Positions 1-64,000 of a stretch of DNA of 64,000 nt are shown piece by piece. The DNA comes from Parcubacteria group bacterium. Lineage in GTDB: Bacteria > Patescibacteriota > Minisyncoccia > Phycocordibacterales > Phycocordibacteraceae. Under the pieces are notes generated by a model, which did not search any database, was not told the origin of the DNA, and saw only the letters and a program-made list of their open reading frames with translations. Each line of letters opens with the position of its first letter. The first letter of the stretch is position 1. Both the position numbers and the translations under genes were made by a program. Location of the stretch: NCBI GenBank assembly GCA_028286525.1, contig JAQBRL010000016.1, positions 17,924 to 81,923 of the forward strand, given 5' to 3'.

Positions 1-525
1 AGCGGCAAGAGCGTGATAACACCGCTTGCCGGCGGCAGGCTCGTGGGCGCGCTCCAATTATCTGCGCCCGACATCCTCCTGCGTAATATCGCGCCGGAAA
101 GCACGGTAGGCATCGTGCATGCCGGCAGCGAGACCCGTGCCTTCTTCATACTGAAAGTCCTCTCGTACGAACGCACGTTCGCCGGCATGCTGCAATGGGA
201 AGGACGCATGCAATCGGATCTCGCTACGCTCTATCCAGAATATCCTCTTCCGGTAGCAACGCCCACCGTCGTTACCACCACGAAGATCGTGAACGGGAGG
301 AAGGTCGTGGCGACCACGACCGTCGCAGCAGCCCCGGTGTTCAGCGCGGCACCTCATTTCGTCGATGAAGTCGCCTCGAATCACGATGTGCGGGCGCTCA
401 AGGATGGTCACGGTCAGACGATCCTGCTGTACGGATACAAAGATAAAGAGACACTTATCATCGCCCGCAACGAAGCGGCATTCGCGGAACTGCTGAATCG
501 TCTGGCTGCGACCAAGCAGCAATAG
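1..525 (+). CDS. hypothetical protein, 5' partial (frame open from window edge)
   Basis: ORF 13..525 is open back to position 1; no recognisable motif; Thr/Val-rich central segment. Confidence 0.4.
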   Translation, partial: SGKSVITPLAGGRLVGALQLSAPDILLRNIAPESTVGIVHAGSETRAFFILKVLSYERTFAGMLQWEGRMQSDLATLYPEYPLPVATPTVVTTTKIVNGRKVVATTTVAAAPVFSAAPHFVDEVASNHDVRALKDGHGQTILLYGYKDKETLIIARNEAAFAELLNRLAATKQQ

Positions 526-561
526 ATTGTCGCTGTACCTCCTCGTGCTACAGTAGCGGGC

Positions 562-912
562 ATGGATACGACACATTTTCGCGATCTTCTAACGCAAGAG
601 AAGACTACGCTTGAAGCCCAGCTTGCGACCGTCGGCCGCAAGAATCCCTCGAACCCTGCTGATTGGGAAGCGGTTCCTTCCGAGACGGGGCAAGAAGCCG
701 ATCCGAACGATCGCGCGACCGTTCTCGACACGTACGGGGAGAACACCGCCATCCTTACCGACCTAGAAATTCGTTTAGGGGAAGTGAACGCAGCACTCGT
801 ACGCATCGAAGCCGGAACTTACGGCGTCTGTCCGATCGGCGGAGAAGAGATAGAGATCGAACGCCTGACCGCAGACCCAGCAGCAAATACCTGCAAGGCT
901 CATTTGGTCTAA
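562..912 (+). CDS. DksA/TraR-family C4 zinc-finger protein
   Basis: 116 aa; C-terminal CPIGGEEIEIERL...C..H arrangement typical of TraR/DksA zinc finger; coiled-coil N-term. Confidence 0.5.
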   Translation: MDTTHFRDLLTQEKTTLEAQLATVGRKNPSNPADWEAVPSETGQEADPNDRATVLDTYGENTAILTDLEIRLGEVNAALVRIEAGTYGVCPIGGEEIEIERLTADPAANTCKAHLV

Positions 913-924
913 CGCAGGAGCGTT

Positions 925-2514
925 ATGCAGACGCGCGGCCTCCGGCCGCGCGTCTTGCGTTACAATAAGCACGTGGCCGCTCGCACCGCCCCACCCAAAA
1001 TAGAGACGCATGGCTATGCGCGCCTGTTCGCCGCACAGCCGCTCGGCGCTTCCGCTGAACTCGTCACCATCGAGGTGGATTTGACGCGCGGACTGCATTC
1101 TTTTTCCATAGTCGGGCTCGCCGATAAGGCGGTGGAGGAAGCGCGTGACCGCATCGCTGCGGCGATACGGCACAGCGGTTTCAAATCCCCGAAATCGGAG
1201 AATCGCCGCATCGTACTCTCGCTTTCGCCCGCGGACCTCAAGAAGGAGGGGTCGCATTACGACCTCGCGCTCGCGCTCGGGTATCTCGCGGCCCAAGGCG
1301 AGTTCGAACTCCCTGCGGAAGCAGCACTCTTCGCAGGCGAGCTTTCGCTCGACGGGAGACTCCGCACCACCCGCGGCATCCTTCCGCAGGTGCTTGCGGC
1401 AGCGCGGGCCGGATTCAAGACGGTATACGTCCCGCCCGGAAACGCGGAAGAAGCCCTCCTTGCGCCGGGGGTCACGGTATACGCGCCTGCGACGCTCAAG
1501 GAACTCATCGAACACCTGAACGGAACCGCTCCCCTCGTTCCTGCCACGAGCACGCATGACCGAGCCACGCCAAAGCCGCTGGTGGACCTCGCTGATATTA
1601 AAGGACAAGAGAGCGCGAAGCGTGCGCTCGAGATCGCTGCCGCCGGACGGCATAATCTCGTACTGTATGGGCCGCCCGGCACCGGCAAAACCCTGCTCGC
1701 GCGAGCCCTAGCAGGCATTCTTCCGCCTTTAACGCCCGACGAAGTGCTCGAAGTCACGGCGATACATTCCACGGCAGGGACGCTGCGCGAAGGGGCGCTA
1801 TTCCATCCGCCCTTGCGCGCGCCACATCACACCATATCGCATACGGCGATGGTAGGTGGGGGAGCGTATCCGCGCGCGGGCGAAGTAACGCTGGCGCACA
1901 AAGGCATTCTCTTTCTGGACGAGTTCCCGGAATTCGACGCACGCACCCTGGAAGCGCTTCGGCAGCCGCTCGAGGACCGGGTCGTGACGGTCTCGCGCGC
2001 TCGTGCGAGCATCACGTTTCCTGCCGACTGCATGGTGGTCGCCGCCATGAATCCGGCAGACACGCTTTCAGCTGATGCAGAAGTGGCCGTGCGGCAGGCC
2101 CTCAAGCAAGCGCGCAAGATATCTCGTCCCATCGCTGACCGTCTCGATCTGTGGATAGAAGTCCCGCACATTCCGCACGAAGCCCTCGCGCAGCTGGGCG
2201 AAGGGGAGTCCTCCGAAGCGGTACGCGCGCGGGTGGCGGGTGCACGTGCGCGCATGCAGGCCCGTGCCGGTACCGATGTAGTGAACGCGCGGCTGACGCC
2301 GCGCGAGCTCACCGAGAGCAGTGGATTCACCGAAGAGGCGAAGCAAGCGTTGCTTAGTGCGGCGACTAAGCTCGATCTGTCTCCGCGAGCGTACCACCGC
2401 GTGATGCGGGTCGCTCGTACTATCGCGGACCTGGCCGGCGCAGGCAGCGTCACCTCGGCCCATATCTTCGAATCGCTGCAGTACCGCCCGCGCGGCATGT
2501 TCGGATTCGAATGA
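925..2514 (+). CDS. comM: YifB/ComM Mg-chelatase-like AAA+ ATPase
   Basis: 529 aa; Walker [16 protein letters not shown], ChlI/MCM-like core, C-terminal ComM helix-turn-helix region. Confidence 0.8.
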
Positions 2515-4035
2515 TCACGTCAGAATCGGGTCGGCATAGAGTCCATGGGTCAGATCCTCTTTTGCTGCCCATTTTTGCAATCGTGAACCTACCTTCTCGA
2601 GTCGCGTGTCCGGTGGCGTAGCGTTCGTTATGAATACTCGTACGACCTTAAGCGGAAGCTCCGACTGCAAGTCAGCGACGATAATCTCATGACCCATATC
2701 CTTCAGACGCTTCAAGAGCGTCTCGATTGAATCGATCTCTTTATCGGGTTGCCAGGTAACGGGAGAAGGCGTAAGCACATGCTCTAGGTGCGTACGATAG
2801 AGCGGATCCGACCACGCGAGTTCCGGCTTTCCGAGTACTCCTGTTACGCTGACCACCTCTTTCCATTGGAAATGTTCGTTGAGTACGACATCGAGTCCCG
2901 CATACATCTGCACCGTTTCGCATACGGCGCGTGCAACGGCGACTTCCCAGCTGAACGATGCGCCCGTTCCATGCGAGAACGCAGGGATACCTCCTCTTGT
3001 ATCCATAAGGACCGCATGCGCTATAGGTACGCCCCAGTCGAGCGACATATCTTTAAGTACTAGCTTGAATCCAAGGGTTTCGAGAAGACGCACTATCTCT
3101 TGTATCGTGGGATCGAGAGCAGGAAGCAATCCAAGATCTATGTCCGGACCGTTGATGCGGCAGCGCATCGTTATCCAATACGCGTCTCTCTCGAGGACCT
3201 CGAAGATTCCGCTGAGTGTCGCATCTTCGAGCGATGCACCGGCGGCGAGCCCCATGGTGTGATGGAGGGAAAAGAGCCGAGTCCTGGTCAATTTCGGTAT
3301 GTATTCGTAATAGGCGAGTTCAGCAGGCACGAAGCAGTCTTCATCGCGGGAAATATTTCGCGCAGGAATCCACTCGGTGAGTTGGGCGCTCGAGAAAGCA
3401 TCTCGAGGACCCGTGAGTTCCCCGAGATCCCAATTCTTTCGATGGTACAGATGCTCATAGGTGTCGATAGAAATACGATTCCGCGCCTGTTCGCCCGGTC
3501 CGATACCTGTCACGCGTTCAACCCCTTCCGCGAGCGCTGACCTGATCGCCTGCTCTTCGGTTATGCCTTTGCCTTCTGCAATGACCCCACCGTCTGCGTC
3601 ATGAAGATAAAAGACCGGACAAAGCGCATCGAAAGCATTTTTAAGAAATGTTCTTTTCCCGAGACTGAATCCGCTCTGCTGTAACCCGGACTCGACACTC
3701 TTCCAGTCGATGCTCGTCTTGTTCATTGAAGTCCGTGTGCCTTTGTTCTCAATGTCAGAAAAGACCAATTCGAGGGAGGGCTCGGCTGATTTCTCCCGCG
3801 TACCTTCGAATTGAAAACCCTCGGTCGCGCAGAATGCCTCAAGAAGAGCGGCCTGCTCGGTCTCTTTCGGAGAGAGGGAAGGCGGAAGGAATCCATGGAT
3901 CTTTTTATATGAGAATGCATCAAGAAGCCGTCGAGCTTCCTCGATTTTGTATACCGAAAGTATTTCGGCTCCATCAGGCAATGAATAGATTCCCTTACCT
4001 GGGAAGAAGGTGATGTATCGCTCGTGATTAGTCAT
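2515..4035 (-). CDS. ycaO: YcaO-domain protein
   Basis: 506 aa; YcaO ATP-binding signature GKGITEEQAIRSALAEGVERVTG and EVLERDA motif; C-terminal extension. Confidence 0.75.
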   Translation of the reverse strand: MTNHERYITFFPGKGIYSLPDGAEILSVYKIEEARRLLDAFSYKKIHGFLPPSLSPKETEQAALLEAFCATEGFQFEGTREKSAEPSLELVFSDIENKGTRTSMNKTSIDWKSVESGLQQSGFSLGKRTFLKNAFDALCPVFYLHDADGGVIAEGKGITEEQAIRSALAEGVERVTGIGPGEQARNRISIDTYEHLYHRKNWDLGELTGPRDAFSSAQLTEWIPARNISRDEDCFVPAELAYYEYIPKLTRTRLFSLHHTMGLAAGASLEDATLSGIFEVLERDAYWITMRCRINGPDIDLGLLPALDPTIQEIVRLLETLGFKLVLKDMSLDWGVPIAHAVLMDTRGGIPAFSHGTGASFSWEVAVARAVCETVQMYAGLDVVLNEHFQWKEVVSVTGVLGKPELAWSDPLYRTHLEHVLTPSPVTWQPDKEIDSIETLLKRLKDMGHEIIVADLQSELPLKVVRVFITNATPPDTRLEKVGSRLQKWAAKEDLTHGLYADPILT

Positions 4036-4044
4036 TTTCTAGAG

Positions 4045-4077
4045 CAGTAAGGCCACTTCGAAGAAGCGGCCTTACTG
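4045..4077 (-). promoter_or_regulatory. perfect 10-bp stem-loop (CAGTAAGGCC / GGCCTTACTG) 7 nt upstream of ycaO start codon
   Basis: seen directly; loop itself contains CTTCGAAG palindrome; no U-tract after it on the minus strand. Confidence 0.4.
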
Positions 4078-4099
4078 GTACGGATGCGTGGCGCGGACG

Positions 4100-4279
4100 C
4101 TACGCGAGTCCGTAGGAACTTTCTCCCTGGCCAGCCATAAGCGACCGGCTAGAGGTGCGAAGGCTCGAGGCCTGATCCTGTCCCACCGTGATGGAGGCAG
4201 AAGAGACCTGACCTTGGCCCGCCATCAAGGGATACATGGTCTTTCCTTGGGCAGCGGTAAAACCGAGACGTTTTTGCAT
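4100..4279 (-). CDS. candidate small ORF (59 aa, Gly/Gln/Ser-rich) immediately upstream of ycaO, same strand
   Basis: ATG..TAG hand-translated MQKRLGFTAAQGKTMYPLMAGQGQVSSASITVGQDQASSLRTSSRSLMAGQGESSYGLA; below 60-aa cutoff of ORF track; position relative to YcaO is the only support. Confidence 0.2.
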   Translation of the reverse strand: MQKRLGFTAAQGKTMYPLMAGQGQVSSASITVGQDQASSLRTSSRSLMAGQGESSYGLA

Positions 4280-4330
4280 ACGCGGTCTCGTTAATTGCTA
4301 AGTGCTTCACCAGAACCTATCTAGTGATGC

Positions 4331-4358
4331 TTGTAAATACTAGGGTGAGGCGTATAAT
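4331..4358 (+). promoter_or_regulatory. sigma70-like promoter TTGTAA-16-TATAAT for TrmB-family regulator gene
   Basis: near-consensus hexamers about 65 nt upstream of the GTG start; AT-rich island in GC-rich DNA. Confidence 0.45.
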
Positions 4359-4421
4359 ATGTCATATCCGTCGACATGCACTCATAAAACGTCCTTTCTA
4401 TGACAAAAAATAAGGAAATAC

Positions 4422-5198
4422 GTGTTGTCAGTAACGCCGACAGAAATTAACTGCATGAATCAGCAGAACAGTTTTCAGATATCGCTTGAGGGCCTCGGAC
4501 TTAGCGAAAACGAGTCCCGAGTCTACCTTTCCATGCTTTCGCTCGGTCCCGCGAGCATTTTGAACATATCCAAGGCTGCCGACGTGAATAGGACCACTAT
4601 CTATAACGTGATCGAGAACCTGAATCGGAAGGGGCTTACTCGAGTCGATGCGCAGGGCTTCAAGAAATTGTATGTGGCTGAGCACCCCCGGAGGCTGGAA
4701 ACGATGCTCGAACGCAGAAAAGACGATTTCAAAGAGCTTTTCCCTGAATTAGAAGCCCTCTTTAACCTGAAGGGCGGCCAATCCTTCGTTCGATATTACG
4801 AAGGGTCCGAGTCCGTGCGGAATCTGTACTTCGATCTGCTCGATGAGCTCGAGCATAACGAAGAATTCCTCGTCATCGGCGACCCTGAGAAATGGGAACA
4901 GGTGAACAAGAGCTTCGGCGCTGAATTCATCAAGCAGCGCAACAAACGGAAGCTCCGCATTCGGATGATGCTGACGGATTCGGAGACAGGGCGGAAATAT
5001 AAGCAGTTCGAGCGGAATTTCCAAGAAGAGATCAAGTTCCTTCCTGCCGATTCGCGCATCGACACCAATCTGGTCATCACCTTGCGGAAGATCCTTATCC
5101 AACAGATGGTGAACCCGATAGTAGCCGTCACTATCGAGACGGGCAGCATCGTTACTATGCATCAAGAACTGTTCAATGTGATGTGGCGCACCTTATAG
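4422..5198 (+). CDS. TrmB-family transcriptional regulator
   Basis: 258 aa; N-terminal winged HTH LSENESRVYLSMLSLGPASILNISKAADVNRTTIYNVIENLNRKGL; AAGGAA RBS upstream; divergent from ycaO. Confidence 0.6.
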   Translation: MLSVTPTEINCMNQQNSFQISLEGLGLSENESRVYLSMLSLGPASILNISKAADVNRTTIYNVIENLNRKGLTRVDAQGFKKLYVAEHPRRLETMLERRKDDFKELFPELEALFNLKGGQSFVRYYEGSESVRNLYFDLLDELEHNEEFLVIGDPEKWEQVNKSFGAEFIKQRNKRKLRIRMMLTDSETGRKYKQFERNFQEEIKFLPADSRIDTNLVITLRKILIQQMVNPIVAVTIETGSIVTMHQELFNVMWRTL

Positions 5199-6970
5199 CG
5201 CGTTATACTTCTCGTATGCAAGTCACCGAAAGCGAACTGAAAACATTCATCCTCGATTCTGGACTCGTACCGCGCAAGGACGTGGACGCGGCCGACGAAG
5301 AGGCGAAGAAACGTAATCAATCCATCGGCGACATACTCGTCTCGCAAGGCGCACTGACGTCCGACGCATTGCGCCGCATCAAGGCGTACGTGCTCGGCAT
5401 TCCATTCGTGAATCTCAAGGATAAGAAGATACCGCTCGAGGTGCTCTCGCTCATCCCGGAACCTATCGCGCGCACGCATAGCATCATCGGCTTCCGCAAA
5501 GAGGGGAATGAGCTGGAGGTCGCCATGCTCGATACGCAGGACCTTCCCGCCATCGACTCGGTGCGCAAGAAGACGGGGCTGAAGATATTGCCGCGCCTCA
5601 CCGACGACGAATCGCTCAAGCATGCCCTCATGCAGTACCAGAAGTCGCTGAAGGAGGAGTTCGGCGACCTCATCGCCACCGAAGCGGGACGCATCAACGT
5701 CGTGAAGGACGCGAGCGGAGACGACGTTACGGGAGAAGAGCTCAAGAAGATGGCGGAAGACCTGCCCATCGTCCGCATCGTCGATACGCTTCTGCGCCAC
5801 GCCATCATCCAAGACGCGTCCGATATCCATATCGAACCAATGGAAGAGGCGACCCTCGTGCGGTATCGCATCGACGGTATCCTGCACGACGCGATGACGC
5901 TTCCGAAGAATGCGGGTCCGGGCATCACCGCACGCATCAAAGTGCTCGCCAACCTCAAGCTCGACGAGAAGCGCCTGCCGCAAGATGGTCGGTTCAAGAT
6001 GGAGACCGATGCCGATAAGGTCTCGTTCCGCGTGTCGCTCCTCCCGACCTATTACGGCGAGAAGATCGTGATGCGTCTTCTGCGCGAGACGGGAGAGGGC
6101 TTCACGCTCGAAGCGCTCGGCTTCCATGGCGAGAGCCTCGAGCGCATCCATTCGGCGACGAAGCAGACCACCGGCATCATCCTCATATCGGGGCCGACCG
6201 GTTCCGGTAAGACGACGACGCTGTATACCGTGCTCGATATCCTGAATCGTCCGGACGTGAATATTTCCACCATCGAGGACCCTATCGAGTACCAGATGAA
6301 GCGCGTGAACCAGACGCAGGTGAACCCCACCATCGGCTTTACCTTCGCGTCGGGACTCCGCGCCCTCCTGCGCCAGGACCCGAACGTCATCATGGTGGGA
6401 GAGATACGCGACGGTGAAACGGCATCGCTCGCCATCAATGCGGCGCTCACCGGACACATCGTGCTTTCCACTATCCATACGAACTCTGCCGCAGGCGCTA
6501 TTCCGCGCCTCATGGATATGGGCGTCGAACCGTTCCTTCTCGTCTCTACGCTCCGCCTGGTCGTGGGGCAGCGTCTTGTCCGTCGCCTCTGCGACGACAA
6601 GGAGCAGTACACGCTTGATGATAAGGAACGTGCCAAAGTCGCTCCCGCTGAGAAATTCGACGCGGCATTCAAGTCGCTCGAAGACGAAAAGCTCGTGAAA
6701 GAAGGGAGCAAACTCGACACGCTCCCGTTCTATCATCCGAAACCGTCAGGAGAATGCGAGGACGGCTATAAGAGCCGTATCGGTATCCACGAGATCCTTA
6801 CGGTATCCCCCGCGATACGCGAATTGATACTGCACAGCGAAGGACCCGACGCGGTGGAAGCGCAGGCACGCAAGGAAGGCATGCTCACCATGCTCGAAGA
6901 CGGACTCTACAAAGCGGCGCGGGGCATTACCTCGCTTGAGGAAGTGTTGCGCGCAGTGAACGACGGATAA
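5183..6970 (+). CDS. pilB: type IV pilus assembly ATPase PilB (GspE family)
   Basis: 595 aa; GspE N-domain, Walker A SGPTGSGKTTTL, Asp/His boxes, VGEIRD motif; true start may be ATG 5216. Confidence 0.85.
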   Translation: MAHLIARYTSRMQVTESELKTFILDSGLVPRKDVDAADEEAKKRNQSIGDILVSQGALTSDALRRIKAYVLGIPFVNLKDKKIPLEVLSLIPEPIARTHSIIGFRKEGNELEVAMLDTQDLPAIDSVRKKTGLKILPRLTDDESLKHALMQYQKSLKEEFGDLIATEAGRINVVKDASGDDVTGEELKKMAEDLPIVRIVDTLLRHAIIQDASDIHIEPMEEATLVRYRIDGILHDAMTLPKNAGPGITARIKVLANLKLDEKRLPQDGRFKMETDADKVSFRVSLLPTYYGEKIVMRLLRETGEGFTLEALGFHGESLERIHSATKQTTGIILISGPTGSGKTTTLYTVLDILNRPDVNISTIEDPIEYQMKRVNQTQVNPTIGFTFASGLRALLRQDPNVIMVGEIRDGETASLAINAALTGHIVLSTIHTNSAAGAIPRLMDMGVEPFLLVSTLRLVVGQRLVRRLCDDKEQYTLDDKERAKVAPAEKFDAAFKSLEDEKLVKEGSKLDTLPFYHPKPSGECEDGYKSRIGIHEILTVSPAIRELILHSEGPDAVEAQARKEGMLTMLEDGLYKAARGITSLEEVLRAVNDG

Positions 6971-7012
6971 TACCGGCGGGTACGCGTATCAGCGCGTGCT
7001 AAACTTTTTCCA

Positions 7013-8230
7013 ATGAAGTTCCGCGTGAAGCTGAAGACGGAGAACGGGACCGAGGAGACGCGCATCATGGATACGTTGTCGCGTTTCGCCGTATATGGCG
7101 ACGCTGAAAAAGAAGGAGCCACCGTTATTTCCATAGAAGAAGGAGGGGCGAAGGGGCTCTCGCTCGGAAAGATCGCTTCGTTCAATATCGGGAGCGGTAT
7201 CAAGACGGAAGAACGCATCACGCTGACGAAAAACCTTTCAGCGATGCTTTCAGCGGGTCTCACGCTTTCGCGCGCGCTCGCGGTCATCGAGCGGCAAAGC
7301 CGCAATAAGAACCTCAAGAAGGTCGTTTCCGACCTCGAGGAGCAGGTGAAGAAGGGCACGTCCTTCCATGAAGCGCTGATGCTGCACGCGAAGATCTTCT
7401 CCAAGCTCTTCATTGCGATGACCAAGGCCGGCGAAGAGTCCGGTACGCTCGCGGATGCGCTCAAGGTGGTCGCGCGGCAGATGGACCGCTCGTACACGCT
7501 CGAAAAGAAGATCCGCGGCGCCATGATCTATCCGGGCATCATCCTTTCGGCCATCGTTGTCATCGGTATCCTCATGCTCATATACGTGGTGCCGACCCTC
7601 TCGAGCACGTTCAAGGAACTGGGTGTCGCGCTCCCGCTTGCGACGCGCATCATCGTGAATGCGTCCGACTTCATGGCGCACCACGTGCTGGAGGTGTTCG
7701 GCATCGTAGCGGTCTTCTTCGGGAGCATATTCGCTTTCACTCACTCAAAATTCGGAGGGCACGTCATCCTCGCGGTTTCCCTGCAATTACCCGTTATCGG
7801 GGACCTCGTGCGCGAGACATTCGCCGCACGCGCCGCACGCGCACTCGCCTCGCTTCTGGCGTCTGGCGTTGAAATGCTTTCCGCCGTCGAAATAGCCGCT
7901 GAAGTGGTGGGCGATAACTCGTTCGGTAAAGTGGTGACCGAGGCGGGTACGCGCGTGAGAAAGGGCGAAGCGCTTTCGGCAGCGTTCGCGGATCACCCGA
8001 AGCTCTATCCCTTCTTCATCGCCGATATGATCGCCGTGGGCGAAGAGACCGGAAAGGTCGCCGACATGCTAGGACAGGTTGCCGACTACTACGAAACGGA
8101 TGTCGAAGATCGCACCAAAGATCTCTCCACCATCATCGAACCGATGCTTATGCTCGTGATCGGCGTCGCGGTCGGTATCTTCGCGCTCGCCATGATCACT
8201 CCTATTTACTCCCTTTCCTCGAAGATCTAA
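7013..8230 (+). CDS. pilC: type IV pilus inner-membrane platform protein PilC (GspF family)
   Basis: 405 aa; two GspF repeats, three TM segments, immediately downstream of pilB. Confidence 0.85.
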   Translation: MKFRVKLKTENGTEETRIMDTLSRFAVYGDAEKEGATVISIEEGGAKGLSLGKIASFNIGSGIKTEERITLTKNLSAMLSAGLTLSRALAVIERQSRNKNLKKVVSDLEEQVKKGTSFHEALMLHAKIFSKLFIAMTKAGEESGTLADALKVVARQMDRSYTLEKKIRGAMIYPGIILSAIVVIGILMLIYVVPTLSSTFKELGVALPLATRIIVNASDFMAHHVLEVFGIVAVFFGSIFAFTHSKFGGHVILAVSLQLPVIGDLVRETFAARAARALASLLASGVEMLSAVEIAAEVVGDNSFGKVVTEAGTRVRKGEALSAAFADHPKLYPFFIADMIAVGEETGKVADMLGQVADYYETDVEDRTKDLSTIIEPMLMLVIGVAVGIFALAMITPIYSLSSKI

Positions 8231-8256
8231 AGGATTCGGTGCGTTATCATACCTGC

Positions 8257-9972
8257 ATGGCCTCTCGTCCGGCACGCGGTCTTTCCATGATAGATGTGGT
8301 GGTGGGTTCCGCCCTCATCCTGCTCATCTTCCTCTCGCTCACCAGTCTGCTGCGAGCGTCGCTCCTCGTGTCGTCGCTCGCGAAAGCGAAGGCAGGCGCG
8401 ACCGCGGTCGCGAACACGCAGATGGAATACATCCGCTCGCTTCCGTACGATTCCGTGGGTACCGTGGGCGGTATCCCTGCCGGAACCATTCCCCAGACCG
8501 CGACTACCACCGAGAACAGTATTCCCTACGGCGTGCGCACGTTCATTGAATACGTGGATGACCCTGCGGACGGCACCGGTGCGGCAGATACGAACAGCAT
8601 AACGACCGACTATAAGCGCATCAAAGTGGCCGTCACGTATACCGTCCACCAGAAGCTCCGCGAGGTGGATCTGGTATCCAATTACACTCCCGCTTCGATC
8701 GAAACGACCACGGGCGGGGGAACGCTGAAGGTACAGGTAGTCAATCGGAGCGGGGTGGGTGTCGCGGGGGCGACCGTGCATGTCGTGAACACGAGCACGA
8801 GTCCTGCGGTGGACGTCACGACCTTTTCGGACGCGACTGGTGTGGTGCTGCTCGGCGGGGCGGCGACCTCGACCCAATATCAGGTATTCGTATCGAAGAA
8901 CGGCTATTCGAGCACCCAGACGTATGCGCGCGACGTCACGAACCAGAACCCGACGCCGGGCTACCTGACGGTGGTGAAGAATACGACCACGACGGGCACA
9001 TTCCCGATCGACCTCCTTGCCTCGCTTACGCTCGGCACGTATTACCCCGTGCAGGCGACTTCGACCATCGACACCTTTGCGAACAGCACGAAACTCGCCT
9101 CGCAAACCGGGACGGCCGTTACCGGAGGATCGCTCTCGCTCGCGCAGGATGTAAATGGGTACCTAGCGAGCGGGTCGGCGCAATCGATCTCTATTTCGCC
9201 CGCACTGCTCGTGTCATGGACGACCGCGAGTACGACGCTTTCGGCTCCGGCCGGCACGACCGTAACGGTCCAGGTACTCGATGGAAGCGGGGCCCTCCTT
9301 CCGGACGCGGTACTCGCAGGCAATAGCGCCGGCTTCTTCGGAAGTTCGATCAATCTTTCGGGAGTATCGACCACCACTTATCCGTCCCTCGCCCTGCGGG
9401 CGAATCTTACGACCACTTCCACCAGCACCTCGCCTGCGGTCGCGACCTGGAGCGTAAATTCGCTCGTCGGACCGATACCGATACCGAACGTCGCGCTCGC
9501 GCTTGCGGGCGCGAAAACCATCGGGTCGACGGGAGCGGGGGCGCCCATCTATAAGACGAGCGTCGCCGCTACGACGAATGCGTCCGGCATCGCCGCGCTC
9601 TCGCTTGAATGGGACTCGTATTCCTTATCGCTTACCGGCTACGACATCGTCGATGCCTGTTACGCCGCGCCCTACGCGCTGCTGCCGGGGACCAATACCA
9701 CCAACAATCTTTTCCTGGACGTTAATACCTCGAATTCGGCGCTCGTCTCCGTACGCGATAGTAGCGGAGCGACCGTCGCCGGCGCGACCGTGACCGTGTC
9801 GAAAGCCGGATTCACGCAGGATAGCGTGACGAGCGCCTGCGGAGCGGCATACTTCGGCGCGCTTGCGAGCGGCGCCTACACTGTCACCATAACCAAGGCC
9901 GGATACACCACCACCTCCTACCCGAACGTCACGGTAGCCGGAGACACGTTCTACCCCACTTCATTCCCCTAG
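8257..9972 (+). CDS. large prepilin-like protein (minor pilin / pilus-associated adhesin candidate)
   Basis: N-terminus ARG-LSMIDVVVGSALILLIFLSL resembles class III signal with Asp at +5; rest is long Thr/Ser/Gly/Val-rich beta-type sequence; GTG at 8239 is alternative start. Confidence 0.5.
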   Translation: MASRPARGLSMIDVVVGSALILLIFLSLTSLLRASLLVSSLAKAKAGATAVANTQMEYIRSLPYDSVGTVGGIPAGTIPQTATTTENSIPYGVRTFIEYVDDPADGTGAADTNSITTDYKRIKVAVTYTVHQKLREVDLVSNYTPASIETTTGGGTLKVQVVNRSGVGVAGATVHVVNTSTSPAVDVTTFSDATGVVLLGGAATSTQYQVFVSKNGYSSTQTYARDVTNQNPTPGYLTVVKNTTTTGTFPIDLLASLTLGTYYPVQATSTIDTFANSTKLASQTGTAVTGGSLSLAQDVNGYLASGSAQSISISPALLVSWTTASTTLSAPAGTTVTVQVLDGSGALLPDAVLAGNSAGFFGSSINLSGVSTTTYPSLALRANLTTTSTSTSPAVATWSVNSLVGPIPIPNVALALAGAKTIGSTGAGAPIYKTSVAATTNASGIAALSLEWDSYSLSLTGYDIVDACYAAPYALLPGTNTTNNLFLDVNTSNSALVSVRDSSGATVAGATVTVSKAGFTQDSVTSACGAAYFGALASGAYTVTITKAGYTTTSYPNVTVAGDTFYPTSFP

Positions 9973-9973
9973 C

Positions 9974-10555
9974 ATGAAAGCCTTTACCCTTATCGAGGTC
10001 ATCGTGCTCATTGCCGTCACGGGACTCCTGGGCCTCACCATTAACACGCTTATCGTGAACTTCTATCGTTCGAATGCCTATCTCATTCAAGAGACGTCCG
10101 CCATAGATAGTGCGCATCGCGGCCTCCGGGTCTCGTTCGAGGATCTCCGTGAAGCTTCGTACGGCGACGACGGATCGTATCCCATCAAGAGCGCCGCGAC
10201 CTCCACCATCACCTTCTTCAGCGACGTGGACAATGATGGGTCGGTCGAGCGCATACGGCTCTATCTGACGAATGGCACCCTGTATCGCGGGGTGACCGAT
10301 TCCATTTCGGCTCCCCCCAGCTATACCGGACAGCCGGAAGCGACGACCACCATTGCGACCTACGTGCGCAACAGCAGTACCACGCCGCTGTTCCGCTATT
10401 ACGACAGCGATGGTAGCGAGCTCTCGACGACGACTGCGATCGATATATCGCAGATCGCTTCCGTATCCACGACCGTGCTCGTCGACATCAATCCTTTCCG
10501 CGCACCTGATATCCTTACCCTTACGGAAACAGCGACCCTCCGCAACTTACGATGA
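9974..10555 (+). CDS. type IV pilin / pseudopilin
   Basis: MKA-FTLIEVIVLIAVTGLLGL canonical N-terminal pilin helix with Glu+5; 193 aa. Confidence 0.65.
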   Translation: MKAFTLIEVIVLIAVTGLLGLTINTLIVNFYRSNAYLIQETSAIDSAHRGLRVSFEDLREASYGDDGSYPIKSAATSTITFFSDVDNDGSVERIRLYLTNGTLYRGVTDSISAPPSYTGQPEATTTIATYVRNSSTTPLFRYYDSDGSELSTTTAIDISQIASVSTTVLVDINPFRAPDILTLTETATLRNLR

Positions 10556-11967
10556 ACCATCCTCCCCGTGGCTATTTAATGCTCCTCGCCCTCGTATTCG
10601 GGTCGATATTCCTGACGGTTCTCTTCGCGATGTCCAGTTACGTGCTGGTCGAGAACAAGCTCCAGACCGCGCAGACGGACAAAAGCAAAGGGCTCGCTAT
10701 CGCGGAAGCGGGAGTCGAATACTACAAATGGCATCTCGCTCATTTCCCGAACGATCTACAGAACGGAACCGGAGCTGCAGGTCCGTATTCCATTCCCTAC
10801 ACGGACCCGGAGGGAGGACAGACGGGTACGATTTCCCTTACGGTGAACGGCAATAACGCATGCGGCAATATCACCTCGGTCGACCTTCAGTCGGTAGGAA
10901 CTCCGACCGGCAGCGGAAGCTCCGCCACTATCTATGCCCGCTATGCGCGCCCTTCGGTCGCCCAATACTCCTATATCATCAACGACTCGGTATGGGCGGG
11001 AGCCGACCGCATCATTTCCGGTCCCTATCATTCCAATGGGGGAGTGCGTATGGACGGCACAGCCAACGCCCCGGTAACGAGTTCGCTCGCAACGTGGTCG
11101 TGCACGTCCTCCTACGGGTGCAGCCCGACCGCAACCAAGAATGGGGTCTTCGGCAGCGGACCGAATCAGACGCTCTGGAGCTACCCGACGCCCCAGATAG
11201 ATTTCACCGCTATCGCTGCCGACTTCACCTCCATTAAGAACATCGCCATCGCGCAAGGCCGCTATTTCACCCGCTACAGCTCCGGTACTTCAGGCGTCTC
11301 CGCCTTCAAGGGCTATCATCTCGTGTTCAATGCGAATAACACGGTCACGGTCTATACCGTATCGAACGAGTACAATACCAATATCGGTGCGGCGATAGAC
11401 GGTTCGAGCGACACGTCGGATTATGCGCGCATCCGGTCGGAGTCGCTGGTAGGGACCTACGCGATCAGTGCCACGTGCCCGCTTATCTATGTCGAAGATA
11501 ACGTATGGATCGAAGGAACGGTGGCCTCGAAAGTTACGGTCGTGGCCGCCAACACCGTGACCGCAGGGGTATCGCCGAACGCTATGATTCCGAACAATAT
11601 CACCTACACCTCGAGTACCGGCAGTGCAGGGCTTACCCTCATCGCCGAGAACGACATCCTTATCACGCCGGACTCTCCCAACAATCTGACGATCAATGGC
11701 ATTTTCATAGCGCAGGGAGGCGCGTTCGGTAGGAATTATTACGGCTGTCCGAGTGCGTTCGAGCCCCGCGGGACGCTTACCCTCACGGGTACGACCGTCT
11801 CTAATAAGCGTACCGGTACGAAATGGGTCAACGGTTGCGGAGGCGGAAGCGACGCGGGCTACCAGACGCGTATCGACTCCTTTGACCGCAAGCTCTCTAC
11901 CAGCCCTCCGCCATTCACCCCGTTCACCTCGACGGACTATAAATTCGTGGATTGGCGCCAGAAATAG
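10552..11967 (+). CDS. PilX-like minor pilin with large C-terminal domain
   Basis: N-terminus PRG-YLMLLALVFGSIFLTVLFAMSSYVLVENKLQTAQ matches PilX_N-type hydrophobic helix; start overlaps previous stop (ATGA). Confidence 0.5.
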   Translation: MNHPPRGYLMLLALVFGSIFLTVLFAMSSYVLVENKLQTAQTDKSKGLAIAEAGVEYYKWHLAHFPNDLQNGTGAAGPYSIPYTDPEGGQTGTISLTVNGNNACGNITSVDLQSVGTPTGSGSSATIYARYARPSVAQYSYIINDSVWAGADRIISGPYHSNGGVRMDGTANAPVTSSLATWSCTSSYGCSPTATKNGVFGSGPNQTLWSYPTPQIDFTAIAADFTSIKNIAIAQGRYFTRYSSGTSGVSAFKGYHLVFNANNTVTVYTVSNEYNTNIGAAIDGSSDTSDYARIRSESLVGTYAISATCPLIYVEDNVWIEGTVASKVTVVAANTVTAGVSPNAMIPNNITYTSSTGSAGLTLIAENDILITPDSPNNLTINGIFIAQGGAFGRNYYGCPSAFEPRGTLTLTGTTVSNKRTGTKWVNGCGGGSDAGYQTRIDSFDRKLSTSPPPFTPFTSTDYKFVDWRQK

Positions 11968-12040
11968 GCTGTTCGGTGTGGGATTTTTGAGTACGCGTCG
12001 TCCGTCCCTGCGGCCGGACGCACTCCCTCTTGCCGTCGCA

Positions 12041-12074
12041 AATTTCAGCGCAGCCGCCTTTCGGCGCTGAAATT
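12041..12074 (+). terminator. stem-loop AATTTCAGCGC/GCGCTGAAATT downstream of pilin operon
   Basis: 11-bp perfect inverted repeat seen in sequence. Confidence 0.45.
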
Positions 12075-12159
12075 ACCATGCTGCTCCGGCTCCGAGAGCC
12101 TCAAAAATTCCATCACCTCTCTTGAGAGATGGGGGAAAGGGAAGTGCTATCATTCGGAT

Positions 12160-12903
12160 ATGCTCATCGTCGGGAATTGGAAGGCCTATGTAGAAACGCT
12201 CGAGAAGGCCAAACGGCTCTATGCAGTAGCCAAGCGCCTGGCGGCTGCGGGACACCACGAGATAGTCATCGCGCCTTCTGCGCCGCATCTCGGATTCCTC
12301 GCGGGGGGAAATCGTTCAAGCGTCGAATTCGCCGCGCAGGACATTTCGAGCTCGCTTGGAGGGGCTGCTACCGGCGAAGTGACCGCGGGAGCGGTGGCTG
12401 GAGTGGGCGCCACCTATGTCATCGTGGGTCATTCAGAACGCCGCGCGGCAGGAGAAACGGATGCCCTCGTCCTCCAGAAGGTACAGCACGCGCTTGCGCA
12501 CGGCCTCGTACCTATTTTATGCATCGGTGAGCGAGAGCGGGATGCGGAAGCGCGCTACCTCGCTCATTTGCGTACCCAGATCTCCCTCATCCTTACCGCG
12601 CTTTCTCCGCAAGAGCGCAAGAAAATAGTGGTCGCATACGAACCCATCTGGGCGATAGGAAAGTCAGCGACCGAAGCTATCACTCCCACCGACCTGAACG
12701 AAATGGTGCTCTACATCCGAAAGATCCTGACCGAATTCCTGCCGGGTAAGGGCGCGAGCAAGATCAATATCCTGTATGGCGGTTCGGTGGAGTCGGGCAA
12801 TATCCGTGCGCTTGCCGCCGCATCGAGCATCGATGGATTCCTCGTCGGGCACGCAAGCACCGATGCCGCGTCCTTCGGTGCGCTCGTGAAAGCGGTTACC
12901 TAA
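12160..12903 (+). CDS. tpiA: triose-phosphate isomerase
   Basis: 247 aa; GNWK, VIVGHSERR and catalytic loop motifs. Confidence 0.9.
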   Translation: MLIVGNWKAYVETLEKAKRLYAVAKRLAAAGHHEIVIAPSAPHLGFLAGGNRSSVEFAAQDISSSLGGAATGEVTAGAVAGVGATYVIVGHSERRAAGETDALVLQKVQHALAHGLVPILCIGERERDAEARYLAHLRTQISLILTALSPQERKKIVVAYEPIWAIGKSATEAITPTDLNEMVLYIRKILTEFLPGKGASKINILYGGSVESGNIRALAAASSIDGFLVGHASTDAASFGALVKAVT

Positions 12904-12908
12904 TCGTC

Positions 12909-14042
12909 ATGAAGAGCGTACGCCGCATACCCAAGGTAATGAACGTGCCGGTCTTGGTGCGCGCAGCGCTCAACGTGCCGGTCGAGAATGGGGTCGTGAC
13001 CAACACCTTCCGGCTTCGTCAGGCCCTCCAGACCGTTGAATTCCTTCAGAAAAAAGGAGCTCGCGTAATCCTCTGCGGGCACATGGGAGACCAGGGAACC
13101 GAGACGTTCGAACCGGTGTACGCCGCGCTGAAACCCATGCTCCCGCAGCTGGAATTCTGCCCGGTATCCATAGGGAAGGAAGCGCAGATGGCCGTGAGTT
13201 CGATGCGTCCCGGCGAGGTGCTCCTGCTCGAGAATTTGCGTCGGCATCGCGGCGAGAAACTCAACGATGCGGATTTCGCGAAAGAGCTCGCGTCGCTTGC
13301 GAGCTATTTCGTACAAGACTCGTTCGATACGTGCCACCGTGCGCACGCATCGATCGTAGGCGTTCCAAAATTGCTTCCCTCGTATGCCGGACTGTTAGTG
13401 GAGGAAGAGGTGAAGCAGCTGAAAAAAGCGCTCAAGCCCAAGTATCCTGCCCTCGCCATCATTGCGGGCGCGAAATTCGCGACGAAGGAGCCGGTCATAG
13501 TTTCCATACTCGACGCCTACGATCACCTCTTCATCGGGGGAGCGCTCGCGAATGATTTCATTCAAGCGGAGGGGCATGGCGTAGGCACCTCGCTTACGTC
13601 CGGCGGAGACGTGCGCGAAATGCGGCGGCTTTTGCGCAATCCTGATCTCCTGGTTCCGCGCGATGTCGTCGTCGCATCGCTTCCGGGTACACGAGGCGAG
13701 GGGGAGATCGTACCTATCGACGCCATTCCGAAAGATAAAGCGGTTCTCGATGTCGGTCCTGGTTCGCTTGAGGCGCTCGCCCCTTACCTGAAGAAAGCGA
13801 AGACCATTCTATGGAACGGTACGCTCGGCAGGTACGAGAACGGGTTCATCGAAGGTACGGAGACCCTTGCGCGCGCCATTACCGCAACGAAGGCGTACAC
13901 CGTACTCGGGGGAGGGGATACTGTGGCGGCCGTGGAGTCCCTCGGACTCCAAAATAAATTCTCGTTCGTCTCGACCGGAGGAGGGGCGATGCTCGATTTC
14001 CTTGCATACGGCACGCTGCCGGGTATCGAAGCGCTTCGCTAG
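12909..14042 (+). CDS. pgk: phosphoglycerate kinase
   Basis: 377 aa; N-terminal RxDFNVP-like region, GGGDTVAAV and GGGAMLDFL motifs. Confidence 0.9.
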   Translation: MKSVRRIPKVMNVPVLVRAALNVPVENGVVTNTFRLRQALQTVEFLQKKGARVILCGHMGDQGTETFEPVYAALKPMLPQLEFCPVSIGKEAQMAVSSMRPGEVLLLENLRRHRGEKLNDADFAKELASLASYFVQDSFDTCHRAHASIVGVPKLLPSYAGLLVEEEVKQLKKALKPKYPALAIIAGAKFATKEPVIVSILDAYDHLFIGGALANDFIQAEGHGVGTSLTSGGDVREMRRLLRNPDLLVPRDVVVASLPGTRGEGEIVPIDAIPKDKAVLDVGPGSLEALAPYLKKAKTILWNGTLGRYENGFIEGTETLARAITATKAYTVLGGGDTVAAVESLGLQNKFSFVSTGGGAMLDFLAYGTLPGIEALR

Positions 14043-14470
14043 CTTCCGACCATCGTGCGGATCTTGTTCGCGACCGTCGCCATCTCGCCTTCGGCGTATT
14101 TCTTTTTGGTAAAACTAAGGACCCCATCGCCGTGGTATCGCGGAATGATATGGACGTGCGTGTGGAATACTTCCTGGTCGGCGGCCCGTTCATTGTTCAT
14201 AGCGATGTTTATTCCTTCCGCCCCCACCGCCTCTCGTATCACCGGTGCGAGCAATCGAACGGTTTTCATGACCGCGAGCCAGGAAGATTCGGATATGTCG
14301 AAAATATTGCGAGAGGGGGCTTTCGGTATCACGAGCGTATGGCCCGGATTATTCGGTGCGATATCCAGAAAAGCGAGCGTTTCCTCGTCCTCGTATACGA
14401 TCTCTGCGGGTATTTCTCGCTTGAGTATCTTGTCGAAAATAGTGTCATCCATGCGCACAGGATACCGCAT
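14039..14470 (-). CDS. HIT-family nucleotide hydrolase
   Basis: 143 aa; histidine triad VFHTHVHIIPR. Confidence 0.8.
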   Translation of the reverse strand: MRYPVRMDDTIFDKILKREIPAEIVYEDEETLAFLDIAPNNPGHTLVIPKAPSRNIFDISESSWLAVMKTVRLLAPVIREAVGAEGINIAMNNERAADQEVFHTHVHIIPRYHGDGVLSFTKKKYAEGEMATVANKIRTMVGS

Positions 14471-14496
14471 GCGTACTCTGGTACAATCAGCCCACC

Positions 14497-16218
14497 ATGT
14501 TCAAGCTTCATGACGCCCTTGATAGTGAGACACGCGCAGCGCTCGCAGAGTACGACGATTTCACGGCGGCCCTGCTCGCACGGCGCGGGGTTCGCACCGC
14601 CCGAGAGGCAGAAGCGTTCCTCGCTCCTTCGTATGACGAGCATCTGCATGATCCGATGCTGATGACGGATATGCCCAAAGCGGCGGAGCGGCTCGCGCGC
14701 GCCATAAGCTCGAAAGAGAAGGTAACGGTGTGGAGCGACTACGATTGCGACGGAATACCCGGTGGCGTTGTCCTCCATGATTTTCTTAAGAAAGCCGGCG
14801 CGGATTTCACGAACTACATCCCGCATCGCCACAACGAAGGCTATGGGATGAATATCCCGGGTATCGAGAAGCTCGCGCAGGAAGGCACGAAGCTAGTGGT
14901 GACGGTCGACGTGGGAATCGTCGACAACATTGCTGTCGCCCGCGCGAACGAGCTCGGCATGGAGGTCATCATCACCGACCATCATCTTCCGTCGGGAGAC
15001 CTGCCGCCGGCGTATGCGGTCATCGACCCGAAAGCGCGACCTGACGAGACCTATCCCTTCAAGGATCTCTGCGGCGGCGGGCTTGCCTGGAAACTTGCCT
15101 GCGCGACGCTCGCGCATGGCTTTGCGGAGCGCGATGCCATTCCTCCCGGCTGGGAGAAGTGGCTACTGGATATGGCGGGCCTTTCGACCATCGCGGATAT
15201 GGTTCCGTTGACGGGCGAGAACCGCGTCATCGCGAAGTACGGGCTCATGGTCATGCGCAAATCGCCTCGTCTCGGTTTCCAGAAGCTGTGCAAAGTCGCG
15301 CGAGTGAATCAACGATTCATAACCGAGGACGATGTCGGATTCATGATCGCTCCTCGCGTGAATGCCGCGTCTCGCATGGGGGAAGCGCGCGATGCGTTCC
15401 GTCTCTTCACCACGAGCGACGAGGTCGAAGCGGACGAGCTTGCAAAAAAGCTCGAAGCGCTCAATCGTTCGCGCCGTGCGGTGGCCGGAGCCACGACCAA
15501 AGCAGTGCACGAGCGTCTCGAGAAGCGGAAACTCGAAGGCGATCTCCCGAGCGTTATCGTAATGGGGGACCCCGATTGGCGACCCGGGCTTTTGGGCCTG
15601 GTCGCGAACGGCATCGCCGAAGAGTACGAGCGGCCGGTATTTCTCTGGGGCCGCGAAGGGAACGAGATTCTCAAGGGCTCCTGCCGCGCGGGCGGGAAAA
15701 CGAGCGTGAACGACCTTATGCATGCTGCGGAAGAAGCATTCATCGAGTTCGGCGGGCATGCCGCTTCCGGGGGGTTCTCCATCGCTCCCGAAAAGATCTT
15801 CGATCTTGAAGCACGCTTGGTGCGGGCGCTAGAAACCCTCCCCAAGCACGATCTCGAAGAATGGAAAGCGGACGCTCCGCTCTCTCTCGAGCAGGTATCT
15901 ACGAAGTTCCTCTATACGCTCGAACGCTTCGCTCCCTACGGCATGGGAAACGTGAAGCCGCTTTTCGCGCTGCATGACCTGCTGCTGCAGGAAGTCTCCT
16001 GGTTCGGGAAAGCGCAGGAGCATCTGCGGATCCGTATGCGTCGGGATGAGTTCGATGAGACCACCATCGAAGCGATCTCTTTCTATGCGAAACGGGACCT
16101 GGGGAAAGCGCTCGCGACGCTCGAAGCGGGGAAGCGCATTCATCTCCTTGCGCATCTTGAACGCGATCAATTCTCCAAGCGTCAGCCGGTACGGCTCCGG
16201 ATCGTCGCGCTGCTCTAG
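14497..16218 (+). CDS. recJ: single-stranded-DNA-specific exonuclease RecJ
   Basis: 573 aa; DHH motifs (VTVDVG, ITDHH) and DHHA1 GGHAASGG region. Confidence 0.85.
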   Translation: MFKLHDALDSETRAALAEYDDFTAALLARRGVRTAREAEAFLAPSYDEHLHDPMLMTDMPKAAERLARAISSKEKVTVWSDYDCDGIPGGVVLHDFLKKAGADFTNYIPHRHNEGYGMNIPGIEKLAQEGTKLVVTVDVGIVDNIAVARANELGMEVIITDHHLPSGDLPPAYAVIDPKARPDETYPFKDLCGGGLAWKLACATLAHGFAERDAIPPGWEKWLLDMAGLSTIADMVPLTGENRVIAKYGLMVMRKSPRLGFQKLCKVARVNQRFITEDDVGFMIAPRVNAASRMGEARDAFRLFTTSDEVEADELAKKLEALNRSRRAVAGATTKAVHERLEKRKLEGDLPSVIVMGDPDWRPGLLGLVANGIAEEYERPVFLWGREGNEILKGSCRAGGKTSVNDLMHAAEEAFIEFGGHAASGGFSIAPEKIFDLEARLVRALETLPKHDLEEWKADAPLSLEQVSTKFLYTLERFAPYGMGNVKPLFALHDLLLQEVSWFGKAQEHLRIRMRRDEFDETTIEAISFYAKRDLGKALATLEAGKRIHLLAHLERDQFSKRQPVRLRIVALL

Positions 16219-16236
16219 AGCGGTATACTGAGGGTC

Positions 16237-16659
16237 ATGCACTTCACGCTCTATGCCGATGGAGGATCGCGTGGGAACCCGGGGCCTGCAGGCGCAGGGG
16301 CCGTGGTGTTCGATAATCTGGGAAAACGCGTGGCCGAAGTATCCGACTATCTGGGCGTTGCCACGAACAATATAGCCGAGTACGAGGCCATCATTCGCGG
16401 GCTCAAGAAACTCGTCGAGACGTATGCTCCTGACGTGGTGCACTCGACCCCGCTTGCGATACGCATGGATTCGAAACTCGTCATCGAGCAGCTGAAAGGG
16501 AACTACAAAGTGAAGCATCCCAATCTCGTCCCTCGGTATTTGGAAGTGAAGAATCTCCTGGCGCGTTCGTTCGGCACCGTCACCTTCGAGCATGTGTATC
16601 GTGAATCGAATAAGGACGCGGACGCGCTCGCGAATCGCGCAATGGATAAGGGGGGATAA
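16237..16659 (+). CDS. rnhA: ribonuclease H (RNase HI type)
   Basis: 140 aa; YADGGSRGNPGPAG start and DEDD catalytic residues pattern. Confidence 0.8.
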   Translation: MHFTLYADGGSRGNPGPAGAGAVVFDNLGKRVAEVSDYLGVATNNIAEYEAIIRGLKKLVETYAPDVVHSTPLAIRMDSKLVIEQLKGNYKVKHPNLVPRYLEVKNLLARSFGTVTFEHVYRESNKDADALANRAMDKGG

Positions 16660-16667
16660 TCCACGCC

Positions 16668-18143
16668 ATGCCGGACACGCTCGCGCTCGTTAGTGTCATC
16701 GCGTTTGCCTGCGGCATCCTAGCTGCCGGCGCATTCCCTTTCTCATGGCCCTTCCTTGCGTTCCTCCTCCTGCTCTCGGCAGGTTTTTCCGTAGCCTGGT
16801 TTCTCGGGAGACGTGATGGATACCTGCTGCCGACGGTTCTGCTCCTGTGCTTCGCGCTCGGGAGCGCACGTTTGCTTCTCGCTCCGAGCGCACTTCCGCT
16901 CCCGCTCGTGCCGCTGGTAGGGACGCCGGTCACGCTTACTGGAACTATAAGCGGGGATCCGGATGTGCGCGAAACGAATCAACGTCTCACGCTCATGGTC
17001 GCTCGCGACGGAGTGCGTACCAAGGTACTGGTCGTCGCCGAACGCTATCCTGCCTATAGCTGCGGGGACGAAGTCACCGTCAGCGGAACGCTCGAACGGC
17101 CGCAACCATTCGATACCGATGGCGGCCGCACGTTCGCCTACGACACGTTTCTCGCCAAGGACGGCATCTTCGCGATGCTTCCGCACGCACGCGTGGCAAA
17201 GGTGGGGGAGTCCCATGCGCCGCTCGTCGTACTCGAACGGATACTCTATGGGGCGAAGCATGCATTCACGCGTGCGCTCGAGAACGCGCTTCCGGAACCG
17301 CACGCCAGTCTCGCCGAAGGGTTGCTTGCTGGCGGGAAACAAGGCCTCGGGAAAGCCTTACTCGATGCATTCACCATCGCAGGGCTCCTTCCCATCATCG
17401 TGCTCTCCGGCTACAACGTCATGATCGTCGCCGAAGCAGTGCTCGCCGGACTCTCGTTCCTTCCGAAACGCTTCTCTCTCGTTCTCGCCGCGTTCACTAT
17501 CGTACTTTTCGTCGCCGCTGCGGGCGGGGGCGCCTCCGCGCTCCGCGCGGGCGTCATGGCAGTGCTTGCGCTCTTCGCACGCGCTACGCGCCGTACGTAC
17601 GATGCGCTCCGCGTCCTGCTGCTGGTCTTCGTACTCATGCTCCTCATCAATCCGCTCGAGCTCGCCTCCGATCCGGGATTTCAATTTTCCTTCGTCGCGA
17701 CCCTGGGACTCATCGTCGCGTCTTCCGCGTTCGAAGTCCGTCTTATGAAGATCCGTTGGCCGCTTCTGCGGGAAGTGGTCGCGACCACGCTCGCGGCCCA
17801 GCTTTTCGTGCTTCCGCTCTTGCTGTACCAAACCGGGAATCTCTCGCTGGTCGCCATTCCCGCCAATATCCTCGTCCTTCCCGTCGTCCCGCTTACGATG
17901 GCGCTTTCGGCGATTGCTGGGCTCGTCTCGCTTCTCGTTCCGTTGGTCGCGATATATGCGGGCCTGCCCGCGTATCTATTGCTCTCCTATATCACGGGAG
18001 TCGCAACGGTGGCTGCGGGGTTGCCGCTCGCGCACGTCATCGTTCCTGCGTTTCCGGTCGCTCTACTCGCGCTTCCGTATGCGGGCATCGCGTGGTTCGT
18101 ACTGCGGCTTGGGAACGCTCAGTCGAAAATGCTCACCAGATAG
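16668..18143 (+). CDS. comEC: ComEC/Rec2 DNA internalisation channel (competence domain only, no beta-lactamase domain)
   Basis: 491 aa; polytopic membrane protein with ComEC competence-domain pattern; start overlaps rnhA end region. Confidence 0.7.
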   Translation: MPDTLALVSVIAFACGILAAGAFPFSWPFLAFLLLLSAGFSVAWFLGRRDGYLLPTVLLLCFALGSARLLLAPSALPLPLVPLVGTPVTLTGTISGDPDVRETNQRLTLMVARDGVRTKVLVVAERYPAYSCGDEVTVSGTLERPQPFDTDGGRTFAYDTFLAKDGIFAMLPHARVAKVGESHAPLVVLERILYGAKHAFTRALENALPEPHASLAEGLLAGGKQGLGKALLDAFTIAGLLPIIVLSGYNVMIVAEAVLAGLSFLPKRFSLVLAAFTIVLFVAAAGGGASALRAGVMAVLALFARATRRTYDALRVLLLVFVLMLLINPLELASDPGFQFSFVATLGLIVASSAFEVRLMKIRWPLLREVVATTLAAQLFVLPLLLYQTGNLSLVAIPANILVLPVVPLTMALSAIAGLVSLLVPLVAIYAGLPAYLLLSYITGVATVAAGLPLAHVIVPAFPVALLALPYAGIAWFVLRLGNAQSKMLTR

Positions 18144-18994
18144 GTATCCATGTCCCGTTGGGGTAGGTCGTAGAAATGCTGCGCCGTATCATGCAGCTTG
18201 GTGGCGAGAGCGACTCCTATGAAACGCCAATGCCAGGGCTCGTACTGATAGTACGTATTTCCTTTTGGGTAGGAGAGGATGAACCCGTACTTGTACGCGT
18301 TCGCATCGAGCCATATTCCTGCCGGCGAAGTCGCAAAGGCAAGCGACGTGCCTGCGATGCTTTTGGTGGTCAGGTCCACCGCTGTGCCGAGCTGATGCTC
18401 GGAATAGCCCTGATCGGCGGAAAAACGGTTCGAGCCCGAGCCATAGGTTACGGTGTAGCTCGATTTGAGCGTTTTCTGCTCGGCGAACGAACGATAGCCG
18501 GAGAGCGCGACTATGGGAACGCCCGCATCGCTCGCGTCGGTCAGCATGTTCTCTAGGAACGGCTTCACTTTGCTGTGGATCTGCAGATGCCGGCTCGGGT
18601 CGAGCTGATAGAGCGGGTCTATTTCAGAAAGGCTTGAGGGGATGTAGTTCTCATTGAGGAAGTACACTCGCGAATATTTCTGCAGGAGTTCTTTATCGGT
18701 CTGCGAGAGCTTCGTGAGCGTCGTTACGGTACTGGCGATCTGATCGACCTGCGTGCCGAGCGTGAGGTTCTTCTGCACTTGCTCGGCGAGCTGGGCCGAT
18801 AGCTGTTCATTGTCCGCGCGCGTTCGCGCGAGTTCGGTGGCAACCGACGTCTTCGCTGCAGTGGTGCTCGCGAGCTCGCTGCGCGTTTCTCCCAAGCGCG
18901 TGCCCAGCGTATAGGCACCGTATCCGGCTCCGCCCCCTATCACTAGAAGGATGCCGAGGGCGAAGAGGAGTGCACGAGAATCGCCCCGAATCAT
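18119..18994 (-). CDS. D-alanyl-D-alanine carboxypeptidase, peptidase M15 (VanY-like), membrane-anchored
   Basis: 291 aa; N-terminal TM, coiled coil, SEHQLGTAVDL and EPWHWRF motifs of VanY/M15B. Confidence 0.7.
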   Translation of the reverse strand: MIRGDSRALLFALGILLVIGGGAGYGAYTLGTRLGETRSELASTTAAKTSVATELARTRADNEQLSAQLAEQVQKNLTLGTQVDQIASTVTTLTKLSQTDKELLQKYSRVYFLNENYIPSSLSEIDPLYQLDPSRHLQIHSKVKPFLENMLTDASDAGVPIVALSGYRSFAEQKTLKSSYTVTYGSGSNRFSADQGYSEHQLGTAVDLTTKSIAGTSLAFATSPAGIWLDANAYKYGFILSYPKGNTYYQYEPWHWRFIGVALATKLHDTAQHFYDLPQRDMDTYLVSIFD

Positions 18995-19023
18995 GGGGCG
19001 ATTCTAGCATGCATTATGGGTTG

Positions 19024-19614
19024 TTACGCTGCCGCGCTGAAGCGATCCTCGATGACGGTCCAATTCACATTGTCGAGGAAGGCCTCCACGTAGCTCTTCT
19101 TGTCCGCAGGGACGTAGTCGACCATGTAGGCGTGCTCCCACATATCGAGCGCGAGGATGATCGGGAGTCCTGACAGCTGTCCGAGCTGGTGATCGTCTAC
19201 CCATGCGGTATGCAAGGTCTTACCGGGTGCATCGTAGTAGACCACCGTCCAGCCGATACCGCGCGTACCGGCTACCTCCTTGATGTGCGATATGAAATTC
19301 TCGCCGCTTCCGTATTTTTCCGCTGCGGCGAGCGCGAGCGCGGACTTCGGGTCGCCTCCTTTCGTTCCTTCGAATTGCTCGAAGTAATACTCATGCATGC
19401 GCATGCCATCGAACTCGAATCCGAGGCGACGACGCATCTCGGCGATGGCGAATTTTCCGCCCTCGTCGTCCGTCTGTTGGTATGCGGCAATGGTCGCCAT
19501 CAGTAGATTCACGTTCTTCACATATCCTTGGTACAGCGCGAGGTGCACCTCTATCTGTTTCTGCGAAAGGCCCTTGAGTTCCGGTAGATCGAACGTACGT
19601 GCGGTGTAAGTCAT
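19024..19614 (-). CDS. sodA: Fe/Mn superoxide dismutase
   Basis: DMWEHAYMVDY C-terminal signature; likely start MTYTARTFDLPEL (ORF track start 19638 is upstream in-frame Met). Confidence 0.9.
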   Translation of the reverse strand: MTYTARTFDLPELKGLSQKQIEVHLALYQGYVKNVNLLMATIAAYQQTDDEGGKFAIAEMRRRLGFEFDGMRMHEYYFEQFEGTKGGDPKSALALAAAEKYGSGENFISHIKEVAGTRGIGWTVVYYDAPGKTLHTAWVDDHQLGQLSGLPIILALDMWEHAYMVDYVPADKKSYVEAFLDNVNWTVIEDRFSAAA

Positions 19615-19665
19615 ATAGGTCCAGTATACCAAGAGCATCTAAAGGTACGATGATATGCTTTTGGC

Positions 19666-19935
19666 ATGGAAAGCCTTAATCTGTCCGAACAGGAAAAACG
19701 AAGGTCCGCCGCGCGCCAACAGCTTCGTAATGAATTACAGGCGAAAATGATGAGCAAGGCGTTTCCGAAAAGCTCCGAACCGATACGGGAGTGGTTATCC
19801 GAGGAGGAAGGGCCCGCACTTGCGCAGCGGTTCGGGGACTGGTTCGACAAAACAGGAGGAGTGGGCGTTGACCCCGCGCGAGAAGAAGATATTACGGCGC
19901 TCCTCCGAGAGTTGCAGGGCCCGACCGTCCACTAG
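19666..19935 (+). CDS. hypothetical protein
   Basis: 89 aa ORF, charged, no motif. Confidence 0.3.
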   Translation: MESLNLSEQEKRRSAARQQLRNELQAKMMSKAFPKSSEPIREWLSEEEGPALAQRFGDWFDKTGGVGVDPAREEDITALLRELQGPTVH

Positions 19936-19984
19936 CCCCAATAGAACGGCGTATTCACGCCCGCTTCAGCAACGATGACGTTAT

Positions 19985-20284
19985 ATGAATACGTTATCCG
20001 GAACTAAACTTCGTTATCTTTCTATGGCAACCGTCATCAACAATCCGAACACTGACACCCCGTCTTCCAGCGGGGGCTGGGGAGTCGCTATCATCATTCT
20101 CGCTATTATCGTGCTCGGCCTCCTCGCGTTCTTCGTCTTCGGACGGGGTACGGCTTCGGGAGGTGCAGGAACGACGCAGGTGAATATCCCGGTCAGCACT
20201 GGCTCGGGTGCAGGCACGGCTCCGGCACCCACGGGCGGCTCGGCAGGAGCAGGCACCGGTGGTGCGGCAGCAACCGGCTATTAA
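19985..20284 (+). CDS. small membrane protein with Gly/Ala/Thr-rich tail
   Basis: single TM WGVAIIILAIIVLGLLAFFVF then GGAGT repeats; followed by strong terminator. Confidence 0.35.
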   Translation: MNTLSGTKLRYLSMATVINNPNTDTPSSSGGWGVAIIILAIIVLGLLAFFVFGRGTASGGAGTTQVNIPVSTGSGAGTAPAPTGGSAGAGTGGAAATGY

Positions 20285-20318
20285 AAAGAAAGGCCCCGTA
20301 CGGGGCCTTTCTTTTTAA
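20283..20318. terminator. bidirectional rho-independent terminator AAAAAGAAAGGCCCCG-TAC-GGGGCCTTTCTTTTT
   Basis: perfect GC stem flanked by A-run and T-run, between convergent genes. Confidence 0.7.
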
Positions 20319-20329
20319 CGAGCGCTTGA

Positions 20330-21226
20330 TTACAAGTTTCCGCAGAACGGGTTCGCTGCCTTGTGCACTTCGAAGTGCAGGTGATTACCGGTCGATTTAC
20401 CGGTAGTACCGACATATCCGATGAGGTCGCCCTTACTGACGCTCGTGCCTTCGGAAGTACCGAGACGCGACATGTGTCCGTAGAGTGTTTGCGTACCGTT
20501 GGGATGATTGATGACGACGTAGTTACCGAAACCGCCATTCCAGCCCATACGCGCGATGATGACGGAACCGCTTGCAGCAGCATATATAGGTGTGCCGGAC
20601 GGTGCGCCGATGTCGACACCGTTATTATCATGGATTCCTTGGGTGCAGATGCCGCCGGGAAGCGGATTCGAGAACCCGCCGACGCTCGGAAGGCTGACGC
20701 TTCGCTTGGTGGTGGTGGTGGTCTTGGCTTTCACCGTGGCTGCGGGTGCAGCAGCAGGTTCGCCATCAGGAATGATGACCTTAGCGCCGATGGTGAGGCC
20801 TTCGCCGTCCGCCAGTCCATTGATAGCGATGATGTCCTGCGGGTCGCCGCCGTATTTCTTGGCAAGCGAGGCAACGGTCTCTCCCTTCGTGACCGTATGC
20901 TCGATACCGGTTACTGGAAGTATGACCAGAGTGCTCCCCGGCTTAAGCGCGCTTTTTGCGGTGAGGTTGTTCGCCCAGAGAACCGTATTCACTGAAATGC
21001 CGTTCTTGCTGGCGATGGAAGAGTACGTATCGCCGTCCACCACCGTATAGGTGCTGATCTCGCCGCCCGAGCTTCCATGATGTACGTCTGCGATGGTGCC
21101 ATCGGGGCCAGAATTGGCCATAAGGGCGGATCCTTCGGAAAGGGGCACGCTCGAATCGCCCTTTTCGGGGTTCGGGTCGGGATTCACCGCAGCCTCCAGC
21201 AGCGGCAGGCTCACGTCATGGACCAA
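20330..21226 (-). CDS. LysM-domain peptidoglycan DD-metalloendopeptidase (peptidase M23)
   Basis: 298 aa from TTG; LysM TYTVVDGDTYSSIA and YTVTKGETVASLA, M23 HLHFEVH; signal peptide appears to be encoded upstream of this start (see finding). Confidence 0.8.
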   Translation of the reverse strand: MVHDVSLPLLEAAVNPDPNPEKGDSSVPLSEGSALMANSGPDGTIADVHHGSSGGEISTYTVVDGDTYSSIASKNGISVNTVLWANNLTAKSALKPGSTLVILPVTGIEHTVTKGETVASLAKKYGGDPQDIIAINGLADGEGLTIGAKVIIPDGEPAAAPAATVKAKTTTTTKRSVSLPSVGGFSNPLPGGICTQGIHDNNGVDIGAPSGTPIYAAASGSVIIARMGWNGGFGNYVVINHPNGTQTLYGHMSRLGTSEGTSVSKGDLIGYVGTTGKSTGNHLHFEVHKAANPFCGNL

Positions 21227-21574
21227 AGGCGGAGTACCGCCCGGGTTCGCAGCTTGAGCGCTAGCAAAAAACGGCCAAAACGCGCTGGTTGCGATAGGGA
21301 AGGCGAGGAGAGAAGCACCAGCTACGATAGCTGCGAGGGCGGTGAAACCAGTGGCCAGATCTGCGTTCCGATTCTGCGCACGATTTGATGAATCGGAAGG
21401 GTTTTGAGGGTTCGAAATAAGGGGGGCGATGGAACTTCAGACAATCTTCAGGATACAAAAATGGCTTACATAGGCCATCTCTTGAGTTTCAGAGTATCAA
21501 GTGACCTGGCCAGTATACCCTGGGAGGTGCCTCGGTCAACGGGTTGACAAAGCACCTGTTGAAAGCATGAAAAA

Positions 21575-21588
21575 TTGACATATGTCAA
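21575..21588. promoter_or_regulatory. perfect 14-bp palindrome TTGACATATGTCAA in pcrA promoter region
   Basis: seen in sequence; overlaps a TTGACA -35-like hexamer 65 nt upstream of pcrA start. Confidence 0.35.
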
Positions 21589-21652
21589 TAAAACATGCCG
21601 TAATGTAGCCTCACAATAGGCCCATAAGACCCCATCACGGTATAGTGAACTG

Positions 21653-23575
21653 ATGCGGTACCTTGAGGGACTCAACGAACGACAGAAGGAGGCGGTCCTC
21701 TCCACTGAAGGGCCGATTTCGGTCCTGGCCGGAGCAGGCTCGGGCAAGACCCGAGTGCTCACTACCCGCATTTTCCACCTCCTGCGGGAAGGAACGCCGC
21801 CAGAGAAGATACTGGCGGTCACCTTCACCAATAAGGCCGCCCGCGAGATGCGGGAACGCCTCGCGCTCCTGGTGGGGGACGGACCCTTGCCCTTGGTGGC
21901 CACCTTTCATGGGCTCGGAAGGGAACTCCTGCAGAGCTATGGGCGGGTCATCGGCGTCCCGCGCTATTTCAGCGTCTACGATCGGGATGATTCCGAACGC
22001 GCGATCAAGGACGCGCTCAAGGAGATGGATATCGACCCGAAAGAAGTGCCTCCGCGACAGATACTTTCACGCATTAGCAAAGCGAAAGGAGAAGGGATGA
22101 CCGCCCAGAGCTTCAAGGAGAAGCACGGAGGCGAAGGGTTCCGCTCGCGTATCGCGTCGGAAGCGTGGCTGAAGTACGATGCCACGCTCGAGAAGGAGAA
22201 GGCACTCGACTTTGACGACCTCATTTCCAAACCCGTGCACCTCTTCGAGGCGCATCCGGAAATGCGCGCGCTCGTGCAAGAACGATTCAGCCACATCCAT
22301 GTGGATGAGTATCAAGACACGAACGAACTGCAAGGACGTCTCGCGAACATGCTCGCCCACAAGCATCGCAATCTTTTCGTGGTGGGCGATATCGATCAGA
22401 CCATCTATACGTGGCGGGGGGCGACTATCGAGAACCTGCTTTCGTTCGATGAAACGTATCCGGAAGCGAAGACCATCGTGCTCGAGCATAACTATCGTTC
22501 GACGAAGACCATCGTCGCCGCGAGCAATGCGATCATCGAGAAGAATAAGAACCGGAAAGAGAAGCGTGCGGTGACGGATAATCCGGACGGCCACCCGATA
22601 CGATTGCACGTATCCGATACCGCCGAAGAAGAAGCGCGCTTCATCGCACGGCAGGCACGGCAGTTCATGCGGGAGGGGATGGTGCCGGAAGAGATCGCCG
22701 TGCTGTACCGTACCAATTTCCAATCACGCGTGCTCGAAGAGGCGTTTCTTGCGCAGGGCATACCGTACCGCCTTTTAGGTACGCGTTTTCTCGACCGCAA
22801 AGAAGTGAAGGATGTCATCGCGTGGGTCAGGCTCGCGCTTGAGCCCGCTCGCGAAAGCGACCGCGTGCGCGCCGTGCAAGCGCCCCCGCGCGGCATCGGA
22901 AAAGTAACGGTAGCGAAGATAGCCGCCGGAAAAACAGAAGGACTGCCGGCGGCCGTGCGCGCGAAAGTCGATGCATTCGAATCGCTCGTGCAAACGCTGC
23001 ACGAAGAAAGCAAGTCGGCCGCGCCTTCTGCATTCGTCAGGCGCGTCATCCAACTCTCGGGACTCGAGGACGCGCTGGCCAAGGGCGGAGAAGACGATCA
23101 GGAACGACTCGAGAATGCGAAGGAGCTCGCGACGCTCGCGAGCCGCTACGACCACGTGCCCGGAGAAGAGGGCATCGCCGCATTCCTTGCGGACACCGCA
23201 CTCGCCGGCGATCAAGACGAGCTCGACCGTCCCCAAACGAACGAGAAGAATAAAAAAGGCGTGACGCTCATGACCGTGCATGCCGCGAAGGGTCTCGAGT
23301 TCGATGCGGTCTTCGTGACCGGACTTGAAGAAGGCCTCTTCCCGCACGAAGGCATGAATCAGGAAGAGGAACGCGACGAGGAAGAGGAGCGCCGTCTTTT
23401 CTATGTCGCCATGACCCGCGCGAAGCACCACCTCGTGCTCACCATGGCGCGCGTCCGTCGTATATACGGAACGGATTATCTTTCGGAACCGTCCACCTTC
23501 CTGCACGATATCGACCCGGGACTCATGCAGGTCAATTATGGCGAAGAGGAGCACGAGGATATCATCCACATATAA
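21653..23575 (+). CDS. pcrA: ATP-dependent DNA helicase PcrA/UvrD
   Basis: 640 aa; Walker A AGAGSGKT, UvrD motifs (TFTNKAA, DEYQDTN, VGDIDQTIY, MTVHAAKGLEF). Confidence 0.9.
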   Translation: MRYLEGLNERQKEAVLSTEGPISVLAGAGSGKTRVLTTRIFHLLREGTPPEKILAVTFTNKAAREMRERLALLVGDGPLPLVATFHGLGRELLQSYGRVIGVPRYFSVYDRDDSERAIKDALKEMDIDPKEVPPRQILSRISKAKGEGMTAQSFKEKHGGEGFRSRIASEAWLKYDATLEKEKALDFDDLISKPVHLFEAHPEMRALVQERFSHIHVDEYQDTNELQGRLANMLAHKHRNLFVVGDIDQTIYTWRGATIENLLSFDETYPEAKTIVLEHNYRSTKTIVAASNAIIEKNKNRKEKRAVTDNPDGHPIRLHVSDTAEEEARFIARQARQFMREGMVPEEIAVLYRTNFQSRVLEEAFLAQGIPYRLLGTRFLDRKEVKDVIAWVRLALEPARESDRVRAVQAPPRGIGKVTVAKIAAGKTEGLPAAVRAKVDAFESLVQTLHEESKSAAPSAFVRRVIQLSGLEDALAKGGEDDQERLENAKELATLASRYDHVPGEEGIAAFLADTALAGDQDELDRPQTNEKNKKGVTLMTVHAAKGLEFDAVFVTGLEEGLFPHEGMNQEEERDEEEERRLFYVAMTRAKHHLVLTMARVRRIYGTDYLSEPSTFLHDIDPGLMQVNYGEEEHEDIIHI

Positions 23576-23579
23576 AAGT

Positions 23580-24356
23580 ATGCAGGCGAAACAAGCTCTC
23601 GGCCAGAACTTCCTCATGCACCAAGCCACCGCCGACCGCATCGCGGACGCCGCCGGCCTTCGCAAGGATTCGGTCGTGCTCGAGATAGGGCCCGGTACCG
23701 GCATGCTCACCCGTTCGCTTCTCGCTCGAGCAGGGAAGGTCATCGCAGTGGAAGCCGACAGGGAATTGATAGCGCCGCTGCGGGAAGCATTTGAAACCCC
23801 GCTTGGTACTGGCGCTCTTGAGATACGAGAAGGGGACATCCGCAGCTTCGATCTCGGGACGCTCCCCTCTGGATACGTAGTCGTAGCGAATATACCGTAT
23901 TACATAACCGGAGAGATCATTCGCACCCTTCTCACCGCACGAAACAAGGCCGCAGCAGTCACGCTACTCGTCCAGAAGGAGGTCGCGGAGCGCATCGTAC
24001 GCAGCCGGAAAGAGAGCCTGCTTTCGCTCTCGGTAAAAGCGTACGGAACGCCGAGCTACAAATTCACCGTGCCACGAGGGTCTTTTCGTCCCGCGCCGAA
24101 CGTGGATTCTGCCGTGCTCCATGTTGCGGATATACAGCCACCTTTCGAGAACGAGACTCTAGAAGCTCGGTTTTTCGAGGTTCTGCATGCGGGGTTCGCC
24201 CATAAGCGCAAGCGGCTCGCGAAGAATCTGGAAGCACTTGCGCCTGCGGAAATGATCGCGCGTGCGTTTTCAGAAACCGGGCTGGATGTGAATGCACGCG
24301 CGGAGGATATTCCGCTTTCTACCTGGAAACAGCTGGTGGGGATACTCGGGGGATAA
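23580..24356 (+). CDS. rsmA: 16S rRNA (adenine1518/1519-N6)-dimethyltransferase
   Basis: LGQNFL start motif, SAM-binding LEIGPGTG, NIPY motif; ORF track start 23538 overlaps pcrA so ATG 23580 preferred. Confidence 0.85.
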   Translation: MQAKQALGQNFLMHQATADRIADAAGLRKDSVVLEIGPGTGMLTRSLLARAGKVIAVEADRELIAPLREAFETPLGTGALEIREGDIRSFDLGTLPSGYVVVANIPYYITGEIIRTLLTARNKAAAVTLLVQKEVAERIVRSRKESLLSLSVKAYGTPSYKFTVPRGSFRPAPNVDSAVLHVADIQPPFENETLEARFFEVLHAGFAHKRKRLAKNLEALAPAEMIARAFSETGLDVNARAEDIPLSTWKQLVGILGG

Positions 24357-24379
24357 GCTCGGGATAGCGAGTGGAAAAA

Positions 24380-24396
24380 CTGTGCACAATGCACAG
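24380..24396. promoter_or_regulatory. 17-bp palindrome CTGTGCA-CAA-TGCACAG upstream of T4SS-like operon
   Basis: perfect 7-bp arms; about 60 nt upstream of GTG start at 24455. Confidence 0.3.
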
Positions 24397-24454
24397 CCGC
24401 ACTCATCAGTTACTCATGAAATAGCGCCTGCGTGCTACTATTTTTGTACGTACT

Positions 24455-25453
24455 GTGGCTTATTCTCATCGCACCACTCTCATCATCATCGCATCGACCG
24501 TTTCGGTTGCGCTCATGGTCGTCGCGGTCCTCACTTCGGGCCCTCTGCCCTTCCATCTGCAGAAAGTCGACGCCGCATCTACCCATGATCTGCTCGTTTC
24601 GTACGCCGCCAAGGACACGGATGGCGACGTTCTTCCCGACTGGGAAGAGGCTCTCTACGGGACGGACCCTAATAACCCGCACAGCGTAAGCGCCACGGTC
24701 ACCGACGGCCAGGCCGTCGCTCAAGGCCTCGTCAAGCCGAAATTCGCAAGCGCGACCACCACGCCGGTTAGCGTCGCAAGCATCCCGGGTACGGATTCAG
24801 GACCCCAGACCCTTACCGACCAGTTCGCGCGCGGTCTCTTCTCGCAATATCTTTCGAAACAGGACCCTAACAATCCACCCACCCCCGAAGCGATAGCGAC
24901 GTTCGTCGAGGGAGCGGTGAATGACTTCGTGAATTCGCAGCAGATCCCGGACGCGTACAATCGGGGGCAAGTGCAAGTCGTGGGCAGTGGCCCGGATGCA
25001 CTCTTGAGCTACGCCGCCAGCGCCGAGAATGTGTTCGCTGCACACACCGTCGCTACCGATAGAGGCGAGCTTGAGTACTATGCCGACGCGGTAGAGAAGA
25101 ACGACCTGACCGCACTCGCCCAAGTTAAGAAAATAGGTGCCGCGTATACCGCCATCGCCAAGGGCTACATCGCGGTCCCGGTACCGAAGGAAGCTGCAAC
25201 GCCGCATCTTGCGGTGGCGAACGCGCTTGCGCGACTTGGAAGCGACATTACTGATATGAGCACCATGCAGAGCGACCCGCTTCGCTCCTATCTCGGCCTC
25301 GCCAAGTATGAAATCGATGCTCCGGCTTTCGTACAAGCCATGACTTCGCTTGAGGGTGTCTATGCGAGCGAGCAGGTGGTGGTGCCTTCCGGTACCGGAG
25401 GCTCTTCCTTCTACAGCGCCATGGTGAGCGCCTCCACAGTTACAACGCCATGA
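24455..25453 (+). CDS. membrane-anchored/secreted hypothetical protein with DTDGD calcium-binding-like motif
   Basis: GTG start; N-terminal TM LIIIASTVSVALMVVAVL; DTDGDVLPDWEEALYGTDPNNP resembles TSP3/dockerin-type Ca site; first gene of tight operon. Confidence 0.45.
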   Translation: MAYSHRTTLIIIASTVSVALMVVAVLTSGPLPFHLQKVDAASTHDLLVSYAAKDTDGDVLPDWEEALYGTDPNNPHSVSATVTDGQAVAQGLVKPKFASATTTPVSVASIPGTDSGPQTLTDQFARGLFSQYLSKQDPNNPPTPEAIATFVEGAVNDFVNSQQIPDAYNRGQVQVVGSGPDALLSYAASAENVFAAHTVATDRGELEYYADAVEKNDLTALAQVKKIGAAYTAIAKGYIAVPVPKEAATPHLAVANALARLGSDITDMSTMQSDPLRSYLGLAKYEIDAPAFVQAMTSLEGVYASEQVVVPSGTGGSSFYSAMVSASTVTTP

Positions 25454-26988
25454 GTTGGTCCCGACCCATCGTTTCGTTGCTTCTCATAAGTATCTTCGCG
25501 ACGAGCGGCGTGATGATCCAGCCCCGAGCAGTCTACGCTCAACAAATCGTCCATGACCCCATAAGTCATGTGACGGGTTTGGCTGATCTCGCAAAAAATA
25601 CGATCACCTCGGCGAAAAGCATCATTACGGGAGCGGCGTCTGCAAAAATTCTCACGAATCCTATCTTCTATCGCATTGCGCAAGCTGCTATTCAATCCAT
25701 GGTGAAGAGTACGGTCAATTGGATAAACTCCGGCTTCCAAGGGTCGCCCGCGTACGCAACGAACCTTTCGGGTACCCTGCAGGACGCTGCGGATGTCGCA
25801 GCGAAGCAGTTCGTGGGGCAGCTCGCGACCCAGTCGGGGATTAAGTCTCCTTTCAGCGATAAGGTGTCGCAGACCATTCTCTCCACCCATTATCTTTCAA
25901 CCTCGCGAGATGGATTCGCGCTCCTGAATCCGTACACCTTGAACAAAGTGAGCTCGAATGATGCAGCGTTCCTGAGAGGGGATATCAGTCAGGGCGGATT
26001 CCAAGCATGGTTCGCGACCGTACTTAATCCGCAGAATAATCCTATCGGAGCAAGCAATCTTGCTCAAAATGAACTGAATAAGCGCGTAGCCTCCGCGGTA
26101 GGCCAAGTACACGAGGAACTGGGCTGGGGAAACGGATTCTTCTCGTTCCGCACCTGCGATAAGCCGGCACCCGCTTCGAGTGCGTCATGCCCAGCGGGCA
26201 CTATAGATACTGGCGATGGGTCAGGCTGCCAGGCAGGGTCTGGTGCTCCCGTGAGCTTAAGCCAGAATAGTTCATGCCTTTCAAGCAGTATTAAAACGCC
26301 CGGTTCGGTCATTGCAGGGTCCCTTAACCACACGCTCGGATTGGGAGCCGACTCACTGGTTCAAGCGAAAGATTTCGATGAAATAGTGAATGCACTCATG
26401 GGGCAGCTCTTGAATAATGTTCTTGGGAGTTCGGGTCTCGGCGGACTTTCAAAGGGATCGACCGCAACGGGCGGACGAGCCTATTTCAATCAACCAACGA
26501 GCAGTAATACGAGCGCGAGCGTATCGGCAGTAAGTACTTTTACGCAGCTGCTTGATCAGCAAACTACCGCGCTGCAGGAATACCTCACGAACTGGCAGAG
26601 TGTCGGCGCTGCTGCGAACGCTGCGAAGACCGCACTCACGGCGAGTACGTGCGTACCCGGGGCAGCGAATATCGTCACCACGCAAGTCCAGCCGGTCATT
26701 ACGCAAGCAGCCACCGCCGTCGGTACTGTGCCGAACGCCCTGAACGCCATCGATAAGATACGCTCGGCTGCGCTCGGAGCGGCCACTGCCGACACCAGCA
26801 CCCAGACCACAGTGCTCCAGCAAGCGTCCGCCGATTACGCTGACCTTCTCGCTTCGAGCGCCTTCCCGAGCCTGAACGATTTCACGAACGCCGCCGCGCA
26901 GAGTACGGACACCACCGGCACCGGCCTTTCTCCTTCCCTTCTCGACCAGATGAATCAACTCACCGCGCAGGCGAAGTGCGGCCATTAA
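25450..26988 (+). CDS. secreted hypothetical protein (Ala/Gln/Ser/Thr-rich)
   Basis: 512 aa; signal peptide MSWSRPIVSLLLISIFATSGVMIQPRAVYAQ; start overlaps previous stop. Confidence 0.45.
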   Translation: MSWSRPIVSLLLISIFATSGVMIQPRAVYAQQIVHDPISHVTGLADLAKNTITSAKSIITGAASAKILTNPIFYRIAQAAIQSMVKSTVNWINSGFQGSPAYATNLSGTLQDAADVAAKQFVGQLATQSGIKSPFSDKVSQTILSTHYLSTSRDGFALLNPYTLNKVSSNDAAFLRGDISQGGFQAWFATVLNPQNNPIGASNLAQNELNKRVASAVGQVHEELGWGNGFFSFRTCDKPAPASSASCPAGTIDTGDGSGCQAGSGAPVSLSQNSSCLSSSIKTPGSVIAGSLNHTLGLGADSLVQAKDFDEIVNALMGQLLNNVLGSSGLGGLSKGSTATGGRAYFNQPTSSNTSASVSAVSTFTQLLDQQTTALQEYLTNWQSVGAAANAAKTALTASTCVPGAANIVTTQVQPVITQAATAVGTVPNALNAIDKIRSAALGAATADTSTQTTVLQQASADYADLLASSAFPSLNDFTNAAAQSTDTTGTGLSPSLLDQMNQLTAQAKCGH

Positions 26989-26992
26989 ATCT

Positions 26993-29317
26993 ATGCGTAT
27001 AGCACTGCAGCACCTAGCGCTTCTCGGTCTGGGAATCCTGTTTTTATTCGCACCAGCCCCTGCGGTGCATGCACAGACGACCGCTCCGCCTGCGTCGGGA
27101 GGTTTCCCTGCACAATTCACCGATTCATCCGGAATAATCCATAAATTGGTAGCAGGCTCGCAGTACACGCAGACCCCCGGAACTCCACGGCAGTGCGCGA
27201 AATATACCGGCTTTGCGAATGATTACGGCTGCATAAATCCTGACGGGACGCTCGACCAATGCTTCGTCGGCCCGAACGCGATACCGAGCTGTACGACTCC
27301 GAAGACCGCAGATGGGGGCAGTACGACCTCGTCCCAAGTCGCTAATACGAGCCTTACTACAAATACTGATGCTAGCGGTAAAACCACCGCAGATGCTCAG
27401 CCCGTCGATAAGAGTTGCAGCATCAATACGCTTGATATCTGTTTGGCTAACGCAGGCACCTGGATCATAAAGCAGATCGCACTCCTGTTCCTTTTCATCG
27501 CTAGTTTCTTTGCAGGACTTTCAGGGTTCCTTTTCAATTGGATCGTCTACATAACGGTCTTCCAGTTCGGGAATCTCATCGGTAATAATCCCGGCATGCT
27601 CGCCGCGTGGGGAGTGCTTCGCGACATCGGCAATATCCTTCTTCTGTTCGGATTCATCTTCATGGGCATCAGCACTATTCTTAATCTGCCGGGCAATGAG
27701 TTCACGGCGAAGCGCGCGCTTCCCGCACTCATCATATTCGCGATATTGATGAACTTCAGCCTCTTCGCAGCCGAAGCGGTCATCGACACCAGCAACGCTA
27801 TCGGAACGACACTCTACAAGCAGGCGAGTCAGGGACTCTGCACGTCCGGGGAGAGTCAAATCGACTGCGCAACCAACAAAGGCATTGCCGGCTCTATATT
27901 CAAGGTTTCCGGTATTTCAGCCATATTCAATAAAGACGCTGCCGCGCAAATCCCGGGAAATGATTTCGGAGCGGTGATCGAGATACTCGGGCTCGCCATA
28001 TTCGCCGCAGTGACCGCATTCGTCTTCTTCGCGGCGCTTTTCCTTTTCATAACGCGTGCCGTCGTGCTCGCTTTTCTTATGGCGGTCTCGCCGATCGGAT
28101 TCGCCGGCATGGCGGTCCCGCCTCTGCACGAATACGCTTCTATGTGGTGGCAGCAACTGTTGAAGCAATCATTTTTCGCTCCTATCTATATCCTGCTGAT
28201 CCTCATCAGTATTAAATTCATGGAGGGTATAACGACCGCGCTCAATACCGCCTCAGGAGGAGGCGCTACGCTTCACAACCTTGCGGACGCTTTCAGCGTT
28301 ACAGGAGCTTCGAACGTGAGCATGGTGGTGGACTTCATGCTCATCACCGGCTTCATGCTGGGCTCGCTTATCATCGCGAAGCAGATGGGTGCAGCGGGAG
28401 CTGACCGCGCGACGAAATTCGCAGGTGCTGCAACATTCGGCACAACCGCATTCATAGGACGTCGTACGGTGGGCCGTGCTATGTATAGCGGCGCAAGCGC
28501 TCTGCGCGGTACGAAATTCGGCCAAACGAATACGGTAGGGAAGTTCCTTGTGAATAGTTTTGATAAAGGATCTAAGAGTAATTTTGATGCGGGACGTGCA
28601 ATTTTGGGTGGAATTGCAAAATCTCAGCATCTTGATATAGGAACTGCACAAAAGGGTGGCTATGCAGGAATCGTGCATGCCGAAGAAGAGAAGCGTAAGG
28701 AATTCGCGAAGAAACTCACGGCAACGAAGGAAGATAAGAAGGTGAAGGAGGGCCTTCAGACCACGAAGAATCTTCTCCAGGGCGAGTTACAGGATGCGGA
28801 GGCAGAACTCGCGGCGCAAGTGGCAGTGAATGAAGCTGCACTGAAACCTACTCGCACTGCGCTGGCTCAAAAATACACGCAGCTCCAACAGGCTCGTGCA
28901 TCAGGCAACGCTGCCCTCGCAGCAACTCTCGAGAAGGAGTTCGAGAATGACACGAAAGCATACGAACTTGAAAAGGAGGTGGCCGATAAGAAACTTGACC
29001 CTGCCAAGGCGCGAATGGCCGAAGCCAAGAAGTATATGTCTCAAACCGACGGTCAGCTTAAGCAAAATGGCCAGGAGCCTCAGAGACGTTACGCAGAAAG
29101 TCTCGACAATAATATCCGCAATCCTCTTGATTGGTGGAGCTACGCTGGTGGTGTGGGCAATGATGCCGATCACCATGCAGCGACTGAGATTCTTAAGAAT
29201 CTAGACAAGAGCGAGAACGAAAGAGTTGTTGACGCTATCAGCGCGCTTGGTGGAAAATTGGGTGGAGGTGGAGGTGGCGCTCCACCCGCTGGCGGGGGAG
29301 ACGCGGCAGCCCATTAA
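26993..29317 (+). CDS. TrbL/VirB6-like polytopic membrane protein with coiled-coil and Gly-rich C-terminal tail
   Basis: 774 aa; signal peptide, Cys-containing ectodomain, about 6 TM helices (aa 160-470), Lys/Glu coiled coil, GGGGGG tail; architecture typical of VirB6/TrbL family. Confidence 0.5.
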   Translation: MRIALQHLALLGLGILFLFAPAPAVHAQTTAPPASGGFPAQFTDSSGIIHKLVAGSQYTQTPGTPRQCAKYTGFANDYGCINPDGTLDQCFVGPNAIPSCTTPKTADGGSTTSSQVANTSLTTNTDASGKTTADAQPVDKSCSINTLDICLANAGTWIIKQIALLFLFIASFFAGLSGFLFNWIVYITVFQFGNLIGNNPGMLAAWGVLRDIGNILLLFGFIFMGISTILNLPGNEFTAKRALPALIIFAILMNFSLFAAEAVIDTSNAIGTTLYKQASQGLCTSGESQIDCATNKGIAGSIFKVSGISAIFNKDAAAQIPGNDFGAVIEILGLAIFAAVTAFVFFAALFLFITRAVVLAFLMAVSPIGFAGMAVPPLHEYASMWWQQLLKQSFFAPIYILLILISIKFMEGITTALNTASGGGATLHNLADAFSVTGASNVSMVVDFMLITGFMLGSLIIAKQMGAAGADRATKFAGAATFGTTAFIGRRTVGRAMYSGASALRGTKFGQTNTVGKFLVNSFDKGSKSNFDAGRAILGGIAKSQHLDIGTAQKGGYAGIVHAEEEKRKEFAKKLTATKEDKKVKEGLQTTKNLLQGELQDAEAELAAQVAVNEAALKPTRTALAQKYTQLQQARASGNAALAATLEKEFENDTKAYELEKEVADKKLDPAKARMAEAKKYMSQTDGQLKQNGQEPQRRYAESLDNNIRNPLDWWSYAGGVGNDADHHAATEILKNLDKSENERVVDAISALGGKLGGGGGGAPPAGGGDAAAH

Positions 29318-29320
29318 GGT

Positions 29321-30181
29321 ATGAGTGAGATCGAACAGAAGGGAATGGGTGTAGACCAAGCAATAGCGACTCTCGTGGATGATCTTCCGCGACCCGTTCG
29401 AGAATTCGTTCTTGGTCCTGAACGCGATCGCATTTCGCTTTCTCTCACGCAAAAATACAGCCTGCATGCCGATCAGGCGGCCGCATTCGAACAAACGTAT
29501 CTTTTCCTCCTTCTCGGAGTCAGTTCTCCTGAAGAATTCGCGCAAGCGCTCAAGAACGCCGGAATAAGCGAGGAAACGGTTCTGGGTCTCACCAACGATA
29601 TAAATGAGCAGGTGTTCAAGCCGTTGCGCGCGAAGATCCAAGAAAGCACAGGTACGCCTCCCGACTCGTCTGCTCCAGCAATCCCCGCACCTGTCATCCC
29701 TTCTACGAGCGGTGGTGCTTCCGCCGTATCCAAAACCCCGATTCCTGTAGCACCACCGCTACCTCCACCTCCAATACCTCGGCCGATCAGTGCGCCTCCC
29801 GCCATGCCTATCGCCCGTCCTGTTCCCCCTCCCCTGCCGCCACCTCCGCCTGCCGTACCTTTATATGATACGGAGCCCGCAATGCGCACTATGGCGACCG
29901 ATATGCAGGCAGCGAAAGAGCATCGCGTTCCAGAACCGTTGTTCTCTCGGCCTGCGCCCGCAGCTCCGCTAGCACCTGTAGTTGCTGCGCCACTACCTCC
30001 TCCTGTCGAACCACCCGCACCGCACCGCACCATGTCATCTATCGTGCCGCCGCCGCTTCCGCATGTATACGAACCGCCCGCAGCATCTAGAGCGCCTCTC
30101 GCTCCGCCACCGCCGAATCTTCCGGGCGCACCTACCGCGCCTCCATACAGCGTCGACCCGTATCGCGAACCGATGGAATAA
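29321..30181 (+). CDS. proline-rich hypothetical protein
   Basis: 286 aa; soluble N-domain then long PPLPPPP-type tract. Confidence 0.45.
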   Translation: MSEIEQKGMGVDQAIATLVDDLPRPVREFVLGPERDRISLSLTQKYSLHADQAAAFEQTYLFLLLGVSSPEEFAQALKNAGISEETVLGLTNDINEQVFKPLRAKIQESTGTPPDSSAPAIPAPVIPSTSGGASAVSKTPIPVAPPLPPPPIPRPISAPPAMPIARPVPPPLPPPPPAVPLYDTEPAMRTMATDMQAAKEHRVPEPLFSRPAPAAPLAPVVAAPLPPPVEPPAPHRTMSSIVPPPLPHVYEPPAASRAPLAPPPPNLPGAPTAPPYSVDPYREPME

Positions 30182-30213
30182 AACGACGCGCTCGTCGGTT
30201 ATACTGGTACGTA

Positions 30214-30633
30214 ATGGAGTACCAGGTACCGCAGTTCATCGAGGTCGAAGATAAGATATTCGGTCCGTTCACGCTCAAGCAGTTCATCTATCTCGCCGGT
30301 GGGGGAGGGCTTACGGCCATCATCATCCTGTACGTGCGGCCGCTCGTGCTTACCTTCGTACTTATCGCTCCGGTTCTCGCGCTTACCGGCGCGCTGGCGT
30401 TCTATCGGATGAACAACAAGTCGTTCATCGAGCTGCTCGAAGCGGGTTTTAACTACTACACCAAGGGCAGGCTCTATCTCTGGAAGAAGGAGGAAGCCGT
30501 CGAGATGCCGGTGGCCGCAGCGCCCGTCGTGGAAACACGCCAGAAACTAGGCCTTTCCCGTGGCCGGCTCCACGACTTAGCATGGTCGCTCGATATCAAG
30601 GACCAGAAAGCGGGAGAGGAATCCCAACCGTAA
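30214..30633 (+). CDS. VirB3/PrgI-like small two-helix membrane protein
   Basis: 139 aa; two adjacent TM helices (GGGGLTAIIILYV..LIAPVLALTGALAFY); position directly upstream of VirB4-like genes matches conserved VirB3-VirB4 synteny. Confidence 0.45.
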   Translation: MEYQVPQFIEVEDKIFGPFTLKQFIYLAGGGGLTAIIILYVRPLVLTFVLIAPVLALTGALAFYRMNNKSFIELLEAGFNYYTKGRLYLWKKEEAVEMPVAAAPVVETRQKLGLSRGRLHDLAWSLDIKDQKAGEESQP

Positions 30634-30636
30634 TAT

Positions 30637-31284
30637 ATGGCAGTCCCGCAACCCACCCAGGCATTCGTGCCCGTCAAAGAAGTCCGCAACGGCATCGTCA
30701 TCCTCAAGGAGGACGGATATCGCGGCATCATGATGTGCTCCGCCATGAACTTCGCGCTTAAATCGGAAGATGAGCAGACGGCCATCATCCGAGGGTTCCA
30801 GTCCTTCCTGAATACGCTCGATTTCTCGGTCGAGGTGGTCGTGCACTCCCGGAAAATGGACATTCGTCCGTACCTGGCACTCCTCGAGGAGCGGCTCGAT
30901 GCGCAACAGAGCGAGCTCATGCGTATCCAGCTGCGCGAATACATACAATTCATCAAAGGATTCATGGACTCCACCGAAATAATGACCAAGCTCTTCTACA
31001 CAGTGGTGCCGTACAGCCCTGCACTCGGTCTCAAAGTCGCTCAGTCGTTCCACGTGCCCGGTACGAAAAAAGCAACGGCGTCCGAGCAAGGGGATAATTT
31101 CGAGGAGGACCGCATTCAGCTCGAGCAGCGCATGGCGCTCGTCTCCGCAGGTCTTTCTTCCGCAGGCATCAGAGCGGTCGCGCTTTCGACCGAAGAGATA
31201 ATCGAGCTTCTGTACCGGTCGTTCAATATCGGCCAGCTTGAAAGCCCCATCCATCTGGACGGCGGGGCTCCGTCACGCACCTAA
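30637..31284 (+). CDS. VirB4-like protein, N-terminal domain fragment
   Basis: 215 aa; N-terminus PVKEVRNGIVILKEDGYRGIMMCSAMNFALKSEDEQTAIIRGFQSFLNTL resembles the start of Gram-positive VirB4 (PrgJ/TcpF-type) proteins; in the same frame as next ORF, separated by one TAA. Confidence 0.5.
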   Translation: MAVPQPTQAFVPVKEVRNGIVILKEDGYRGIMMCSAMNFALKSEDEQTAIIRGFQSFLNTLDFSVEVVVHSRKMDIRPYLALLEERLDAQQSELMRIQLREYIQFIKGFMDSTEIMTKLFYTVVPYSPALGLKVAQSFHVPGTKKATASEQGDNFEEDRIQLEQRMALVSAGLSSAGIRAVALSTEEIIELLYRSFNIGQLESPIHLDGGAPSRT

Positions 31285-31287
31285 TCT

Positions 31288-33111
31288 ATGGCTCTTCTCG
31301 ACTTCCTCTCTCGTAATAAAAAGGAGACCACGGCCATTACGCCGGTGCTTCCGAAAGATATCTATGCGCAGGGCGCGCTCGATCTTGCCGACGCCATAGC
31401 GCCCGCGGCGCTCAAGGTCAGCTCCAAGGAAATAGAGCTCGGGGAGAAATTCTCGCGTTCCTTCTACACTATTTCCTATCCGCGCTTCCTGAGCGATGGG
31501 TGGTTCATGGAGATCATCAACCTTTCGCGCGAACTCGATGTCGGTCTCTTCGTGCATCCCATCGAGACGGGGTCGGCGCTGCGGGGTTTCCAGAAGAAAG
31601 TGGCGGAAGTGCAGAGCCAGATAAGCGAACGGGAAGAGAAGGGGCTCGTGCGCGACCCGCTCTTAGATACCGCGTATCAGGACCTCGAGACCTTGCGCGA
31701 CAATCTCCAGCAGGCGCAGGAGAAGCTCTTCGATGTGGGTCTCTATCTCACGCTCTACGGCAATACGAAAGAGGAGCTCGATAAGATAGAAGGGGAGGTG
31801 CGCGGCATCCTCGACGCGAAGCTGGTATACACGAAGCCCGCGCTCTTCCAGCAGGAGCAGGGCTTCCGCTCCACGCTTCCGCTCGCGCTCGATGAGCTCT
31901 CGGTCAATTCAAAGCTCAATTCCGGGCCGCTTTCCTCCATTTTCCCCTTCGTCTCCTTCGACCTCACGAGCGATCGCGGCATCCTCTTCGGCATCAACCG
32001 CCACAACTCCTCGCTTATCCTCTTCGATCGCTTCTCGCTCGAGAACTACAACTCGGTGGTCTTCGCCAAATCCGGTTCCGGCAAATCCTATGCGGTGAAG
32101 CTCGAGATACTGCGCTCCTTGATGTTCGATACGGATGTCATCGTTATCGATCCGGAGCAGGAGTACTCCTATCTCGCCGAAGCGACCGGCGGCCGCACCT
32201 TCAATATTTCGCTTTCGAGCGAGCACCACATCAATCCGTTCGATCTCCCGCCGGTGAAGGATGATGAGGAACCAGGCGATATCCTGCGCTCCAACATCAT
32301 CAACCTCGTCGGGCTGTTCCGGCTCATGCTCGGCGGCCTCACGCCGGAGGAGGACGCCATCGTCGACCGCGCCATCACGGAAACGTACGCCCTGAAGGAC
32401 ATCACGGGCGACAGCGATTTCACGGGAGTCGAGCCGCCGCTCCTCTCCGACTTCGAGCAGGTCCTTTCCGGCATGGAAGGGAGCGAATCCATCGTGACGC
32501 GTCTATCGAAATACACGCATGGCACCTGGGCCGGATTCATCAATCGTCCGACGAACATCGATATCAATAAGCAGTTCATCGTGTTTTCCGTACGCGATAT
32601 GGAGGACGAGCTCAAACCCATCGCGATGTACATCATCACGCACTACATCTGGAACGCCGTGCGTCACGAGCTCAAGAAACGCCTGCTCGTCATCGACGAA
32701 GCGTGGTGGATGATGAAGTCGGAGGATACGGCCTCCTTCCTCTACAGCATGGCCAAGCGCGGTCGTAAGTATTTCCTCGGCCTCGCCACCATCACGCAGG
32801 ACGTGGAAGACTTCCTCAGCAGTCCGTACGGTCGTCCTATCCTCACCAACTCGAGCATCCAGCTGCTGCTCAAGCAATCGCCGACCACCATCAACGTCCT
32901 CAAGGATACCTTCAACCTTACGGACCAAGAAAAATTCCTCTTGCTCGAGTCGGGAGTAGGCGAAGGGCTTTTCTTCGCGGGACTGAAGCACGTCGCCATC
33001 AAGATAGTGGCGTCCTACACCGAAGACCAGATCATCACCTCGGACCCGTCGCAGCTGCTGGCCATCAAACGCGAGAAGGATCGGCTGGAAAGCACTGGCA
33101 CCAGTGCCTAG
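31288..33111 (+). CDS. VirB4/TraC-like conjugal-transfer-type ATPase (C-terminal portion)
   Basis: 607 aa; Walker A AKSGSGKS, Walker B LLVIDEAWWM, GLATITQ motif; AAA-like DUF87-type fold typical of VirB4. Confidence 0.75.
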   Translation: MALLDFLSRNKKETTAITPVLPKDIYAQGALDLADAIAPAALKVSSKEIELGEKFSRSFYTISYPRFLSDGWFMEIINLSRELDVGLFVHPIETGSALRGFQKKVAEVQSQISEREEKGLVRDPLLDTAYQDLETLRDNLQQAQEKLFDVGLYLTLYGNTKEELDKIEGEVRGILDAKLVYTKPALFQQEQGFRSTLPLALDELSVNSKLNSGPLSSIFPFVSFDLTSDRGILFGINRHNSSLILFDRFSLENYNSVVFAKSGSGKSYAVKLEILRSLMFDTDVIVIDPEQEYSYLAEATGGRTFNISLSSEHHINPFDLPPVKDDEEPGDILRSNIINLVGLFRLMLGGLTPEEDAIVDRAITETYALKDITGDSDFTGVEPPLLSDFEQVLSGMEGSESIVTRLSKYTHGTWAGFINRPTNIDINKQFIVFSVRDMEDELKPIAMYIITHYIWNAVRHELKKRLLVIDEAWWMMKSEDTASFLYSMAKRGRKYFLGLATITQDVEDFLSSPYGRPILTNSSIQLLLKQSPTTINVLKDTFNLTDQEKFLLLESGVGEGLFFAGLKHVAIKIVASYTEDQIITSDPSQLLAIKREKDRLESTGTSA

Positions 33112-33114
33112 CGC

Positions 33115-33606
33115 ATGGCTATGGCGGCTTCTTCCTCCACCGCGCCGGTACCGTATCGAGTGAACAACGTGCAGGAGTTCCTCTTGAAAGGGTCTGCCTG
33201 CGTTCTCTACGTCATCCAGTTGATCCTGATGCTGACCTTGGTGGGGGAAGTCGGGACCGAGGTGATCGGACTCGTGGGAGATATCCTTTATATCGTGTGG
33301 TTCTGGCTCCTGGGAGTCAATTACTTCGGAGGTAATTCCCATAGCAAGCTCATGACGCTCGTGACGAATTCCGTGCTGGAAACCGTTCCATTCGTGAACG
33401 GCATCTATCCTGGCTTCTGCGTAGAAGTCTGGCGACTCGTTGCCATCATGAAGAAGGAGGATGAGGAAAAGCACGCGCTGCGCCAGAAAAAAATAGATAA
33501 AGCGGAAGCGGCGCAGGCTCAGCAACGCGCACGTGCAGTAGCGATACGGGCCCAAAGAATCGCGGCGAATGATGCCGAGGCAGCGGCAGAGGCGCAGGCA
33601 GCCTGA
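33115..33606 (+). CDS. small membrane protein with two TM helices and Ala/Gln coiled-coil tail
   Basis: 163 aa; hydrophobic hairpin LYVIQLILMLTLVG / ILYIVWFWLLGV; possible VirB2/VirB3-like. Confidence 0.4.
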   Translation: MAMAASSSTAPVPYRVNNVQEFLLKGSACVLYVIQLILMLTLVGEVGTEVIGLVGDILYIVWFWLLGVNYFGGNSHSKLMTLVTNSVLETVPFVNGIYPGFCVEVWRLVAIMKKEDEEKHALRQKKIDKAEAAQAQQRARAVAIRAQRIAANDAEAAAEAQAA

Positions 33607-33636
33607 ATACCCAGTACCCTCCGCTTCCCACGAGCG

Positions 33637-34632
33637 ATGGGGCGGTATACTAAAACCATGTATCGCGTGGTGTTCCTAGCCGCTCTCTTCTCGCTCGCGG
33701 GCATTCTTCCTGCGCATGCGCAATTCGCTTCGAGTGATCCGCTTACGGTGACGGTATCGCCCGATACTCCGCGTCCCTACGAGACGGTGACCGTAACGCC
33801 CAGCAGCACGCTTATCGATCTATCTGCCGCTAAGATAACGGTTTCGGTCAACGGAAGGGTGGTCGAGAGCGGTGGAGTGCAAAGCGTGCCTGTCACCGTC
33901 GCAGGACCCGGTGGGACCACCTCGATAACCGTGACTGCGGTCGCTTCCGGACAAACGTATACCCAAACGATAACGCTGCACCCCGCTGATGTGGCGCTCG
34001 TGGTCGAGCCGGTCTCGACCACGCATCCGTTCTATTTGGGAGGCGCCCTTACCGCGCCGGTAGGCGTAGTACGGGTCATTGCCATACCGGATCTGCGCAC
34101 CAGCACGAACGCCCGGCTGAGCTCCTCCGCACTCGTGTACAACTGGAAGTGGGGCGACAAGGTGCTCACTGACCAGTCCGGCATCGGTCGGTCCATCCTC
34201 ACCGCAACGGCGCCGGTGCAGTACCGTGACGCGCAGATAACCTGTACGGTCACCAGCCAAGACGGTTCCCTCGTCGCCCAAGCATCCACCGTCATCAGCC
34301 CCGCAAGCGCAATCGTCCGAGTATATCCTGTGGATCCGTTGCGGGGACCGGATTTCGACCACGCGCTTCCGGCGAGCTTTTCCATGAGTACAGAGGAGCA
34401 GGCGTTCCGTGCCGTCGCGTACTTCTTCGGCAGCACACCATCGCTCGCGTGGGCAGTGAATGGCGCGTCGGCAAGCAACGACCAGGATGTGACGGTACGC
34501 ACGACCGGCACCGGGCAGGGGACCGCATCGCTCTCTCTTACCGCTTCAAGCGCTGACACGAGCCAGAGCGCTTCGTCCGAGCTTTCTATCAATTTCGGAG
34601 CGAAGAAGGCTTCTAATATATTCGGCTTCTAA
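33637..34632 (+). CDS. secreted hypothetical protein (beta-rich)
   Basis: 331 aa; signal peptide ending AHAQ; Thr/Val-rich Ig-like composition. Confidence 0.45.
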   Translation: MGRYTKTMYRVVFLAALFSLAGILPAHAQFASSDPLTVTVSPDTPRPYETVTVTPSSTLIDLSAAKITVSVNGRVVESGGVQSVPVTVAGPGGTTSITVTAVASGQTYTQTITLHPADVALVVEPVSTTHPFYLGGALTAPVGVVRVIAIPDLRTSTNARLSSSALVYNWKWGDKVLTDQSGIGRSILTATAPVQYRDAQITCTVTSQDGSLVAQASTVISPASAIVRVYPVDPLRGPDFDHALPASFSMSTEEQAFRAVAYFFGSTPSLAWAVNGASASNDQDVTVRTTGTGQGTASLSLTASSADTSQSASSELSINFGAKKASNIFGF

Positions 34633-34633
34633 T

Positions 34634-35533
34634 ATGCGTACGTATTTCTTCATCCTTGCCGCTCTCATCTTCCTTCCGCTCCTTACGCACGCACAGGGAA
34701 CGGATTTCATTCCGCTGACGAGCTTACCGGGCCTCGATAAGGTATCGAGCGCGAATTCGCTTGCACCCTTCCTCTCCGAAATCTACAAGATCTGCATCGG
34801 ACTCGCGGCAGTGCTCGCGGTACTGCAGATCATGCGCGCGGGCGTCATGTACATGGGAGGCGACAGCATTACCGAGAAGAAAGACGCTCGGGCGCTCATC
34901 GGCACCTCGCTTGCAGGCTTACTCCTCGTGCTTTCACCGGTCATCGTGTTCTCCATAATCAATCCGAACATCCTGAAGCTTGATATCAGTGCAGGAAACT
35001 TGCAGAGCTCGACGGCAGGGGGCGGAGCTAATGCTGGCTCGTCCGCTTCGCCTGGCTCGACTGCGTCTACGCAATCACCTAATCCAGCGGTTACTGCAGC
35101 CATCTGCAACGCAGCCACCATAAAGAAAGCGGTGGTGCTCGCTTCCGGCCAAACCTGCGAGCAAAAATTCGGTACCGGCTACGCGAAGATCGACCCCCAG
35201 TGCTGCTCGGATTACTCATCCGGCGCGAGTTGTTGCGGCTACGATCCTAAGAACGACCAGACGGTCGCGCCGGGGCCTAATTTAAGCGCTACGGCGAGCT
35301 ACTCCATTTCCTTCCAAGACAAGGATGCGGTCGGGAAAGCGTGCGTCACTACGGATGATAGGGGTAATTACGATAGCCTCTCGAGCTGCCAGAGCGCCTT
35401 CGCGAGCGAAACGCAAACCTTGCGGAGCAGGGGATCCATATTCGCCGTGGGCAAGATCTGCAGCGAGGCAAGCCAGCACACGCCGACACCCGTAGATATA
35501 TGGAATAAGATCCGGCCGCTTCCTGCTTGCTAA
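34634..35533 (+). CDS. VirB2/TrbC-like pilin candidate with Cys-rich C-terminal domain
   Basis: signal peptide (LLTHAQG), then two about 20-aa hydrophobic helices separated by a short charged loop, then about 150 aa with 10 Cys. Confidence 0.35.
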   Translation: MRTYFFILAALIFLPLLTHAQGTDFIPLTSLPGLDKVSSANSLAPFLSEIYKICIGLAAVLAVLQIMRAGVMYMGGDSITEKKDARALIGTSLAGLLLVLSPVIVFSIINPNILKLDISAGNLQSSTAGGGANAGSSASPGSTASTQSPNPAVTAAICNAATIKKAVVLASGQTCEQKFGTGYAKIDPQCCSDYSSGASCCGYDPKNDQTVAPGPNLSATASYSISFQDKDAVGKACVTTDDRGNYDSLSSCQSAFASETQTLRSRGSIFAVGKICSEASQHTPTPVDIWNKIRPLPAC

Positions 35534-35537
35534 TACC

Positions 35538-36776
35538 ATGAAACGCATCCTCCTTATCGCTGCAGCAGTCCTCGTCCTGATCGGTATCGGCGTGGGGATC
35601 TATTTCTATTTCTTCGCGCGCACCGCCACGCTTACGGTGGGGCAGGCCGGTAGCTTGCCGAGCGCCGGTACGGGGGCCATCGATACGTCAGCCGGCACTC
35701 CCTCCACGCAATCGCTCGGGGTTGCGGTGCCGGGAGCGGGTACGGACGTGGCACCTCGATTAGTGCGCATCACCGATAGACCCGTAGCGCTCGGGAGCGT
35801 CGCGGTATATGTACCGCGCCAGAAAATAGGAGCGTCCACCGCAAGCACGACCGCCACCTATACCGACCCCGAGGTGCGCGTGGAGTATATCGAACGCGAG
35901 AGCGGGAATATCTATGCGTATCAAGCGCACGCACGCACGCTGGTACGTCTTTCGAACAAAACGCTTCCGGGCGTCCAGGAAGCGAGCTGGCTCTCCGACG
36001 GATCGCTTGCCTATGTGCGGTTCCTCGAGAAGAACGGCACCACCGAACGTATCGATACGTATGCGCTCCCAGCCACTACCACGGCCGGCTATTTCCTCCA
36101 GCAGGATCTCTCCCAGGTACTGGTGCGCGCTACCAGCACGCTCGTGACGCTGCTTTCAACGAGCGGGGGTAGCTCCGCATCCATATCGACTCCTTCGGGA
36201 ACGGGGCTGCATACGCTTTTCACCACAGCTCTCTCTTCCATTCGCCTCGCGTTCTCGGGCGCTAACTATGTCGTCACCACCAAAGGCTCGGCGACCACGG
36301 ATGGCTACTCGTTCGTCGTCGACGGGAAGACAGGAGCCTTTACGCGCGCGCTCGGACCGCTACAAGGCCTCTCGACCCTTGCGAGTCCTTCGGGTAAGTA
36401 CCTCCTGTACAGCTATCTGGCTAACGGAAAGCTTGCGCTTGCGTTCCTCGACCTCTCCACGCATGTGGCAACACGGCTTCCGCTTTCAACGCTTCCCGAG
36501 AAATGCGTATGGATGACCGACGATAGTGCGGTCTACTGCGGAGTGCCCACCACGTTCTCAGGGACGCTTCCGGACGACTGGTATCAAGGCGCGGTCTCGT
36601 TCAGTGATCGGATCTGGAAAATAGATCTTGCGGGACGGGTCGCCACGCTCGTCATCGATCCGAAGCAGGCGGGGAACGTAGACGTTGATGCCGTCGGGCT
36701 CTCGCTCGATTCCGCGAACGATATTCTCCTGTTCACGAACAAGCGCGATAGTCTCCTCTACGCCTACGACCTCTAG
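35538..36776 (+). CDS. membrane-anchored protein with beta-propeller-like repeats
   Basis: 412 aa; N-terminal TM LLIAAAVLVLIGIGVGIYFYFF; TolB-like repeat composition; last gene of operon. Confidence 0.4.
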   Translation: MKRILLIAAAVLVLIGIGVGIYFYFFARTATLTVGQAGSLPSAGTGAIDTSAGTPSTQSLGVAVPGAGTDVAPRLVRITDRPVALGSVAVYVPRQKIGASTASTTATYTDPEVRVEYIERESGNIYAYQAHARTLVRLSNKTLPGVQEASWLSDGSLAYVRFLEKNGTTERIDTYALPATTTAGYFLQQDLSQVLVRATSTLVTLLSTSGGSSASISTPSGTGLHTLFTTALSSIRLAFSGANYVVTTKGSATTDGYSFVVDGKTGAFTRALGPLQGLSTLASPSGKYLLYSYLANGKLALAFLDLSTHVATRLPLSTLPEKCVWMTDDSAVYCGVPTTFSGTLPDDWYQGAVSFSDRIWKIDLAGRVATLVIDPKQAGNVDVDAVGLSLDSANDILLFTNKRDSLLYAYDL

Positions 36777-36777
36777 G

Positions 36778-36901
36778 AGAACAAGTTAAAATCTTTATCT
36801 GCGTTGTTATGGGTCCCAGCAGGTTTCTCCACCGTACTCAGAGTACGTCTACGAAACCTGCTTCCCCATGCCTAGCAGCTAAAAGATTTTTCCCTTGTTC
36901 T
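36778..36901. other. long nested imperfect hairpin between convergent genes (complex terminator or structured RNA)
   Basis: paired arms AGAACAAG/CTTGTTCT, AAAATCTTT/AAAGATTTT, AGCAGGTTTC/GAAACCTGCT and inner GTACTC-A-GAGTAC; about 120 nt, AT-richer than flanks. Confidence 0.35.
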
Positions 36902-37634
36902 ACAAACTAACTGGAGCGATTTTTGTCTTTCCGCGACGCACGACGAATTCTTGTACGAGAGCGACGATGTTGCTCGTAATGAAATAGAGCGCGATGGCGC
37001 CGGAAGCGTACGCGACGATACCGATGATGATGGGGAGCATGAAGCGCGCTTGGAGCGCCATGGTGCGCGCGAAGTCCGCACCGGGCGAGCCGCCTACTTC
37101 AGCGGAAGCCGGAGGAACCGGAATGGCGTACCACGCCTGCGCGAGCTGGGTAAGTCCCGCGAGTATGGCGAGCGGGATATTGTGCGCGGTAATGATCAGA
37201 AGGCCGAGGAACAGGGGAGAGACGAGCGCGGGAGCGTGCACGAACGAATACAGTAGCGAGGGATCGATCTTCGGGAGAGCTTCCGTACGGAATACCCAAT
37301 ACAAACCGATGATGATGGGGAGCTGGATGAAGATGGTCAGGAATCCTGCTGCCGGATGCACGTCGTATTTTTTATAGAGCGCCATCATTTCGCTCATTTG
37401 CTTCTCCTTATCCTCCTTATACGTCTCTCGAATCGCTTTCATCTCGGGATCCATCGCCTTCATCGCCTTTTGCGCTCGCGCAGCACTCATGGAAAGCGGC
37501 CAAAGAATGAGCTTAACGATGAGGGTCGCACCGATGATGGCGAGTCCGATATCCCCTCCTGGTATAACGGACACGAGGAACACGAGAAGGTTGTAGATCG
37601 GCACATACAGAATGGTGTGGAAGAAATTTCCCAT
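36900..37634 (-). CDS. yidC: membrane protein insertase YidC (short form)
   Basis: 244 aa; five TM helices, conserved YidC/Oxa1 core; downstream of rnpA. Confidence 0.85.
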   Translation of the reverse strand: MGNFFHTILYVPIYNLLVFLVSVIPGGDIGLAIIGATLIVKLILWPLSMSAARAQKAMKAMDPEMKAIRETYKEDKEKQMSEMMALYKKYDVHPAAGFLTIFIQLPIIIGLYWVFRTEALPKIDPSLLYSFVHAPALVSPLFLGLLIITAHNIPLAILAGLTQLAQAWYAIPVPPASAEVGGSPGADFARTMALQARFMLPIIIGIVAYASGAIALYFITSNIVALVQEFVVRRGKTKIAPVSL

Positions 37635-37645
37635 GTCGCTATACC

Positions 37646-37963
37646 TTATACCTTCGGCAGGCTTGTGAGAAGGTCACCGAGCTCGCGCGCCAGGGTTCGA
37701 TAGGGAAGGGCAAGGCTTCCTGCGCGCGCATACATCACGAACGAACGCCCGGAGAGCACGTGCGGAGACGCTACGGCGAGCATGCGGCGCTTCAGGAGAT
37801 GCCGGTCCACCGCTCGTTTGGCGGTTTTCTTTGAAACCACCGCTGCAGCACGGCCCTCCACGCTCGGGGCTACCGTAACGGAAAAATGCGCCGATAGGGC
37901 GCGTTTTCCTGCTATGACCGGGCCGAACGTCGCCCGGGTGAGGCGCTTCGGACGAGGGAGCAT
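37646..37963 (-). CDS. rnpA: RNase P protein component
   Basis: 105 aa MLPRPKRLTRATF...VVSKKTAKRAVDRHLLKRR; ATG lies 2 nt downstream of the rpmH TAG stop (hand-annotated; ORF track merges it into a longer shadow frame). Confidence 0.8.
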   Translation of the reverse strand: MLPRPKRLTRATFGPVIAGKRALSAHFSVTVAPSVEGRAAAVVSKKTAKRAVDRHLLKRRMLAVASPHVLSGRSFVMYARAGSLALPYRTLARELGDLLTSLPKV

Positions 37964-37965
37964 GG

Positions 37966-38112
37966 CTATTCGGAGGAGACGGAGAGGCTCGAACGACCCT
38001 TGCGGCGGCGGCGCAAAAGCACGGCTTTGCCGCCGGGCGTAGCCGAACGGGCACGGAAACCGTGGGTCGTGGCGCGCTTCTTCTTCTTTGGCTGGTAGGT
38101 TCGCTTTGGCAT
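37966..38112 (-). CDS. rpmH: 50S ribosomal protein L34
   Basis: hand-translated 48 aa [48 protein letters not shown]; not in ORF track (below 60 aa). Confidence 0.85.
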
Positions 38113-38201
38113 GGTGAATGATTGTCCGGTTGGGTAAGGCGGTAAGTAAGTCGTTCAGCGCGGTCTCGTGAGTAGGGTAGTCGGCGACAGGTCGGCAGGG
38201 G

Positions 38202-38210
38202 TTATCCACA
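38202..38210 (+). promoter_or_regulatory. consensus DnaA box TTATCCACA in rpmH/dnaA divergent region
   Basis: exact 9-mer seen; additional degenerate boxes in 38113..38379 and in dnaA-dnaN spacer (TGTTATCCC as reverse complement of GGGATAACA, TTATCCCC). Confidence 0.5.
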
Positions 38211-38379
38211 GGATAGTACCAGGTGAAGGGACCTGGGGCAAGAAACGGTTATTGGCAGGCGTGAGAATACGAGCAATATGGGGTAGTCCACCCATCCGTA
38301 CCACAAAGTCGGTCGATAAATCAATAGCGATTGCGGGCGATTGTACGGAAACTTCGCGCGTGGGTATACTAAGCGCACT

Positions 38380-39735
38380 ATGCAGCGTTTGGATACTCGC
38401 GAGCTTTGGGAATACGTACTGACCCAAGTCGAGCTATCCATTTCTCCCGCCAACTTCAATACCTGGTTCCGCGATAGTTCCATCGTAAAGGTAGAGGACG
38501 GCATCGTGTACGTCGGGGTCCCGAGCCAATTCTTCCGCGACTGGTACCTCAAGAAATTCCATACGCTCCTGCTCAAGATAATCCGTTCGGTGTCCTACGA
38601 GTACCGCAACATCGAGTACGCCATCGTGAAAGATGACCGGCGGAAACCAAAAGAAGCCCGTCGTTCCACGGTCCCGCAGCAGGTGGCGGAGTTGCCGCTC
38701 GATGAGTTCTATATCAATAAGAGCGATAACCTCAATCCCCGCTACACCTTCGACACGTTCGTCGTGGGAGCGTTCAATGACCTTGCGTATACCGCTGCGA
38801 TGGCGGCGATACAGCGCCCAGGCATCACGTACAATCCGTTCTTCATCTATGGGGACACCGGCCGCGGCAAGACCCACCTCATCCAGGCGATAGGGAACCA
38901 ATACAAGAAACTTTATCCGAATCGAAAGGTCTTCTACCTGACGAGCGAGAAATTCGGCACGGACTACACCGATTCGCTTCAAGCGGGTACTGCCAACCGT
39001 TTCAAGGAAAAGTATCGCCAGTACGACCTTTTGATCATGGACGATGTCCAGTTCCTTTCGAAGAAGGAGAAGATGCAGGAAGAGCTCTTCCACCTTTTCA
39101 ATGCGCTCTACGACAACAACAAGCAGATCATTTTCTCGAGCGATCGCTCGCCGCAATCCATCGCGGACATCGCGGACAGGCTGCGGGGACGCTTCCAGAG
39201 CGGTATGACGGTCGATATCGCGGAACCTGATATGGAAAGCCGCATGTCCATCGTCAGGAAAAAGGCCGCATTCCATGGGGTCGTACTCTCCGAAGAGGTC
39301 ATCGAGCACGTGGCGACCTCGGTTTCCGGCTCCATTCGCGAGCTCGAGGGCGTTATCAATTCCATTGTCTGCCATACGCAGGTGAAGGGGGTACCTCCGG
39401 ACCTTGCGGAAGTACGCCAGTCGCTTCGTTCCTTCTCCCGTCCGACAAAAACGGTTTCCGTGAAGCACATCGTCTCGAAAGTGGCGGAATTCTACGGCAT
39501 CGATGAGGAAAGCATCTACGAGAAGACCCGCAGAAGGGAGGTAGTGCGCCCGCGGCAGGTCATCATGTACATATTGCGCGAGGATTTCAGCGTGTCGTAC
39601 CCGACCATCGGTTCCAAGCTCGGGGGGCGCGATCATACGACCGTTATACACTCATGCGAGAAGGTGAAACGGGAGGTCATTCTGGATGCGGAGCTCGCCA
39701 AAGAGATCTCGGACATCCGTGGACTGTTGGTATAA
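38380..39735 (+). CDS. dnaA: chromosomal replication initiator DnaA
   Basis: Walker A GDTGRGKTHL, DnaA box-binding C-terminal helix; ATG 38380 preferred over upstream TTG 38341. Confidence 0.9.
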   Translation: MQRLDTRELWEYVLTQVELSISPANFNTWFRDSSIVKVEDGIVYVGVPSQFFRDWYLKKFHTLLLKIIRSVSYEYRNIEYAIVKDDRRKPKEARRSTVPQQVAELPLDEFYINKSDNLNPRYTFDTFVVGAFNDLAYTAAMAAIQRPGITYNPFFIYGDTGRGKTHLIQAIGNQYKKLYPNRKVFYLTSEKFGTDYTDSLQAGTANRFKEKYRQYDLLIMDDVQFLSKKEKMQEELFHLFNALYDNNKQIIFSSDRSPQSIADIADRLRGRFQSGMTVDIAEPDMESRMSIVRKKAAFHGVVLSEEVIEHVATSVSGSIRELEGVINSIVCHTQVKGVPPDLAEVRQSLRSFSRPTKTVSVKHIVSKVAEFYGIDEESIYEKTRRREVVRPRQVIMYILREDFSVSYPTIGSKLGGRDHTTVIHSCEKVKREVILDAELAKEISDIRGLLV

Positions 39736-39961
39736 CTGGGGAAAAGCTGGGTATAGCGTATGGAAAAGATTGAGGAAAACGAGGGGATAACAGGAGTAAA
39801 AACGGCCCTTATCCCCGGCTCTCTTTTTACCTCTACCGCTATCCCCACGAGCTATGCTACGTTTTCAACAGATTGTGAGAAACCGCTCGCTCGTGCCGCC
39901 CTTCATCTTGGCTTCATAATCGAGTTTTCCCCCTATCAACAGGCCTAATAATAGTATTAGT

Positions 39962-41062
39962 ATGGTTATCACTATAGGAAAGAAAGAATTCGCGGAGGCT
40001 GTGAACACCGCGTCTCGATTTGCAGAACGACGCAGTGCGACGCTCCCCGTTCTCTCAGGAATAGCCATCATCGCGGGGGACGATGGCATCAAGCTGCGTG
40101 CAACGAATCTCGAGACCGGCATCGATCTACGGGTGGAAGGCACCATCAAGGATCCGGGGGTCATCGCGCTTCCGGCGACGGTCTTGCGGGAGATAACCTC
40201 CTCGTTCAGCGGAAGCGGCTCTATGACGCTCGAGCACGCGGGAGAAACCGTCGTCATAACCTCTGATAGCGGCAAGAGCACGCTCAAGACGTTGCCCTAC
40301 GAGGATTTCCCTGTACTCCCTCTTCCCGAGGCTCCTAAGGCGAAATTTTCGGTTGCAGGAGATGCGTTCCGGAATCTCGTCGGCTCGGTCGTCGCCTGCG
40401 CCTCTACGTCGACGGTGCGCCCGGAGCTCGCCAGCGTGCTCATCACCGCTGAAGGGGGTGTCGTGAAGGCGGTCGCCACCGATTCATTTCGTCTCGCCGA
40501 AAAACGCTCGTCGCTCTCGGGAAAACTCCCGCCTTTTTCCATGCTCATTCCCGCCAAGAATGCTCTCGATATACTCCAGGCGCTTCCGGACGAAGAGATA
40601 ACCATCATGCTCGATGATCACCAGTGCGCGTTCTCCTGGAAGGATGGCGTCCTGACGACCCGTCTCGTCGCGAGTACGTATCCGGACTACACGCAGATAA
40701 TCCCGAAATCATTCGTGTCCGAAGCCACGGTACTGCGCAAGGATCTCGAACAAGGGCTGCGTCGTGTGGCCGTATTCTCCGATGCATTCCAAAAAGTGCG
40801 TATCGCATTCTCTCCTGAAGATAAACAGGTCATGCTCGCGGCCCGTAATACGGATATCGGAGAATCAAGCGAGCATATTTCCGCATCGATAACGGGAGAA
40901 GGCATCGAACTCTCGTTCAATCATCGCTATCTTGCAGCTCCCTTAGCGCTCATCGGCGCGGACAGCATCACTATTTCAGCAAGCGGTATCGGGCGCGCCG
41001 CAGTCATCCGAGGCACAGGAGATAATTCGTTCCTCTATCTGGTGATGCCGATGAATCAGTAG
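39962..41062 (+). CDS. dnaN: DNA polymerase III beta sliding clamp
   Basis: 366 aa; three-domain beta-clamp pattern; follows dnaA. Confidence 0.9.
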   Translation: MVITIGKKEFAEAVNTASRFAERRSATLPVLSGIAIIAGDDGIKLRATNLETGIDLRVEGTIKDPGVIALPATVLREITSSFSGSGSMTLEHAGETVVITSDSGKSTLKTLPYEDFPVLPLPEAPKAKFSVAGDAFRNLVGSVVACASTSTVRPELASVLITAEGGVVKAVATDSFRLAEKRSSLSGKLPPFSMLIPAKNALDILQALPDEEITIMLDDHQCAFSWKDGVLTTRLVASTYPDYTQIIPKSFVSEATVLRKDLEQGLRRVAVFSDAFQKVRIAFSPEDKQVMLAARNTDIGESSEHISASITGEGIELSFNHRYLAAPLALIGADSITISASGIGRAAVIRGTGDNSFLYLVMPMNQ

Positions 41063-41065
41063 GGT

Positions 41066-43261
41066 CTACAGCGTCGGAACGGGAAGGGTGGGCGAGATAG
41101 GAGTTACAGGCATGACCGGAATTCCATCGGGCGTAGTAGTCGGAGCAGCTGCGTTGCCGCCATTCCAGGACTGCACCGGATATTCCCACCGGGCGAATTG
41201 AGGGTCACTCCACGGGTTCGTAGGGGGCGGGCCCTGCGGATCGTCTTTATCTACCCAGTACAGGATGTCGTGCACGCCCGTTGCGCCCACATAGGAACCA
41301 CGCAGCGCTGCCGGGGCGGTATCGGGAATAGCGGGCGGTTGCGTAAAGTAGCTTACGGGATATTTTGCGAGCGCGACCGCCATGAATGCGTGCCACATAG
41401 GAGCCACCACATAGCCAGCTATTTCCTTGACCATCGGTTTGTTGTCGTTATTTCCTGCCCAGGTACCCACGACGATGTCGGGCGAGAATCCTATCGTCCA
41501 CACGTCGCGATAATCATTGGTCGTACCGGTCTTTGCGGCTACATCGTATCCATTGAAGTGCAGCGGGTTATCGGCGGAGTATTCAGGAAAGCGTGCCCCG
41601 TTGTCGGAGAGCATGCCGGTCATTTCATGCGCGATATCAGGATTGAGCACCTGTTGCGGCTGCGCCTTATATTCCTCAAGGAGCTTTCCAGTGTTATCAG
41701 CGACCGAAACGATGCCGGTAGGAGGGTTGCGAATGCCATCGTTCGCGAAGACGCCATACGCGCTCGTGATATCGAGCAGACGCACTTCAGCTGCACCGAG
41801 CGCAAACGAGAGTCCATAATCCTTTGCCTGTCCGAGCGTGGTGATACCGAGGGAAGTCGCAAGATTGATAACGTTCTGGATACCCGCGAGATAGAGGGTC
41901 TTGACCGCCGGCACGTTTATCGATTGCGCGAGCGCGGTAGTGAACGTCATAGGACCGCGGAACTTATCATCGAAGTTCGAAGGGGCGTAGCAGGGCGGGG
42001 TGTCGTTGTAATTATCGGATACGGCGCATGCGGTCGAGAACTGCGTCGGAAGATCGAACACGATGGTCTGCGGCGTATAGCCCTTCAATAGAGCGGCCGT
42101 GTAGACGAACGGCTTGAAGGAGGAACCCGGCTGCCGTAGCGAGAGCACATCGTTATAGCTTCCTTGTACCGACGCATCGAAATAATCGCGCGAACCCACC
42201 ATCGCCAGTATCTGGCCGGTCTTGGGGTCTATCGCCACGAGCGCCGCATTGCTCGCATTGAACTTGGCTTGATTCGTGATGGCGTACTGGCTCACGATAG
42301 TCTCTGCGGAGTGCTGCAGATCGATATCGAGCGTCGTGATGACGTTCAATCCGTTGTTGACCGCGTCCGGGCCGTATTTATCCTCGAGGTACTGCTCGAT
42401 ATAGAACACGAAATGCGGCGCGATGATGGAGCCATTCTGCTGGGGGGTAAACGCAACGACCTCGCTCTTGGCCTGCTGATACTGCGCGTCGGTGATATAG
42501 CCCAGTTCCTTCATGCGTGCGAGCACGACGTTCTTACGGGTATCAAGAACGGTACGATTCTGGCCGTAGGGAGAATAGCGCGACGGTGCCTGGGGAAGCG
42601 CGGCGATGTAGGCGGCCTCGGCGAGGTCTACATCCTTTGCGGACTTTCCGAAGAATGCGCGACTGGCTGCTTCGACTCCGTAGAGCGTGCCGCCATAAGG
42701 CGTGTCGTTCAGATAGAACCCCAGTATCTGGTCCTTCGAATAGATCTGCTCGAGTTTGATGGCGAGTATCCATTCATGCACTTTACGGGAGATGCTCTTC
42801 TGCCCTGTAAGCAGGCTATTTTTTACCACCTGCTGCGTGATGGTGGAGCCTCCCTGGTCGAACGAGCCGTGGGTAAGGTCGACGAATATGGACCGGAGGA
42901 TGCCTGTGATGCTGATACCGCCGTGCTTATAGAAATTCGAGTCTTCGATCGCTATGGTCGCCTGCTTGATGTAGGGCGAGATATCCTCGATCGGCACTTG
43001 ATTGCGGCGAATGTCGCGGTTGAGATCGTAGAGGACGGTTTTTCCGGTACGGTCGTATATTTTCGTCGATTGCGTGACTTTCCGGGTGTCGAAAGAATCG
43101 AGGCCAGGGGTAGGGGTAAGAGCTATCCAAAGAATAGTGACGCTCGCGACGAACAGCACCACGCCGAGCGCCATAAAGGCCAGACGCATTGTGGGATGCG
43201 GGTCACGCAGATGCTTACGAATGGCTCCACTGATATCGTGTTTACGCTTCACACGGGACAT
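41066..43261 (-). CDS. class A penicillin-binding protein (transglycosylase/transpeptidase)
   Basis: 731 aa; N-terminal TM, GT51 motifs (EDSNFYKHGG, GGSTITQQ), transpeptidase SSFKPF, SYND-like and KTGT motifs. Confidence 0.85.
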   Translation of the reverse strand: MSRVKRKHDISGAIRKHLRDPHPTMRLAFMALGVVLFVASVTILWIALTPTPGLDSFDTRKVTQSTKIYDRTGKTVLYDLNRDIRRNQVPIEDISPYIKQATIAIEDSNFYKHGGISITGILRSIFVDLTHGSFDQGGSTITQQVVKNSLLTGQKSISRKVHEWILAIKLEQIYSKDQILGFYLNDTPYGGTLYGVEAASRAFFGKSAKDVDLAEAAYIAALPQAPSRYSPYGQNRTVLDTRKNVVLARMKELGYITDAQYQQAKSEVVAFTPQQNGSIIAPHFVFYIEQYLEDKYGPDAVNNGLNVITTLDIDLQHSAETIVSQYAITNQAKFNASNAALVAIDPKTGQILAMVGSRDYFDASVQGSYNDVLSLRQPGSSFKPFVYTAALLKGYTPQTIVFDLPTQFSTACAVSDNYNDTPPCYAPSNFDDKFRGPMTFTTALAQSINVPAVKTLYLAGIQNVINLATSLGITTLGQAKDYGLSFALGAAEVRLLDITSAYGVFANDGIRNPPTGIVSVADNTGKLLEEYKAQPQQVLNPDIAHEMTGMLSDNGARFPEYSADNPLHFNGYDVAAKTGTTNDYRDVWTIGFSPDIVVGTWAGNNDNKPMVKEIAGYVVAPMWHAFMAVALAKYPVSYFTQPPAIPDTAPAALRGSYVGATGVHDILYWVDKDDPQGPPPTNPWSDPQFARWEYPVQSWNGGNAAAPTTTPDGIPVMPVTPISPTLPVPTL

Positions 43262-43314
43262 GCAGGCAATGCTATCACAAAGAACGGCCCCGCGCGGGGC
43301 CGTATCTTCCTATG

Positions 43315-43425
43315 TTAGTCCTCTTCCGGCACGATCGGCGGATCATCCTCGGTCTCTTCGTCATCAAGATCGAGTTCTTCTTCGTCTCCACCGCCGTTCA
43401 CCTCTAGTATTTCGTCGTCAGACAT
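43315..43425 (-). CDS. candidate small acidic protein (36 aa)
   Basis: hand-translated MSDDEILEVNGGGDEEELDLDDEETEDDPPIVPEED; GC-rich hairpin GGCCCCGCGCGGGGCC (43285..43300) lies between it and the PBP gene; weak support. Confidence 0.2.
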   Translation of the reverse strand: MSDDEILEVNGGGDEEELDLDDEETEDDPPIVPEED

Positions 43426-43494
43426 ATATAAATCGCTTTGATTAATGGATGCTCCTCCATTTCAGCAAAACCCTACTACTTTGCAAGTCGTTCT

Positions 43495-43965
43495 CTACCT
43501 GCGTGTGGACAACCCCGCGATGGCGATGGCGATGGCGTCGAACTCGTCGTCCAGGCGTTTTTTTGGCGGCAGCGTCAGAAGTTTGGGCACCATCAGCGCT
43601 ATCGCTTTCTTATCCGCATTCCCATATCCGGTGACAGCGAGCTTTACCGTGCCTGGCGAGAACTCGAGTACCGGGAGTCCTTCCGCACCGATTGCGGAAA
43701 GGACGGCACCGCGCGCCTCGGCCACCGCGAGCGCGGTCTTTTTATTCGTACTGAAATAAAGCGTTTCGAGCGCCACTGCATCAGGCGCATATGCACGTAT
43801 CGCGTCCGTCACCGCGTCCGTCACCGCGGAAAGGCGTTCTTCTGCCGTACCCGCAGCTGGCCTCACGCACTCGCTCCATATGTGCGTCGGGCGGGACGGA
43901 TCGCCTTCGAGCACGGCGAGGCCTAAGCGATCGAAACCTGGATCGATTCCCAGTATCCTACTCAT
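43495..43965 (-). CDS. ruvC: Holliday junction resolvase RuvC
   Basis: MSRILGIDPG start, RNase H-like catalytic pattern; start overlaps yebC stop by 8 nt. Confidence 0.85.
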   Translation of the reverse strand: MSRILGIDPGFDRLGLAVLEGDPSRPTHIWSECVRPAAGTAEERLSAVTDAVTDAIRAYAPDAVALETLYFSTNKKTALAVAEARGAVLSAIGAEGLPVLEFSPGTVKLAVTGYGNADKKAIALMVPKLLTLPPKKRLDDEFDAIAIAIAGLSTRR

Positions 43966-44518
43966 CGCTCGTGGTTTCATACCCGCGCGCGTTCGTGAAT
44001 ACCTGTTGCACATCCTCCTGCTCGTCGAAGAGGGTCAGTAGCTCGCCGAGTTTAGTTTCGTCGTCTCCTGTGACTTCCATCAAGGGCTCGTTCGGTGCGA
44101 AAGAGCCGGCAGGGGACTTGGTAAATGCCCAGAGCGCGCTTCCAGGTGTACCAAGCTCGTACCCGTTCTTCGTGAGTAGGTGCTTTATCTCCTGTGTGGT
44201 GCGGTTACGGTTATCGGTGAGCGCGTCCGCGATGAATGCGACGCCGCCAGGTCCATAGAATTCGTACGTCACTTGCTCGAGCGCAGCAGCGTCTTTGCTC
44301 GTACCTTTGGCGACCGCCCGTTCGATATTATCTTTGGGCATATTGGCCGCTTTGGCGCGCTCGATAGCGGTAGCAAGCCCAGGGGAGGAAAGATTCCCCG
44401 CTGCCTTCTTCGCCTCCACGGTAATGAGACGCGCGAAGCGCGAGAAGGTACGGCTTCTAGCTGCGTCGGTGACGCCTTTCTGCCTCTTTATCTGTGACCA
44501 TTTGCTGTGTCCGCTCAT
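43958..44518 (-). CDS. yebC: YebC/PmpR-family transcriptional regulator
   Basis: MSGHSKWSQIKRQKG signature; 186 aa (shorter than typical). Confidence 0.8.
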   Translation of the reverse strand: MSGHSKWSQIKRQKGVTDAARSRTFSRFARLITVEAKKAAGNLSSPGLATAIERAKAANMPKDNIERAVAKGTSKDAAALEQVTYEFYGPGGVAFIADALTDNRNRTTQEIKHLLTKNGYELGTPGSALWAFTKSPAGSFAPNEPLMEVTGDDETKLGELLTLFDEQEDVQQVFTNARGYETTSDE

Positions 44519-44556
44519 AACATTCACTATAGCAAAACGTCAGAATTCAGACTCAA

Positions 44557-45096
44557 CTATCTATGACGTTCCGTTTCAAGCCAATCGTTGAAGGCAGCGT
44601 AAAATTCTCCATTTATTGCCAAATCGTTATCCACTACTTCTGGACTTTCGTTGGTAATAATTTGAAAGCTTTCCTCAGGAGAATACGTTGTGAGACATGG
44701 AACTCCAATTCTTGTATTGGATTTTCCATCCCATTCAGAGATAGGAAGAATGTTATGTAAGGAAATGTCCCATGTAGCATCAACCTTTATCCATTCGTTC
44801 TCAATTTCCGCTTCAAGGTACGCATGCGTGGAGTCGTCTCCATGTGGAGCTTCTACTACGATAGTGGGCAATGGAATATGGCTCCACTTGAAAGTGCATA
44901 CCCGCCACCGAACACTCAATCCCTGATTTTCCAAACTAGCTTTGAGCTGTTTATGTTTACCAGTACATGAGAAATCAGTTTCCTTCGAGGTTAAAGGGAT
45001 GCGATACGGAATATCTCTAACCCGATAGAATTCTTCGCGAAGAATATTTTCCATTTCAGAATTCTTAACTCTGTAGCAAATATCGTTTCCCCTCAT
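44557..45096 (-). CDS. transglutaminase-like cysteine protease-domain protein in a low-GC segment
   Basis: C-terminal HAYLEAEIENEWIKVDATWD matches TGase-core His/Asp motif (HAW.EV...W..VDPT), candidate Cys in FSCTGKH; alternative start 45054; region GC about 42% versus about 60% around. Confidence 0.45.
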   Translation of the reverse strand: MRGNDICYRVKNSEMENILREEFYRVRDIPYRIPLTSKETDFSCTGKHKQLKASLENQGLSVRWRVCTFKWSHIPLPTIVVEAPHGDDSTHAYLEAEIENEWIKVDATWDISLHNILPISEWDGKSNTRIGVPCLTTYSPEESFQIITNESPEVVDNDLAINGEFYAAFNDWLETERHR

Positions 45097-46048
45097 CAGT
45101 GAGGATACGGCCGCGAGAGGAACGCTCGATGAAACCAAGGCGTAGGAGGTACGGCTCATATACGTTTTCGATGGTATCCGGGTCCTCGTGCATGGAGCTC
45201 GCAAGCGCACGCACGCCAGCAGGACCGCCCTTGAAACCAGTACGAAGCGTTTCGAGATAGCGACGATCGTCTTTCGTGAGCCCGAGCGAGTCGATACCGA
45301 ACAATTGGCACGCCTCGTCGCATACTTCAGGCGTAAGCGGGCGCTCGTGCACCTCGGAAAAATCACGAACGCGCTTGAGAAGGGCATTCGCCACGCGCGG
45401 AGTGGCCCGGCTGCGGCTCGCGATGCGCTCGATAACAGCAGGGGAAGCATCGATACCGAGCTTTTCCGCCGAGCGCGCAATAATTGAGCGCAATTCGTCG
45501 TCGGTATAGAAATCGAGCTGGTACACGCCGCCACCGAAGCGCGAGCGAAGGGGACTTGAAAGCTGCGCCATACGCGTGGTCGCGCCCACGAGCATGAACG
45601 GGGGAAGAGTAAGCTCGACCGTGCGAGCGGAAGGACCTTTTCCGAGAATAATATCGAGCGAGCCGGACTCGAGTGCTGGGTACAGAAGCTCCTCTATCTT
45701 GTGCGAGAGCTGGTGTATCTCGTCGATGAAGAGCACGGTACCTGGCTCAAGGTTCGTGAGGATGGCAGCGAGGTCGCCTGCGCGCTCTATCGCGACCCCT
45801 GACGTGGTCTTCAAGGGTGCCTCGAGCGTGATGGCGACTAGATGGGCGAGCGTGGTCTTGCCGACGCCCGGCGGACCGTAGAAAAGCACGTGCTCGGGCA
45901 TGTCGCCCCGCTTCTTGGCTGCCTGCAGGAGCACTTTGATGTTGGCTTTTACGTGGCCCTGGCCCATGTATTCGTCCCACAAGGTAGGACGAAGCGCCGA
46001 ATCGAGGACGCCATCACGGCTCTTTAGAAGGTCGGGGGTACTTGACAT
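45065..46048 (-). CDS. ruvB: Holliday junction branch-migration helicase RuvB
   Basis: 327 aa; Walker A GPPGVGKTTLA, Walker B LFIDEIH, winged-helix C-domain. Confidence 0.9.
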   Translation of the reverse strand: MSSTPDLLKSRDGVLDSALRPTLWDEYMGQGHVKANIKVLLQAAKKRGDMPEHVLFYGPPGVGKTTLAHLVAITLEAPLKTTSGVAIERAGDLAAILTNLEPGTVLFIDEIHQLSHKIEELLYPALESGSLDIILGKGPSARTVELTLPPFMLVGATTRMAQLSSPLRSRFGGGVYQLDFYTDDELRSIIARSAEKLGIDASPAVIERIASRSRATPRVANALLKRVRDFSEVHERPLTPEVCDEACQLFGIDSLGLTKDDRRYLETLRTGFKGGPAGVRALASSMHEDPDTIENVYEPYLLRLGFIERSSRGRILTDEGKRYLLQS

Positions 46049-46296
46049 AAAATCGTACTATGCTAGTATTCTAGCACACGAGGGTTGGCCTTGTGAGGAC
46101 CTTTCTCACGGGGCTTTTTCTTTGCTCCATACATTTTCCTGAATAGTACCCTCTAGGCAAGGCTTGACGGCTTAGGGCGTCTCCCCAAGGATCAATCGGT
46201 ACCACGCTTGTACGTGGAGCGCTGACTGTCTCCTCAGGCGTTTCGTTCACCTTCTGCTTGCAGAAGGAGTGCCTGGAGGGTACTGCGCAGGAATGC

Positions 46297-46330
46297 AGCA
46301 AAAATCACCGCTTTCGCGGTGATTTTTGCT
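46297..46330. terminator. rho-independent terminator GCAAAAATCACCGC-TTTC-GCGGTGATTTTTGC
   Basis: perfect 14-bp arms just downstream of pilB-like gene stop (46342). Confidence 0.6.
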
Positions 46331-46341
46331 TTGATTTCGCT

Positions 46342-48021
46342 CTATTCGCGAGGAAGATCGACAACTCGAAACACCTCTTCGAGGGAAGTAACTCCGTTCA
46401 GCGCCTTGATGACCCCATCCTGCGCCATCGTGAGAAAACCTTGGCGCTGCACTTCTTTCGCTATCTCGCCTTCGCTCGGGTTCGTTCGCAGGAATGCACC
46501 AAGTGCTTCGTCCATGAATATCGCCTCATACAGTCCGACGCGTCCCTTGTAGCCCGCGTCTCCATCAGGAACCCAGGTCATCTCGAGCGAAGTGGGGAGG
46601 AGTGCTTTGTCTTCTACAGTGGAAAGTATTTTTTCTACGAGTGCGCGCTGTTCGCCCGCAAGCGGTACCTGTTTCTTTTTTTCTGGATCGAGCATGCGCA
46701 CCAGACGCTGCGCCATGGCGATAGTGATAGCGGATGCGAAAGAAGTGGAATCGACACCCAGATCCACCAGACGGGGGAATGTTCCCGCGGCGTTGTTCGT
46801 GTGAAGCGTAGAAAAGACGAAGTGCCCGGTGAGCGCCGCTTGGATGGCGGTTTCCGCCACCTCCGCGTCGCGGATCTCGCCCACCATGATGACATCCGGG
46901 TCCTGCCGCAGGATGGAGCGAAGCCCTGAAGCGAAGGTGTACTGCTTCTCATCGGTCTGGGTCTGTACGATTCCCGGAAGATGGTATTCGATGGGGTCCT
47001 CGATGGTGATTATCTTGATATCCGGCGTATGGATATGGCGCAGGAAGGTATAGAGCGTCGTGGTCTTTCCGGAGCCGGTAGGACCTGTCGTCAGCAGCAT
47101 GCCGTTCGGGCGCTTTATCTCGGTCTCGAGCTTCGCGAGGAGTTTCGGATGGATACCGAGGCTGTCGAAGGTGACCTGTATCGATTCAGGGTTCAGGATG
47201 CGAAGCACTACCGACTCGCCGTACCCGCCTGGGATAAGCGACGTGCGTATCTCTATCTCGCTTCCGCCGATGTTGACCGAGAAACGGCCATCTTGCGCAC
47301 GATTGTCGACGTTCAGCTTGAGACCCGAGAGGAGCTTGATGCGCGAAGCGATACCGTGATACGTGTGTGCGTCGAATACATAGGCATCCACCAATATGCC
47401 GTCGAGGCGCAAACGCAGCCGCACCTCGTTCTCCTCCGGCTCGATGTGCACATCGGATGCGCGCATCGCGAAGGCCGCAGCGAGTATTTCCTCGAGGAGC
47501 TGCGAGGTCCGCGCGTGCTTCTTATCCGCGAGCAGGGCATCGAGATGCATTTTAAAATCACCGACCGTCGAAAGCTTCGTCTCGAGCGCCGCAAGCTCTT
47601 CTCCTTCGAGCCGGAACACTCCCGCCTCGCTTCCAAGCGCGAGGGAAAGGTCCGCATACCGCTCGAGCGCGTGGTCGATGCTTTTCTTCGAGGCCATGAA
47701 GCTGTCGACGATGAAATTCTGGTCCTGGAACTCCTTCAGGAGCGCGATGGCATGCGGATTCTGCGGGCTATGCATCGCGACCGAGAGATGCTTGCCGTTC
47801 TTATCGAAGGCGACCGCTTCAGCTTCGCGAGCCTTCTCTTCCGGTAGGAGACGGAGCGCATCCATGTTGATAGGGACGATAGTGAGATCGGTGTACGTGG
47901 CGCCGTATTTTTCCGAGAGGATACGGGCAAGGTCCTCTTCCTCGCGCTCGCGTATCGCCGCGAGCTTATCGTCCTCGGCGTCCGTGTTGAATGGGGTGTT
48001 CATATGGCTTGTATAGGCCAT
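46342..48021 (-). CDS. second GspE/PilB-family secretion ATPase paralog
   Basis: 559 aa from MAYTSHMNTPF; GspE N-domain, Walker A TTGPTGSGKTTTLY, VGEIRD; ORF-track start 48318 is an upstream in-frame extension lacking a promoter. Confidence 0.8.
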   Translation of the reverse strand: MAYTSHMNTPFNTDAEDDKLAAIREREEEDLARILSEKYGATYTDLTIVPINMDALRLLPEEKAREAEAVAFDKNGKHLSVAMHSPQNPHAIALLKEFQDQNFIVDSFMASKKSIDHALERYADLSLALGSEAGVFRLEGEELAALETKLSTVGDFKMHLDALLADKKHARTSQLLEEILAAAFAMRASDVHIEPEENEVRLRLRLDGILVDAYVFDAHTYHGIASRIKLLSGLKLNVDNRAQDGRFSVNIGGSEIEIRTSLIPGGYGESVVLRILNPESIQVTFDSLGIHPKLLAKLETEIKRPNGMLLTTGPTGSGKTTTLYTFLRHIHTPDIKIITIEDPIEYHLPGIVQTQTDEKQYTFASGLRSILRQDPDVIMVGEIRDAEVAETAIQAALTGHFVFSTLHTNNAAGTFPRLVDLGVDSTSFASAITIAMAQRLVRMLDPEKKKQVPLAGEQRALVEKILSTVEDKALLPTSLEMTWVPDGDAGYKGRVGLYEAIFMDEALGAFLRTNPSEGEIAKEVQRQGFLTMAQDGVIKALNGVTSLEEVFRVVDLPRE

Positions 48022-48053
48022 GATAGCACCGCTTCTTGAGCTGGATGGGGGAC

Positions 48054-48083
48054 TTGACAATCTGCTATATTGTGCGCTATAAT
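48054..48083 (+). promoter_or_regulatory. near-consensus sigma70 promoter TTGACA-18-TATAAT
   Basis: followed by AAGGAGA RBS and ATG at 48113. Confidence 0.55.
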
Positions 48084-48112
48084 ATAGATTGCAACAACAA
48101 GGAGATACCTCG

Positions 48113-48865
48113 ATGCGCAGCATCGCTTTCATCGCCCTGGCCGCTCTTTCCATGAGTTCGGTCACCCTGCTTCCCGGGCTCGCCCAGGCGCAGACCACCC
48201 TCGCTGACCTACAGCAGGGTTCAGGCCCGGTCGTCCGGGTGCCCTCCGGCAGCATCTCTCCGGACATGCTGAACTTTTCGGAGCACCCGACGAGCGCTCC
48301 GAATATGCCCGTGAACACCGCCCCGCGTTCGTTCTCGAACGAGCGCGGAACGGCGACGGAGCGGACCTACGGCGGCGGACACCCGGTCCCGTTCGGCGTC
48401 GTCAGGCCCCCAGCCATTCGTCGCGCTCGCGCGAACGAAAGCTGGGAATGCATGATCGTCTCCCGTACGGAGCAGATGGCCTGCATCTTCTACGAGAAAG
48501 GCACCGACACGCAGGTTGCCGGCGAGCACTACTACTACTACACGCTCGACGGAAGGCCCATCGTCGACGAAGTTCGTCGTCAGCAAGCCGCAGCTCCGAG
48601 CTGGCAGCAAGCCCAGGCACCGAATCCCAACCGGGACGGCATGCCGCGCGACGCCAAGTACTACCACGCAGTCGAACCGACGCAGTCGGGCGGCGTCGTG
48701 GAGTACGGCCACGACGCATCGCCCTCGCTGCTCCAGTGGTTCGGCCTCGGTCTGCTTGCGGCGGTCGCCGGCCACAACGACGGCTACTACGGACGAGGGT
48801 TCGAACCCCCGCCCTATGGTGGCTCCCGCGGTGGCTGCGACCGTATCACCGGCCGCTGCCCCTGA
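48113..48865 (+). CDS. secreted hypothetical protein
   Basis: signal peptide MRSIAFIALAALSMSSVTLLPGLAQAQ; strong promoter and RBS upstream; the overlapping minus and plus ORFs (48221..48871, 48448..49383) are judged shadows. Confidence 0.5.
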   Translation: MRSIAFIALAALSMSSVTLLPGLAQAQTTLADLQQGSGPVVRVPSGSISPDMLNFSEHPTSAPNMPVNTAPRSFSNERGTATERTYGGGHPVPFGVVRPPAIRRARANESWECMIVSRTEQMACIFYEKGTDTQVAGEHYYYYTLDGRPIVDEVRRQQAAAPSWQQAQAPNPNRDGMPRDAKYYHAVEPTQSGGVVEYGHDASPSLLQWFGLGLLAAVAGHNDGYYGRGFEPPPYGGSRGGCDRITGRCP

Positions 48866-48948
48866 ACTCACTCAAAAGACCCCTCGACCTCTCGAGCGCT
48901 CGCCCTCCCCGGCGAGCGCTCTTCTTTTATGAGAGGTACAATCAGGTC

Positions 48949-49383
48949 GTGGAAAAGCGAATCGAAAATCTAGAGGCGCTCGAACAGGAAGCGCGAAATT
49001 TCATACACGCGCTCGCTCCGGGTGAGAAAGCCACGCTCGTGACCCTTTCGGGAGAGCTGGGAGCAGGGAAGACCACCTTCACGCAGGCGCTTGCTCAGGC
49101 ACTCGGAGTCGCCGAAACGGTGACGAGTCCTACCTTCGTGCTCGAGAAGATATACGAACTTCCTGCGTCCGCACCGTTCCGCCGCTTGGTGCACATCGAT
49201 GCGTATCGCCTGAATGGAGGGCATGAACTCGCGTCGCTCGGTTTCTCGGAACTCATGAAAGATGTCGGCAACCTCATCGTGCTTGAATGGCCTGAGCGCG
49301 TTGCGAATATGCTTCCTCCCGCGACAGTCGCGATAACCCTTATCCCAGAAGCCGACGGCGCACGAACCATGACCTATGCCTAA
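48949..49383 (+). CDS. tsaE: tRNA threonylcarbamoyladenosine biosynthesis protein TsaE
   Basis: GELGAGKTTF Walker A, SPTFVL motif; GTG start inferred; lies in the frame of the long ORF 48448..49383. Confidence 0.65.
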   Translation: MEKRIENLEALEQEARNFIHALAPGEKATLVTLSGELGAGKTTFTQALAQALGVAETVTSPTFVLEKIYELPASAPFRRLVHIDAYRLNGGHELASLGFSELMKDVGNLIVLEWPERVANMLPPATVAITLIPEADGARTMTYA

Positions 49384-51775
49384 AAAAAAGACCGAAAAGA
49401 AGCGGCTTGTCATACTCGACTCCCACGCGATCATCCATCGGGCCTACCATGCCCTTCCGGATTTCTCGGGACCGGACGGCCAGCCTACAGGTGCGCTCTA
49501 TGGGCTCGCCTCGATGCTGCTGCGCATCTTCGGGGACCTCAAGCCCGACTACATAGCGGCCGCATACGATCTTGCGGGGCCCACCGTGCGTCATGAAGCG
49601 TACGCCGAATATAAAGGCACCCGCAGCAAGATCGATGACGCGCTCATCGCGCAGCTCACTACCTCCCGCGACGTGTTCGCGGCGTTTTCAGTACCTATAT
49701 ACGAGCGCGCGGGATTCGAAGCGGACGATGTGATCGGTACCATCGTTAAAATGCTCGAGAAGGACAAGGATATGGAACTGGTCATCGCTTCGGGCGATAT
49801 GGACACCATGCAACTCATCGATGGGAAAAAAGTGCAGGTGTACACGCTCAAGAAGGGACTGAACGACACCATTCTCTACGACGAGCAGGCAGTCATCGAC
49901 CGCTACGGCTTTGCTCCCGAGCTCATCCCTGACTACAAAGGCCTGCGCGGAGACCCTTCGGACAACATCAAAGGCGTGCCCGGTATAGGCGAAAAGACCG
50001 CGACCGAGCTCATCACCCATTTCGGTACGGTAGAGAATCTCTATAAAGTGCTTAAGAAAGATGAGCAGAAGGTGCTCGATGCCGGCATCAAGCCGCGCAT
50101 CGTGAATCTGCTCAAAGAGCATGAAGAGGATGCCTTGTTCTCCAAAGCCCTCGCGATGATACGCGACGATGCGCCGATCGCGTTCCAGGTCCCGAAGAAG
50201 GAGTGGCAGGAGGAAGTGAAGCTCGAGCGGATCACGAAGCTGTTCGACGATCTTGGATTCAGGTCATTGCGCGGTCGCGCGCAGTCGCTGCTCGGGAGCG
50301 GGACATCCGACGATGATGAGCCTTTCGAAGAGGCTGCCGAAGAAACCGTGCCGCAGGAGCGCCTTGAAGAAGCGAAAGTCATGCTGTGGCTGCTGTGCTC
50401 GGATTTCACCAATCCTGCGCAAGAGGATGTGCTCGGCTACACCGGCAAGGCGACCTTCGACGAAGCGTATGCGGACCTCGCGAAATCGATACACGAGACC
50501 GGACGGCTGCAGAGCGTGTACGACGAGATAGAGCGACCGCTTATCCCGATCATCGAGGCGATGAAGCAGCACGGGGTGCTCATCGATAGGAAAGCGCTCG
50601 CGAAATTGTCGAAGGAGTACCACGCCGATCTAACTGCGATAGAGAAACGCATCTACAAGATCGTCGGGCATGAATTCAATATCGCGTCCCCCAAACAGCT
50701 CGGCGACGTGCTCTTCGACGAGCTCATGCTCGCGACCCCGGGCGCAAAATCCCAGAAGAAGACCGCGACCGGACAGCGCTCGACGAAAGAATCCGAACTC
50801 GAGAAGCTCCGCGAGGTGCACCCCATCATCGATGACATTCTCGAATATCGCGGACTCGCGAAGCTTCTCGGGACGTATATCGACAATCTTCCGGAACTGC
50901 TCGATGAGAAGGATCGGCTGCACGCGCAATTCTTGCAGTACGGGGCCGTGACCGGCCGCATGGCGAGCGTGAATCCAGGTCTCCAGAACATCCCGATACG
51001 CACCGAACGCGGTCGCGCCATCAGGAACGCGTTCATTGCGCCTCCCGGCTACACCTTGCTTGCGCTCGATTACTCGCAGATAGAGCTGCGGCTTGCCGCC
51101 ATCCTCTCGAAGGATAAGAAGCTCATCGATATCTTCGCGTCCGGTCGCGATGTGCACCGCGAGGTCGCCGCGGCCGTTTTCGGGGTAGCTCCCGAAAACG
51201 TGGATCCCGAGATGCGCAGGCGCGCGAAGATAATCAATTTCGGGATCCTCTACGGCATGGGCGCGAATGCCCTCAAGGCGCAGCTCGGCACCTCGATGGG
51301 CGAAGCGCATCAATTCCAAGAGGACTATTTCGCTACCTTCGATACGCTTGCGAAGTATCTCGAATCGACCCGTGGCTTTGCCCGCAAGAACGGCTTCACC
51401 GAAACGCTGTTCGGCAGACGTCGGCAATTCCCGGAGATGAAATCCCCGTTGCCGTACGTGCGTGCGCAGGCCGAACGCATGGCCATCAACGCCCCGATAC
51501 AAGGAACCCAAGCCGATATCATCAAGCTCGCGATGGTCGCGATCGACGAGATGCTCGTGCAAGAAGGCGTGCGTCATCAGGCCCATCTGCTGCTGCAGGT
51601 GCACGACGAACTCGTCTACGAGATCCAGGAGGACAAGCTCGCAGAGCTTTGCAAGAAGATAAAGCGCATCATGGAAACGGTCTTGCCTGAAAGCGAGACG
51701 CATGGCGTACCCATCATTGCCGAGACGAAGGCTGGAAAGGATTGGGGGAGTGCACAACCCTTCCTCGCGGAGTAG
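49376..51775 (+). CDS. polA: DNA polymerase I (5'-3' exonuclease + polymerase domains)
   Basis: 799 aa; FEN-like N-domain (LVILDSHAIIHRAYHAL), pol A motifs DYSQIELR, KIINFGILYG, QVHDELV. Confidence 0.9.
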   Translation: MPKKKTEKKRLVILDSHAIIHRAYHALPDFSGPDGQPTGALYGLASMLLRIFGDLKPDYIAAAYDLAGPTVRHEAYAEYKGTRSKIDDALIAQLTTSRDVFAAFSVPIYERAGFEADDVIGTIVKMLEKDKDMELVIASGDMDTMQLIDGKKVQVYTLKKGLNDTILYDEQAVIDRYGFAPELIPDYKGLRGDPSDNIKGVPGIGEKTATELITHFGTVENLYKVLKKDEQKVLDAGIKPRIVNLLKEHEEDALFSKALAMIRDDAPIAFQVPKKEWQEEVKLERITKLFDDLGFRSLRGRAQSLLGSGTSDDDEPFEEAAEETVPQERLEEAKVMLWLLCSDFTNPAQEDVLGYTGKATFDEAYADLAKSIHETGRLQSVYDEIERPLIPIIEAMKQHGVLIDRKALAKLSKEYHADLTAIEKRIYKIVGHEFNIASPKQLGDVLFDELMLATPGAKSQKKTATGQRSTKESELEKLREVHPIIDDILEYRGLAKLLGTYIDNLPELLDEKDRLHAQFLQYGAVTGRMASVNPGLQNIPIRTERGRAIRNAFIAPPGYTLLALDYSQIELRLAAILSKDKKLIDIFASGRDVHREVAAAVFGVAPENVDPEMRRRAKIINFGILYGMGANALKAQLGTSMGEAHQFQEDYFATFDTLAKYLESTRGFARKNGFTETLFGRRRQFPEMKSPLPYVRAQAERMAINAPIQGTQADIIKLAMVAIDEMLVQEGVRHQAHLLLQVHDELVYEIQEDKLAELCKKIKRIMETVLPESETHGVPIIAETKAGKDWGSAQPFLAE

Positions 51776-51823
51776 AGGGCAGCGCTATACTGAGGAAGGC
51801 GCTCGCAAGTTGGGGAATGCATC

Positions 51824-51979
51824 ATGGCCTACGTTGAAGACGTCTGCCCTCCGGTGGAGGCCGAAGATATTCCGGACTCGAAACGACTACCCGTCGCGTT
51901 CGGAATCGCTATCGCCGCTTTCGCCGGGCTGTCCTTCTGGACAGCAGTCGCCGCAGGAATACACGCGATCCTCGCCTAA
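51824..51979 (+). CDS. candidate small membrane protein (51 aa)
   Basis: hand-translated MAYVEDVCPPVEAEDIPDSKRLPVAFGIAIAAFAGLSFWTAVAAGIHAILA; one TM; weak. Confidence 0.25.
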   Translation: MAYVEDVCPPVEAEDIPDSKRLPVAFGIAIAAFAGLSFWTAVAAGIHAILA

Positions 51980-52052
51980 AGACCTTTCACGGTTCGGAAG
52001 AACGGGCGCCTCTCCCTGAGGTCGCCTGTTTCTTTTGCTATACAATACGTCC

Positions 52053-52703
52053 ATGATCTATCTCTTTACGGGATCCGATACCGAAAAGGTCCGGGCAAAA
52101 GCTTTCGCCTGGGTTGCTGCGGCTCGCGCAAAAGCGCCCGAGGCTCCCTACATCCGTTTGAATGCGGACACGATAACTCCGGACGCGCTTTCGGAAGTCA
52201 TCCAATCGCAAGGACTTTTCTTCTCGAAGATGCTCGTGCTCCTCGATGACCCGTTCGCGCTTGCAGAGGTGGGCGAATCGGTGCTCGACGCGCTCCCGCA
52301 GCTCCGAGAATCTCAGAACCCCATCGCCATCGTGGCGCCGAAGCTCCTTGCGGCGCGCGCGAAGAAGCTGGAAGCGGTCGCGGAGAAAGTCTTCAAGATA
52401 GATGCGTCCGAAAAGAAACCGGCACACGGCTTCAACAGTGCTCTTGTGAACGCGCTCGCCGCGCGCGATAGGCACGGATTATGGAAAGAGCTTATGCGAG
52501 CGCAGCGGCAGGGCGACGTTCCCGAAATGCTGCATGGCTTGCTGCACTGGAAAGCGCGCGACCTTATGAGCAAAGGGGGAAGGGGATGGAGCGCAGAGGA
52601 AGCACGGGCGCTTTCCCGCTCGCTCATTGAACTCCTTTCGGACTCGCGCAGCGGTGACTTGCCGCTTTCGCTCCAGCTCGAGCGTTTCGCTCTTTCGATA
52701 TAG
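52053..52703 (+). CDS. holA: DNA polymerase III delta subunit-like
   Basis: MIYLFTGSD start typical of HolA; short (216 aa); small hairpin GAAGCGGGCTCGCTTC + T-run follows the stop. Confidence 0.6.
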   Translation: MIYLFTGSDTEKVRAKAFAWVAAARAKAPEAPYIRLNADTITPDALSEVIQSQGLFFSKMLVLLDDPFALAEVGESVLDALPQLRESQNPIAIVAPKLLAARAKKLEAVAEKVFKIDASEKKPAHGFNSALVNALAARDRHGLWKELMRAQRQGDVPEMLHGLLHWKARDLMSKGGRGWSAEEARALSRSLIELLSDSRSGDLPLSLQLERFALSI

Positions 52704-52869
52704 AAGCGGGCTCGCTTCTTTGTGGTCACGAGTCACTAAGCGTTTTGCTCCAGGTATTCGCAAACCGCTAAGTGCTCTCGACCTCGCCTCGCGGTTTTCG
52801 ACGACGAAAACATCGCTGCGGCTCGCACACGCCGAAAGCCTGACGCAGGTCAGGCTTTCTTGTCGCGTG

Positions 52870-52942
52870 TGCGCCCACCAGGGCTCGAACCTGGGACCGT
52901 CTCCTTAAAAGGGAGCTGCTCTACCGACTGAGCTATGGGCGC
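52870..52942 (-). tRNA. tRNA-Lys (anticodon TTT)
   Basis: cloverleaf folded by hand: acceptor GCGCCCA/TGGGCGC, D-arm GCTC/GAGC, anticodon loop CTTTTAA, T-arm CCAGG-TTCGAGC-CCTGG. Confidence 0.8.
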
Positions 52943-52991
52943 ATTTCCTTATTTATGACTCACTCAAACTAGCACTTACTGTCTCGGTTTT

Positions 52992-53624
52992 CTAGTACGC
53001 GAACGAATCGACGACTTTGCCGTTCGCGTCGGTGAGGGTTATCGTCTCGCCCGAGGGAGCGTACATTTCAAGATTACGATTCAGGAATATGCAGGACGCG
53101 CCTCCGGTGCAGACGCCCGTGCTCAAGAGTTGGCCTGCTTCCGCCCGCCCGCTGACGATCGTGATATTTTGCCCCGCACCGAGCACGGTATTGGCGATGG
53201 TAACCGCGTCTCCGGTCGCTTTGCTTGCGAGCCGCCAGCCACTGAGAGTTACGGTCGTCGTGCCGCTATTGTCGATCGTTACGTATTCTTGATTGGGGTT
53301 TCCGGATATCACTCCTACCGTCGAACGCTCGAGGTACACGCGATCGGCATACGGCGAGCCTGCTTGCGGTACGGTGCGCATATAGAAGTCTTTACCGCTC
53401 GAAATGGTGGTACCCCCTCCTGCGATTTGCTTGGGATAGGAAGAGGTGTCGATGGGATTCGCTGGAATGATAGTGCGGTACCCCTGGGACTCTTCCCCAG
53501 GGCGGGTGACCGGCGTGATGAAGAGACCCGCCTGGGATATGGGTCGCGAAGGGCCGCCGGTCGCTACCCACGCGGCGAATATGAATACGATGCACATGAT
53601 GACGAAGAGGCCGTCGGTTTGCAT
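52992..53624 (-). CDS. secreted lamin-tail-domain (LTD) protein
   Basis: N-terminal TM/signal; EYVTIDNSGTTTVTLSGWRL matches LTD core pattern. Confidence 0.6.
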   Translation of the reverse strand: MQTDGLFVIMCIVFIFAAWVATGGPSRPISQAGLFITPVTRPGEESQGYRTIIPANPIDTSSYPKQIAGGGTTISSGKDFYMRTVPQAGSPYADRVYLERSTVGVISGNPNQEYVTIDNSGTTTVTLSGWRLASKATGDAVTIANTVLGAGQNITIVSGRAEAGQLLSTGVCTGGASCIFLNRNLEMYAPSGETITLTDANGKVVDSFAY

Positions 53625-53640
53625 ACCGTAATGATAGCAA

Positions 53641-54900
53641 TTAATGCCGGAGACGTTCGAGCTCTTCGCGCACTACCTCCGAGTCGCTCCATATCTCTTT
53701 TTTTCCGTGCGCTCGCATGATGTACGGATCGGTACCCTTGCCGGACACCAGCACGACGTCGCCTTTCGAAGCCTTTTTGAGTGCTGCGGCGATGGCAGCT
53801 CGTCTGTCCATGATAATAGTAGGGGCACGTTTCATGCCGGCAGCCATCGCCGCGACGATCGTTCGCGGGTCTTCATCGTATGGGTCCTCGTCCGTAAGGA
53901 TGACCTCGGTGCAGTACTGGTCGGAGATGCGGCCCATCTCCGGGCGCTTCCAGGTATCGCGCCCGCCCCCGGTATTCCCAAGCACGCATATCTTAGGGCG
54001 GTCGCCGTACGCTTTATAGAGCGCTTCGAGCGAGTCGGGGGTATGCGCGTAGTCCACGACCGCAAGGAAATCCTGGCCAGCGACGATGCGCTCGGCGCGT
54101 CCAGCGATGCGTGAGAGTGAAGCAAGCGCGGCAGCGGCGTCCTTGAGAGCAACGCCGAAGAACGATGCGGTTTTTATGGCGGCGAGCGCGTTCAAGGCGC
54201 TGAAGGCGCCGGGATGGGGAAGCGTGAATCCCGTTCCTTCATAGGTAAATGCGATACCGGTATCGGTAGGGATCAGATCGGCGGCGTCGGCGAGGGCGAA
54301 CGGAATCGAGCGCTCGACTGCAAGCGCAAGGAAGCGTGCGCCATACGTACTGTCGGCGTTCGCGATGATGGCACGCGGACGTTTGGGCGACCGCACGAGG
54401 GCACGTCCGATGCGGTACTTCGCTTGGAAATACTGCTCCATGCCACCATGGCTCTCGAGATGCTCTTTCTCGAGATTCGTGAAGACGAGCGCATCGAGAT
54501 CGAGGAAGAGGTGACGGTACTGCAAGGCCGCTTCGCTGGTTATCTCGATGACCGCATGCGTTGCTCCCTTGCCGACGGCCTCATGCAGGAATTTTTGTAT
54601 GAATCCGCGTCCCGGCAGGGTCATCTTGTACCTGTTCGGACGCGACTCCGTTCCTATAGTGAAATGGATGGTGCTCGATACCGCGACCGTGTGTCCCGCG
54701 TGCGTGAGAATGGCTGCAACCATTTCGGTCACGGAGGATTTTCCTTTCGTGCCGGTCACTCCTATGACCGTGAGCTTTCGAGCTGGAAATCCATACCGAG
54801 CGGCAGCGAACATCGTCCAGAGCAGATGATACGGCGCAAGCAGCGCGCGATACAGGCGGCGGGGAAGGAGCGATTGTATGAATGCCTTGAGCGCGCTCAT
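53641..54900 (-). CDS. Mur ligase family protein (MurE/MurT-like)
   Basis: 419 aa; P-loop VIGVTGTKGKSSVTEM, Mur ligase central domain pattern. Confidence 0.7.
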   Translation of the reverse strand: MSALKAFIQSLLPRRLYRALLAPYHLLWTMFAAARYGFPARKLTVIGVTGTKGKSSVTEMVAAILTHAGHTVAVSSTIHFTIGTESRPNRYKMTLPGRGFIQKFLHEAVGKGATHAVIEITSEAALQYRHLFLDLDALVFTNLEKEHLESHGGMEQYFQAKYRIGRALVRSPKRPRAIIANADSTYGARFLALAVERSIPFALADAADLIPTDTGIAFTYEGTGFTLPHPGAFSALNALAAIKTASFFGVALKDAAAALASLSRIAGRAERIVAGQDFLAVVDYAHTPDSLEALYKAYGDRPKICVLGNTGGGRDTWKRPEMGRISDQYCTEVILTDEDPYDEDPRTIVAAMAAGMKRAPTIIMDRRAAIAAALKKASKGDVVLVSGKGTDPYIMRAHGKKEIWSDSEVVREELERLRH

Positions 54901-54901
54901 G

Positions 54902-55471
54902 CTAGCGAGAGGCGCTGGTGAGCGCCGCCTTCAGTCGGGCGTCCTTGCCGGCGACATCCTTCGGGATGTTCGCGACGCAGGCGCGCGCCTCGCGCTCGGT
55001 GTAGCCGAGCGCGACCAGCGTATCGAATACTTCCGCATCGCCCTCGTCATGCGTTCCTGTGATTCCTATTTTTTCCGATAGTTCCACGAGTATCTTCTCG
55101 GCGGCTTTCTTGCCGAGTCCGGCAACGCGCGTGAGATAGTCGAGGTCGCGCTTTCCTATGGCTCCGCGCAACGCCTCGCGCGGCGCTTTGCGCAGGATGG
55201 CGAGAGCGGTCTTGGGGCCCACGCCCGGTACCCCGAGCAGCATCTCGAAGAAGCGCATATCGTCGGTGGTGGTGAAGCCATAGAGCTCGAGTCCGTCCTG
55301 CTTCACGGCAAGATAGGTATGCAGCATGCCTTCCTCACCCTCGATGAGGCCTTCTGGAGACGCCATGCAGACGAATATCCCGAAGCCAGCGACCTCGATA
55401 ACGGCGCCCAGCGGGCTCGTTTCCAGCACCCTTCCGCGTACCTGCCGGATCATATAGAGGTATCGTAGCAT
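54902..55471 (-). CDS. ruvA: Holliday junction DNA helicase RuvA
   Basis: 189 aa; OB-fold N-domain, two HhH motifs (LLGVPGVGPKTALAIL). Confidence 0.85.
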   Translation of the reverse strand: MLRYLYMIRQVRGRVLETSPLGAVIEVAGFGIFVCMASPEGLIEGEEGMLHTYLAVKQDGLELYGFTTTDDMRFFEMLLGVPGVGPKTALAILRKAPREALRGAIGKRDLDYLTRVAGLGKKAAEKILVELSEKIGITGTHDEGDAEVFDTLVALGYTEREARACVANIPKDVAGKDARLKAALTSASR

Positions 55472-55495
55472 TTCGGACGCAAAACGGCGGCCTAC

Positions 55496-55524
55496 CTTGC
55501 GGAATCGTGAGCGTTCGCGTACTA
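55496..55524 (+). promoter_or_regulatory. putative promoter TTGCGG-17-TACTAT for rpsT, near-leaderless
   Basis: -10 ends 10 nt before rpsT ATG (55535). Confidence 0.35.
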
Positions 55525-55534
55525 TGCCCGAACA

Positions 55535-55804
55535 ATGGCAATCACGAAATCAGCGAAGAAAGCCCACCGCGCAAGCTTGAAAAAGCACGTGTTCAACGTT
55601 CGTCGCAAGCGGGCGCTTACCGAAACCACCAAGACGGTGAAGAAGCTTATCGTGACCGATACCAAGGCCGCCACGCAGGCACTTAGTGCGGCCTACCAGG
55701 CTATCGACAAGGCGGCCAAGCGCGGCGTCATCAAGAAGAACACCGCAAGCCGCAAGAAATCGCGCCTCGCGCTCGCGATAAAGCGCGCAGAAGCAGTCAA
55801 GTAA
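55535..55804 (+). CDS. rpsT: 30S ribosomal protein S20
   Basis: 89 aa Lys/Ala/Arg-rich, MAITKSAKKAHRASLKKHVFNVRRK. Confidence 0.9.
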   Translation: MAITKSAKKAHRASLKKHVFNVRRKRALTETTKTVKKLIVTDTKAATQALSAAYQAIDKAAKRGVIKKNTASRKKSRLALAIKRAEAVK

Positions 55805-55828
55805 AAACCGCCCGAGAGGGCGGTTTTT
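55805..55828 (+). terminator. rho-independent terminator ACCGCCC-GAGA-GGGCGGT + TTTT
   Basis: directly after rpsT stop. Confidence 0.6.
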
Positions 55829-55836
55829 ACTTTCTG

Positions 55837-55908
55837 TGCTCCCAGCAGGAATCGAACCTGCATCTGCTCCTTCGGAGGGAGCTGTCCTATCCATTGAACG
55901 ACGGGAGC
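55837..55908 (-). tRNA. tRNA-Arg (anticodon CCG)
   Basis: hand fold: acceptor GCTCCCG/CGGGAGC, anticodon stem GCTCC/GGAGC, loop CTCCGAA. Confidence 0.8.
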
Positions 55909-56027
55909 GTGAACCCCACTCTACCAAATTTGCCTGTGGTCACCCATAAATCCCGGCTGGGATTTTGGTCGACCTCGCGACTGCGCACCGTCGCGCTTCC
56001 GTCTAGCGCAATCTGCCCCGCATAGTG

Positions 56028-56099
56028 TGCTCCCGGTTGGAATCGAACCAACATTACAACCTCCGCAAGGTTGCGTCCTATCCATTGAACGACGGGAGC
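56028..56099 (-). tRNA. tRNA-Arg (anticodon GCG as read; ACG expected in most bacteria)
   Basis: same acceptor/D-arm as neighbouring Arg tRNA; anticodon stem CAACC/GGTTG, loop TTGCGGA. Confidence 0.7.
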
Positions 56100-56140
56100 G
56101 AACGCTGATGACTGTACCTTCCAAACCGCCTATTCGCAAG

Positions 56141-56650
56141 CTAAAAGCGAAGCATCGTGATGAGGTGATCGAAGACGGACTGGTCGTGACGGCCTTCCGG
56201 GACCTGGGGGAGGAAGAATTCGTATATCTCGACGGGGTCGTGGCCAACGATAGGAATGAGGAGGTGCGGAGCGAGCAAATGCTTCGTCTTTATGGAAAGG
56301 GAGGGAGGCATGGTCTCGTCCGCATACTCGAGGACGGAGAAGGTAAGCATGTCTTCGTAGGGGTAGAGATTCTTATCAATAACGACGCCGTGGTCGGTGA
56401 TAGCGAAATAATGCACGCGTGGCCGCTTGGCCGCTTCAAGGGCGAGCGCGCCTGCGCCCGCAGCGACCACGAGCGCAAGGATTAGATTGCTGAAGAGGAT
56501 GCACGCGATCACGGCTGCGATGGCGATGATACCGAGTGCCCAATACCAATCACTCCCTTTCTCTTCGAAAGCGTAGTTGTGTCCTTCCCACTCGAATATC
56601 GCGCCGCGTGGCATACGTATAAATATGATAGCACCGCTTTCGGGCTTCAT
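56141..56650 (-). CDS. membrane hypothetical protein (bPH/YcxB-like)
   Basis: 169 aa; one TM pair WYWALGIIAIAAVIACILFSNLILALVVAAGAGALA. Confidence 0.45.
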   Translation of the reverse strand: MKPESGAIIFIRMPRGAIFEWEGHNYAFEEKGSDWYWALGIIAIAAVIACILFSNLILALVVAAGAGALALEAAKRPRVHYFAITDHGVVIDKNLYPYEDMLTFSVLEYADETMPPSLSIKTKHLLAPHLLIPIVGHDPVEIYEFFLPQVPEGRHDQSVFDHLITMLRF

Positions 56651-56685
56651 GGTGCGTCTATGAACGGAAGGTATACTGCCGAGTA

Positions 56686-57801
56686 ATGAAGCGCGCGCTC
56701 TTCACTCTTGCCGCTATCGCTACGCTCGCATCGCCGCTTGCGGTCTATGCGCAAGACGCAACGCAAACACCGCCGCTCGAGCAGGAGTACCTCGAGAAAG
56801 CACGAGTGCTCGATGCCTCCATCTCGAGGCCCCAGCCCATCGGAGGCACGAGCGTGACCAGCAAGATCCAGGATATCCAGATACAGGTTCTCGACGGCGT
56901 GGATACAGGTCGGCGCGTGTCCTTTTCGAACGATTATACCCAAGTGCATGCAGGAGAAATCATCTATGTGCGCCATACCGCGGGAGGGTTCGGGGTGGAG
57001 ACCTGGGCGGTTGCGGACCCGTACCGCCTGGACGTACTGCTCGGGCTGTTCGGCGTCTTCTTGGTGCTCCTCATCCTGTTCGGCGGCCTTCAAGGCATAC
57101 GCGGGCTCATGAGTTTGGGGGGATCGCTCGTGCTTATTTTCTCGCTCCTATTGCCGGGCATCTACGCAGGCCACTCCGCGATACTCGTGGCCATCGGGGT
57201 TTCCTCGCTCATCATCATCGTCGGCTCCTATATCACCCACGGGTTCAATCGCACGACGACTGCCGCGGTATTCGCCATGGTCGTTACGGTCATCATTACC
57301 GGACTCGGTGCCTACTATGTCGTGCATGCAGCGCAGCTTTCCGGGTTCACGAGCGAAGAGAACGTCTACCTTAATTTCAACACGGGAGGAAAATTGGACA
57401 TGATAGGGCTGCTGTTCGGCGGCATCATGATCGGTCTGTTGGGGGTTCTCTACGACATCGCCATCGGGCAGGCGATCGCGGTAGAGGAACTGCTGCGGGC
57501 CGGCACGGAGATGACGAAACGTCAGGTGTACCGGCGAGCGCTCCGCATCGGGCGCGAGCATATCGGTGCGCTCATCAACACGCTCGCTATCGCATACGTG
57601 GGTACGGCGCTTCCGCTCCTCCTTTTATTCCATGACTCGACCGCGAGCATACCGTACATGCTCAATAGCGAACTGTTCGCGACGGAGATCGTTCGCGTCC
57701 TCATCGGCTCCATCGGCCTCATCCTTGCGGTCCCTATTACGACCGCGATCGCCACCTACTTCATACGACCGGACGGACGCGCTACGGGGCACGCGCATTA
57801 G
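56686..57801 (+). CDS. YibE/F-like polytopic membrane protein
   Basis: 371 aa; signal peptide then ectodomain then about 8 TM helices; family call from architecture. Confidence 0.5.
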   Translation: MKRALFTLAAIATLASPLAVYAQDATQTPPLEQEYLEKARVLDASISRPQPIGGTSVTSKIQDIQIQVLDGVDTGRRVSFSNDYTQVHAGEIIYVRHTAGGFGVETWAVADPYRLDVLLGLFGVFLVLLILFGGLQGIRGLMSLGGSLVLIFSLLLPGIYAGHSAILVAIGVSSLIIIVGSYITHGFNRTTTAAVFAMVVTVIITGLGAYYVVHAAQLSGFTSEENVYLNFNTGGKLDMIGLLFGGIMIGLLGVLYDIAIGQAIAVEELLRAGTEMTKRQVYRRALRIGREHIGALINTLAIAYVGTALPLLLLFHDSTASIPYMLNSELFATEIVRVLIGSIGLILAVPITTAIATYFIRPDGRATGHAH

Positions 57802-57928
57802 CTCGCTTGCAAATTCGCAGCGCAGGTCTATCGTAGTACTGACGCAGCGGCCCGCGCGCTTTTCTCCCACCCGTGCACCTCTCTTGAACTATTGAAACTC
57901 TGAAACCTTATTCCGTTAATCAATTCGT

Positions 57929-58642
57929 ATGATCATACTCATTACGATCGGTGCGTTCGCAGCCACCATGCTCGGCGGCCTCTTCGCGCTTCGCCTCAAG
58001 GACCGGCTGCATCTTATCCTCGGGTTCTCCGCAGGGGCCATCATTGGGGTCGCATTCTTCGATCTTCTTCCGGAAGCTATCGACCTGGGCACGACTGCCC
58101 ATCTAACCTCGACCGTGCTCTCGATCACCGCCCTCGGATTCCTCATCTACCTGGTACTCGATCGCATGCTCTTCATGCATAGCCATGACGCGGACGATGG
58201 CCACATCCATCGCGGGCGCGTCGGTGCAGGAAGCCTCTCATTCCATAGCTTGCTCGACGGCATCGGCATCGGTCTTGCGTTCCAGATCTCGCCGACGGTC
58301 GGCCTCATCGTGGCGGCAGCCGTGCTCACGCATGACTTCTCGGACGGCATCAACACGGTCAATCTCATCCTTAAGAATAGCGGTTCACGCACGCAAGCCT
58401 TCAAGTGGTTGCTTATAGACGCCGTTGCGCCGGTCATAGGCGTGCTCTCAACGCTCTTCTTCAAGGTGCCGGAAGCGGAACTGGGCCTCCTGCTCGCCTT
58501 ATTCGCAGGGTTCTTCCTCTATATAGGAGCGAGCGACCTTATCCCGGAAAGCCATCATGCGCACCCGACACGCGTCACCACATTCATGACGGTACTGGGT
58601 ATCGCGACGCTGTACGTCATCATTCGATTGGCTTCGCTCTAG
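57929..58642 (+). CDS. zupT: ZIP-family zinc transporter (ZupT-like)
   Basis: 237 aa; HSLLDGIGIG and HDFSDGIN metal-binding TM motifs. Confidence 0.8.
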   Translation: MIILITIGAFAATMLGGLFALRLKDRLHLILGFSAGAIIGVAFFDLLPEAIDLGTTAHLTSTVLSITALGFLIYLVLDRMLFMHSHDADDGHIHRGRVGAGSLSFHSLLDGIGIGLAFQISPTVGLIVAAAVLTHDFSDGINTVNLILKNSGSRTQAFKWLLIDAVAPVIGVLSTLFFKVPEAELGLLLALFAGFFLYIGASDLIPESHHAHPTRVTTFMTVLGIATLYVIIRLASL

Positions 58643-58689
58643 CGAACGCCGCCCATGAAAAAACCGCCTTCGGGCGGTTTTTTCATGGG

Positions 58690-58774
58690 CGGAGGAGGTG
58701 AGATTCGAACTCACGGTACCTTGCGGCACTCCTGTTTTCAAGACAGGTGCGATAGACCACTCTGCCACTCCTCC
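58690..58774 (-). tRNA. tRNA-Ser (anticodon TGA)
   Basis: hand fold: acceptor GGAGGAG/CTCCTCC, anticodon loop CTTGAAA, long variable arm, T-arm GTGAG-TTCGAAT-CTCAC. Confidence 0.8.
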
Positions 58775-58779
58775 TGCGT

Positions 58780-59058
58780 TTACGCTTCCGGACCTGATGG
58801 GATAGGCGCCGGAGCGGGAGCCGGGGCAGTCTTCACCGGAGGTTTTGCGAAGCCAAAGATATAGATAAGCTCGAAGATACCGAGAGAGTTCACGATAAGG
58901 AGAAAGGCAAACCAGGCCGTATGACCATTCCGGGCCGCTTTCCAGAGCGCAATACCCTTGATAGCGAGGCTCCACAGCACCAGTACCCCAACGAGGAAGT
59001 ATGCGAAGATGCCGAGTGGAGCGAGGAACGGGAAGGTCGTGAATAGGTCGTAGTGCAT
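58780..59058 (-). CDS. small membrane protein (2 TM) with APAPAP tail
   Basis: 92 aa ORF; hydrophobic helices. Confidence 0.4.
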   Translation of the reverse strand: MHYDLFTTFPFLAPLGIFAYFLVGVLVLWSLAIKGIALWKAARNGHTAWFAFLLIVNSLGIFELIYIFGFAKPPVKTAPAPAPAPIPSGPEA

Positions 59059-59162
59059 GCCGGCGAGTATACGTCATTGTGTATGTAGGAGCAAAGCGCT
59101 TACTGAACAAAAACTGCCCTTGTGGTGGCATGCGGCCATACGCCCGTGTAGGATACAGATAT

Positions 59163-59561
59163 ATGCGCTATCTCGGTATTGATTTCGGGAAGAAGAAAGT
59201 GGGCCTCGCGCTTTCGGACGAAGAGGGAACTATGGGGTTCCCCTTCGAGATAGTGCCGAACGATTCTCAACTATCGGACGCGCTTGCGCTCCTTATCGAA
59301 ACCGAGCATATCGAGGGCATCGTCATCGGTGACTCGCGCGATTTCGCTGGAAATCCGAACCCTATCGCGAACCCCGCCCGCGCGCTGGGCGAAGAACTTA
59401 CCTCGCGTACCGGGGTGCCGGTCCATTACGAGCCGGAAATGCTCACCACCCAAGAGGCACGACGCGATTTCGAGGGAGTGCACTCGCATAAACGCGGCGA
59501 CGTCGATTCATCCGCCGCTGCCCTCATCCTTACGAGCTACTTATCGCGCGACCATGGATAA
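59163..59561 (+). CDS. ruvX: YqgF/RuvX putative pre-16S rRNA nuclease / Holliday junction resolvase-like
   Basis: MRYLGIDFGKKKVGLALSD start; ORF track start 59079 is upstream extension. Confidence 0.8.
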   Translation: MRYLGIDFGKKKVGLALSDEEGTMGFPFEIVPNDSQLSDALALLIETEHIEGIVIGDSRDFAGNPNPIANPARALGEELTSRTGVPVHYEPEMLTTQEARRDFEGVHSHKRGDVDSSAAALILTSYLSRDHG

Positions 59562-59895
59562 AGAGCGGATAACCATCGATGAGTTTTCGAAGATAGAGGT
59601 GAAGGTAGGTACGGTCGTGTCCGCTGAACGGGTGCCGGAGACGGATAAGCTGTTGCGTCTGATGGTCGATTTCGGCGAAGAGAAGGGCCCGCGCCAGATA
59701 GTTTCCGGCATCGCGGCCTACGTGCCCGCGCCGGAATCCCTGGTGGGCCGCCAACTCGCGTTCGCGACCAATCTCGCACCGCGTACGCTGCGCGGCCTTG
59801 AAAGCGACGGGATGCTCTTTGCAGTGGGGGAGGGCGATGCATTCGCGTTCCTTGCGCCTGATCGGCCCGTTCCTCCGGGCACAAGCGCGCATTAG
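59554..59895 (+). CDS. tRNA-binding domain protein (CsaA/EMAP-like)
   Basis: 113 aa MDKERITIDEFSKIEVKVGTVVSAERVPETDKLLRLMVDFGEE... matches Myf/EMAP tRNA-binding OB fold. Confidence 0.7.
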   Translation: MDKERITIDEFSKIEVKVGTVVSAERVPETDKLLRLMVDFGEEKGPRQIVSGIAAYVPAPESLVGRQLAFATNLAPRTLRGLESDGMLFAVGEGDAFAFLAPDRPVPPGTSAH

Positions 59896-59954
59896 TCCCG
59901 GGTTTTCCAGAACGACCGGATTTCCGGGTCACGCGCACGGTATACTCATAGCAA

Positions 59955-61040
59955 ATGAAAGGAGCGTTCCACCGATTCTTGCGTATCGAGCTTGCGCCGC
60001 CGCGCTATCTTTCCCTTCCCACCGCGGGTATCGACATTTCCGCGAGCGGCATCAAAGTAGCGAGCCTGAAGGAACGTTCGCATGGACTCGAGCTCGGCGC
60101 GTTCGGCGAAGAGTCGCTTCCGGCAGGCGCCATCGTGGGAGGAGAGATCACCGATAGCGCGGCAGTGGTCGCGGCGCTTTCCGCTATCGCCAAGAAGCAT
60201 GGCGTCACCACCGCGAATATCACGCTTCCCGAAGCCCGCAGCTACCTTTTCGAAGCGGATGTTCCGGGGAATACCCCCGCGCAGTGGCGCACGGCAGTCG
60301 AGCAGCACCTCGATGAATACGTCCCGCTTCCTCCGGCTGAGGTCATCTTCGATGCGGTGCCCGTCCTGCGTATGCCCGAGAGCACGCACTTGGCGGGGGT
60401 GGGCGTCGCCCGCCGCGCGGTGGATCTTGCCCTCTCCGTATTCGACGAAGCGGGGATACGCGTCCGTTCGGTCGAAGGCGAGATGTTCGGAGTGCCGCGC
60501 GCGCTCCTGCCGCACGGAAATATGGAGACCGTTCTCATCATCGACATCGGCCGGACGACGACCAAGCTCGTGATAGTCGTCCACCGCATCCCTATCTTCG
60601 CGACGACGCTCGACGTGGGCGGGCAGGCGCTCACGACCGCGGTGCAGAAATACTTCAATGTATCGGAAGAGGAAGCGAAGAAAGTGAAGGCGGAACGAGG
60701 CCTCGTCGCGAGCGACGATAATGCCGAATACCTGGCCGCGATGCTCTCCACGGTTTCCGTCATCCGCGAAGAGATAGTGAAGCGCCTGGAATATTGGCAG
60801 AGCCGGGCGGTTGCGGGTTCGCCGCACGAGGCGGTGACGCGCGCCATTCTGGTGGGCGGGAACGCTACGCTCCGTGGGCTGCCGGAATATCTCGAAACCT
60901 CGCTCAAGATCCCGGTCGAGCTCGGCGATGTGTTCACGAATCTCGCGAAGCGCGACGACTGGCTGCCGCCGATCGATTACATGGAATCGCTTGCGTACGC
61001 GACCGCCATAGGCCTGGCGCTGCGCGAATACGTTCCCTAA
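59955..61040 (+). CDS. pilM: type IV pilus assembly protein PilM (actin-like ATPase)
   Basis: 361 aa; GIDISASGIKVASL N-term, actin/HSP70 fold phosphate motifs. Confidence 0.75.
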   Translation: MKGAFHRFLRIELAPPRYLSLPTAGIDISASGIKVASLKERSHGLELGAFGEESLPAGAIVGGEITDSAAVVAALSAIAKKHGVTTANITLPEARSYLFEADVPGNTPAQWRTAVEQHLDEYVPLPPAEVIFDAVPVLRMPESTHLAGVGVARRAVDLALSVFDEAGIRVRSVEGEMFGVPRALLPHGNMETVLIIDIGRTTTKLVIVVHRIPIFATTLDVGGQALTTAVQKYFNVSEEEAKKVKAERGLVASDDNAEYLAAMLSTVSVIREEIVKRLEYWQSRAVAGSPHEAVTRAILVGGNATLRGLPEYLETSLKIPVELGDVFTNLAKRDDWLPPIDYMESLAYATAIGLALREYVP

Positions 61041-61044
61041 GAAT

Positions 61045-61605
61045 ATGTATCCCGAACTCACCAATCTCCTTCCGCTCGAGCGCATGCGCCATCTCCGGCG
61101 TGACTATTTCATACGGCTTGCTACCGTCGTGGTGCTCGCCCTATCCGTCGTGGTGGTCGGAAGCGGAGCGCTTTTGATACCTTCCTATCTCTATCTTAAT
61201 CAGGAGCTTCAGGCGCGCTCGGGAGTCGCACGCGAGCTCGATACGAAGCTCAGCGCGTCGCAAGGCAAGGTCACGAGCCAGCGTCTCGCGACGCTCTCGA
61301 GTTCAGCTACGTACCTCGCTCGACTCGCCACCACCACGACCGCGACTGCGGCACTGCGTGGAGTACTCGGGGTTCCTCGTAGCGGTGTCGCGCTCACGGG
61401 CTTCACGTTCTCTCCCAGCATCCCCGGTACGAACGGGAAAATGGCGCTTACCGGAAACGCCTCTACGCGGGAGACGCTCCGCGCATACGTCATGGCGCTC
61501 TCGCAGCTTCCGTATGTCAGCAACGCTGACCTCCCGATAAGCGCGTACGCGAAAGAGAGCCAGATACCGTTCACCATCACGCTTACCGGCACCCTGCTTC
61601 CATGA
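61045..61605 (+). CDS. pilN: PilN-like bitopic protein
   Basis: 186 aa; single TM after short cytoplasmic N-term, coiled coil; synteny after pilM. Confidence 0.55.
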   Translation: MYPELTNLLPLERMRHLRRDYFIRLATVVVLALSVVVVGSGALLIPSYLYLNQELQARSGVARELDTKLSASQGKVTSQRLATLSSSATYLARLATTTTATAALRGVLGVPRSGVALTGFTFSPSIPGTNGKMALTGNASTRETLRAYVMALSQLPYVSNADLPISAYAKESQIPFTITLTGTLLP

Positions 61606-62201
61606 CCATACGCCCCTTCATCCCCCTCATCGTTTCGCTCGTGATCCTGGTCATCGCATCGGGACTCTATGGCTTCGGATACTACACCTTGCAGAGCGAC
61701 ATCGTGAAAGCAACGACGCTTGCTGCCCAGATCAAGCTGAAGAGCGCGCAGCTCGATCAGCTATCGCGCGCGCATGCGGCGCTCGCGACGCTTACGAACG
61801 ATGAGGCGACCCTGAATCAGTATTCGATAGGGAAGGAGGATGTCGTGCCTTTCCTCGAATCCTTGCAGGCGACCGGCAAGCCGCTCGGCGCACGCGTGGA
61901 CGTGCTCTCGGTCGCGGACGAAAAGATCGGTACGCATGCCCGCATCTCGCTCTCGCTCTCGCTTACCGGGTCGTTCGATGCCGTCATACGGACGTTGGGC
62001 GCCATCGAGTACGGTCCGTATGACGGCGTCATCACGAATCTGACGCTTGATACGACACCGGCTTCGGTCGGAAGCGCCTCGGTGTGGACGGCCACTACGA
62101 TATATTCGGTCGGCGTCCGCTCGGCTTCTTCCACACCCGTAACCCATGCACCGGCAGCTCCTATCCCTGCCACCGTACCCGCAACCACTACGCATCCATG
62201 A
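61602..62201 (+). CDS. pilO: PilO-like bitopic protein
   Basis: 199 aa; TM + coiled coil; start overlaps pilN stop. Confidence 0.5.
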   Translation: MTIRPFIPLIVSLVILVIASGLYGFGYYTLQSDIVKATTLAAQIKLKSAQLDQLSRAHAALATLTNDEATLNQYSIGKEDVVPFLESLQATGKPLGARVDVLSVADEKIGTHARISLSLSLTGSFDAVIRTLGAIEYGPYDGVITNLTLDTTPASVGSASVWTATTIYSVGVRSASSTPVTHAPAAPIPATVPATTTHP

Positions 62202-62506
62202 ACCTCTCTTTCATTACCAAGCTCCTGAATAAGTATCTGAAGGTCCTACGCTATGGCGACCGGGTGCACCCCATGCGCGACTGGCTCATCATCATCTGCA
62301 TCGTCTGCATATTGTTCGTGGCGAGCGCGCTCTGGAGCTATCTTATCTTCAGGGAAACGAGCACGAACGGCGTGCAGGCTTCGACAGGGACGACGACGCC
62401 CATAAGCACCGCATCGCTCGATACGGTCCGGCATGTGTTCGAGACTCGGGCGATCGAACGCGCGCACTATCTGCTGGACTATCGTTTCGTTGACCCTTCG
62501 AAGTAG
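62198..62506 (+). CDS. small membrane protein, last gene of pilMNO operon (PilP-like?)
   Basis: ATGA overlap with pilO stop; one TM LIIICIVCILFVASALWSYLIF. Confidence 0.35.
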   Translation: MNLSFITKLLNKYLKVLRYGDRVHPMRDWLIIICIVCILFVASALWSYLIFRETSTNGVQASTGTTTPISTASLDTVRHVFETRAIERAHYLLDYRFVDPSK

Positions 62507-62524
62507 GGGCGCTAGGGTACTAAG

Positions 62525-62596
62525 GCCCCTATAGCTCAACGGATAGAGCTGCGGACTTCTAAGCCGTCGATGTAGGTTCGATTCCTGCTGGGGGCA
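62525..62596 (+). tRNA. tRNA-Arg (anticodon TCT)
   Basis: hand fold: acceptor GCCCCTA/TGGGGGC, D-arm GCTC/GAGC, anticodon loop CTTCTAA, T-arm GTAGG-TTCGATT-CCTGC. Confidence 0.75.
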
Positions 62597-62609
62597 CAAA
62601 ACGTTCGAG

Positions 62610-62691
62610 TGGGTATGAGAGGACTCGAACCTCCAAGGATTGCTCCATACGCTTCTGAGGCGTACGCGTATACCAATTCCGCCACATACCC
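62610..62691 (-). tRNA. tRNA-Leu (anticodon CAG)
   Basis: acceptor GGGTATG/CATACCC, anticodon stem TACGC/GCGTA loop CTCAGAA, long variable arm. Confidence 0.75.
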
Positions 62692-62712
62692 GTGTGCTCG
62701 CGGGGCCAGCTG

Positions 62713-62785
62713 TGCGCGCTGTAGGGCTCGAACCTACGACCATCCCGGTGTAAACGGGGCGCTCTACCAACTGAGCTAAGCGCGC
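62713..62785 (-). tRNA. tRNA-Val (anticodon TAC)
   Basis: acceptor GCGCGCT/AGCGCGC, anticodon loop TTTACAC, T-arm GTAGG-TTCGAGC-CCTAC. Confidence 0.75.
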
Positions 62786-62913
62786 GTATTTCTTACTCGC
62801 ACGACCTCGCAGAGGAAAGCGTAACCGTCGGAAGTCCGACCCCACCACCTCAGCGAAGCGCGCGTATGGCTACCTTAACCCACTTATCTACGTTTTTGAA
62901 GTAACATGTTCGG

Positions 62914-63192
62914 ATGAATGAGCGGCTCTTCGCTATAGTTTCCGGCCGGGTGCAAATGGTCATGTTCCGCGATTTCGTGCAGCGGAAGGCCAGCGGCTTA
63001 CGTCTCGTAGGAGAGGTACGGAATCTCAAGGACGGGACCGTGGAAGTCATTGTCGAAGGCGAGCGTGCGAAACTCGAGAAATTGCTCGGGAAGCTGCACG
63101 AGGGTCCGCTTCTTGCGCGCGTCGAACATGTTTCCGTGTCGTGGCTTCCAGCAACAGGAGAATTCTCGAACTTCAGAATCGCGTACGAGTAA
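62914..63192 (+). CDS. acyP: acylphosphatase
   Basis: 92 aa; VSGRVQMVMFRDFV and GEVRNLKDGTVEV motifs. Confidence 0.8.
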   Translation: MNERLFAIVSGRVQMVMFRDFVQRKASGLRLVGEVRNLKDGTVEVIVEGERAKLEKLLGKLHEGPLLARVEHVSVSWLPATGEFSNFRIAYE

Positions 63193-63237
63193 GGCGCGAA
63201 AGAAGCGCAGACGAATGAAATGAGTTAGTGTGAGGCA

Positions 63238-63975
63238 ATGGAACTTCCGATACTCTATGAAGATGCCGATATCGTCGCGGTGAACAAGCCGTCGGGGATG
63301 ATGACGCACCCCGATGGAAAGACCACGGACGAGACCGCCAGCGACTGGTTCGCTGCGCACTACCCTGACTCGAAAGAGGTGGGGGAGACCCAGCGTCTGC
63401 AAAACGGTACGGAGATTCGCCGCCCCGGTATCGTGCATCGTCTCGATCGCGAGACCTCGGGCGTGCTCGTGTTCGCGAAGACGCCCGAAGCGCACGCGCT
63501 CCTGAAGAATGCGTTCCAAGAGCGCCTCGCGCACAAGACCTATCTCGCGTTCGTGTACGGCGTACTGAAAGAGAAGAAGGGCATCATCGATTTTCCCATC
63601 GGCCGCTCGACGCAGGATTTCCGGCTTCGCAGCGCTCAGCCAAAGGCAAAAGGGCTGCTGCGCGAAGCGCTCACGCGCTGGGAGACTATTTCGGATATCG
63701 GCACGCATACGCTCCTCAAGGCGATGCCGGAGACCGGGCGTACCCACCAGATCCGCGTGCACCTCAAAGCCATCCATCATCCGGTCGTCTGCGACCCGCT
63801 CTATGCCCCGAACCAGAAATGCGACCTGGGCTTCAACCGTCTTGGTTTGCACGCCTACCAGATAGAGGTCCAGCTCCCTTCGGGAGGGAACAAGGTCATA
63901 ACGGCCCCGGTTCCCGCGGATCTGGCCGCGGCACTCCAGAAATTCCCTGGAACCGAGGCGTTTCTTGCTCCGTAG
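63238..63975 (+). CDS. RluA-family pseudouridine synthase
   Basis: 245 aa; HRLDRETSGVLVFAK catalytic Asp motif. Confidence 0.8.
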   Translation: MELPILYEDADIVAVNKPSGMMTHPDGKTTDETASDWFAAHYPDSKEVGETQRLQNGTEIRRPGIVHRLDRETSGVLVFAKTPEAHALLKNAFQERLAHKTYLAFVYGVLKEKKGIIDFPIGRSTQDFRLRSAQPKAKGLLREALTRWETISDIGTHTLLKAMPETGRTHQIRVHLKAIHHPVVCDPLYAPNQKCDLGFNRLGLHAYQIEVQLPSGGNKVITAPVPADLAAALQKFPGTEAFLAP

Positions 63976-64000
63976 TTGTGGCTGTGATACAGTTCTGTCC

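What the first reader, a model, noticed from the sequence alone, without database searches (positions are those of the whole stretch)
2515..5198. YcaO-domain gene with upstream stem-loop, candidate 59-aa leader ORF and divergent TrmB regulator (possible RiPP-like locus)
The YcaO protein (GKGITEEQAIRSALAEGVERV, EVLERDA) has no TfuA or dehydrogenase partner in the window. A perfect 10-bp stem-loop sits 7 nt upstream of its ATG. About 22 nt further upstream, on the same strand, is an ATG..TAG ORF of 59 aa (Gly/Gln/Ser/Thr-rich, no Cys) that the ORF track missed because of its size. A TrmB-family regulator with a near-consensus promoter is transcribed divergently. A precursor followed by a hairpin attenuator and then the modifying enzyme is the classical layout of RiPP operons. 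YcaO enzymes can install azolines on Ser/Thr or backbone thioamides and amidines. Alternatively this is an E. coli-type housekeeping YcaO.
Basis: partly seen in the sequence, partly recalled or inferred. Interest (0 to 1): 0.55.

Follow-up and report, generated by a model that had tools for sequence, protein, structure and literature searches.

The report
New YcaO peptide family in Parcubacteria
A small, previously unnamed gene encoding a peptide with three copies of a glutamine-centred motif sits in front of a peptide-modifying (YcaO) enzyme gene. The same pair recurs in many uncultured bacteria, so this is very probably a new kind of enzyme-modified peptide whose chemistry is still unknown.

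Summary
The window has a 506-aa YcaO (2515-4035, -), a 15-bp hairpin (4045-4077), a 59-aa ORF (4100-4279, -) and a divergent TrmB-family regulator.

The small ORF is a real, conserved gene. A small ORF directly upstream of the YcaO carries 2-5 copies of h-[M/F]-A-[G/A]-Q-[G/A]-K-x-x-[Y/F] in 16 Parcubacteria-type loci. It carries one copy in 7 loci from Proteobacteria and Gemmatimonadota.

- Across 32 motif copies the amino acids are kept while third codon positions are randomised.
- A peptide-first search returned only peptides lying beside this YcaO clade.
- The YcaO is not E. coli-type, and it scores below the SagD and McrA cut-offs.
- It ends in an invariant DPILT, and its 105-residue N-terminal domain has no known relative.
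- No TfuA, E1-like or dehydrogenase partner is conserved.
- The motif has no conserved Cys, Ser or Thr, so the usual azoline chemistry is unlikely.

Most likely the YcaO activates a backbone amide at A-x-Q-G, with the Gln carboxamide or sulfide as the attacking group. The chemistry itself is inferred, not shown.

Two TGTC-N9-GACA palindromes, the only two in 64 kb, mark probable TrmB operators. The three-gene module is the lowest-GC stretch of the window.

Verdict: a new variant of YcaO-dependent RiPP system, product unknown.

The parts
2515..4035 (-). YcaO-domain enzyme, 506 aa. It has a family-specific N-terminal domain (about residues 1-105), the YcaO domain at 155-469, and an invariant C-terminus ..DPILT.
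   Evidence: Pfam PF02624 E = 2.7e-59. TIGR00702 scores 93.5, above its 75.65 cut-off, while the SagD, McrA and S12 models score below theirs. The ATP-binding residues E170, E173, R174, E279, R283 and D284 are invariant in 19 homologues. AF2 model pLDDT 87.5, with a YcaO fold.
4045..4077 (-). 15-bp stem, 3-nt loop hairpin between the peptide gene and the YcaO gene, 9 nt before the YcaO ATG. No U-tract.
   Evidence: An equivalent hairpin, with a different sequence, is present in L038, L001, L004, L006, L019 and L021. In the WIN/L038/L001 alignment, 6 of 14 pairs show compensatory changes and none is broken.
4100..4279 (-). 59-aa candidate precursor peptide MQKRLGFTAAQGKTMYPLMAGQGQVSSASITVGQDQASSLRTSSRSLMAGQGESSYGLA. 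It is basic (pI 10.0) and has no Cys.
   Evidence: Homologous repeat peptides lie upstream of the YcaO in 16 Parcubacteria-type loci. Alignment A3.
4241..4258 (-). Motif copy 1: T8-A-A-Q11-G-K13.
   Evidence: DNA core 4245-4255.
4208..4225 (-). Motif copy 2: M19-A-G-Q22-G-Q24.
   Evidence: DNA core 4212-4222.
4121..4138 (-). Motif copy 3: M48-A-G-Q51-G-E53.
   Evidence: DNA core 4125-4135.
4337..4365 (-). Promoter-like site for the peptide-YcaO operon: ATGACA-17-TAGTAT.
   Evidence: 9 of 12 matches. This is a consensus match only.
4360..4376 (.). Palindrome TGTCATATCCGTCGACA, candidate TrmB operator O2. It overlaps the -35 of the operon promoter.
   Evidence: TGTC-N9-GACA occurs only twice in 64 kb. 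The site is conserved at the same position in L001, L004, L019 and L012 and in L038.
4426..4442 (.). Palindrome TGTCAGTAACGCCGACA, candidate TrmB operator O1, just upstream of the TrmB ATG at 4455.
   Evidence: The site is conserved in L001, L004, L006, L010, L019, L021, L030 and L038.
4331..4358 (+). Promoter-like site for the regulator: TTGTAA-16-TATAAT.
   Evidence: 10 of 12 matches.
4455..5198 (+). TrmB-family wHTH regulator, 247 aa from ATG 4455 (258 aa if translated from GTG 4422), transcribed divergently.
   Evidence: PF01978 E = 1.4e-15. A divergent TrmB gene is present in all Parcubacteria-type loci that have upstream DNA.

Best explanation
This is a compact, regulated, three-gene RiPP-like cassette.

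Shown by comparison: the 59-aa ORF is a translated, conserved peptide with three copies of the motif h-[M/F]-A-[G/A]-Q-[G/A]-x-x-x-[Y/F]. It is genetically locked to one particular clade of standalone YcaO enzymes.

Inferred: the peptide is the substrate of that YcaO. The enzyme has intact ATP-binding residues. It binds each motif directly, since the Parcubacteria peptides have almost no leader. It then activates a backbone amide within A-x-Q-G by ATP-dependent O-phosphorylation.

The conserved motif has no Cys, Ser or Thr, so the attacking group is not the usual one. My preferred reading is that the invariant Gln side-chain carboxamide attacks, giving a cyclic amidine-type ring at each motif. 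This would be analogous to the reported Asn-to-pyrimidone reaction of another YcaO. The main alternative is sulfide, giving a backbone thioamide without TfuA.

Expression (inferred): a TrmB-family repressor binds two TGTC-N9-GACA palindromes in the 175-bp divergent control region. The hairpin between the peptide gene and the YcaO gene keeps peptide message and translation in excess over the enzyme.

The cassette has the lowest G+C of the window and variable flanks elsewhere, so it was probably acquired horizontally. The fate and role of the product are unknown; no protease or exporter is linked.
For: Conservation of the pair:
- A motif peptide lies directly upstream of, and co-oriented with, the YcaO in the window and in L001, L004, L006, L010, L011, L012, L019, L021, L023, L025, L030, L034, L035, L037 and L038.
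- A single-motif ORF occupies the same position in 7 non-CPR loci, for example ..CVVAGQAKSNYFFV* in a gammaproteobacterium and ..GCIVAGQAKGHYCHL* in Longimicrobium.

Coding signal:
- In 32 motif copies the amino acids are conserved while synonymous codons are evenly used: Ala GCT 8, GCC 8, GCA 8, GCG 5; Gln CAG 17, CAA 15; Lys AAG 11, AAA 10.
- L012 and L023 differ at codon positions 1/2/3 in the ratio 3/10/26.

Specificity:
- Only 1 of 1351 open segments in the window has two or more motifs.
- The peptide-first profile search returned 11 small proteins, and every one with context lies in the order TrmB, peptide, YcaO.

Enzyme:
- It has the YcaO fold with invariant ATP-binding residues.
- It is below the cut-offs of the SagD, McrA and S12 models.
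- About 65 representatives at 50% identity form the full-length family, which shares the ..P-I-L-T C-terminus.
- No TfuA, ThiF/E1 or nitroreductase gene is seen in the flanks of 8 loci.

Chemistry constraint: the peptides have zero Cys, and Ser/Thr are not conserved.

Precedents: YcaOs are reported to 'install nucleobase-like modifications' (Pei et al. cited). Standalone YcaOs acting on motif-repeat precursors that lack Cys/Ser/Thr-rich regions are known from streptamidine.

Regulation: the only two TGTC-N9-GACA sites in 64 kb lie in the control region and are conserved in relatives.

Hairpin: z = -5.8 (window) and -6.4 (L038), with 6 compensatory pairs.

G+C: 0.516 against a window mean of 0.576 (sd 0.019), the minimum of the window.
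Against: - There are no expression, proteomic or mass-spectrometry data, so modification of the peptide is inferred from gene linkage alone.
- No linked protease, exporter or immunity gene was found.
- No Shine-Dalgarno-like sequence of note precedes either the peptide or the YcaO start.
- The N-terminal domain has an RRE-like order of strands and helices (three strands, then helices), but it gave no significant fold or sequence match, so a peptide-recognition domain is not demonstrated.
- A Gln-derived ring would be 7-membered if Gln attacks the preceding carbonyl. To my knowledge that has no precedent, and the closest solved sequence relative is a thioamide-forming enzyme, MJ1094.
- One family member (L033) has no peptide or TrmB gene, apparently after an insertion carrying a recombinase.
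- Start codons of the non-CPR small ORFs were not verified, except for L013.
Confidence: 0.75

Rival explanations
1. Same cassette and same substrate, but the chemistry is TfuA-independent backbone thioamidation at the motif. Gln would serve only as a recognition residue.
For: - The best-scoring solved sequence is MJ1094, the TfuA-independent McrA-thioamidating YcaO (108 bits), and 6peu/6pe3 are among the top fold matches.
- The second-best NCBIfam model is the McrA thioamidation family.
- EcYcaO thioamidates uL16 without TfuA.
- No partner is needed, which fits a one-enzyme cassette.
Against: - TIGR03266 scores 120 bits against a cut-off of 365.
- LynD, a cyclodehydratase, is an equally good fold match.
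- An invariant Gln flanked by small residues resembles a reactive residue more than a recognition residue.
- No sulfur-transfer gene is linked.
Confidence: 0.3
2. Canonical LAP/TOMM system: the YcaO makes oxazolines from the Ser/Thr residues of the peptide.
For: - The best NCBIfam hit is the SagD-type TOMM cyclodehydratase model.
- JGI labels some homologues 'thiazole/oxazole-forming peptide maturase SagD family'.
- 'LAP' clusters have been reported in CPR genomes.
- The window peptide has 14 Ser/Thr residues.
Against: - TIGR03604 scores 134.6 against a cut-off of 219.
- Ser/Thr are not conserved, and the repeat units of L006 contain none.
- The peptides have no Cys.
- No E1-like/Ocin-ThiF partner or dehydrogenase is present in any locus.
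- The C-terminus is ..DPILT, not the PxPxP motif of azoline-forming YcaOs (the motif is from my own knowledge: Dunbar 2014; Burkhart 2017).
Confidence: 0.05
3. The small ORF is a regulatory leader peptide. Its translation, together with the hairpin, attenuates YcaO expression, and the YcaO acts on some other, unlinked protein.
For: - The order ORF, hairpin, gene resembles attenuators.
- The hairpin lies 9 nt from the YcaO start.
- No protease or exporter is linked.
Against: - In L010, L011, L012, L025, L030, L034, L035 and L037 the peptide gene abuts the YcaO gene (0-24 nt apart) with no hairpin, yet the motif is kept.
- The motif is conserved across phyla, in 2-5 copies or as a single copy near the end of the ORF, which is not a feature of known attenuation leaders.
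Confidence: 0.07
4. Housekeeping YcaO of the E. coli type (ribosomal protein uL16/uS12-associated). The small ORF would be a chance ORF, or the repeats would be DNA or RNA elements such as regulator-binding sites.
For: The YcaO is mildly acidic (pI 5.2). The repeats lie near a regulator gene.
Against: - NF040716 scores 51.5 against a cut-off of 700, and EcYcaO is a weaker match than the archaeal and cyanobactin YcaOs.
- Third codon positions are randomised while the amino acids are conserved, and the DNA copies share only 11 nt at about 82%.
- No Rfam family matches the region.
- The actual palindromic operator candidates lie elsewhere, in the intergenic region.
Confidence: 0.03

Closest known systems
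Streptamidine-type ('ami') standalone-YcaO RiPP clusters of Actinobacteria and Firmicutes (Russell et al. 2021, PMC8442711)
   Same: - The YcaO is standalone.
- The precursor carries a conserved motif present one to three times.
- It has no Cys/Ser/Thr-rich region.
- The product is an amidine rather than an azole.
   Different: - The motifs differ (ALV.. / HLSATH).
- Those clusters also encode a hydrolase, a dehydrogenase, a conserved hypothetical protein and transporters.
- The streptamidine ring uses a free N-terminal amine.
- The taxa differ. Here only a TrmB regulator is linked, and Gln is the invariant residue.
Peptide-nucleobase hybrid pathway (Pei, Vior, Zhu, Truman, Nair, Nat Chem Biol 2024/25; cited; paper not held, details from my own knowledge)
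   Same: A YcaO uses a side-chain carboxamide (Asn) as the attacking group on an activated backbone amide. This is the only precedent I know for the chemistry proposed here for Gln.
   Different: - The residue is Asn, giving a six-membered pyrimidone, whereas Gln would give a different ring size.
- That pathway needs an RRE protein, a dehydrogenase, a His in the substrate and an esterase (SpyE). None of these is linked here.
TfuA-independent thioamide-forming YcaOs (M. jannaschii MJ1094 acting on McrA; E. coli YcaO acting on uL16, PMC13063428)
   Same: These are partner-less YcaOs, and MJ1094 is the closest solved sequence. No TfuA is linked.
   Different: Their substrates are large folded proteins encoded elsewhere, with no adjacent small ORF. 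Both family models score far below their cut-offs here.
LAP/TOMM clusters reported in CPR genomes (Sharrar et al. 2020, PMC7298704)
   Same: A YcaO lies beside a small ORF in Parcubacteria or Microgenomates, and automated tools would probably give this locus the same label.
   Different: 89 of those 110 clusters have a nitroreductase-type dehydrogenase, and their precursors have Ser/Cys cores. Here there is no dehydrogenase and no conserved Cys, Ser or Thr.
Bottromycin YcaOs
   Same: They are standalone YcaOs acting without an E1-like partner, one of them forming an amidine.
   Different: The bottromycin precursor has a single core with a follower peptide, the cluster is large, and the motif and taxon differ.

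Membership tests
YcaO superfamily (PF02624 / TIGR00702) | YcaO domain scoring above the curated cut-off | tested here: met
   PF02624 scores 201.6 bits (cut-off 25.7). TIGR00702 scores 93.5 (cut-off 75.65).
YcaO superfamily (PF02624 / TIGR00702) | Conserved ATP/Mg2+-binding acidic residues (ExxER-type motifs) | tested here: met
   E170, E173, R174, E279, R283 and D284 are invariant in 19 homologues. The fold matches ATP-bound YcaO structures.
RiPP biosynthetic locus (generic) | Small precursor gene adjacent to and co-oriented with the modifying enzyme gene, conserved with it | tested here: met
   16 Parcubacteria-type and 7 other loci show it. The reciprocal peptide-first search agrees.
RiPP biosynthetic locus (generic) | Post-translational modification of the peptide actually occurs | not testable with these tools
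   This needs mass spectrometry of the co-expressed peptide and enzyme.
RiPP biosynthetic locus (generic) | Leader peptide and a RiPP recognition element (RRE) | tested here: inconclusive
RiPP biosynthetic locus (generic) | Linked protease and/or exporter | tested here: not met
   None is conserved in the flanks of 8 Parcubacteria loci. Some non-CPR loci have NCS1 or VUT transporters.
TOMM / LAP (azol(in)e-forming) | SagD-type cyclodehydratase (TIGR03604) above its cut-off | tested here: not met
   134.6 bits against a cut-off of 219.25.
TOMM / LAP (azol(in)e-forming) | Cys/Ser/Thr residues conserved in the core | tested here: not met
   The peptides have no Cys at all. Ser/Thr are not conserved, and the L006 repeat units have none.
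TOMM / LAP (azol(in)e-forming) | E1-like/Ocin-ThiF partner (separate or fused) and usually an FMN dehydrogenase | tested here: not met
   Neither appears in the Pfam annotations of the neighbours in 8 loci. The N-terminal domain is only about 105 aa and has no match.
TOMM / LAP (azol(in)e-forming) | C-terminal PxPxP motif (feature taken from my own knowledge of the literature) | tested here: not met
   The family ends in ..[D/x]-P-I-L-T.
YcaO-TfuA thioamide systems (thioamitides and others) | Adjacent TfuA gene | tested here: not met
   No TfuA is found in the flanks of any locus that has Pfam annotation. The whole window was not scanned.
McrA-glycine thioamidation YcaO (TIGR03266) | Equivalog model above its cut-off | tested here: not met
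   120.4 bits against a cut-off of 365.
E. coli-type YcaO (NF040716; uL16/uS12-associated) | Equivalog model above its cut-off, no adjacent small ORF, very acidic protein (pI about 4.4) | tested here: not met
   51.5 bits against a cut-off of 700. A conserved small ORF is adjacent. pI is 5.2, and 5.2-8.5 across the family.
TrmB family regulator | N-terminal TrmB wHTH domain (PF01978) | tested here: met
   57.3 bits against a cut-off of 25.6.
TrmB family regulator | Sugar-sensing TrmB/TrmBL1 equivalog (about 340 aa with a sugar-binding C-terminal domain) | tested here: not met
   NF047390 scores 35.6 against 650, and NF040851 scores 20.7 against 600. The protein is only 247 aa.
Intrinsic (rho-independent) terminator | GC-rich stem-loop followed by a U-tract | tested here: not met
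   The stem is present, but the tail is CUCUAGAAAAUG, and the terminator scan did not list it.

The most novel reading that the evidence does not exclude
This YcaO clade may carry out a reaction not yet described for the superfamily: ATP-dependent cyclisation of a glutamine side-chain carboxamide onto the peptide backbone. The product would be a diazepinone-type or glutarimide-type cyclic amidine. The reaction would occur at two to five sites per peptide and be recognised through the motif itself rather than through a leader. That would define a new RiPP class that is the characteristic small-peptide product of Parcubacteria, with single-motif, leader-bearing relatives in Proteobacteria and Gemmatimonadota linked to nucleobase- or vitamin-type importers.
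Probability: 0.3. Interest if true: 0.85.

Novelty: new variant of a known kind. Interest (0 to 1): 0.68.

Why it matters
YcaO enzymes are a main source of new peptide backbone chemistry, and most of the superfamily has no known substrate.

- This locus supplies a candidate enzyme-substrate pair for a whole uncharacterised clade, about 65 representatives at 50% identity. The short conserved target sequence, A-x-Q-G, contains none of the usual attacking residues, so it predicts either new chemistry on glutamine or partner-free thioamidation of a ribosomal peptide.
- The system is minimal (one peptide, one enzyme, one regulator) and can be tested directly by co-expression.
- It occurs in Parcubacteria, symbiotic bacteria with tiny genomes and almost no known specialised metabolism. 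A conserved, regulated and apparently mobile peptide cassette in them is a lead to how they interact with hosts or neighbours.
- The small gene is absent from Pfam and NCBIfam, and small ORFs are easily missed in annotation.

Tried and rejected
- DNA or RNA element instead of a peptide: rejected by the codon analysis, by the low DNA similarity of the copies, and by the absence of any Rfam match.
- Enlarging the family with the word-indexed search using alignment A1: only one new member, the 272-aa fragment P0026. The exhaustive HMMER search was needed.
- Looking up the window's own protein, P0001, for neighbour annotation: it is not on record, so TfuA or dehydrogenase genes elsewhere in the 64 kb were not excluded.
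- Known precursor families: Pfam and NCBIfam scans of 11 peptides found nothing apart from one sub-threshold hit that looks like chance.
- Defence-system membership: the YcaO has no PADLOC hit. Only an FRG-domain neighbour in alphaproteobacterial loci matches the candidate PDC-S15.
- Literature: searches for YcaO together with Parcubacteria, Patescibacteria, CPR, FRG or imidazolone, and for the motif strings themselves, found no description of this family. The Pei et al. paper could not be read.
- Resemblance of M-A-G-Q-G-K to the uL16 loop R-M-G-K-G-K-G (thioamidated by EcYcaO) and to the release-factor GGQ loop (from my own knowledge): I considered a mimicry idea but did not pursue it. The spacing differs and no test was available.


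Full report
**1. What is in the sequence**

On the minus strand, window 2515-4035 encodes a 506-aa protein with the quoted YcaO motifs. Pfam YcaO matches residues 155-469 (E = 2.7e-59).

Upstream on the same strand lie three elements:
- A hairpin with arms at 4045-4059 and 4063-4077. It has 15 pairs on the mRNA strand, one of them G-U, and a 3-nt loop. For the 81-nt piece, dG is -34.9 kcal/mol and z is -5.8.
- A 22-nt gap.
- A 59-aa ATG-to-TAG ORF at 4100-4279.

The hairpin ends 9 nt, not 7, before the YcaO ATG. Its tail is CUCUAGAAA, so it is not a canonical intrinsic terminator.

A TrmB-family gene (PF01978, E = 1.4e-15) is transcribed divergently. It has a TTGTAA-16-TATAAT promoter-like site at 4331-4358. 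A weaker opposing site, ATGACA-17-TAGTAT, lies at 4365-4337. Comparison with homologues places the TrmB start at ATG 4455 (247 aa) rather than GTG 4422.

An identical YcaO protein is on record from an NCBI metagenome-assembled 'Parcubacteria group bacterium'.

**2. The small ORF is a conserved, translated gene**

The YcaO has few relatives: 25 hits in the word-indexed search, nearly all from Parcubacteria/Paceibacterota metagenomes. I fetched their loci and examined the DNA upstream of each YcaO.

Every Parcubacteria-type locus with upstream DNA has a co-oriented small ORF. These ORFs are 37-68 aa long and carry two to five copies of one motif. They are the window and L001, L004, L006, L010, L011, L012, L019, L021, L023, L025, L030, L034, L035, L037 and L038.

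Examples:
- MNITATQGKQIFAAQGKAVFAGQGRQIFAAQGKQVYA (L006)
- MKTNYSVMAAQGKTAYPSIMAAQGKSVFPVMTGQGAGVFAKA (L019)
- MTNITKNNQYMVMAGQAKVSYLVMAGQAKATYAKVLTKMGSRYSQMSGQSKSVYAVSRARANNK (L012)

The window peptide has three copies (TAAQGK, MAGQGQ, MAGQGE). The consensus over 32 copies is [V/I/L]-[M/F]-A-[G/A]-Q-[G/A]-K-x-x-[Y/F], and Gln is invariant.

Four tests argue that this is selection on a protein rather than on DNA or RNA:
- Synonymous codons in the motif are used almost evenly: Ala GCT 8, GCC 8, GCA 8, GCG 5; Gln CAG 17, CAA 15; Lys AAG 11, AAA 10; all four Gly codons appear.
- The three DNA copies in the window share only an 11-nt core at about 82%.
- Two orthologous peptide genes (L012 and L023) differ at codon positions 1/2/3 in the ratio 3/10/26.
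- In the whole window, only 1 of 1351 open segments of 20-120 aa has two or more motif copies.

The reciprocal test also holds. A profile of 12 peptides (A3) was searched against 5.8 billion proteins and returned 11 small proteins. Every one with context available lies in the order TrmB (divergent), peptide, YcaO. Three of these loci were new.

One family member (L033) lacks both the peptide and the TrmB gene. Its upstream region is occupied by a serine recombinase and an unrelated 321-aa gene that overlaps the YcaO start, so this looks like a disrupted locus.

**3. The pair extends beyond the CPR**

More distant members of the same YcaO clade (29-38% identity) occur in MAGs labelled Gammaproteobacteria, Gemmatimonadales, Longimicrobium, Alphaproteobacteria and Acetobacteraceae. 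Related metagenome contigs were found as well.

Each has an upstream co-oriented open frame with a single motif copy:
- ..ALEQCVVAGQAKSNYFFV* (L013, an ATG-started 61-aa ORF)
- ..NGCLVAGQAKGHYCYVPAEPRL* (L014)
- ..VGCIVAGQAKGHYCHL* (L016)
- ..DGLYAAQGESTQSP.. (L015)
- ..HDLVAAQGKETSFPGAP.. (L018)
- ..DGLYAAQGQETYLPREP.. (L027/L028)
- ..DRIFAWQGKEVYVPKPP.. (L017)

In these ORFs the motif follows roughly 20-50 N-terminal residues, which is the classical leader-core layout. The Parcubacteria peptides are almost all repeats. Except for L013, the start codons of these non-CPR frames were not verified.

**4. The enzyme**

The AF2 model (pLDDT 87.5, pTM 0.91) has a YcaO fold. Its best PDB matches are LynD, the M. 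jannaschii and M. kandleri YcaOs, and MusD. E. coli YcaO and McbD rank lower.

A profile search of PDB sequences gives the same order: MJ1094 108 bits, MusD 83, TruD 81, LynD 76, MkYcaO 68, EcYcaO 56, McbD 25.

Against the NCBIfam models:
- SagD/TOMM scores 134.6 against a cut-off of 219.
- McrA thioamidation scores 120 against 365.
- The S12/E. coli type scores 51.5 against 700.
- Only the generic YcaO kinase-domain model passes.

The ATP-binding residues are invariant. Two features are specific to the family:
- An N-terminal domain of about 105 residues (three strands, then two long helices, with a conserved FFPGKG). It has no significant fold or sequence match.
- An invariant C-terminus ..DPILT, in place of the PxPxP tail that characterises azoline-forming YcaOs (the PxPxP feature is from my own knowledge).

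An exhaustive HMMER search of 1.84 billion representatives found about 65 full-length members with this C-terminus. The next-best matches belong to a different family, 600-690 aa long and ending in ..FS. The clade is therefore rare but phylogenetically scattered.

**5. What is and is not linked**

In the Parcubacteria loci only the TrmB, peptide and YcaO genes are conserved. The flanks vary: pilus ATPase, NusA, recombinases, an integrase and ribosomal proteins. None contains TfuA, a ThiF/E1-like protein, a nitroreductase, a protease or an exporter.

In the window, the module 2515-5198 has G+C of 0.516. That is the minimum among all 2.7-kb stretches of the window (mean 0.576, sd 0.019). With the variable flanks and the adjacent recombinases elsewhere, this suggests a mobile cassette.

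The non-CPR loci have no TrmB. They carry instead an NCS1 permease directly upstream of the peptide (L013, L014, L016, L017), or a VUT-family transporter plus an FRG-domain protein (L015, L018; FRG also in L017 and L027).

**6. Regulation**

TGTC-N9-GACA occurs exactly twice in the 64-kb window, at 4360-4376 and 4426-4442. Both sites lie inside the 175-bp control region, and the chance expectation is 0.67 per 64 kb.

GTC-N9-GAC sites sit at the same two positions, about 65 bp apart, in L001, L004 and L019. One such site is found in each of L006, L010, L012, L021 and L030. L038 has a GTC-N9-GAC site at each of the two positions.

O2 overlaps the -35 of the operon promoter and abuts the -10 of the regulator promoter. 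O1 lies just upstream of the TrmB ATG. The inference is that the TrmB-family protein represses both its own gene and the peptide-YcaO operon. The protein is 247 aa and is not a sugar-sensing TrmB equivalog.

The hairpin is present between the peptide and YcaO genes in the seven closer loci, with differing sequences. In the alignable trio of the window, L038 and L001, 6 of 14 pairs show compensatory double changes and none is broken. It is absent where the two genes are 0-24 nt apart.

I read the hairpin as a device that keeps peptide message and translation in excess over the enzyme, as described for other RiPP operons (my own knowledge). It is not essential to the system.

**7. Mechanism**

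Gene linkage, reciprocal specificity and motif conservation make the peptide the most likely substrate of this YcaO. This is inferred, not shown.

According, YcaOs work as follows. [quoted passage not shown] ATP-dependent phosphorylation and elimination of the leaving group then follow. The identity of the nucleophile determines the product.

The peptides have no Cys, and Ser/Thr are not conserved; the L006 repeats have none. Azoline formation therefore cannot be the conserved reaction. The candidates that remain are:
- The invariant Gln carboxamide, giving a cyclic amidine. The small residues required around it, especially G/A/S at +1, resemble the Gly-flanked reactive residues of other YcaO substrates. 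A YcaO that cyclises an Asn side chain to a pyrimidone has been reported (cited; details from my own knowledge).
- Sulfide, giving a thioamide, as with the partner-less M. jannaschii and E. coli enzymes.
- Lys or another amine. This is less likely, because Lys is not invariant.

I put about 0.75 on 'YcaO modifies this peptide'. Within that, I put roughly 0.4 on Gln cyclisation, 0.3-0.35 on thioamidation, and the rest on other chemistry.

**8. Comparison and novelty**

The system works like a minimal standalone-YcaO RiPP pathway. Its closest known relatives are streptamidine-type clusters (motif repeated one to three times, no Cys/Ser/Thr-rich region) and the Asn-to-pyrimidone pathway. It fails the defining tests for TOMM/LAP, YcaO-TfuA, McrA-type and E. 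coli-type systems (see the membership table).

The peptides match no Pfam or NCBIfam family. No paper in the searchable library mentions the motif or this clade. 'LAP' YcaO clusters in CPR genomes have been counted, but mostly with a dehydrogenase and Ser/Cys cores.

I therefore class this as a new variant of a known kind: a YcaO-dependent modified peptide with an undescribed precursor family and probably undescribed site chemistry.

**9. Limits**

- There is no experimental evidence of expression or modification.
- The product's fate and function are unknown.
- The N-terminal domain is unassigned.
- The rest of the window was not scanned for distant partner genes.
- The literature library excludes most subscription papers.

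Noticed in passing
window 2515-5198: The YcaO, peptide and TrmB module is the lowest-G+C 2.7-kb stretch of the whole 64-kb window: 0.516 against a mean of 0.576 (sd 0.019). The flanking genes are at 0.59-0.64. This suggests horizontal acquisition of the cassette.
   Followed up: partly
window 4422-4455: The mechanical ORF for TrmB starts at GTG 4422, but nine homologues align from the ATG at 4455 (247 aa). Candidate operator O1 (4426-4442) lies between the two starts, which favours 4455.
   Followed up: partly
window 4399-4405 and 4353-4366: An extra TATGACA half-site at 4399-4405 is complementary to the TGTCATA of operator O2 (inverted repeat I3, 14 nt, 79%). It may be a third regulator contact.
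   Followed up: no
window 4045-4054 versus 4429-4438: One arm of the hairpin (CAGTAAGGCC) is 90% identical to the core of operator O1 (CAGTAACGCC). This is probably chance and is unexplained.
   Followed up: no
window 5183-12000: A type IV pilus-like gene block follows TrmB. It has a PilB-type ATPase (5183-6970; T2SSE E = 1.6e-122) and then, judged by eye only and not searched, a PilC-like membrane protein (7013-8230), several prepilin-like ORFs, and a 577-aa Thr/Ser-rich protein (8239-9972). The same T2SSE neighbour is seen in L004 and L032.
   Followed up: no
window 562-2514: Upstream neighbours are a weak DksA/TraR zinc-finger protein (562-912) and a ComM/YifB-type Mg-chelatase-like ATPase (925-2514). 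The ATPase gene's stop abuts the YcaO stop, so the two genes converge.
   Followed up: no
L013 1968-3227; L016 2007-3269; L014 2077-3330; L017 2007-3344: In non-CPR relatives an NCS1-family permease (cytosine/purine/uracil/thiamine/allantoin type) lies directly upstream of the motif peptide. L013, L014 and L016 also have a 510-651 aa protein with no Pfam match in front of it (L013 versus L016: 23% identity, E = 6e-19; L014 was not compared).
   Followed up: partly
L015 723-2253; L018 6996-8505; L017 5345-6160; L027 5346-6215: Alphaproteobacterial loci carry a VUT-family transporter (Vut_1) and/or an FRG-domain protein near the YcaO. The L018 FRG protein matches the PADLOC candidate defence gene PDC-S15 (E = 1.6e-52). 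ORFs of 500-528 aa with no Pfam match follow the YcaO in L013, L018 and L027; L013 and L018 are not similar to each other.
   Followed up: partly
L033 395-3124: One family member has lost the peptide and the TrmB gene. A serine recombinase and an unrelated 321-aa ORF overlapping the YcaO start occupy the upstream region, and an Avd-like gene and a HEPN_AbiU2 gene lie downstream. This looks like a mobile-element insertion.
   Followed up: partly
L037 2081-2626: This YcaO copy has an in-frame stop (..DWEYI*TFLDKQG..) where the near-identical P0018 has Glu. It is a nonsense variant or a sequencing error.
   Followed up: no
proteins P0070-P0110: The next-nearest YcaO group in the exhaustive search is a separate family, mostly 550-690 aa long with a long N-terminal extension, most members ending in ..F-S. 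I did not look at what it is.
   Followed up: no
L001 2071-2814 and 3875-4618; L006 1-523 and 3851-4612: Two TrmB-family paralogues lie within a few kb of the YcaO in some loci.
   Followed up: no
L023 (2110-bp contig): The YcaO match spans 42-1991 while the peptide gene sits at 1633-1824 inside that range. The short contig appears permuted or misassembled.
   Followed up: no

Follow-up and report, generated by a model that had tools for sequence, protein, structure and literature searches.

The 11 co-directional genes described here form a genuine type IV secretion system (T4SS) gene cluster that is host-encoded and adjoins the replication origin in a Parcubacteria (Paceibacteria) genome, and because its features match published descriptions, the cluster is the already known Patescibacteria T4SS (Quinonero-Coronel 2025; Wang 2023; McLean 2020), a relaxase-less, dnaA-side system described between 2020 and 2025. 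Taken as a whole, the locus is very probably this known chromosomal system, carried in a Parcubacteria/Paceibacteria MAG and serving epibiotic interaction. In the window, which is the whole 64-kb stretch of DNA analysed, the following features were located:

24357..24454, + strand: intergenic region from the ksgA stop to the start of g1, presumed to hold the cluster promoter
24455..25453, + strand: g1, 332 aa, one N-terminal TM helix, bacterial TSP3-type Ca-binding motif (residues 54-75)
25450..26988, + strand: g2, 512 aa, secreted (signal peptide), helical, encoded directly upstream of VirB6
26993..29317, + strand: g3, 774-aa extended VirB6/TrbL-like polytopic membrane protein (Pfam TrbL)
29321..30181, + strand: g4, 286 aa, cytoplasmic, Pro-rich (26-orthologue alignment)
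30214..30633, + strand: g5, 139-aa PrgI/VirB3-like two-TM protein (Pfam PrgI)
30637..31284, + strand: g6, 215 aa, TrsD-like, homologous to the VirB4 N-terminal domain (NCBIfam, all sub-cut-off)
31288..33111, + strand: g7, 607-aa VirB4 ATPase of monoderm (MPF_FATA/CD1110) type (NCBIfam conju_CD1110)
33115..33606, + strand: g8, 163-aa small polytopic membrane protein (positional orthologues, without family match)
33637..34632, + strand: g9, 331 aa, secreted, Ig-like/cadherin-like beta-sandwich domains (Pfam Cadherin-like)
34634..35533, + strand: g10, VirB2-like T4SS pilin (TrbC sub-threshold; orthologues PF18895)
35538..36776, + strand: g11, extracytoplasmic seven-bladed beta-propeller (TolB/WD40-like) joined through a disordered linker to an N-terminal TM anchor
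36818..36862, no strand: inverted repeat, a hairpin with 22-nt arms and a 1-nt loop, in the gap where g11 and yidC converge

The ORFs of at least 130 aa span 24455-36776, with GTG 24455 as the earliest possible start of the first, and the GenBank-style numbering of the MAG concurs with 11 genes (JWO84_323 is the second and JWO84_332 the eleventh). The sequence-only reading had counted twelve, and its range of 24380-36901 runs past both ends into intergenic DNA. The gaps of 1-5 nt or overlapping stop and start codons that it described apply to most junctions but not to two gaps of about 30 nt (in order: -4, 4, 3, 32, 3, 3, 3, 30, 1 and 4 nt). The cluster is flanked by ksgA on one side and by convergent yidC-rnpA on the other, with dnaA-dnaN about 1.5 kb off, at the place that had been stated; yidC, rnpA, dnaA and dnaN are backed by Pfam, while for the putative ksgA the basis is its sequence and that reading. 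The only gap longer than 32 nt upstream of the cluster is 24357..24454, the presumed promoter region, where a sigma-70 consensus scan gave no site. From 36776 to the yidC stop at 36900 there is no credible ORF and the sole feature is the hairpin, which is probably a bidirectional terminator marking the operon end; a simple terminator scan did not detect it.

The ATPase g7 scored 373.2 bits against NCBIfam conju_CD1110 (curated cut-off 325), followed by the Mycoplasma-ICE VirB4 model (NF045975), TraC and VirB4_CagE, and 86.6 bits against Pfam P-loop_TraG; its closest solved relative is Thermoanaerobacter VirB4 (PDB 4AG5, 9.9e-44; TrwK, 1e-6). It groups with VirB4 families rather than with FtsK/HerA/TraG: no FtsK or VirD4 model was among its Pfam/NCBIfam matches, and DUF87 (HerA central domain, shared P-loop region) passed only as a weak secondary match (34.9 bits). 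The VirB4 call of the sequence-only reading and its DEAW motif (Walker B, VIDEAW) stand, but Walker A is AKSGSGKS and not GKSGSGKS. HMM family scores and the taxonomy of close relatives would place g7 in the Patescibacteria clade, and its identity is 73-89% across 80 species (the best 80 of 527 relatives); the strong divergence from described T4SS suggested earlier fits the accessory proteins and not the VirB4 core. The preceding g6, proposed beforehand as a putative N-domain ORF, indeed resembles VirB4 N-terminal models and TrsD below their cut-offs (VirB4_plasma, positions 104-214, E = 4.3e-8; CD1110, positions 4-101, 1e-5; TrsD, 2.2e-3). In all related loci (79) it stands as an ORF of its own, and in one locus the homologue bears PF26593, TraC-like.

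In g3, a signal peptide is accompanied by about six TM segments, a coiled coil and a C-terminal part rich in Gly; the predicted VirB6/TrbL homology passed for residues 230-444, marginally, because 26.6 bits compare with a Pfam TrbL gathering score of 25.9, and orthologues matched TrbL in 5 of 46 cases and TrbL_4 in one of 46. The two-TM g5, read earlier as VirB3/PrgI-like, reached 35.2 bits against PrgI (gathering score 27) and lies directly upstream of TrsD-VirB4 in 76 of 80 related loci. Two VirB2/TrbC-like pilins had been proposed, and only g10 survives as one: its signal peptide and two-helix hairpin (residues ~45-110) precede a variable Ser/Ala-rich, Cys-rich C-terminal extension, and although its own TrbC match is under the gathering score (E = 2.9e-3), its orthologues (134-580 aa) match PF18895 T4SS_pilin in 40 of 46 cases (best 3e-11) and TrbC in 18 of 46. 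The other candidate, g8, was rejected as a pilin, having no signal peptide and no family match among 42 positional orthologues.

A side observation concerns the charged C-terminal tail of g8, which ends ...RIAANDAEAAAEAQAA and is ssrA-tag-like. In the g8 family, for which 225 representative clusters were found, an -AA terminus occurs in 69 of 150, and for 32 of 38 ANDN begins 12-16 residues before the C-terminus; the gene is missing from some lineages. This tail, encoded after VirB4, is the chief side observation of the analysis that may be new.

Six of the 11 ORFs (g1, g2, g4, g8, g9 and g11) obtained no T4SS assignment by HMM search; these lineage-specific proteins comprise four secreted or anchored outside the membrane, one cytoplasmic and Pro-rich, and one small polytopic membrane protein. 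Nothing resembling VirB8 or VirB1 was recognised among the cluster genes. The upstream module g1, with orthologues in 30 loci, matched Pfam TSP3_bac under the gathering score (E = 3.8e-4), and the sole match of its 30-orthologue profile was the Ca-binding repeat of a biofilm surface protein (7c7u). Homologues of g2 matched PF13605 DUF4141 in 15 of 73 cases (best 2.4e-8), and DUF4141 genes adjoin traJ and traG in gene lists of B. thetaiotaomicron (PMC10434189); some members of the g2 family carry this domain of a Bacteroides conjugative-transposon gene adjoining traJ/VirB6. The AF2 model of g2 (pLDDT 70) has a confident C-terminal helical bundle, and fold searches with g2 gave no specific match. 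In the 26 aligned g4 orthologues, an N-domain of ~110 aa is conserved, the Pro-rich linker after it varies, and the C-terminal DPYRE motif is invariant; g4 showed no TM helix, signal peptide, or Pfam or NCBIfam match. Present in 72 of 80 loci, g9 scored 28.3 bits against Pfam Cadherin-like (gathering score 24.2), and a profile of its orthologues picked out phage T4 Hoc (3shs, 9e-6) through that protein's Ig-like domains. The g11 model is of high confidence (AF2 pLDDT 88.2, pTM 0.81); Foldseek returned generic beta-propellers only, TolB among them, a profile search matched TolB at E = 2e-3, and the Cys pair C323 and C334 is invariant.

We further compared loci from the best 80 of 527 tblastn-confirmed VirB4 relatives (one genome per species), all of which are MAGs titled, where a lineage is given, as Patescibacteria, Paceibacteria or Kaiserbacteria. 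The order ksgA-[11 genes]-yidC-rnpA-dnaA-dnaN is repeated across these loci in dozens of Paceibacteria species, VirB4 identity follows DnaA identity (Pearson 0.96, Spearman 0.87; 57 loci), and no protein of the neighbourhood is better conserved than VirB4 (median identity 75% vs 55% for DnaA and 39% for DnaN). A Pfam scan of ~50 of the ~60 window ORFs found no relaxase, T4CP, VirB11-type ATPase or integrase, in line with what had been noted; two T2SSE ATPases (5183-6970 and 46342-48318) were rejected as VirB11, being long PilB-type proteins with MshEN domains. To our knowledge, absence of VirB11 is the norm for monoderm (MPF_FATA) systems and not a peculiarity of this cluster. The earlier statement that a coupling protein is absent is right within the 64-kb window, but the published survey locates VirD4-like genes at other sites of most Patescibacteria genomes (PMC12102498). 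The cluster has a GC content of 0.545-0.596 and the window one of 0.535-0.618, and therefore no compositional shift exists, as previously judged; no direct repeats flank the cluster, and there are no att-like repeats and no tRNA target. The VirB4 type is that of monoderm conjugative elements (CD1110), and therefore the ultimate ancestry is conjugative (PMC12102498). However, a decayed integrated element, that is, an ICE or plasmid remnant without its relaxase, T4CP and integrase, is effectively refuted and exceedingly improbable, given the conserved position and order, a VirB4 that is constrained more strongly than DnaA and co-diverges with it, 11 intact and tightly coupled ORFs, and the lack of mobile-element marks. 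With the ATPase, the polytopic protein and synteny all favourable to it, the sequence-only reading of a host-encoded, T4SS-like episymbiont apparatus rather than a conjugative element is supported.

The translocon set read in the cluster consists of an extended VirB6, PrgI/VirB3 and a split VirB4 (TrsD plus ATPase), together with one VirB2-like pilin. In the mechanism we propose, TrsD and VirB4 would dock on PrgI and VirB6, energise the system and pull the Sec-inserted pilin from the membrane into a polymerised surface filament or conduit, and the variable Cys-rich C-terminal domain of the pilin, the Ig-like protein and the beta-propeller may contact the wall or host surface. We know of no visualisation of the pilus of a monoderm T4SS. 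The apparatus would serve epibiotic contact and the transfer of macromolecules other than conjugative DNA, not self-transfer, and its direction may be protein export or import of host material. The sole experimental test of homologous genes comes from the saccharibacterium Southlakia, in which they are essential for growth on the host (PMC10633639), and this role may carry over to the Paceibacteria cluster.

Export of effectors or toxins to the interior or surface of the host bacterium, which would thereby be co-opted or lysed, either contact-dependent or in two steps via Sec (as in Bordetella Ptl), is possible but on balance doubtful. Wang et al. suggested protein export for Southlakia because coupling and relaxase proteins are missing (PMC10633639), Ptl and Brucella VirB function without a coupling protein (PMC12102498), McLean et al. 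compared the Saccharibacteria locus with ptx/ptl, and five of the 11 products here are extracytoplasmic, with a signal peptide or N-terminal anchor. However, the Pfam/NCBIfam scans of the cluster turned up no enzymatic or toxin domain that would mark a candidate effector, and the Saccharibacteria 'secreted array' has since been reread as VirB2-like pilins (PMC12102498). We consider it unlikely that the T4SS instead imports host or environmental DNA or nucleotides, like Helicobacter ComB or archaeal Ced, and hands DNA to ComEC. ComB-type systems also lack coupling protein, VirB11 and relaxase; comEC (16668-18143), recJ, a comM-like gene (925-2514) and type IV pilus genes share the window; in one Paceibacteria sub-clade one or two small ORFs separate comEC from PrgI-TrsD-VirB4 downstream of it; and the reading preferred by the authors of PMC12102498 is that DNA or other macromolecules are imported. 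Yet those window genes already provide a canonical T4P plus ComEC uptake route, the CedB and CedD models scored far under their cut-offs against the cluster (36.6 vs 700 and 20 vs 600 bits), and in Southlakia competence relies on type IV pili and is lost on comEC deletion with growth kept, whereas the T4SS is essential (PMC12857230 summarising PMC10633639).

Comparison with known systems supports assignment to the Patescibacteria T4SS. Quinonero-Coronel et al. (2025, Microb Genom) found VirB4 in 2,417 of 3,035 Patescibacteria genomes as a monophyletic clade nested in MPF_FATA, with TrsD, PrgI, VirB6 and VirB2-like genes near virB4, relaxase rare, and dnaA, dnaN, rnpA, ksgA and rpmH as typical neighbours (PMC12102498). 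The present cluster shares the MPF_FATA-type VirB4, separate TrsD ORF, lack of relaxase, nearby PrgI/VirB3, VirB6 and VirB2-like pilin, and the dnaA, dnaN, rnpA and ksgA neighbours reported for Paceibacteria; nothing essential differs, with one pilin gene and not an array, and the window details accessories left grey in that survey (beta-propeller, Ig-like and DUF4141-related proteins, g4 and g8). In Southlakia epibionticum (SEML1_0006-0019; Wang et al. 2023, Cell), T4SS genes including pilins are essential for epibiotic growth, and both clusters have the core order VirB6-x-PrgI-TrsD-like-VirB4 and PF18895 pilins and lack a recognizable coupling protein or relaxase (PMC10633639). Southlakia, of Saccharimonadia and not Paceibacteria, has a six-pilin array and an NTF2-like (VirB8-like) protein, with peptidase and lysozyme genes downstream, whereas the present cluster has one pilin, no recognised VirB8 or VirB1, and other extracytoplasmic accessories. 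Gram-positive MPF_FATA systems (pCF10 Prg, pIP501 Tra, pGO1 Trs, CTn2 CD1110) share PrgI, TrsD and a VirB6-like protein with the cluster, whose VirB4 scores above the curated CD1110 cut-off, and like it have neither VirB11 nor an outer-membrane core of VirB7, VirB9 and VirB10; in contrast, the present cluster is chromosomal, origin-proximal and vertically inherited, is devoid of a relaxase, a T4CP, a VirB1 hydrolase and an LPXTG adhesin, and has a VirB2-like pilin, which those systems lack. Helicobacter pylori ComB and Bordetella Ptl differ in being diderm, with VirB7, VirB9 and VirB10, and their sequence affinity to the cluster lies only in the common VirB4, VirB3, VirB6 and VirB2 families; neither of the two needs a relaxase, Ptl also does without a coupling protein and ComB without VirB11, and therefore such a reduced set can be functional.

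[quoted passage not shown] That reading had counted twelve genes; the ORF listing gives 11, in agreement with the public gene numbering for this MAG, where the second to eleventh cluster genes are JWO84_323 to JWO84_332.

Genes of the cluster and its flanks
23538-24356: ksgA, upstream flank of the cluster
24455-25453, + strand: g1, with a TSP3-type Ca-binding motif only
25450-26988, + strand: g2, secreted helical protein
26993-29317, + strand: g3, VirB6/TrbL-like protein with about 6 predicted TM segments
29321-30181, + strand: g4, without TM helix or signal peptide
30214-30633, + strand: g5, PrgI/VirB3 protein
30637-31284, + strand: g6, TrsD-like protein
31288-33111, + strand: g7, VirB4 ATPase
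33115-33606, + strand: g8, small membrane protein with a charged C-terminal tail
33637-34632, + strand: g9, Ig-like or cadherin-like beta-sandwiches
34634-35533, + strand: g10, VirB2-like pilin
35538-36776, + strand: g11, TM-anchored 7-bladed beta-propeller
36900-37634, - strand: yidC, convergent to the cluster
37646-38340, - strand: rnpA ORF, downstream of the cluster
38341-39735: dnaA, downstream of the cluster
39962-41062: dnaN, downstream of the cluster

Successive cluster genes are separated by -4, 4, 3, 32, 3, 3, 3, 30, 1, and 4 nt, and the earliest possible start of g1 is the GTG at 24455. Most junctions have the form stop-N1-4-ATG, and the 20 nt preceding each of the 11 start codons show no Shine-Dalgarno-like purine run (24435-36776), which together suggest translational coupling or SD-independent initiation. 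The sole feature between g11 and yidC is a terminator-like hairpin with 22-nt arms (36818-36862). Consensus promoter and terminator scans of 23400-38400 returned matches no more frequently than in shuffled controls. At the rnpA position (37646-38340, - strand; L081:5432-5898 in a related locus), the mechanical ORF is 187 aa and the called gene 105 aa, and a 48-aa rpmH (L34) lies between rnpA and dnaA, completing the classic rpmH-rnpA-yidC arrangement at the origin.

In profile searches of the core components, the VirB4-type ATPase, g7, matched NCBIfam conju_CD1110 at 373.2 bits (cut-off 325), and its next matches were all to VirB4, TraC or TrbE models. Among solved structures, the best match at 1e-43 was 4AG5, a VirB4 from Gram-positive Thermoanaerobacter; TrwK of R388 came at 1e-6. 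A grouping with FtsK, HerA or TraG was also considered: no FtsK or coupling-protein (T4CP) model in Pfam or NCBIfam matched g7, and its pass of Pfam DUF87 (HerA central domain; 34.9 bits) is weak and restricted to the shared P-loop region. With its Walker A and B motifs, g7 is an ATPase of the VirB4 family and not of the FtsK, HerA or VirD4 kind. The 2-TM VirB3/PrgI-like protein passed Pfam PrgI (35.2 bits, gathering score 27), and PrgI adjoins the virB4 region in 76 of 80 related loci. For the polytopic protein of TrbL/VirB6 type, the pass was marginal (Pfam TrbL, 26.6 bits against 25.9), with 6 of 46 orthologues matching TrbL or TrbL_4. The TrsD-like ORF matched TrsD and, over their first ~100 N-terminal positions, VirB4 models, with significant E-values but scores below every curated cut-off; its homologue in related locus L082 bears PF26593 (TraC-like). 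Each of the 79 related loci that have this gene carries it as an ORF separate from VirB4, so the split is ancestral rather than the product of a frameshift.

Of the ~60 ORFs in the window, about 50 were scanned, and these proved to be housekeeping, type IV pilus or competence genes. As the sequence-only reading had claimed, no relaxase, coupling protein (VirD4/TcpA), VirB11-type ATPase or integrase was found among them; as to an oriT, no notable inverted repeat was present in intergenic DNA beyond the terminator-like hairpin, and GC was flat across the cluster, with no compositional step. We also found no flanking att-type repeats around the cluster. In monoderm systems, absence of VirB11 is normal. 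Since VirD4-like genes lie elsewhere in most surveyed genomes (Quinonero-Coronel et al. 2025, PMC12102498), the absence of a coupling protein is established for the window only. The competence and type IV pilus gene set shares the window with the T4SS cluster, as follows.

Other genes in the window
925-2514: ComM-like Mg-chelatase ATPase
5183-11967: PilB and PilC with three downstream ORFs
14497-18143: RecJ and ComEC
46342-48318: second PilB-like ATPase
59946-62201: PilN-like gene with unassigned ORFs on either side

A YcaO-domain protein (2515-4035, - strand) adjoins a TrmB-family regulator (4422-5198, + strand) near the left edge of the window, a pair unrelated to the T4SS.

With one genome taken per species, 527 VirB4 relatives were confirmed. 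The best 80 of these (73-89% identity) all came from metagenome-assembled genomes, whose titles, where they name a lineage, give Patescibacteria, Paceibacteria or Kaiserbacteria; several say only 'bacterium'. No title points outside Patescibacteria, which lends indirect support to a probable place for this VirB4 in the monophyletic Patescibacteria clade. The order ksgA-cluster-yidC-rnpA-dnaA-dnaN recurs among these 80 loci and is syntenic in dozens of species. VirB4 identity co-varied with DnaA identity (Pearson 0.96, n = 57), and median identity in the same loci was 75% for VirB4 versus 55% for DnaA and 39% for DnaN, making VirB4 the most conserved protein of the neighbourhood (loci L001-L080, related by VirB4 match), a constraint unusually strong for a secretion ATPase. 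This co-variation with DnaA and conservation above DnaA and DnaN fit a strongly constrained core gene that is passed on vertically. The possibility that the operon belongs to a mobile ICE or plasmid was set aside given the same syntenic block in dozens of species and the lack of a relaxase or integrase among the scanned ORFs of the window; a decayed ICE was rejected on synteny, co-divergence and intact genes. The cluster is not mobile.

In one Paceibacteria sub-clade (L013-L035, e.g., L020:1-9400, L023, L034 and L019), a 13-kb segment, vanY-sodA-M23-uvrD-ksgA-g1-g2-VirB6-g4, is absent from the site (18119-30181 in the window), and PrgI-TrsD-VirB4-...-yidC-dnaA follows comEC with one or two small ORFs between. 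Absence of the g1-g4 side from this position alongside the PrgI-TrsD-VirB4 side indicates two separable modules in the cluster.

Two VirB2/TrbC-like pilins had been suggested, of which g10 stood and g8 did not. Although the TrbC match of g10 itself is below the gathering score, 40 of its 46 orthologues match PF18895 (T4SS_pilin) and 18 match TrbC; g10 is a VirB2-like pilin, and its long C-terminal extension is Cys-rich and varies in length. A search of its profile against PDB sequences returned nothing. The extension is Ser/Ala-rich and then Cys-rich, and orthologues range from 134 to 580 aa (alignment A1). Both termini of VirB2 pilins face outwards; if the same holds here, the C-terminal domain would decorate the filament surface. 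As a second pilin, g8 was rejected on its lack of a signal peptide and of any pilin family match in 42 orthologues.

The g8 family comprises at least 225 representative clusters (homologues P0241-P0390 and L082:6001-6546), and its charged, cytoplasmic tails very often have ssrA-tag-like ends, with the consensus AANDN-x3-4-EE(Y)xEAA-COOH. Among the best 150 members, 69 end in -AA, as do 0 of 240 proteins in control families, and 36 of the 69 end in -EAA. Of the 38 members carrying ANDN, 32 have it beginning 12-16 residues before the C-terminal end. The window's g8 ends in ...RIAANDAEAAAEAQAA, and one family member, in the same T4SS context, ends in AAANDNNFAEEFSEAA. The tails share the layout of the E. 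coli ssrA tag, AANDENYALAA (PMC7652416). Neither the window nor 60 related loci yielded a tmRNA for comparison, and no paper giving Patescibacteria tmRNA tag sequences was found. With this tail, the protein may carry a degron or docking peptide of its own. We regard it as doubtful that the tail is a tmRNA/ssrA-type tag copied into the gene and that, if it acts as such a peptide, ssrA-tag proteolysis gates the T4SS. A real degron or docking peptide would place T4SS assembly or activity in Patescibacteria under ClpXP, FtsH or Lon, a level of control not described before for this machine, which is essential to host interaction; no earlier report of such gating was found, short of a dedicated literature search. 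In lineages that lack g8 at the position after VirB4 and before the Ig-like protein (L041, L043, L047, L049, L053, L055, L057 and others), the VirB4 ORFs measure 640-712 aa and carry at the C-terminus a disordered, Pro/Ala-rich extension of 40-100 aa.

In the g4 family, the N-domain is conserved, the Pro-rich linker varies greatly in length, and an invariant DPYRE(P)xx motif stands at the extreme C-terminus (alignment A9, of g4 orthologues); several members also carry RTMAxD(M/I)xA(L/M)K. A DPYRE-like peptide recurs in some g8-family tails (P0298, P0328, P0349 and P0364). Against PDB sequences, the g9 profile returned Ig-like domains only and that of g1 the Ca-binding repeat only. The g11 propeller was modelled with confidence (pLDDT 88), and its matches were to generic TolB/WD40 folds, too generic for a function to be assigned. 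DUF4141 was detected in 15 of 73 g2 homologues; this domain belongs to a gene beside traJ/VirB6 in Bacteroides conjugative transposons (PMC10434189), and g2 likewise lies directly upstream of VirB6. A VirB5-like pilus-tip role for g2 was not adopted: such a fold is compatible with the model (AF2 pLDDT 70), and Foldseek against the PDB gave nothing at E < 0.1 as evidence for it. None of the 11 ORFs gave a VirB8-like (NTF2 fold) or VirB1-like (cell-wall hydrolase) sequence match; a LysM-M23 peptidase (20330-21226, - strand) and VanY lie 3-6 kb upstream of the cluster.

From these parts, we infer a machine powered by TrsD and VirB4, which would dock on PrgI and VirB6; it would extract the VirB2-like pilin and polymerise it to form a filament or conduit at the surface. 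The variable C-terminal domain of the pilin and the secreted Ig-like and propeller proteins would mediate wall passage or host contact, and the T4SS would serve epibiotic interaction, not self-transfer. That it exports proteins is possible, if on the unlikely side, and sequence alone does not decide between export and import. Import, which could extend to other host material, is improbable for DNA specifically: the window already holds a canonical T4P, ComEC, ComM and RecJ set, and the reading is weakened by Southlakia, in which comEC is dispensable for growth and the T4SS is not (PMC10633639, as relayed in PMC12857230). Scores against the archaeal Ced system were low (CedB, 36.6 vs 700 bits; CedD, 20 vs 600 bits), and no VirB7, VirB9 or VirB10 match of the Helicobacter ComB set was found in the cluster with Pfam or NCBIfam; the predicted proteins thus lack the CedA/B/D or ComB2-10 set of these DNA-import T4SSs. 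An epibiotic role remains our preferred reading.

The system in the window has already been described, and our findings reproduce published work; the sequence-only account of it was correct and careful, and the only material that may be new lies in accessory-protein details. The T4SS is one of few conserved envelope machines in the ultra-small, host-dependent Patescibacteria, and the single species tested cannot grow as an epibiont without it. As one more instance among the thousands catalogued, the window raises no new question alone; its value lies in a well-resolved Paceibacteria example with a full 11-gene parts list, a two-module layout and the VirB4 constraint, and some short conserved tail motifs could help to direct experiments on how the system is regulated and how its subunits dock. 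VirB4, VirB6 and VirB2 homologues were reported across Saccharibacteria and other CPR lineages by McLean et al. (2020), and a 2025 review (PMC12857230) regards it as a new type of T4SS that is by now established. Quinonero-Coronel et al. (PMC12102498) found VirB4 in 2,417 of 3,035 surveyed genomes as a monophyletic clade nested in MPF_FATA, with TrsD, PrgI, VirB6 and VirB2-like genes near virB4, relaxases rare and, in Paceibacteria, dnaA, dnaN, rnpA, ksgA and rpmH as typical neighbours; the chromosomal, origin-proximal setting seen here (dnaA, dnaN, rnpA, ksgA), with no relaxase in the window, agrees with that survey. For Southlakia, Tn-seq showed that growth on the host requires the T4SS and its pilins, a system with no recognizable coupling or relaxase proteins (Wang et al. 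2023, PMC10633639), and its core gene order is the order of the window cluster.
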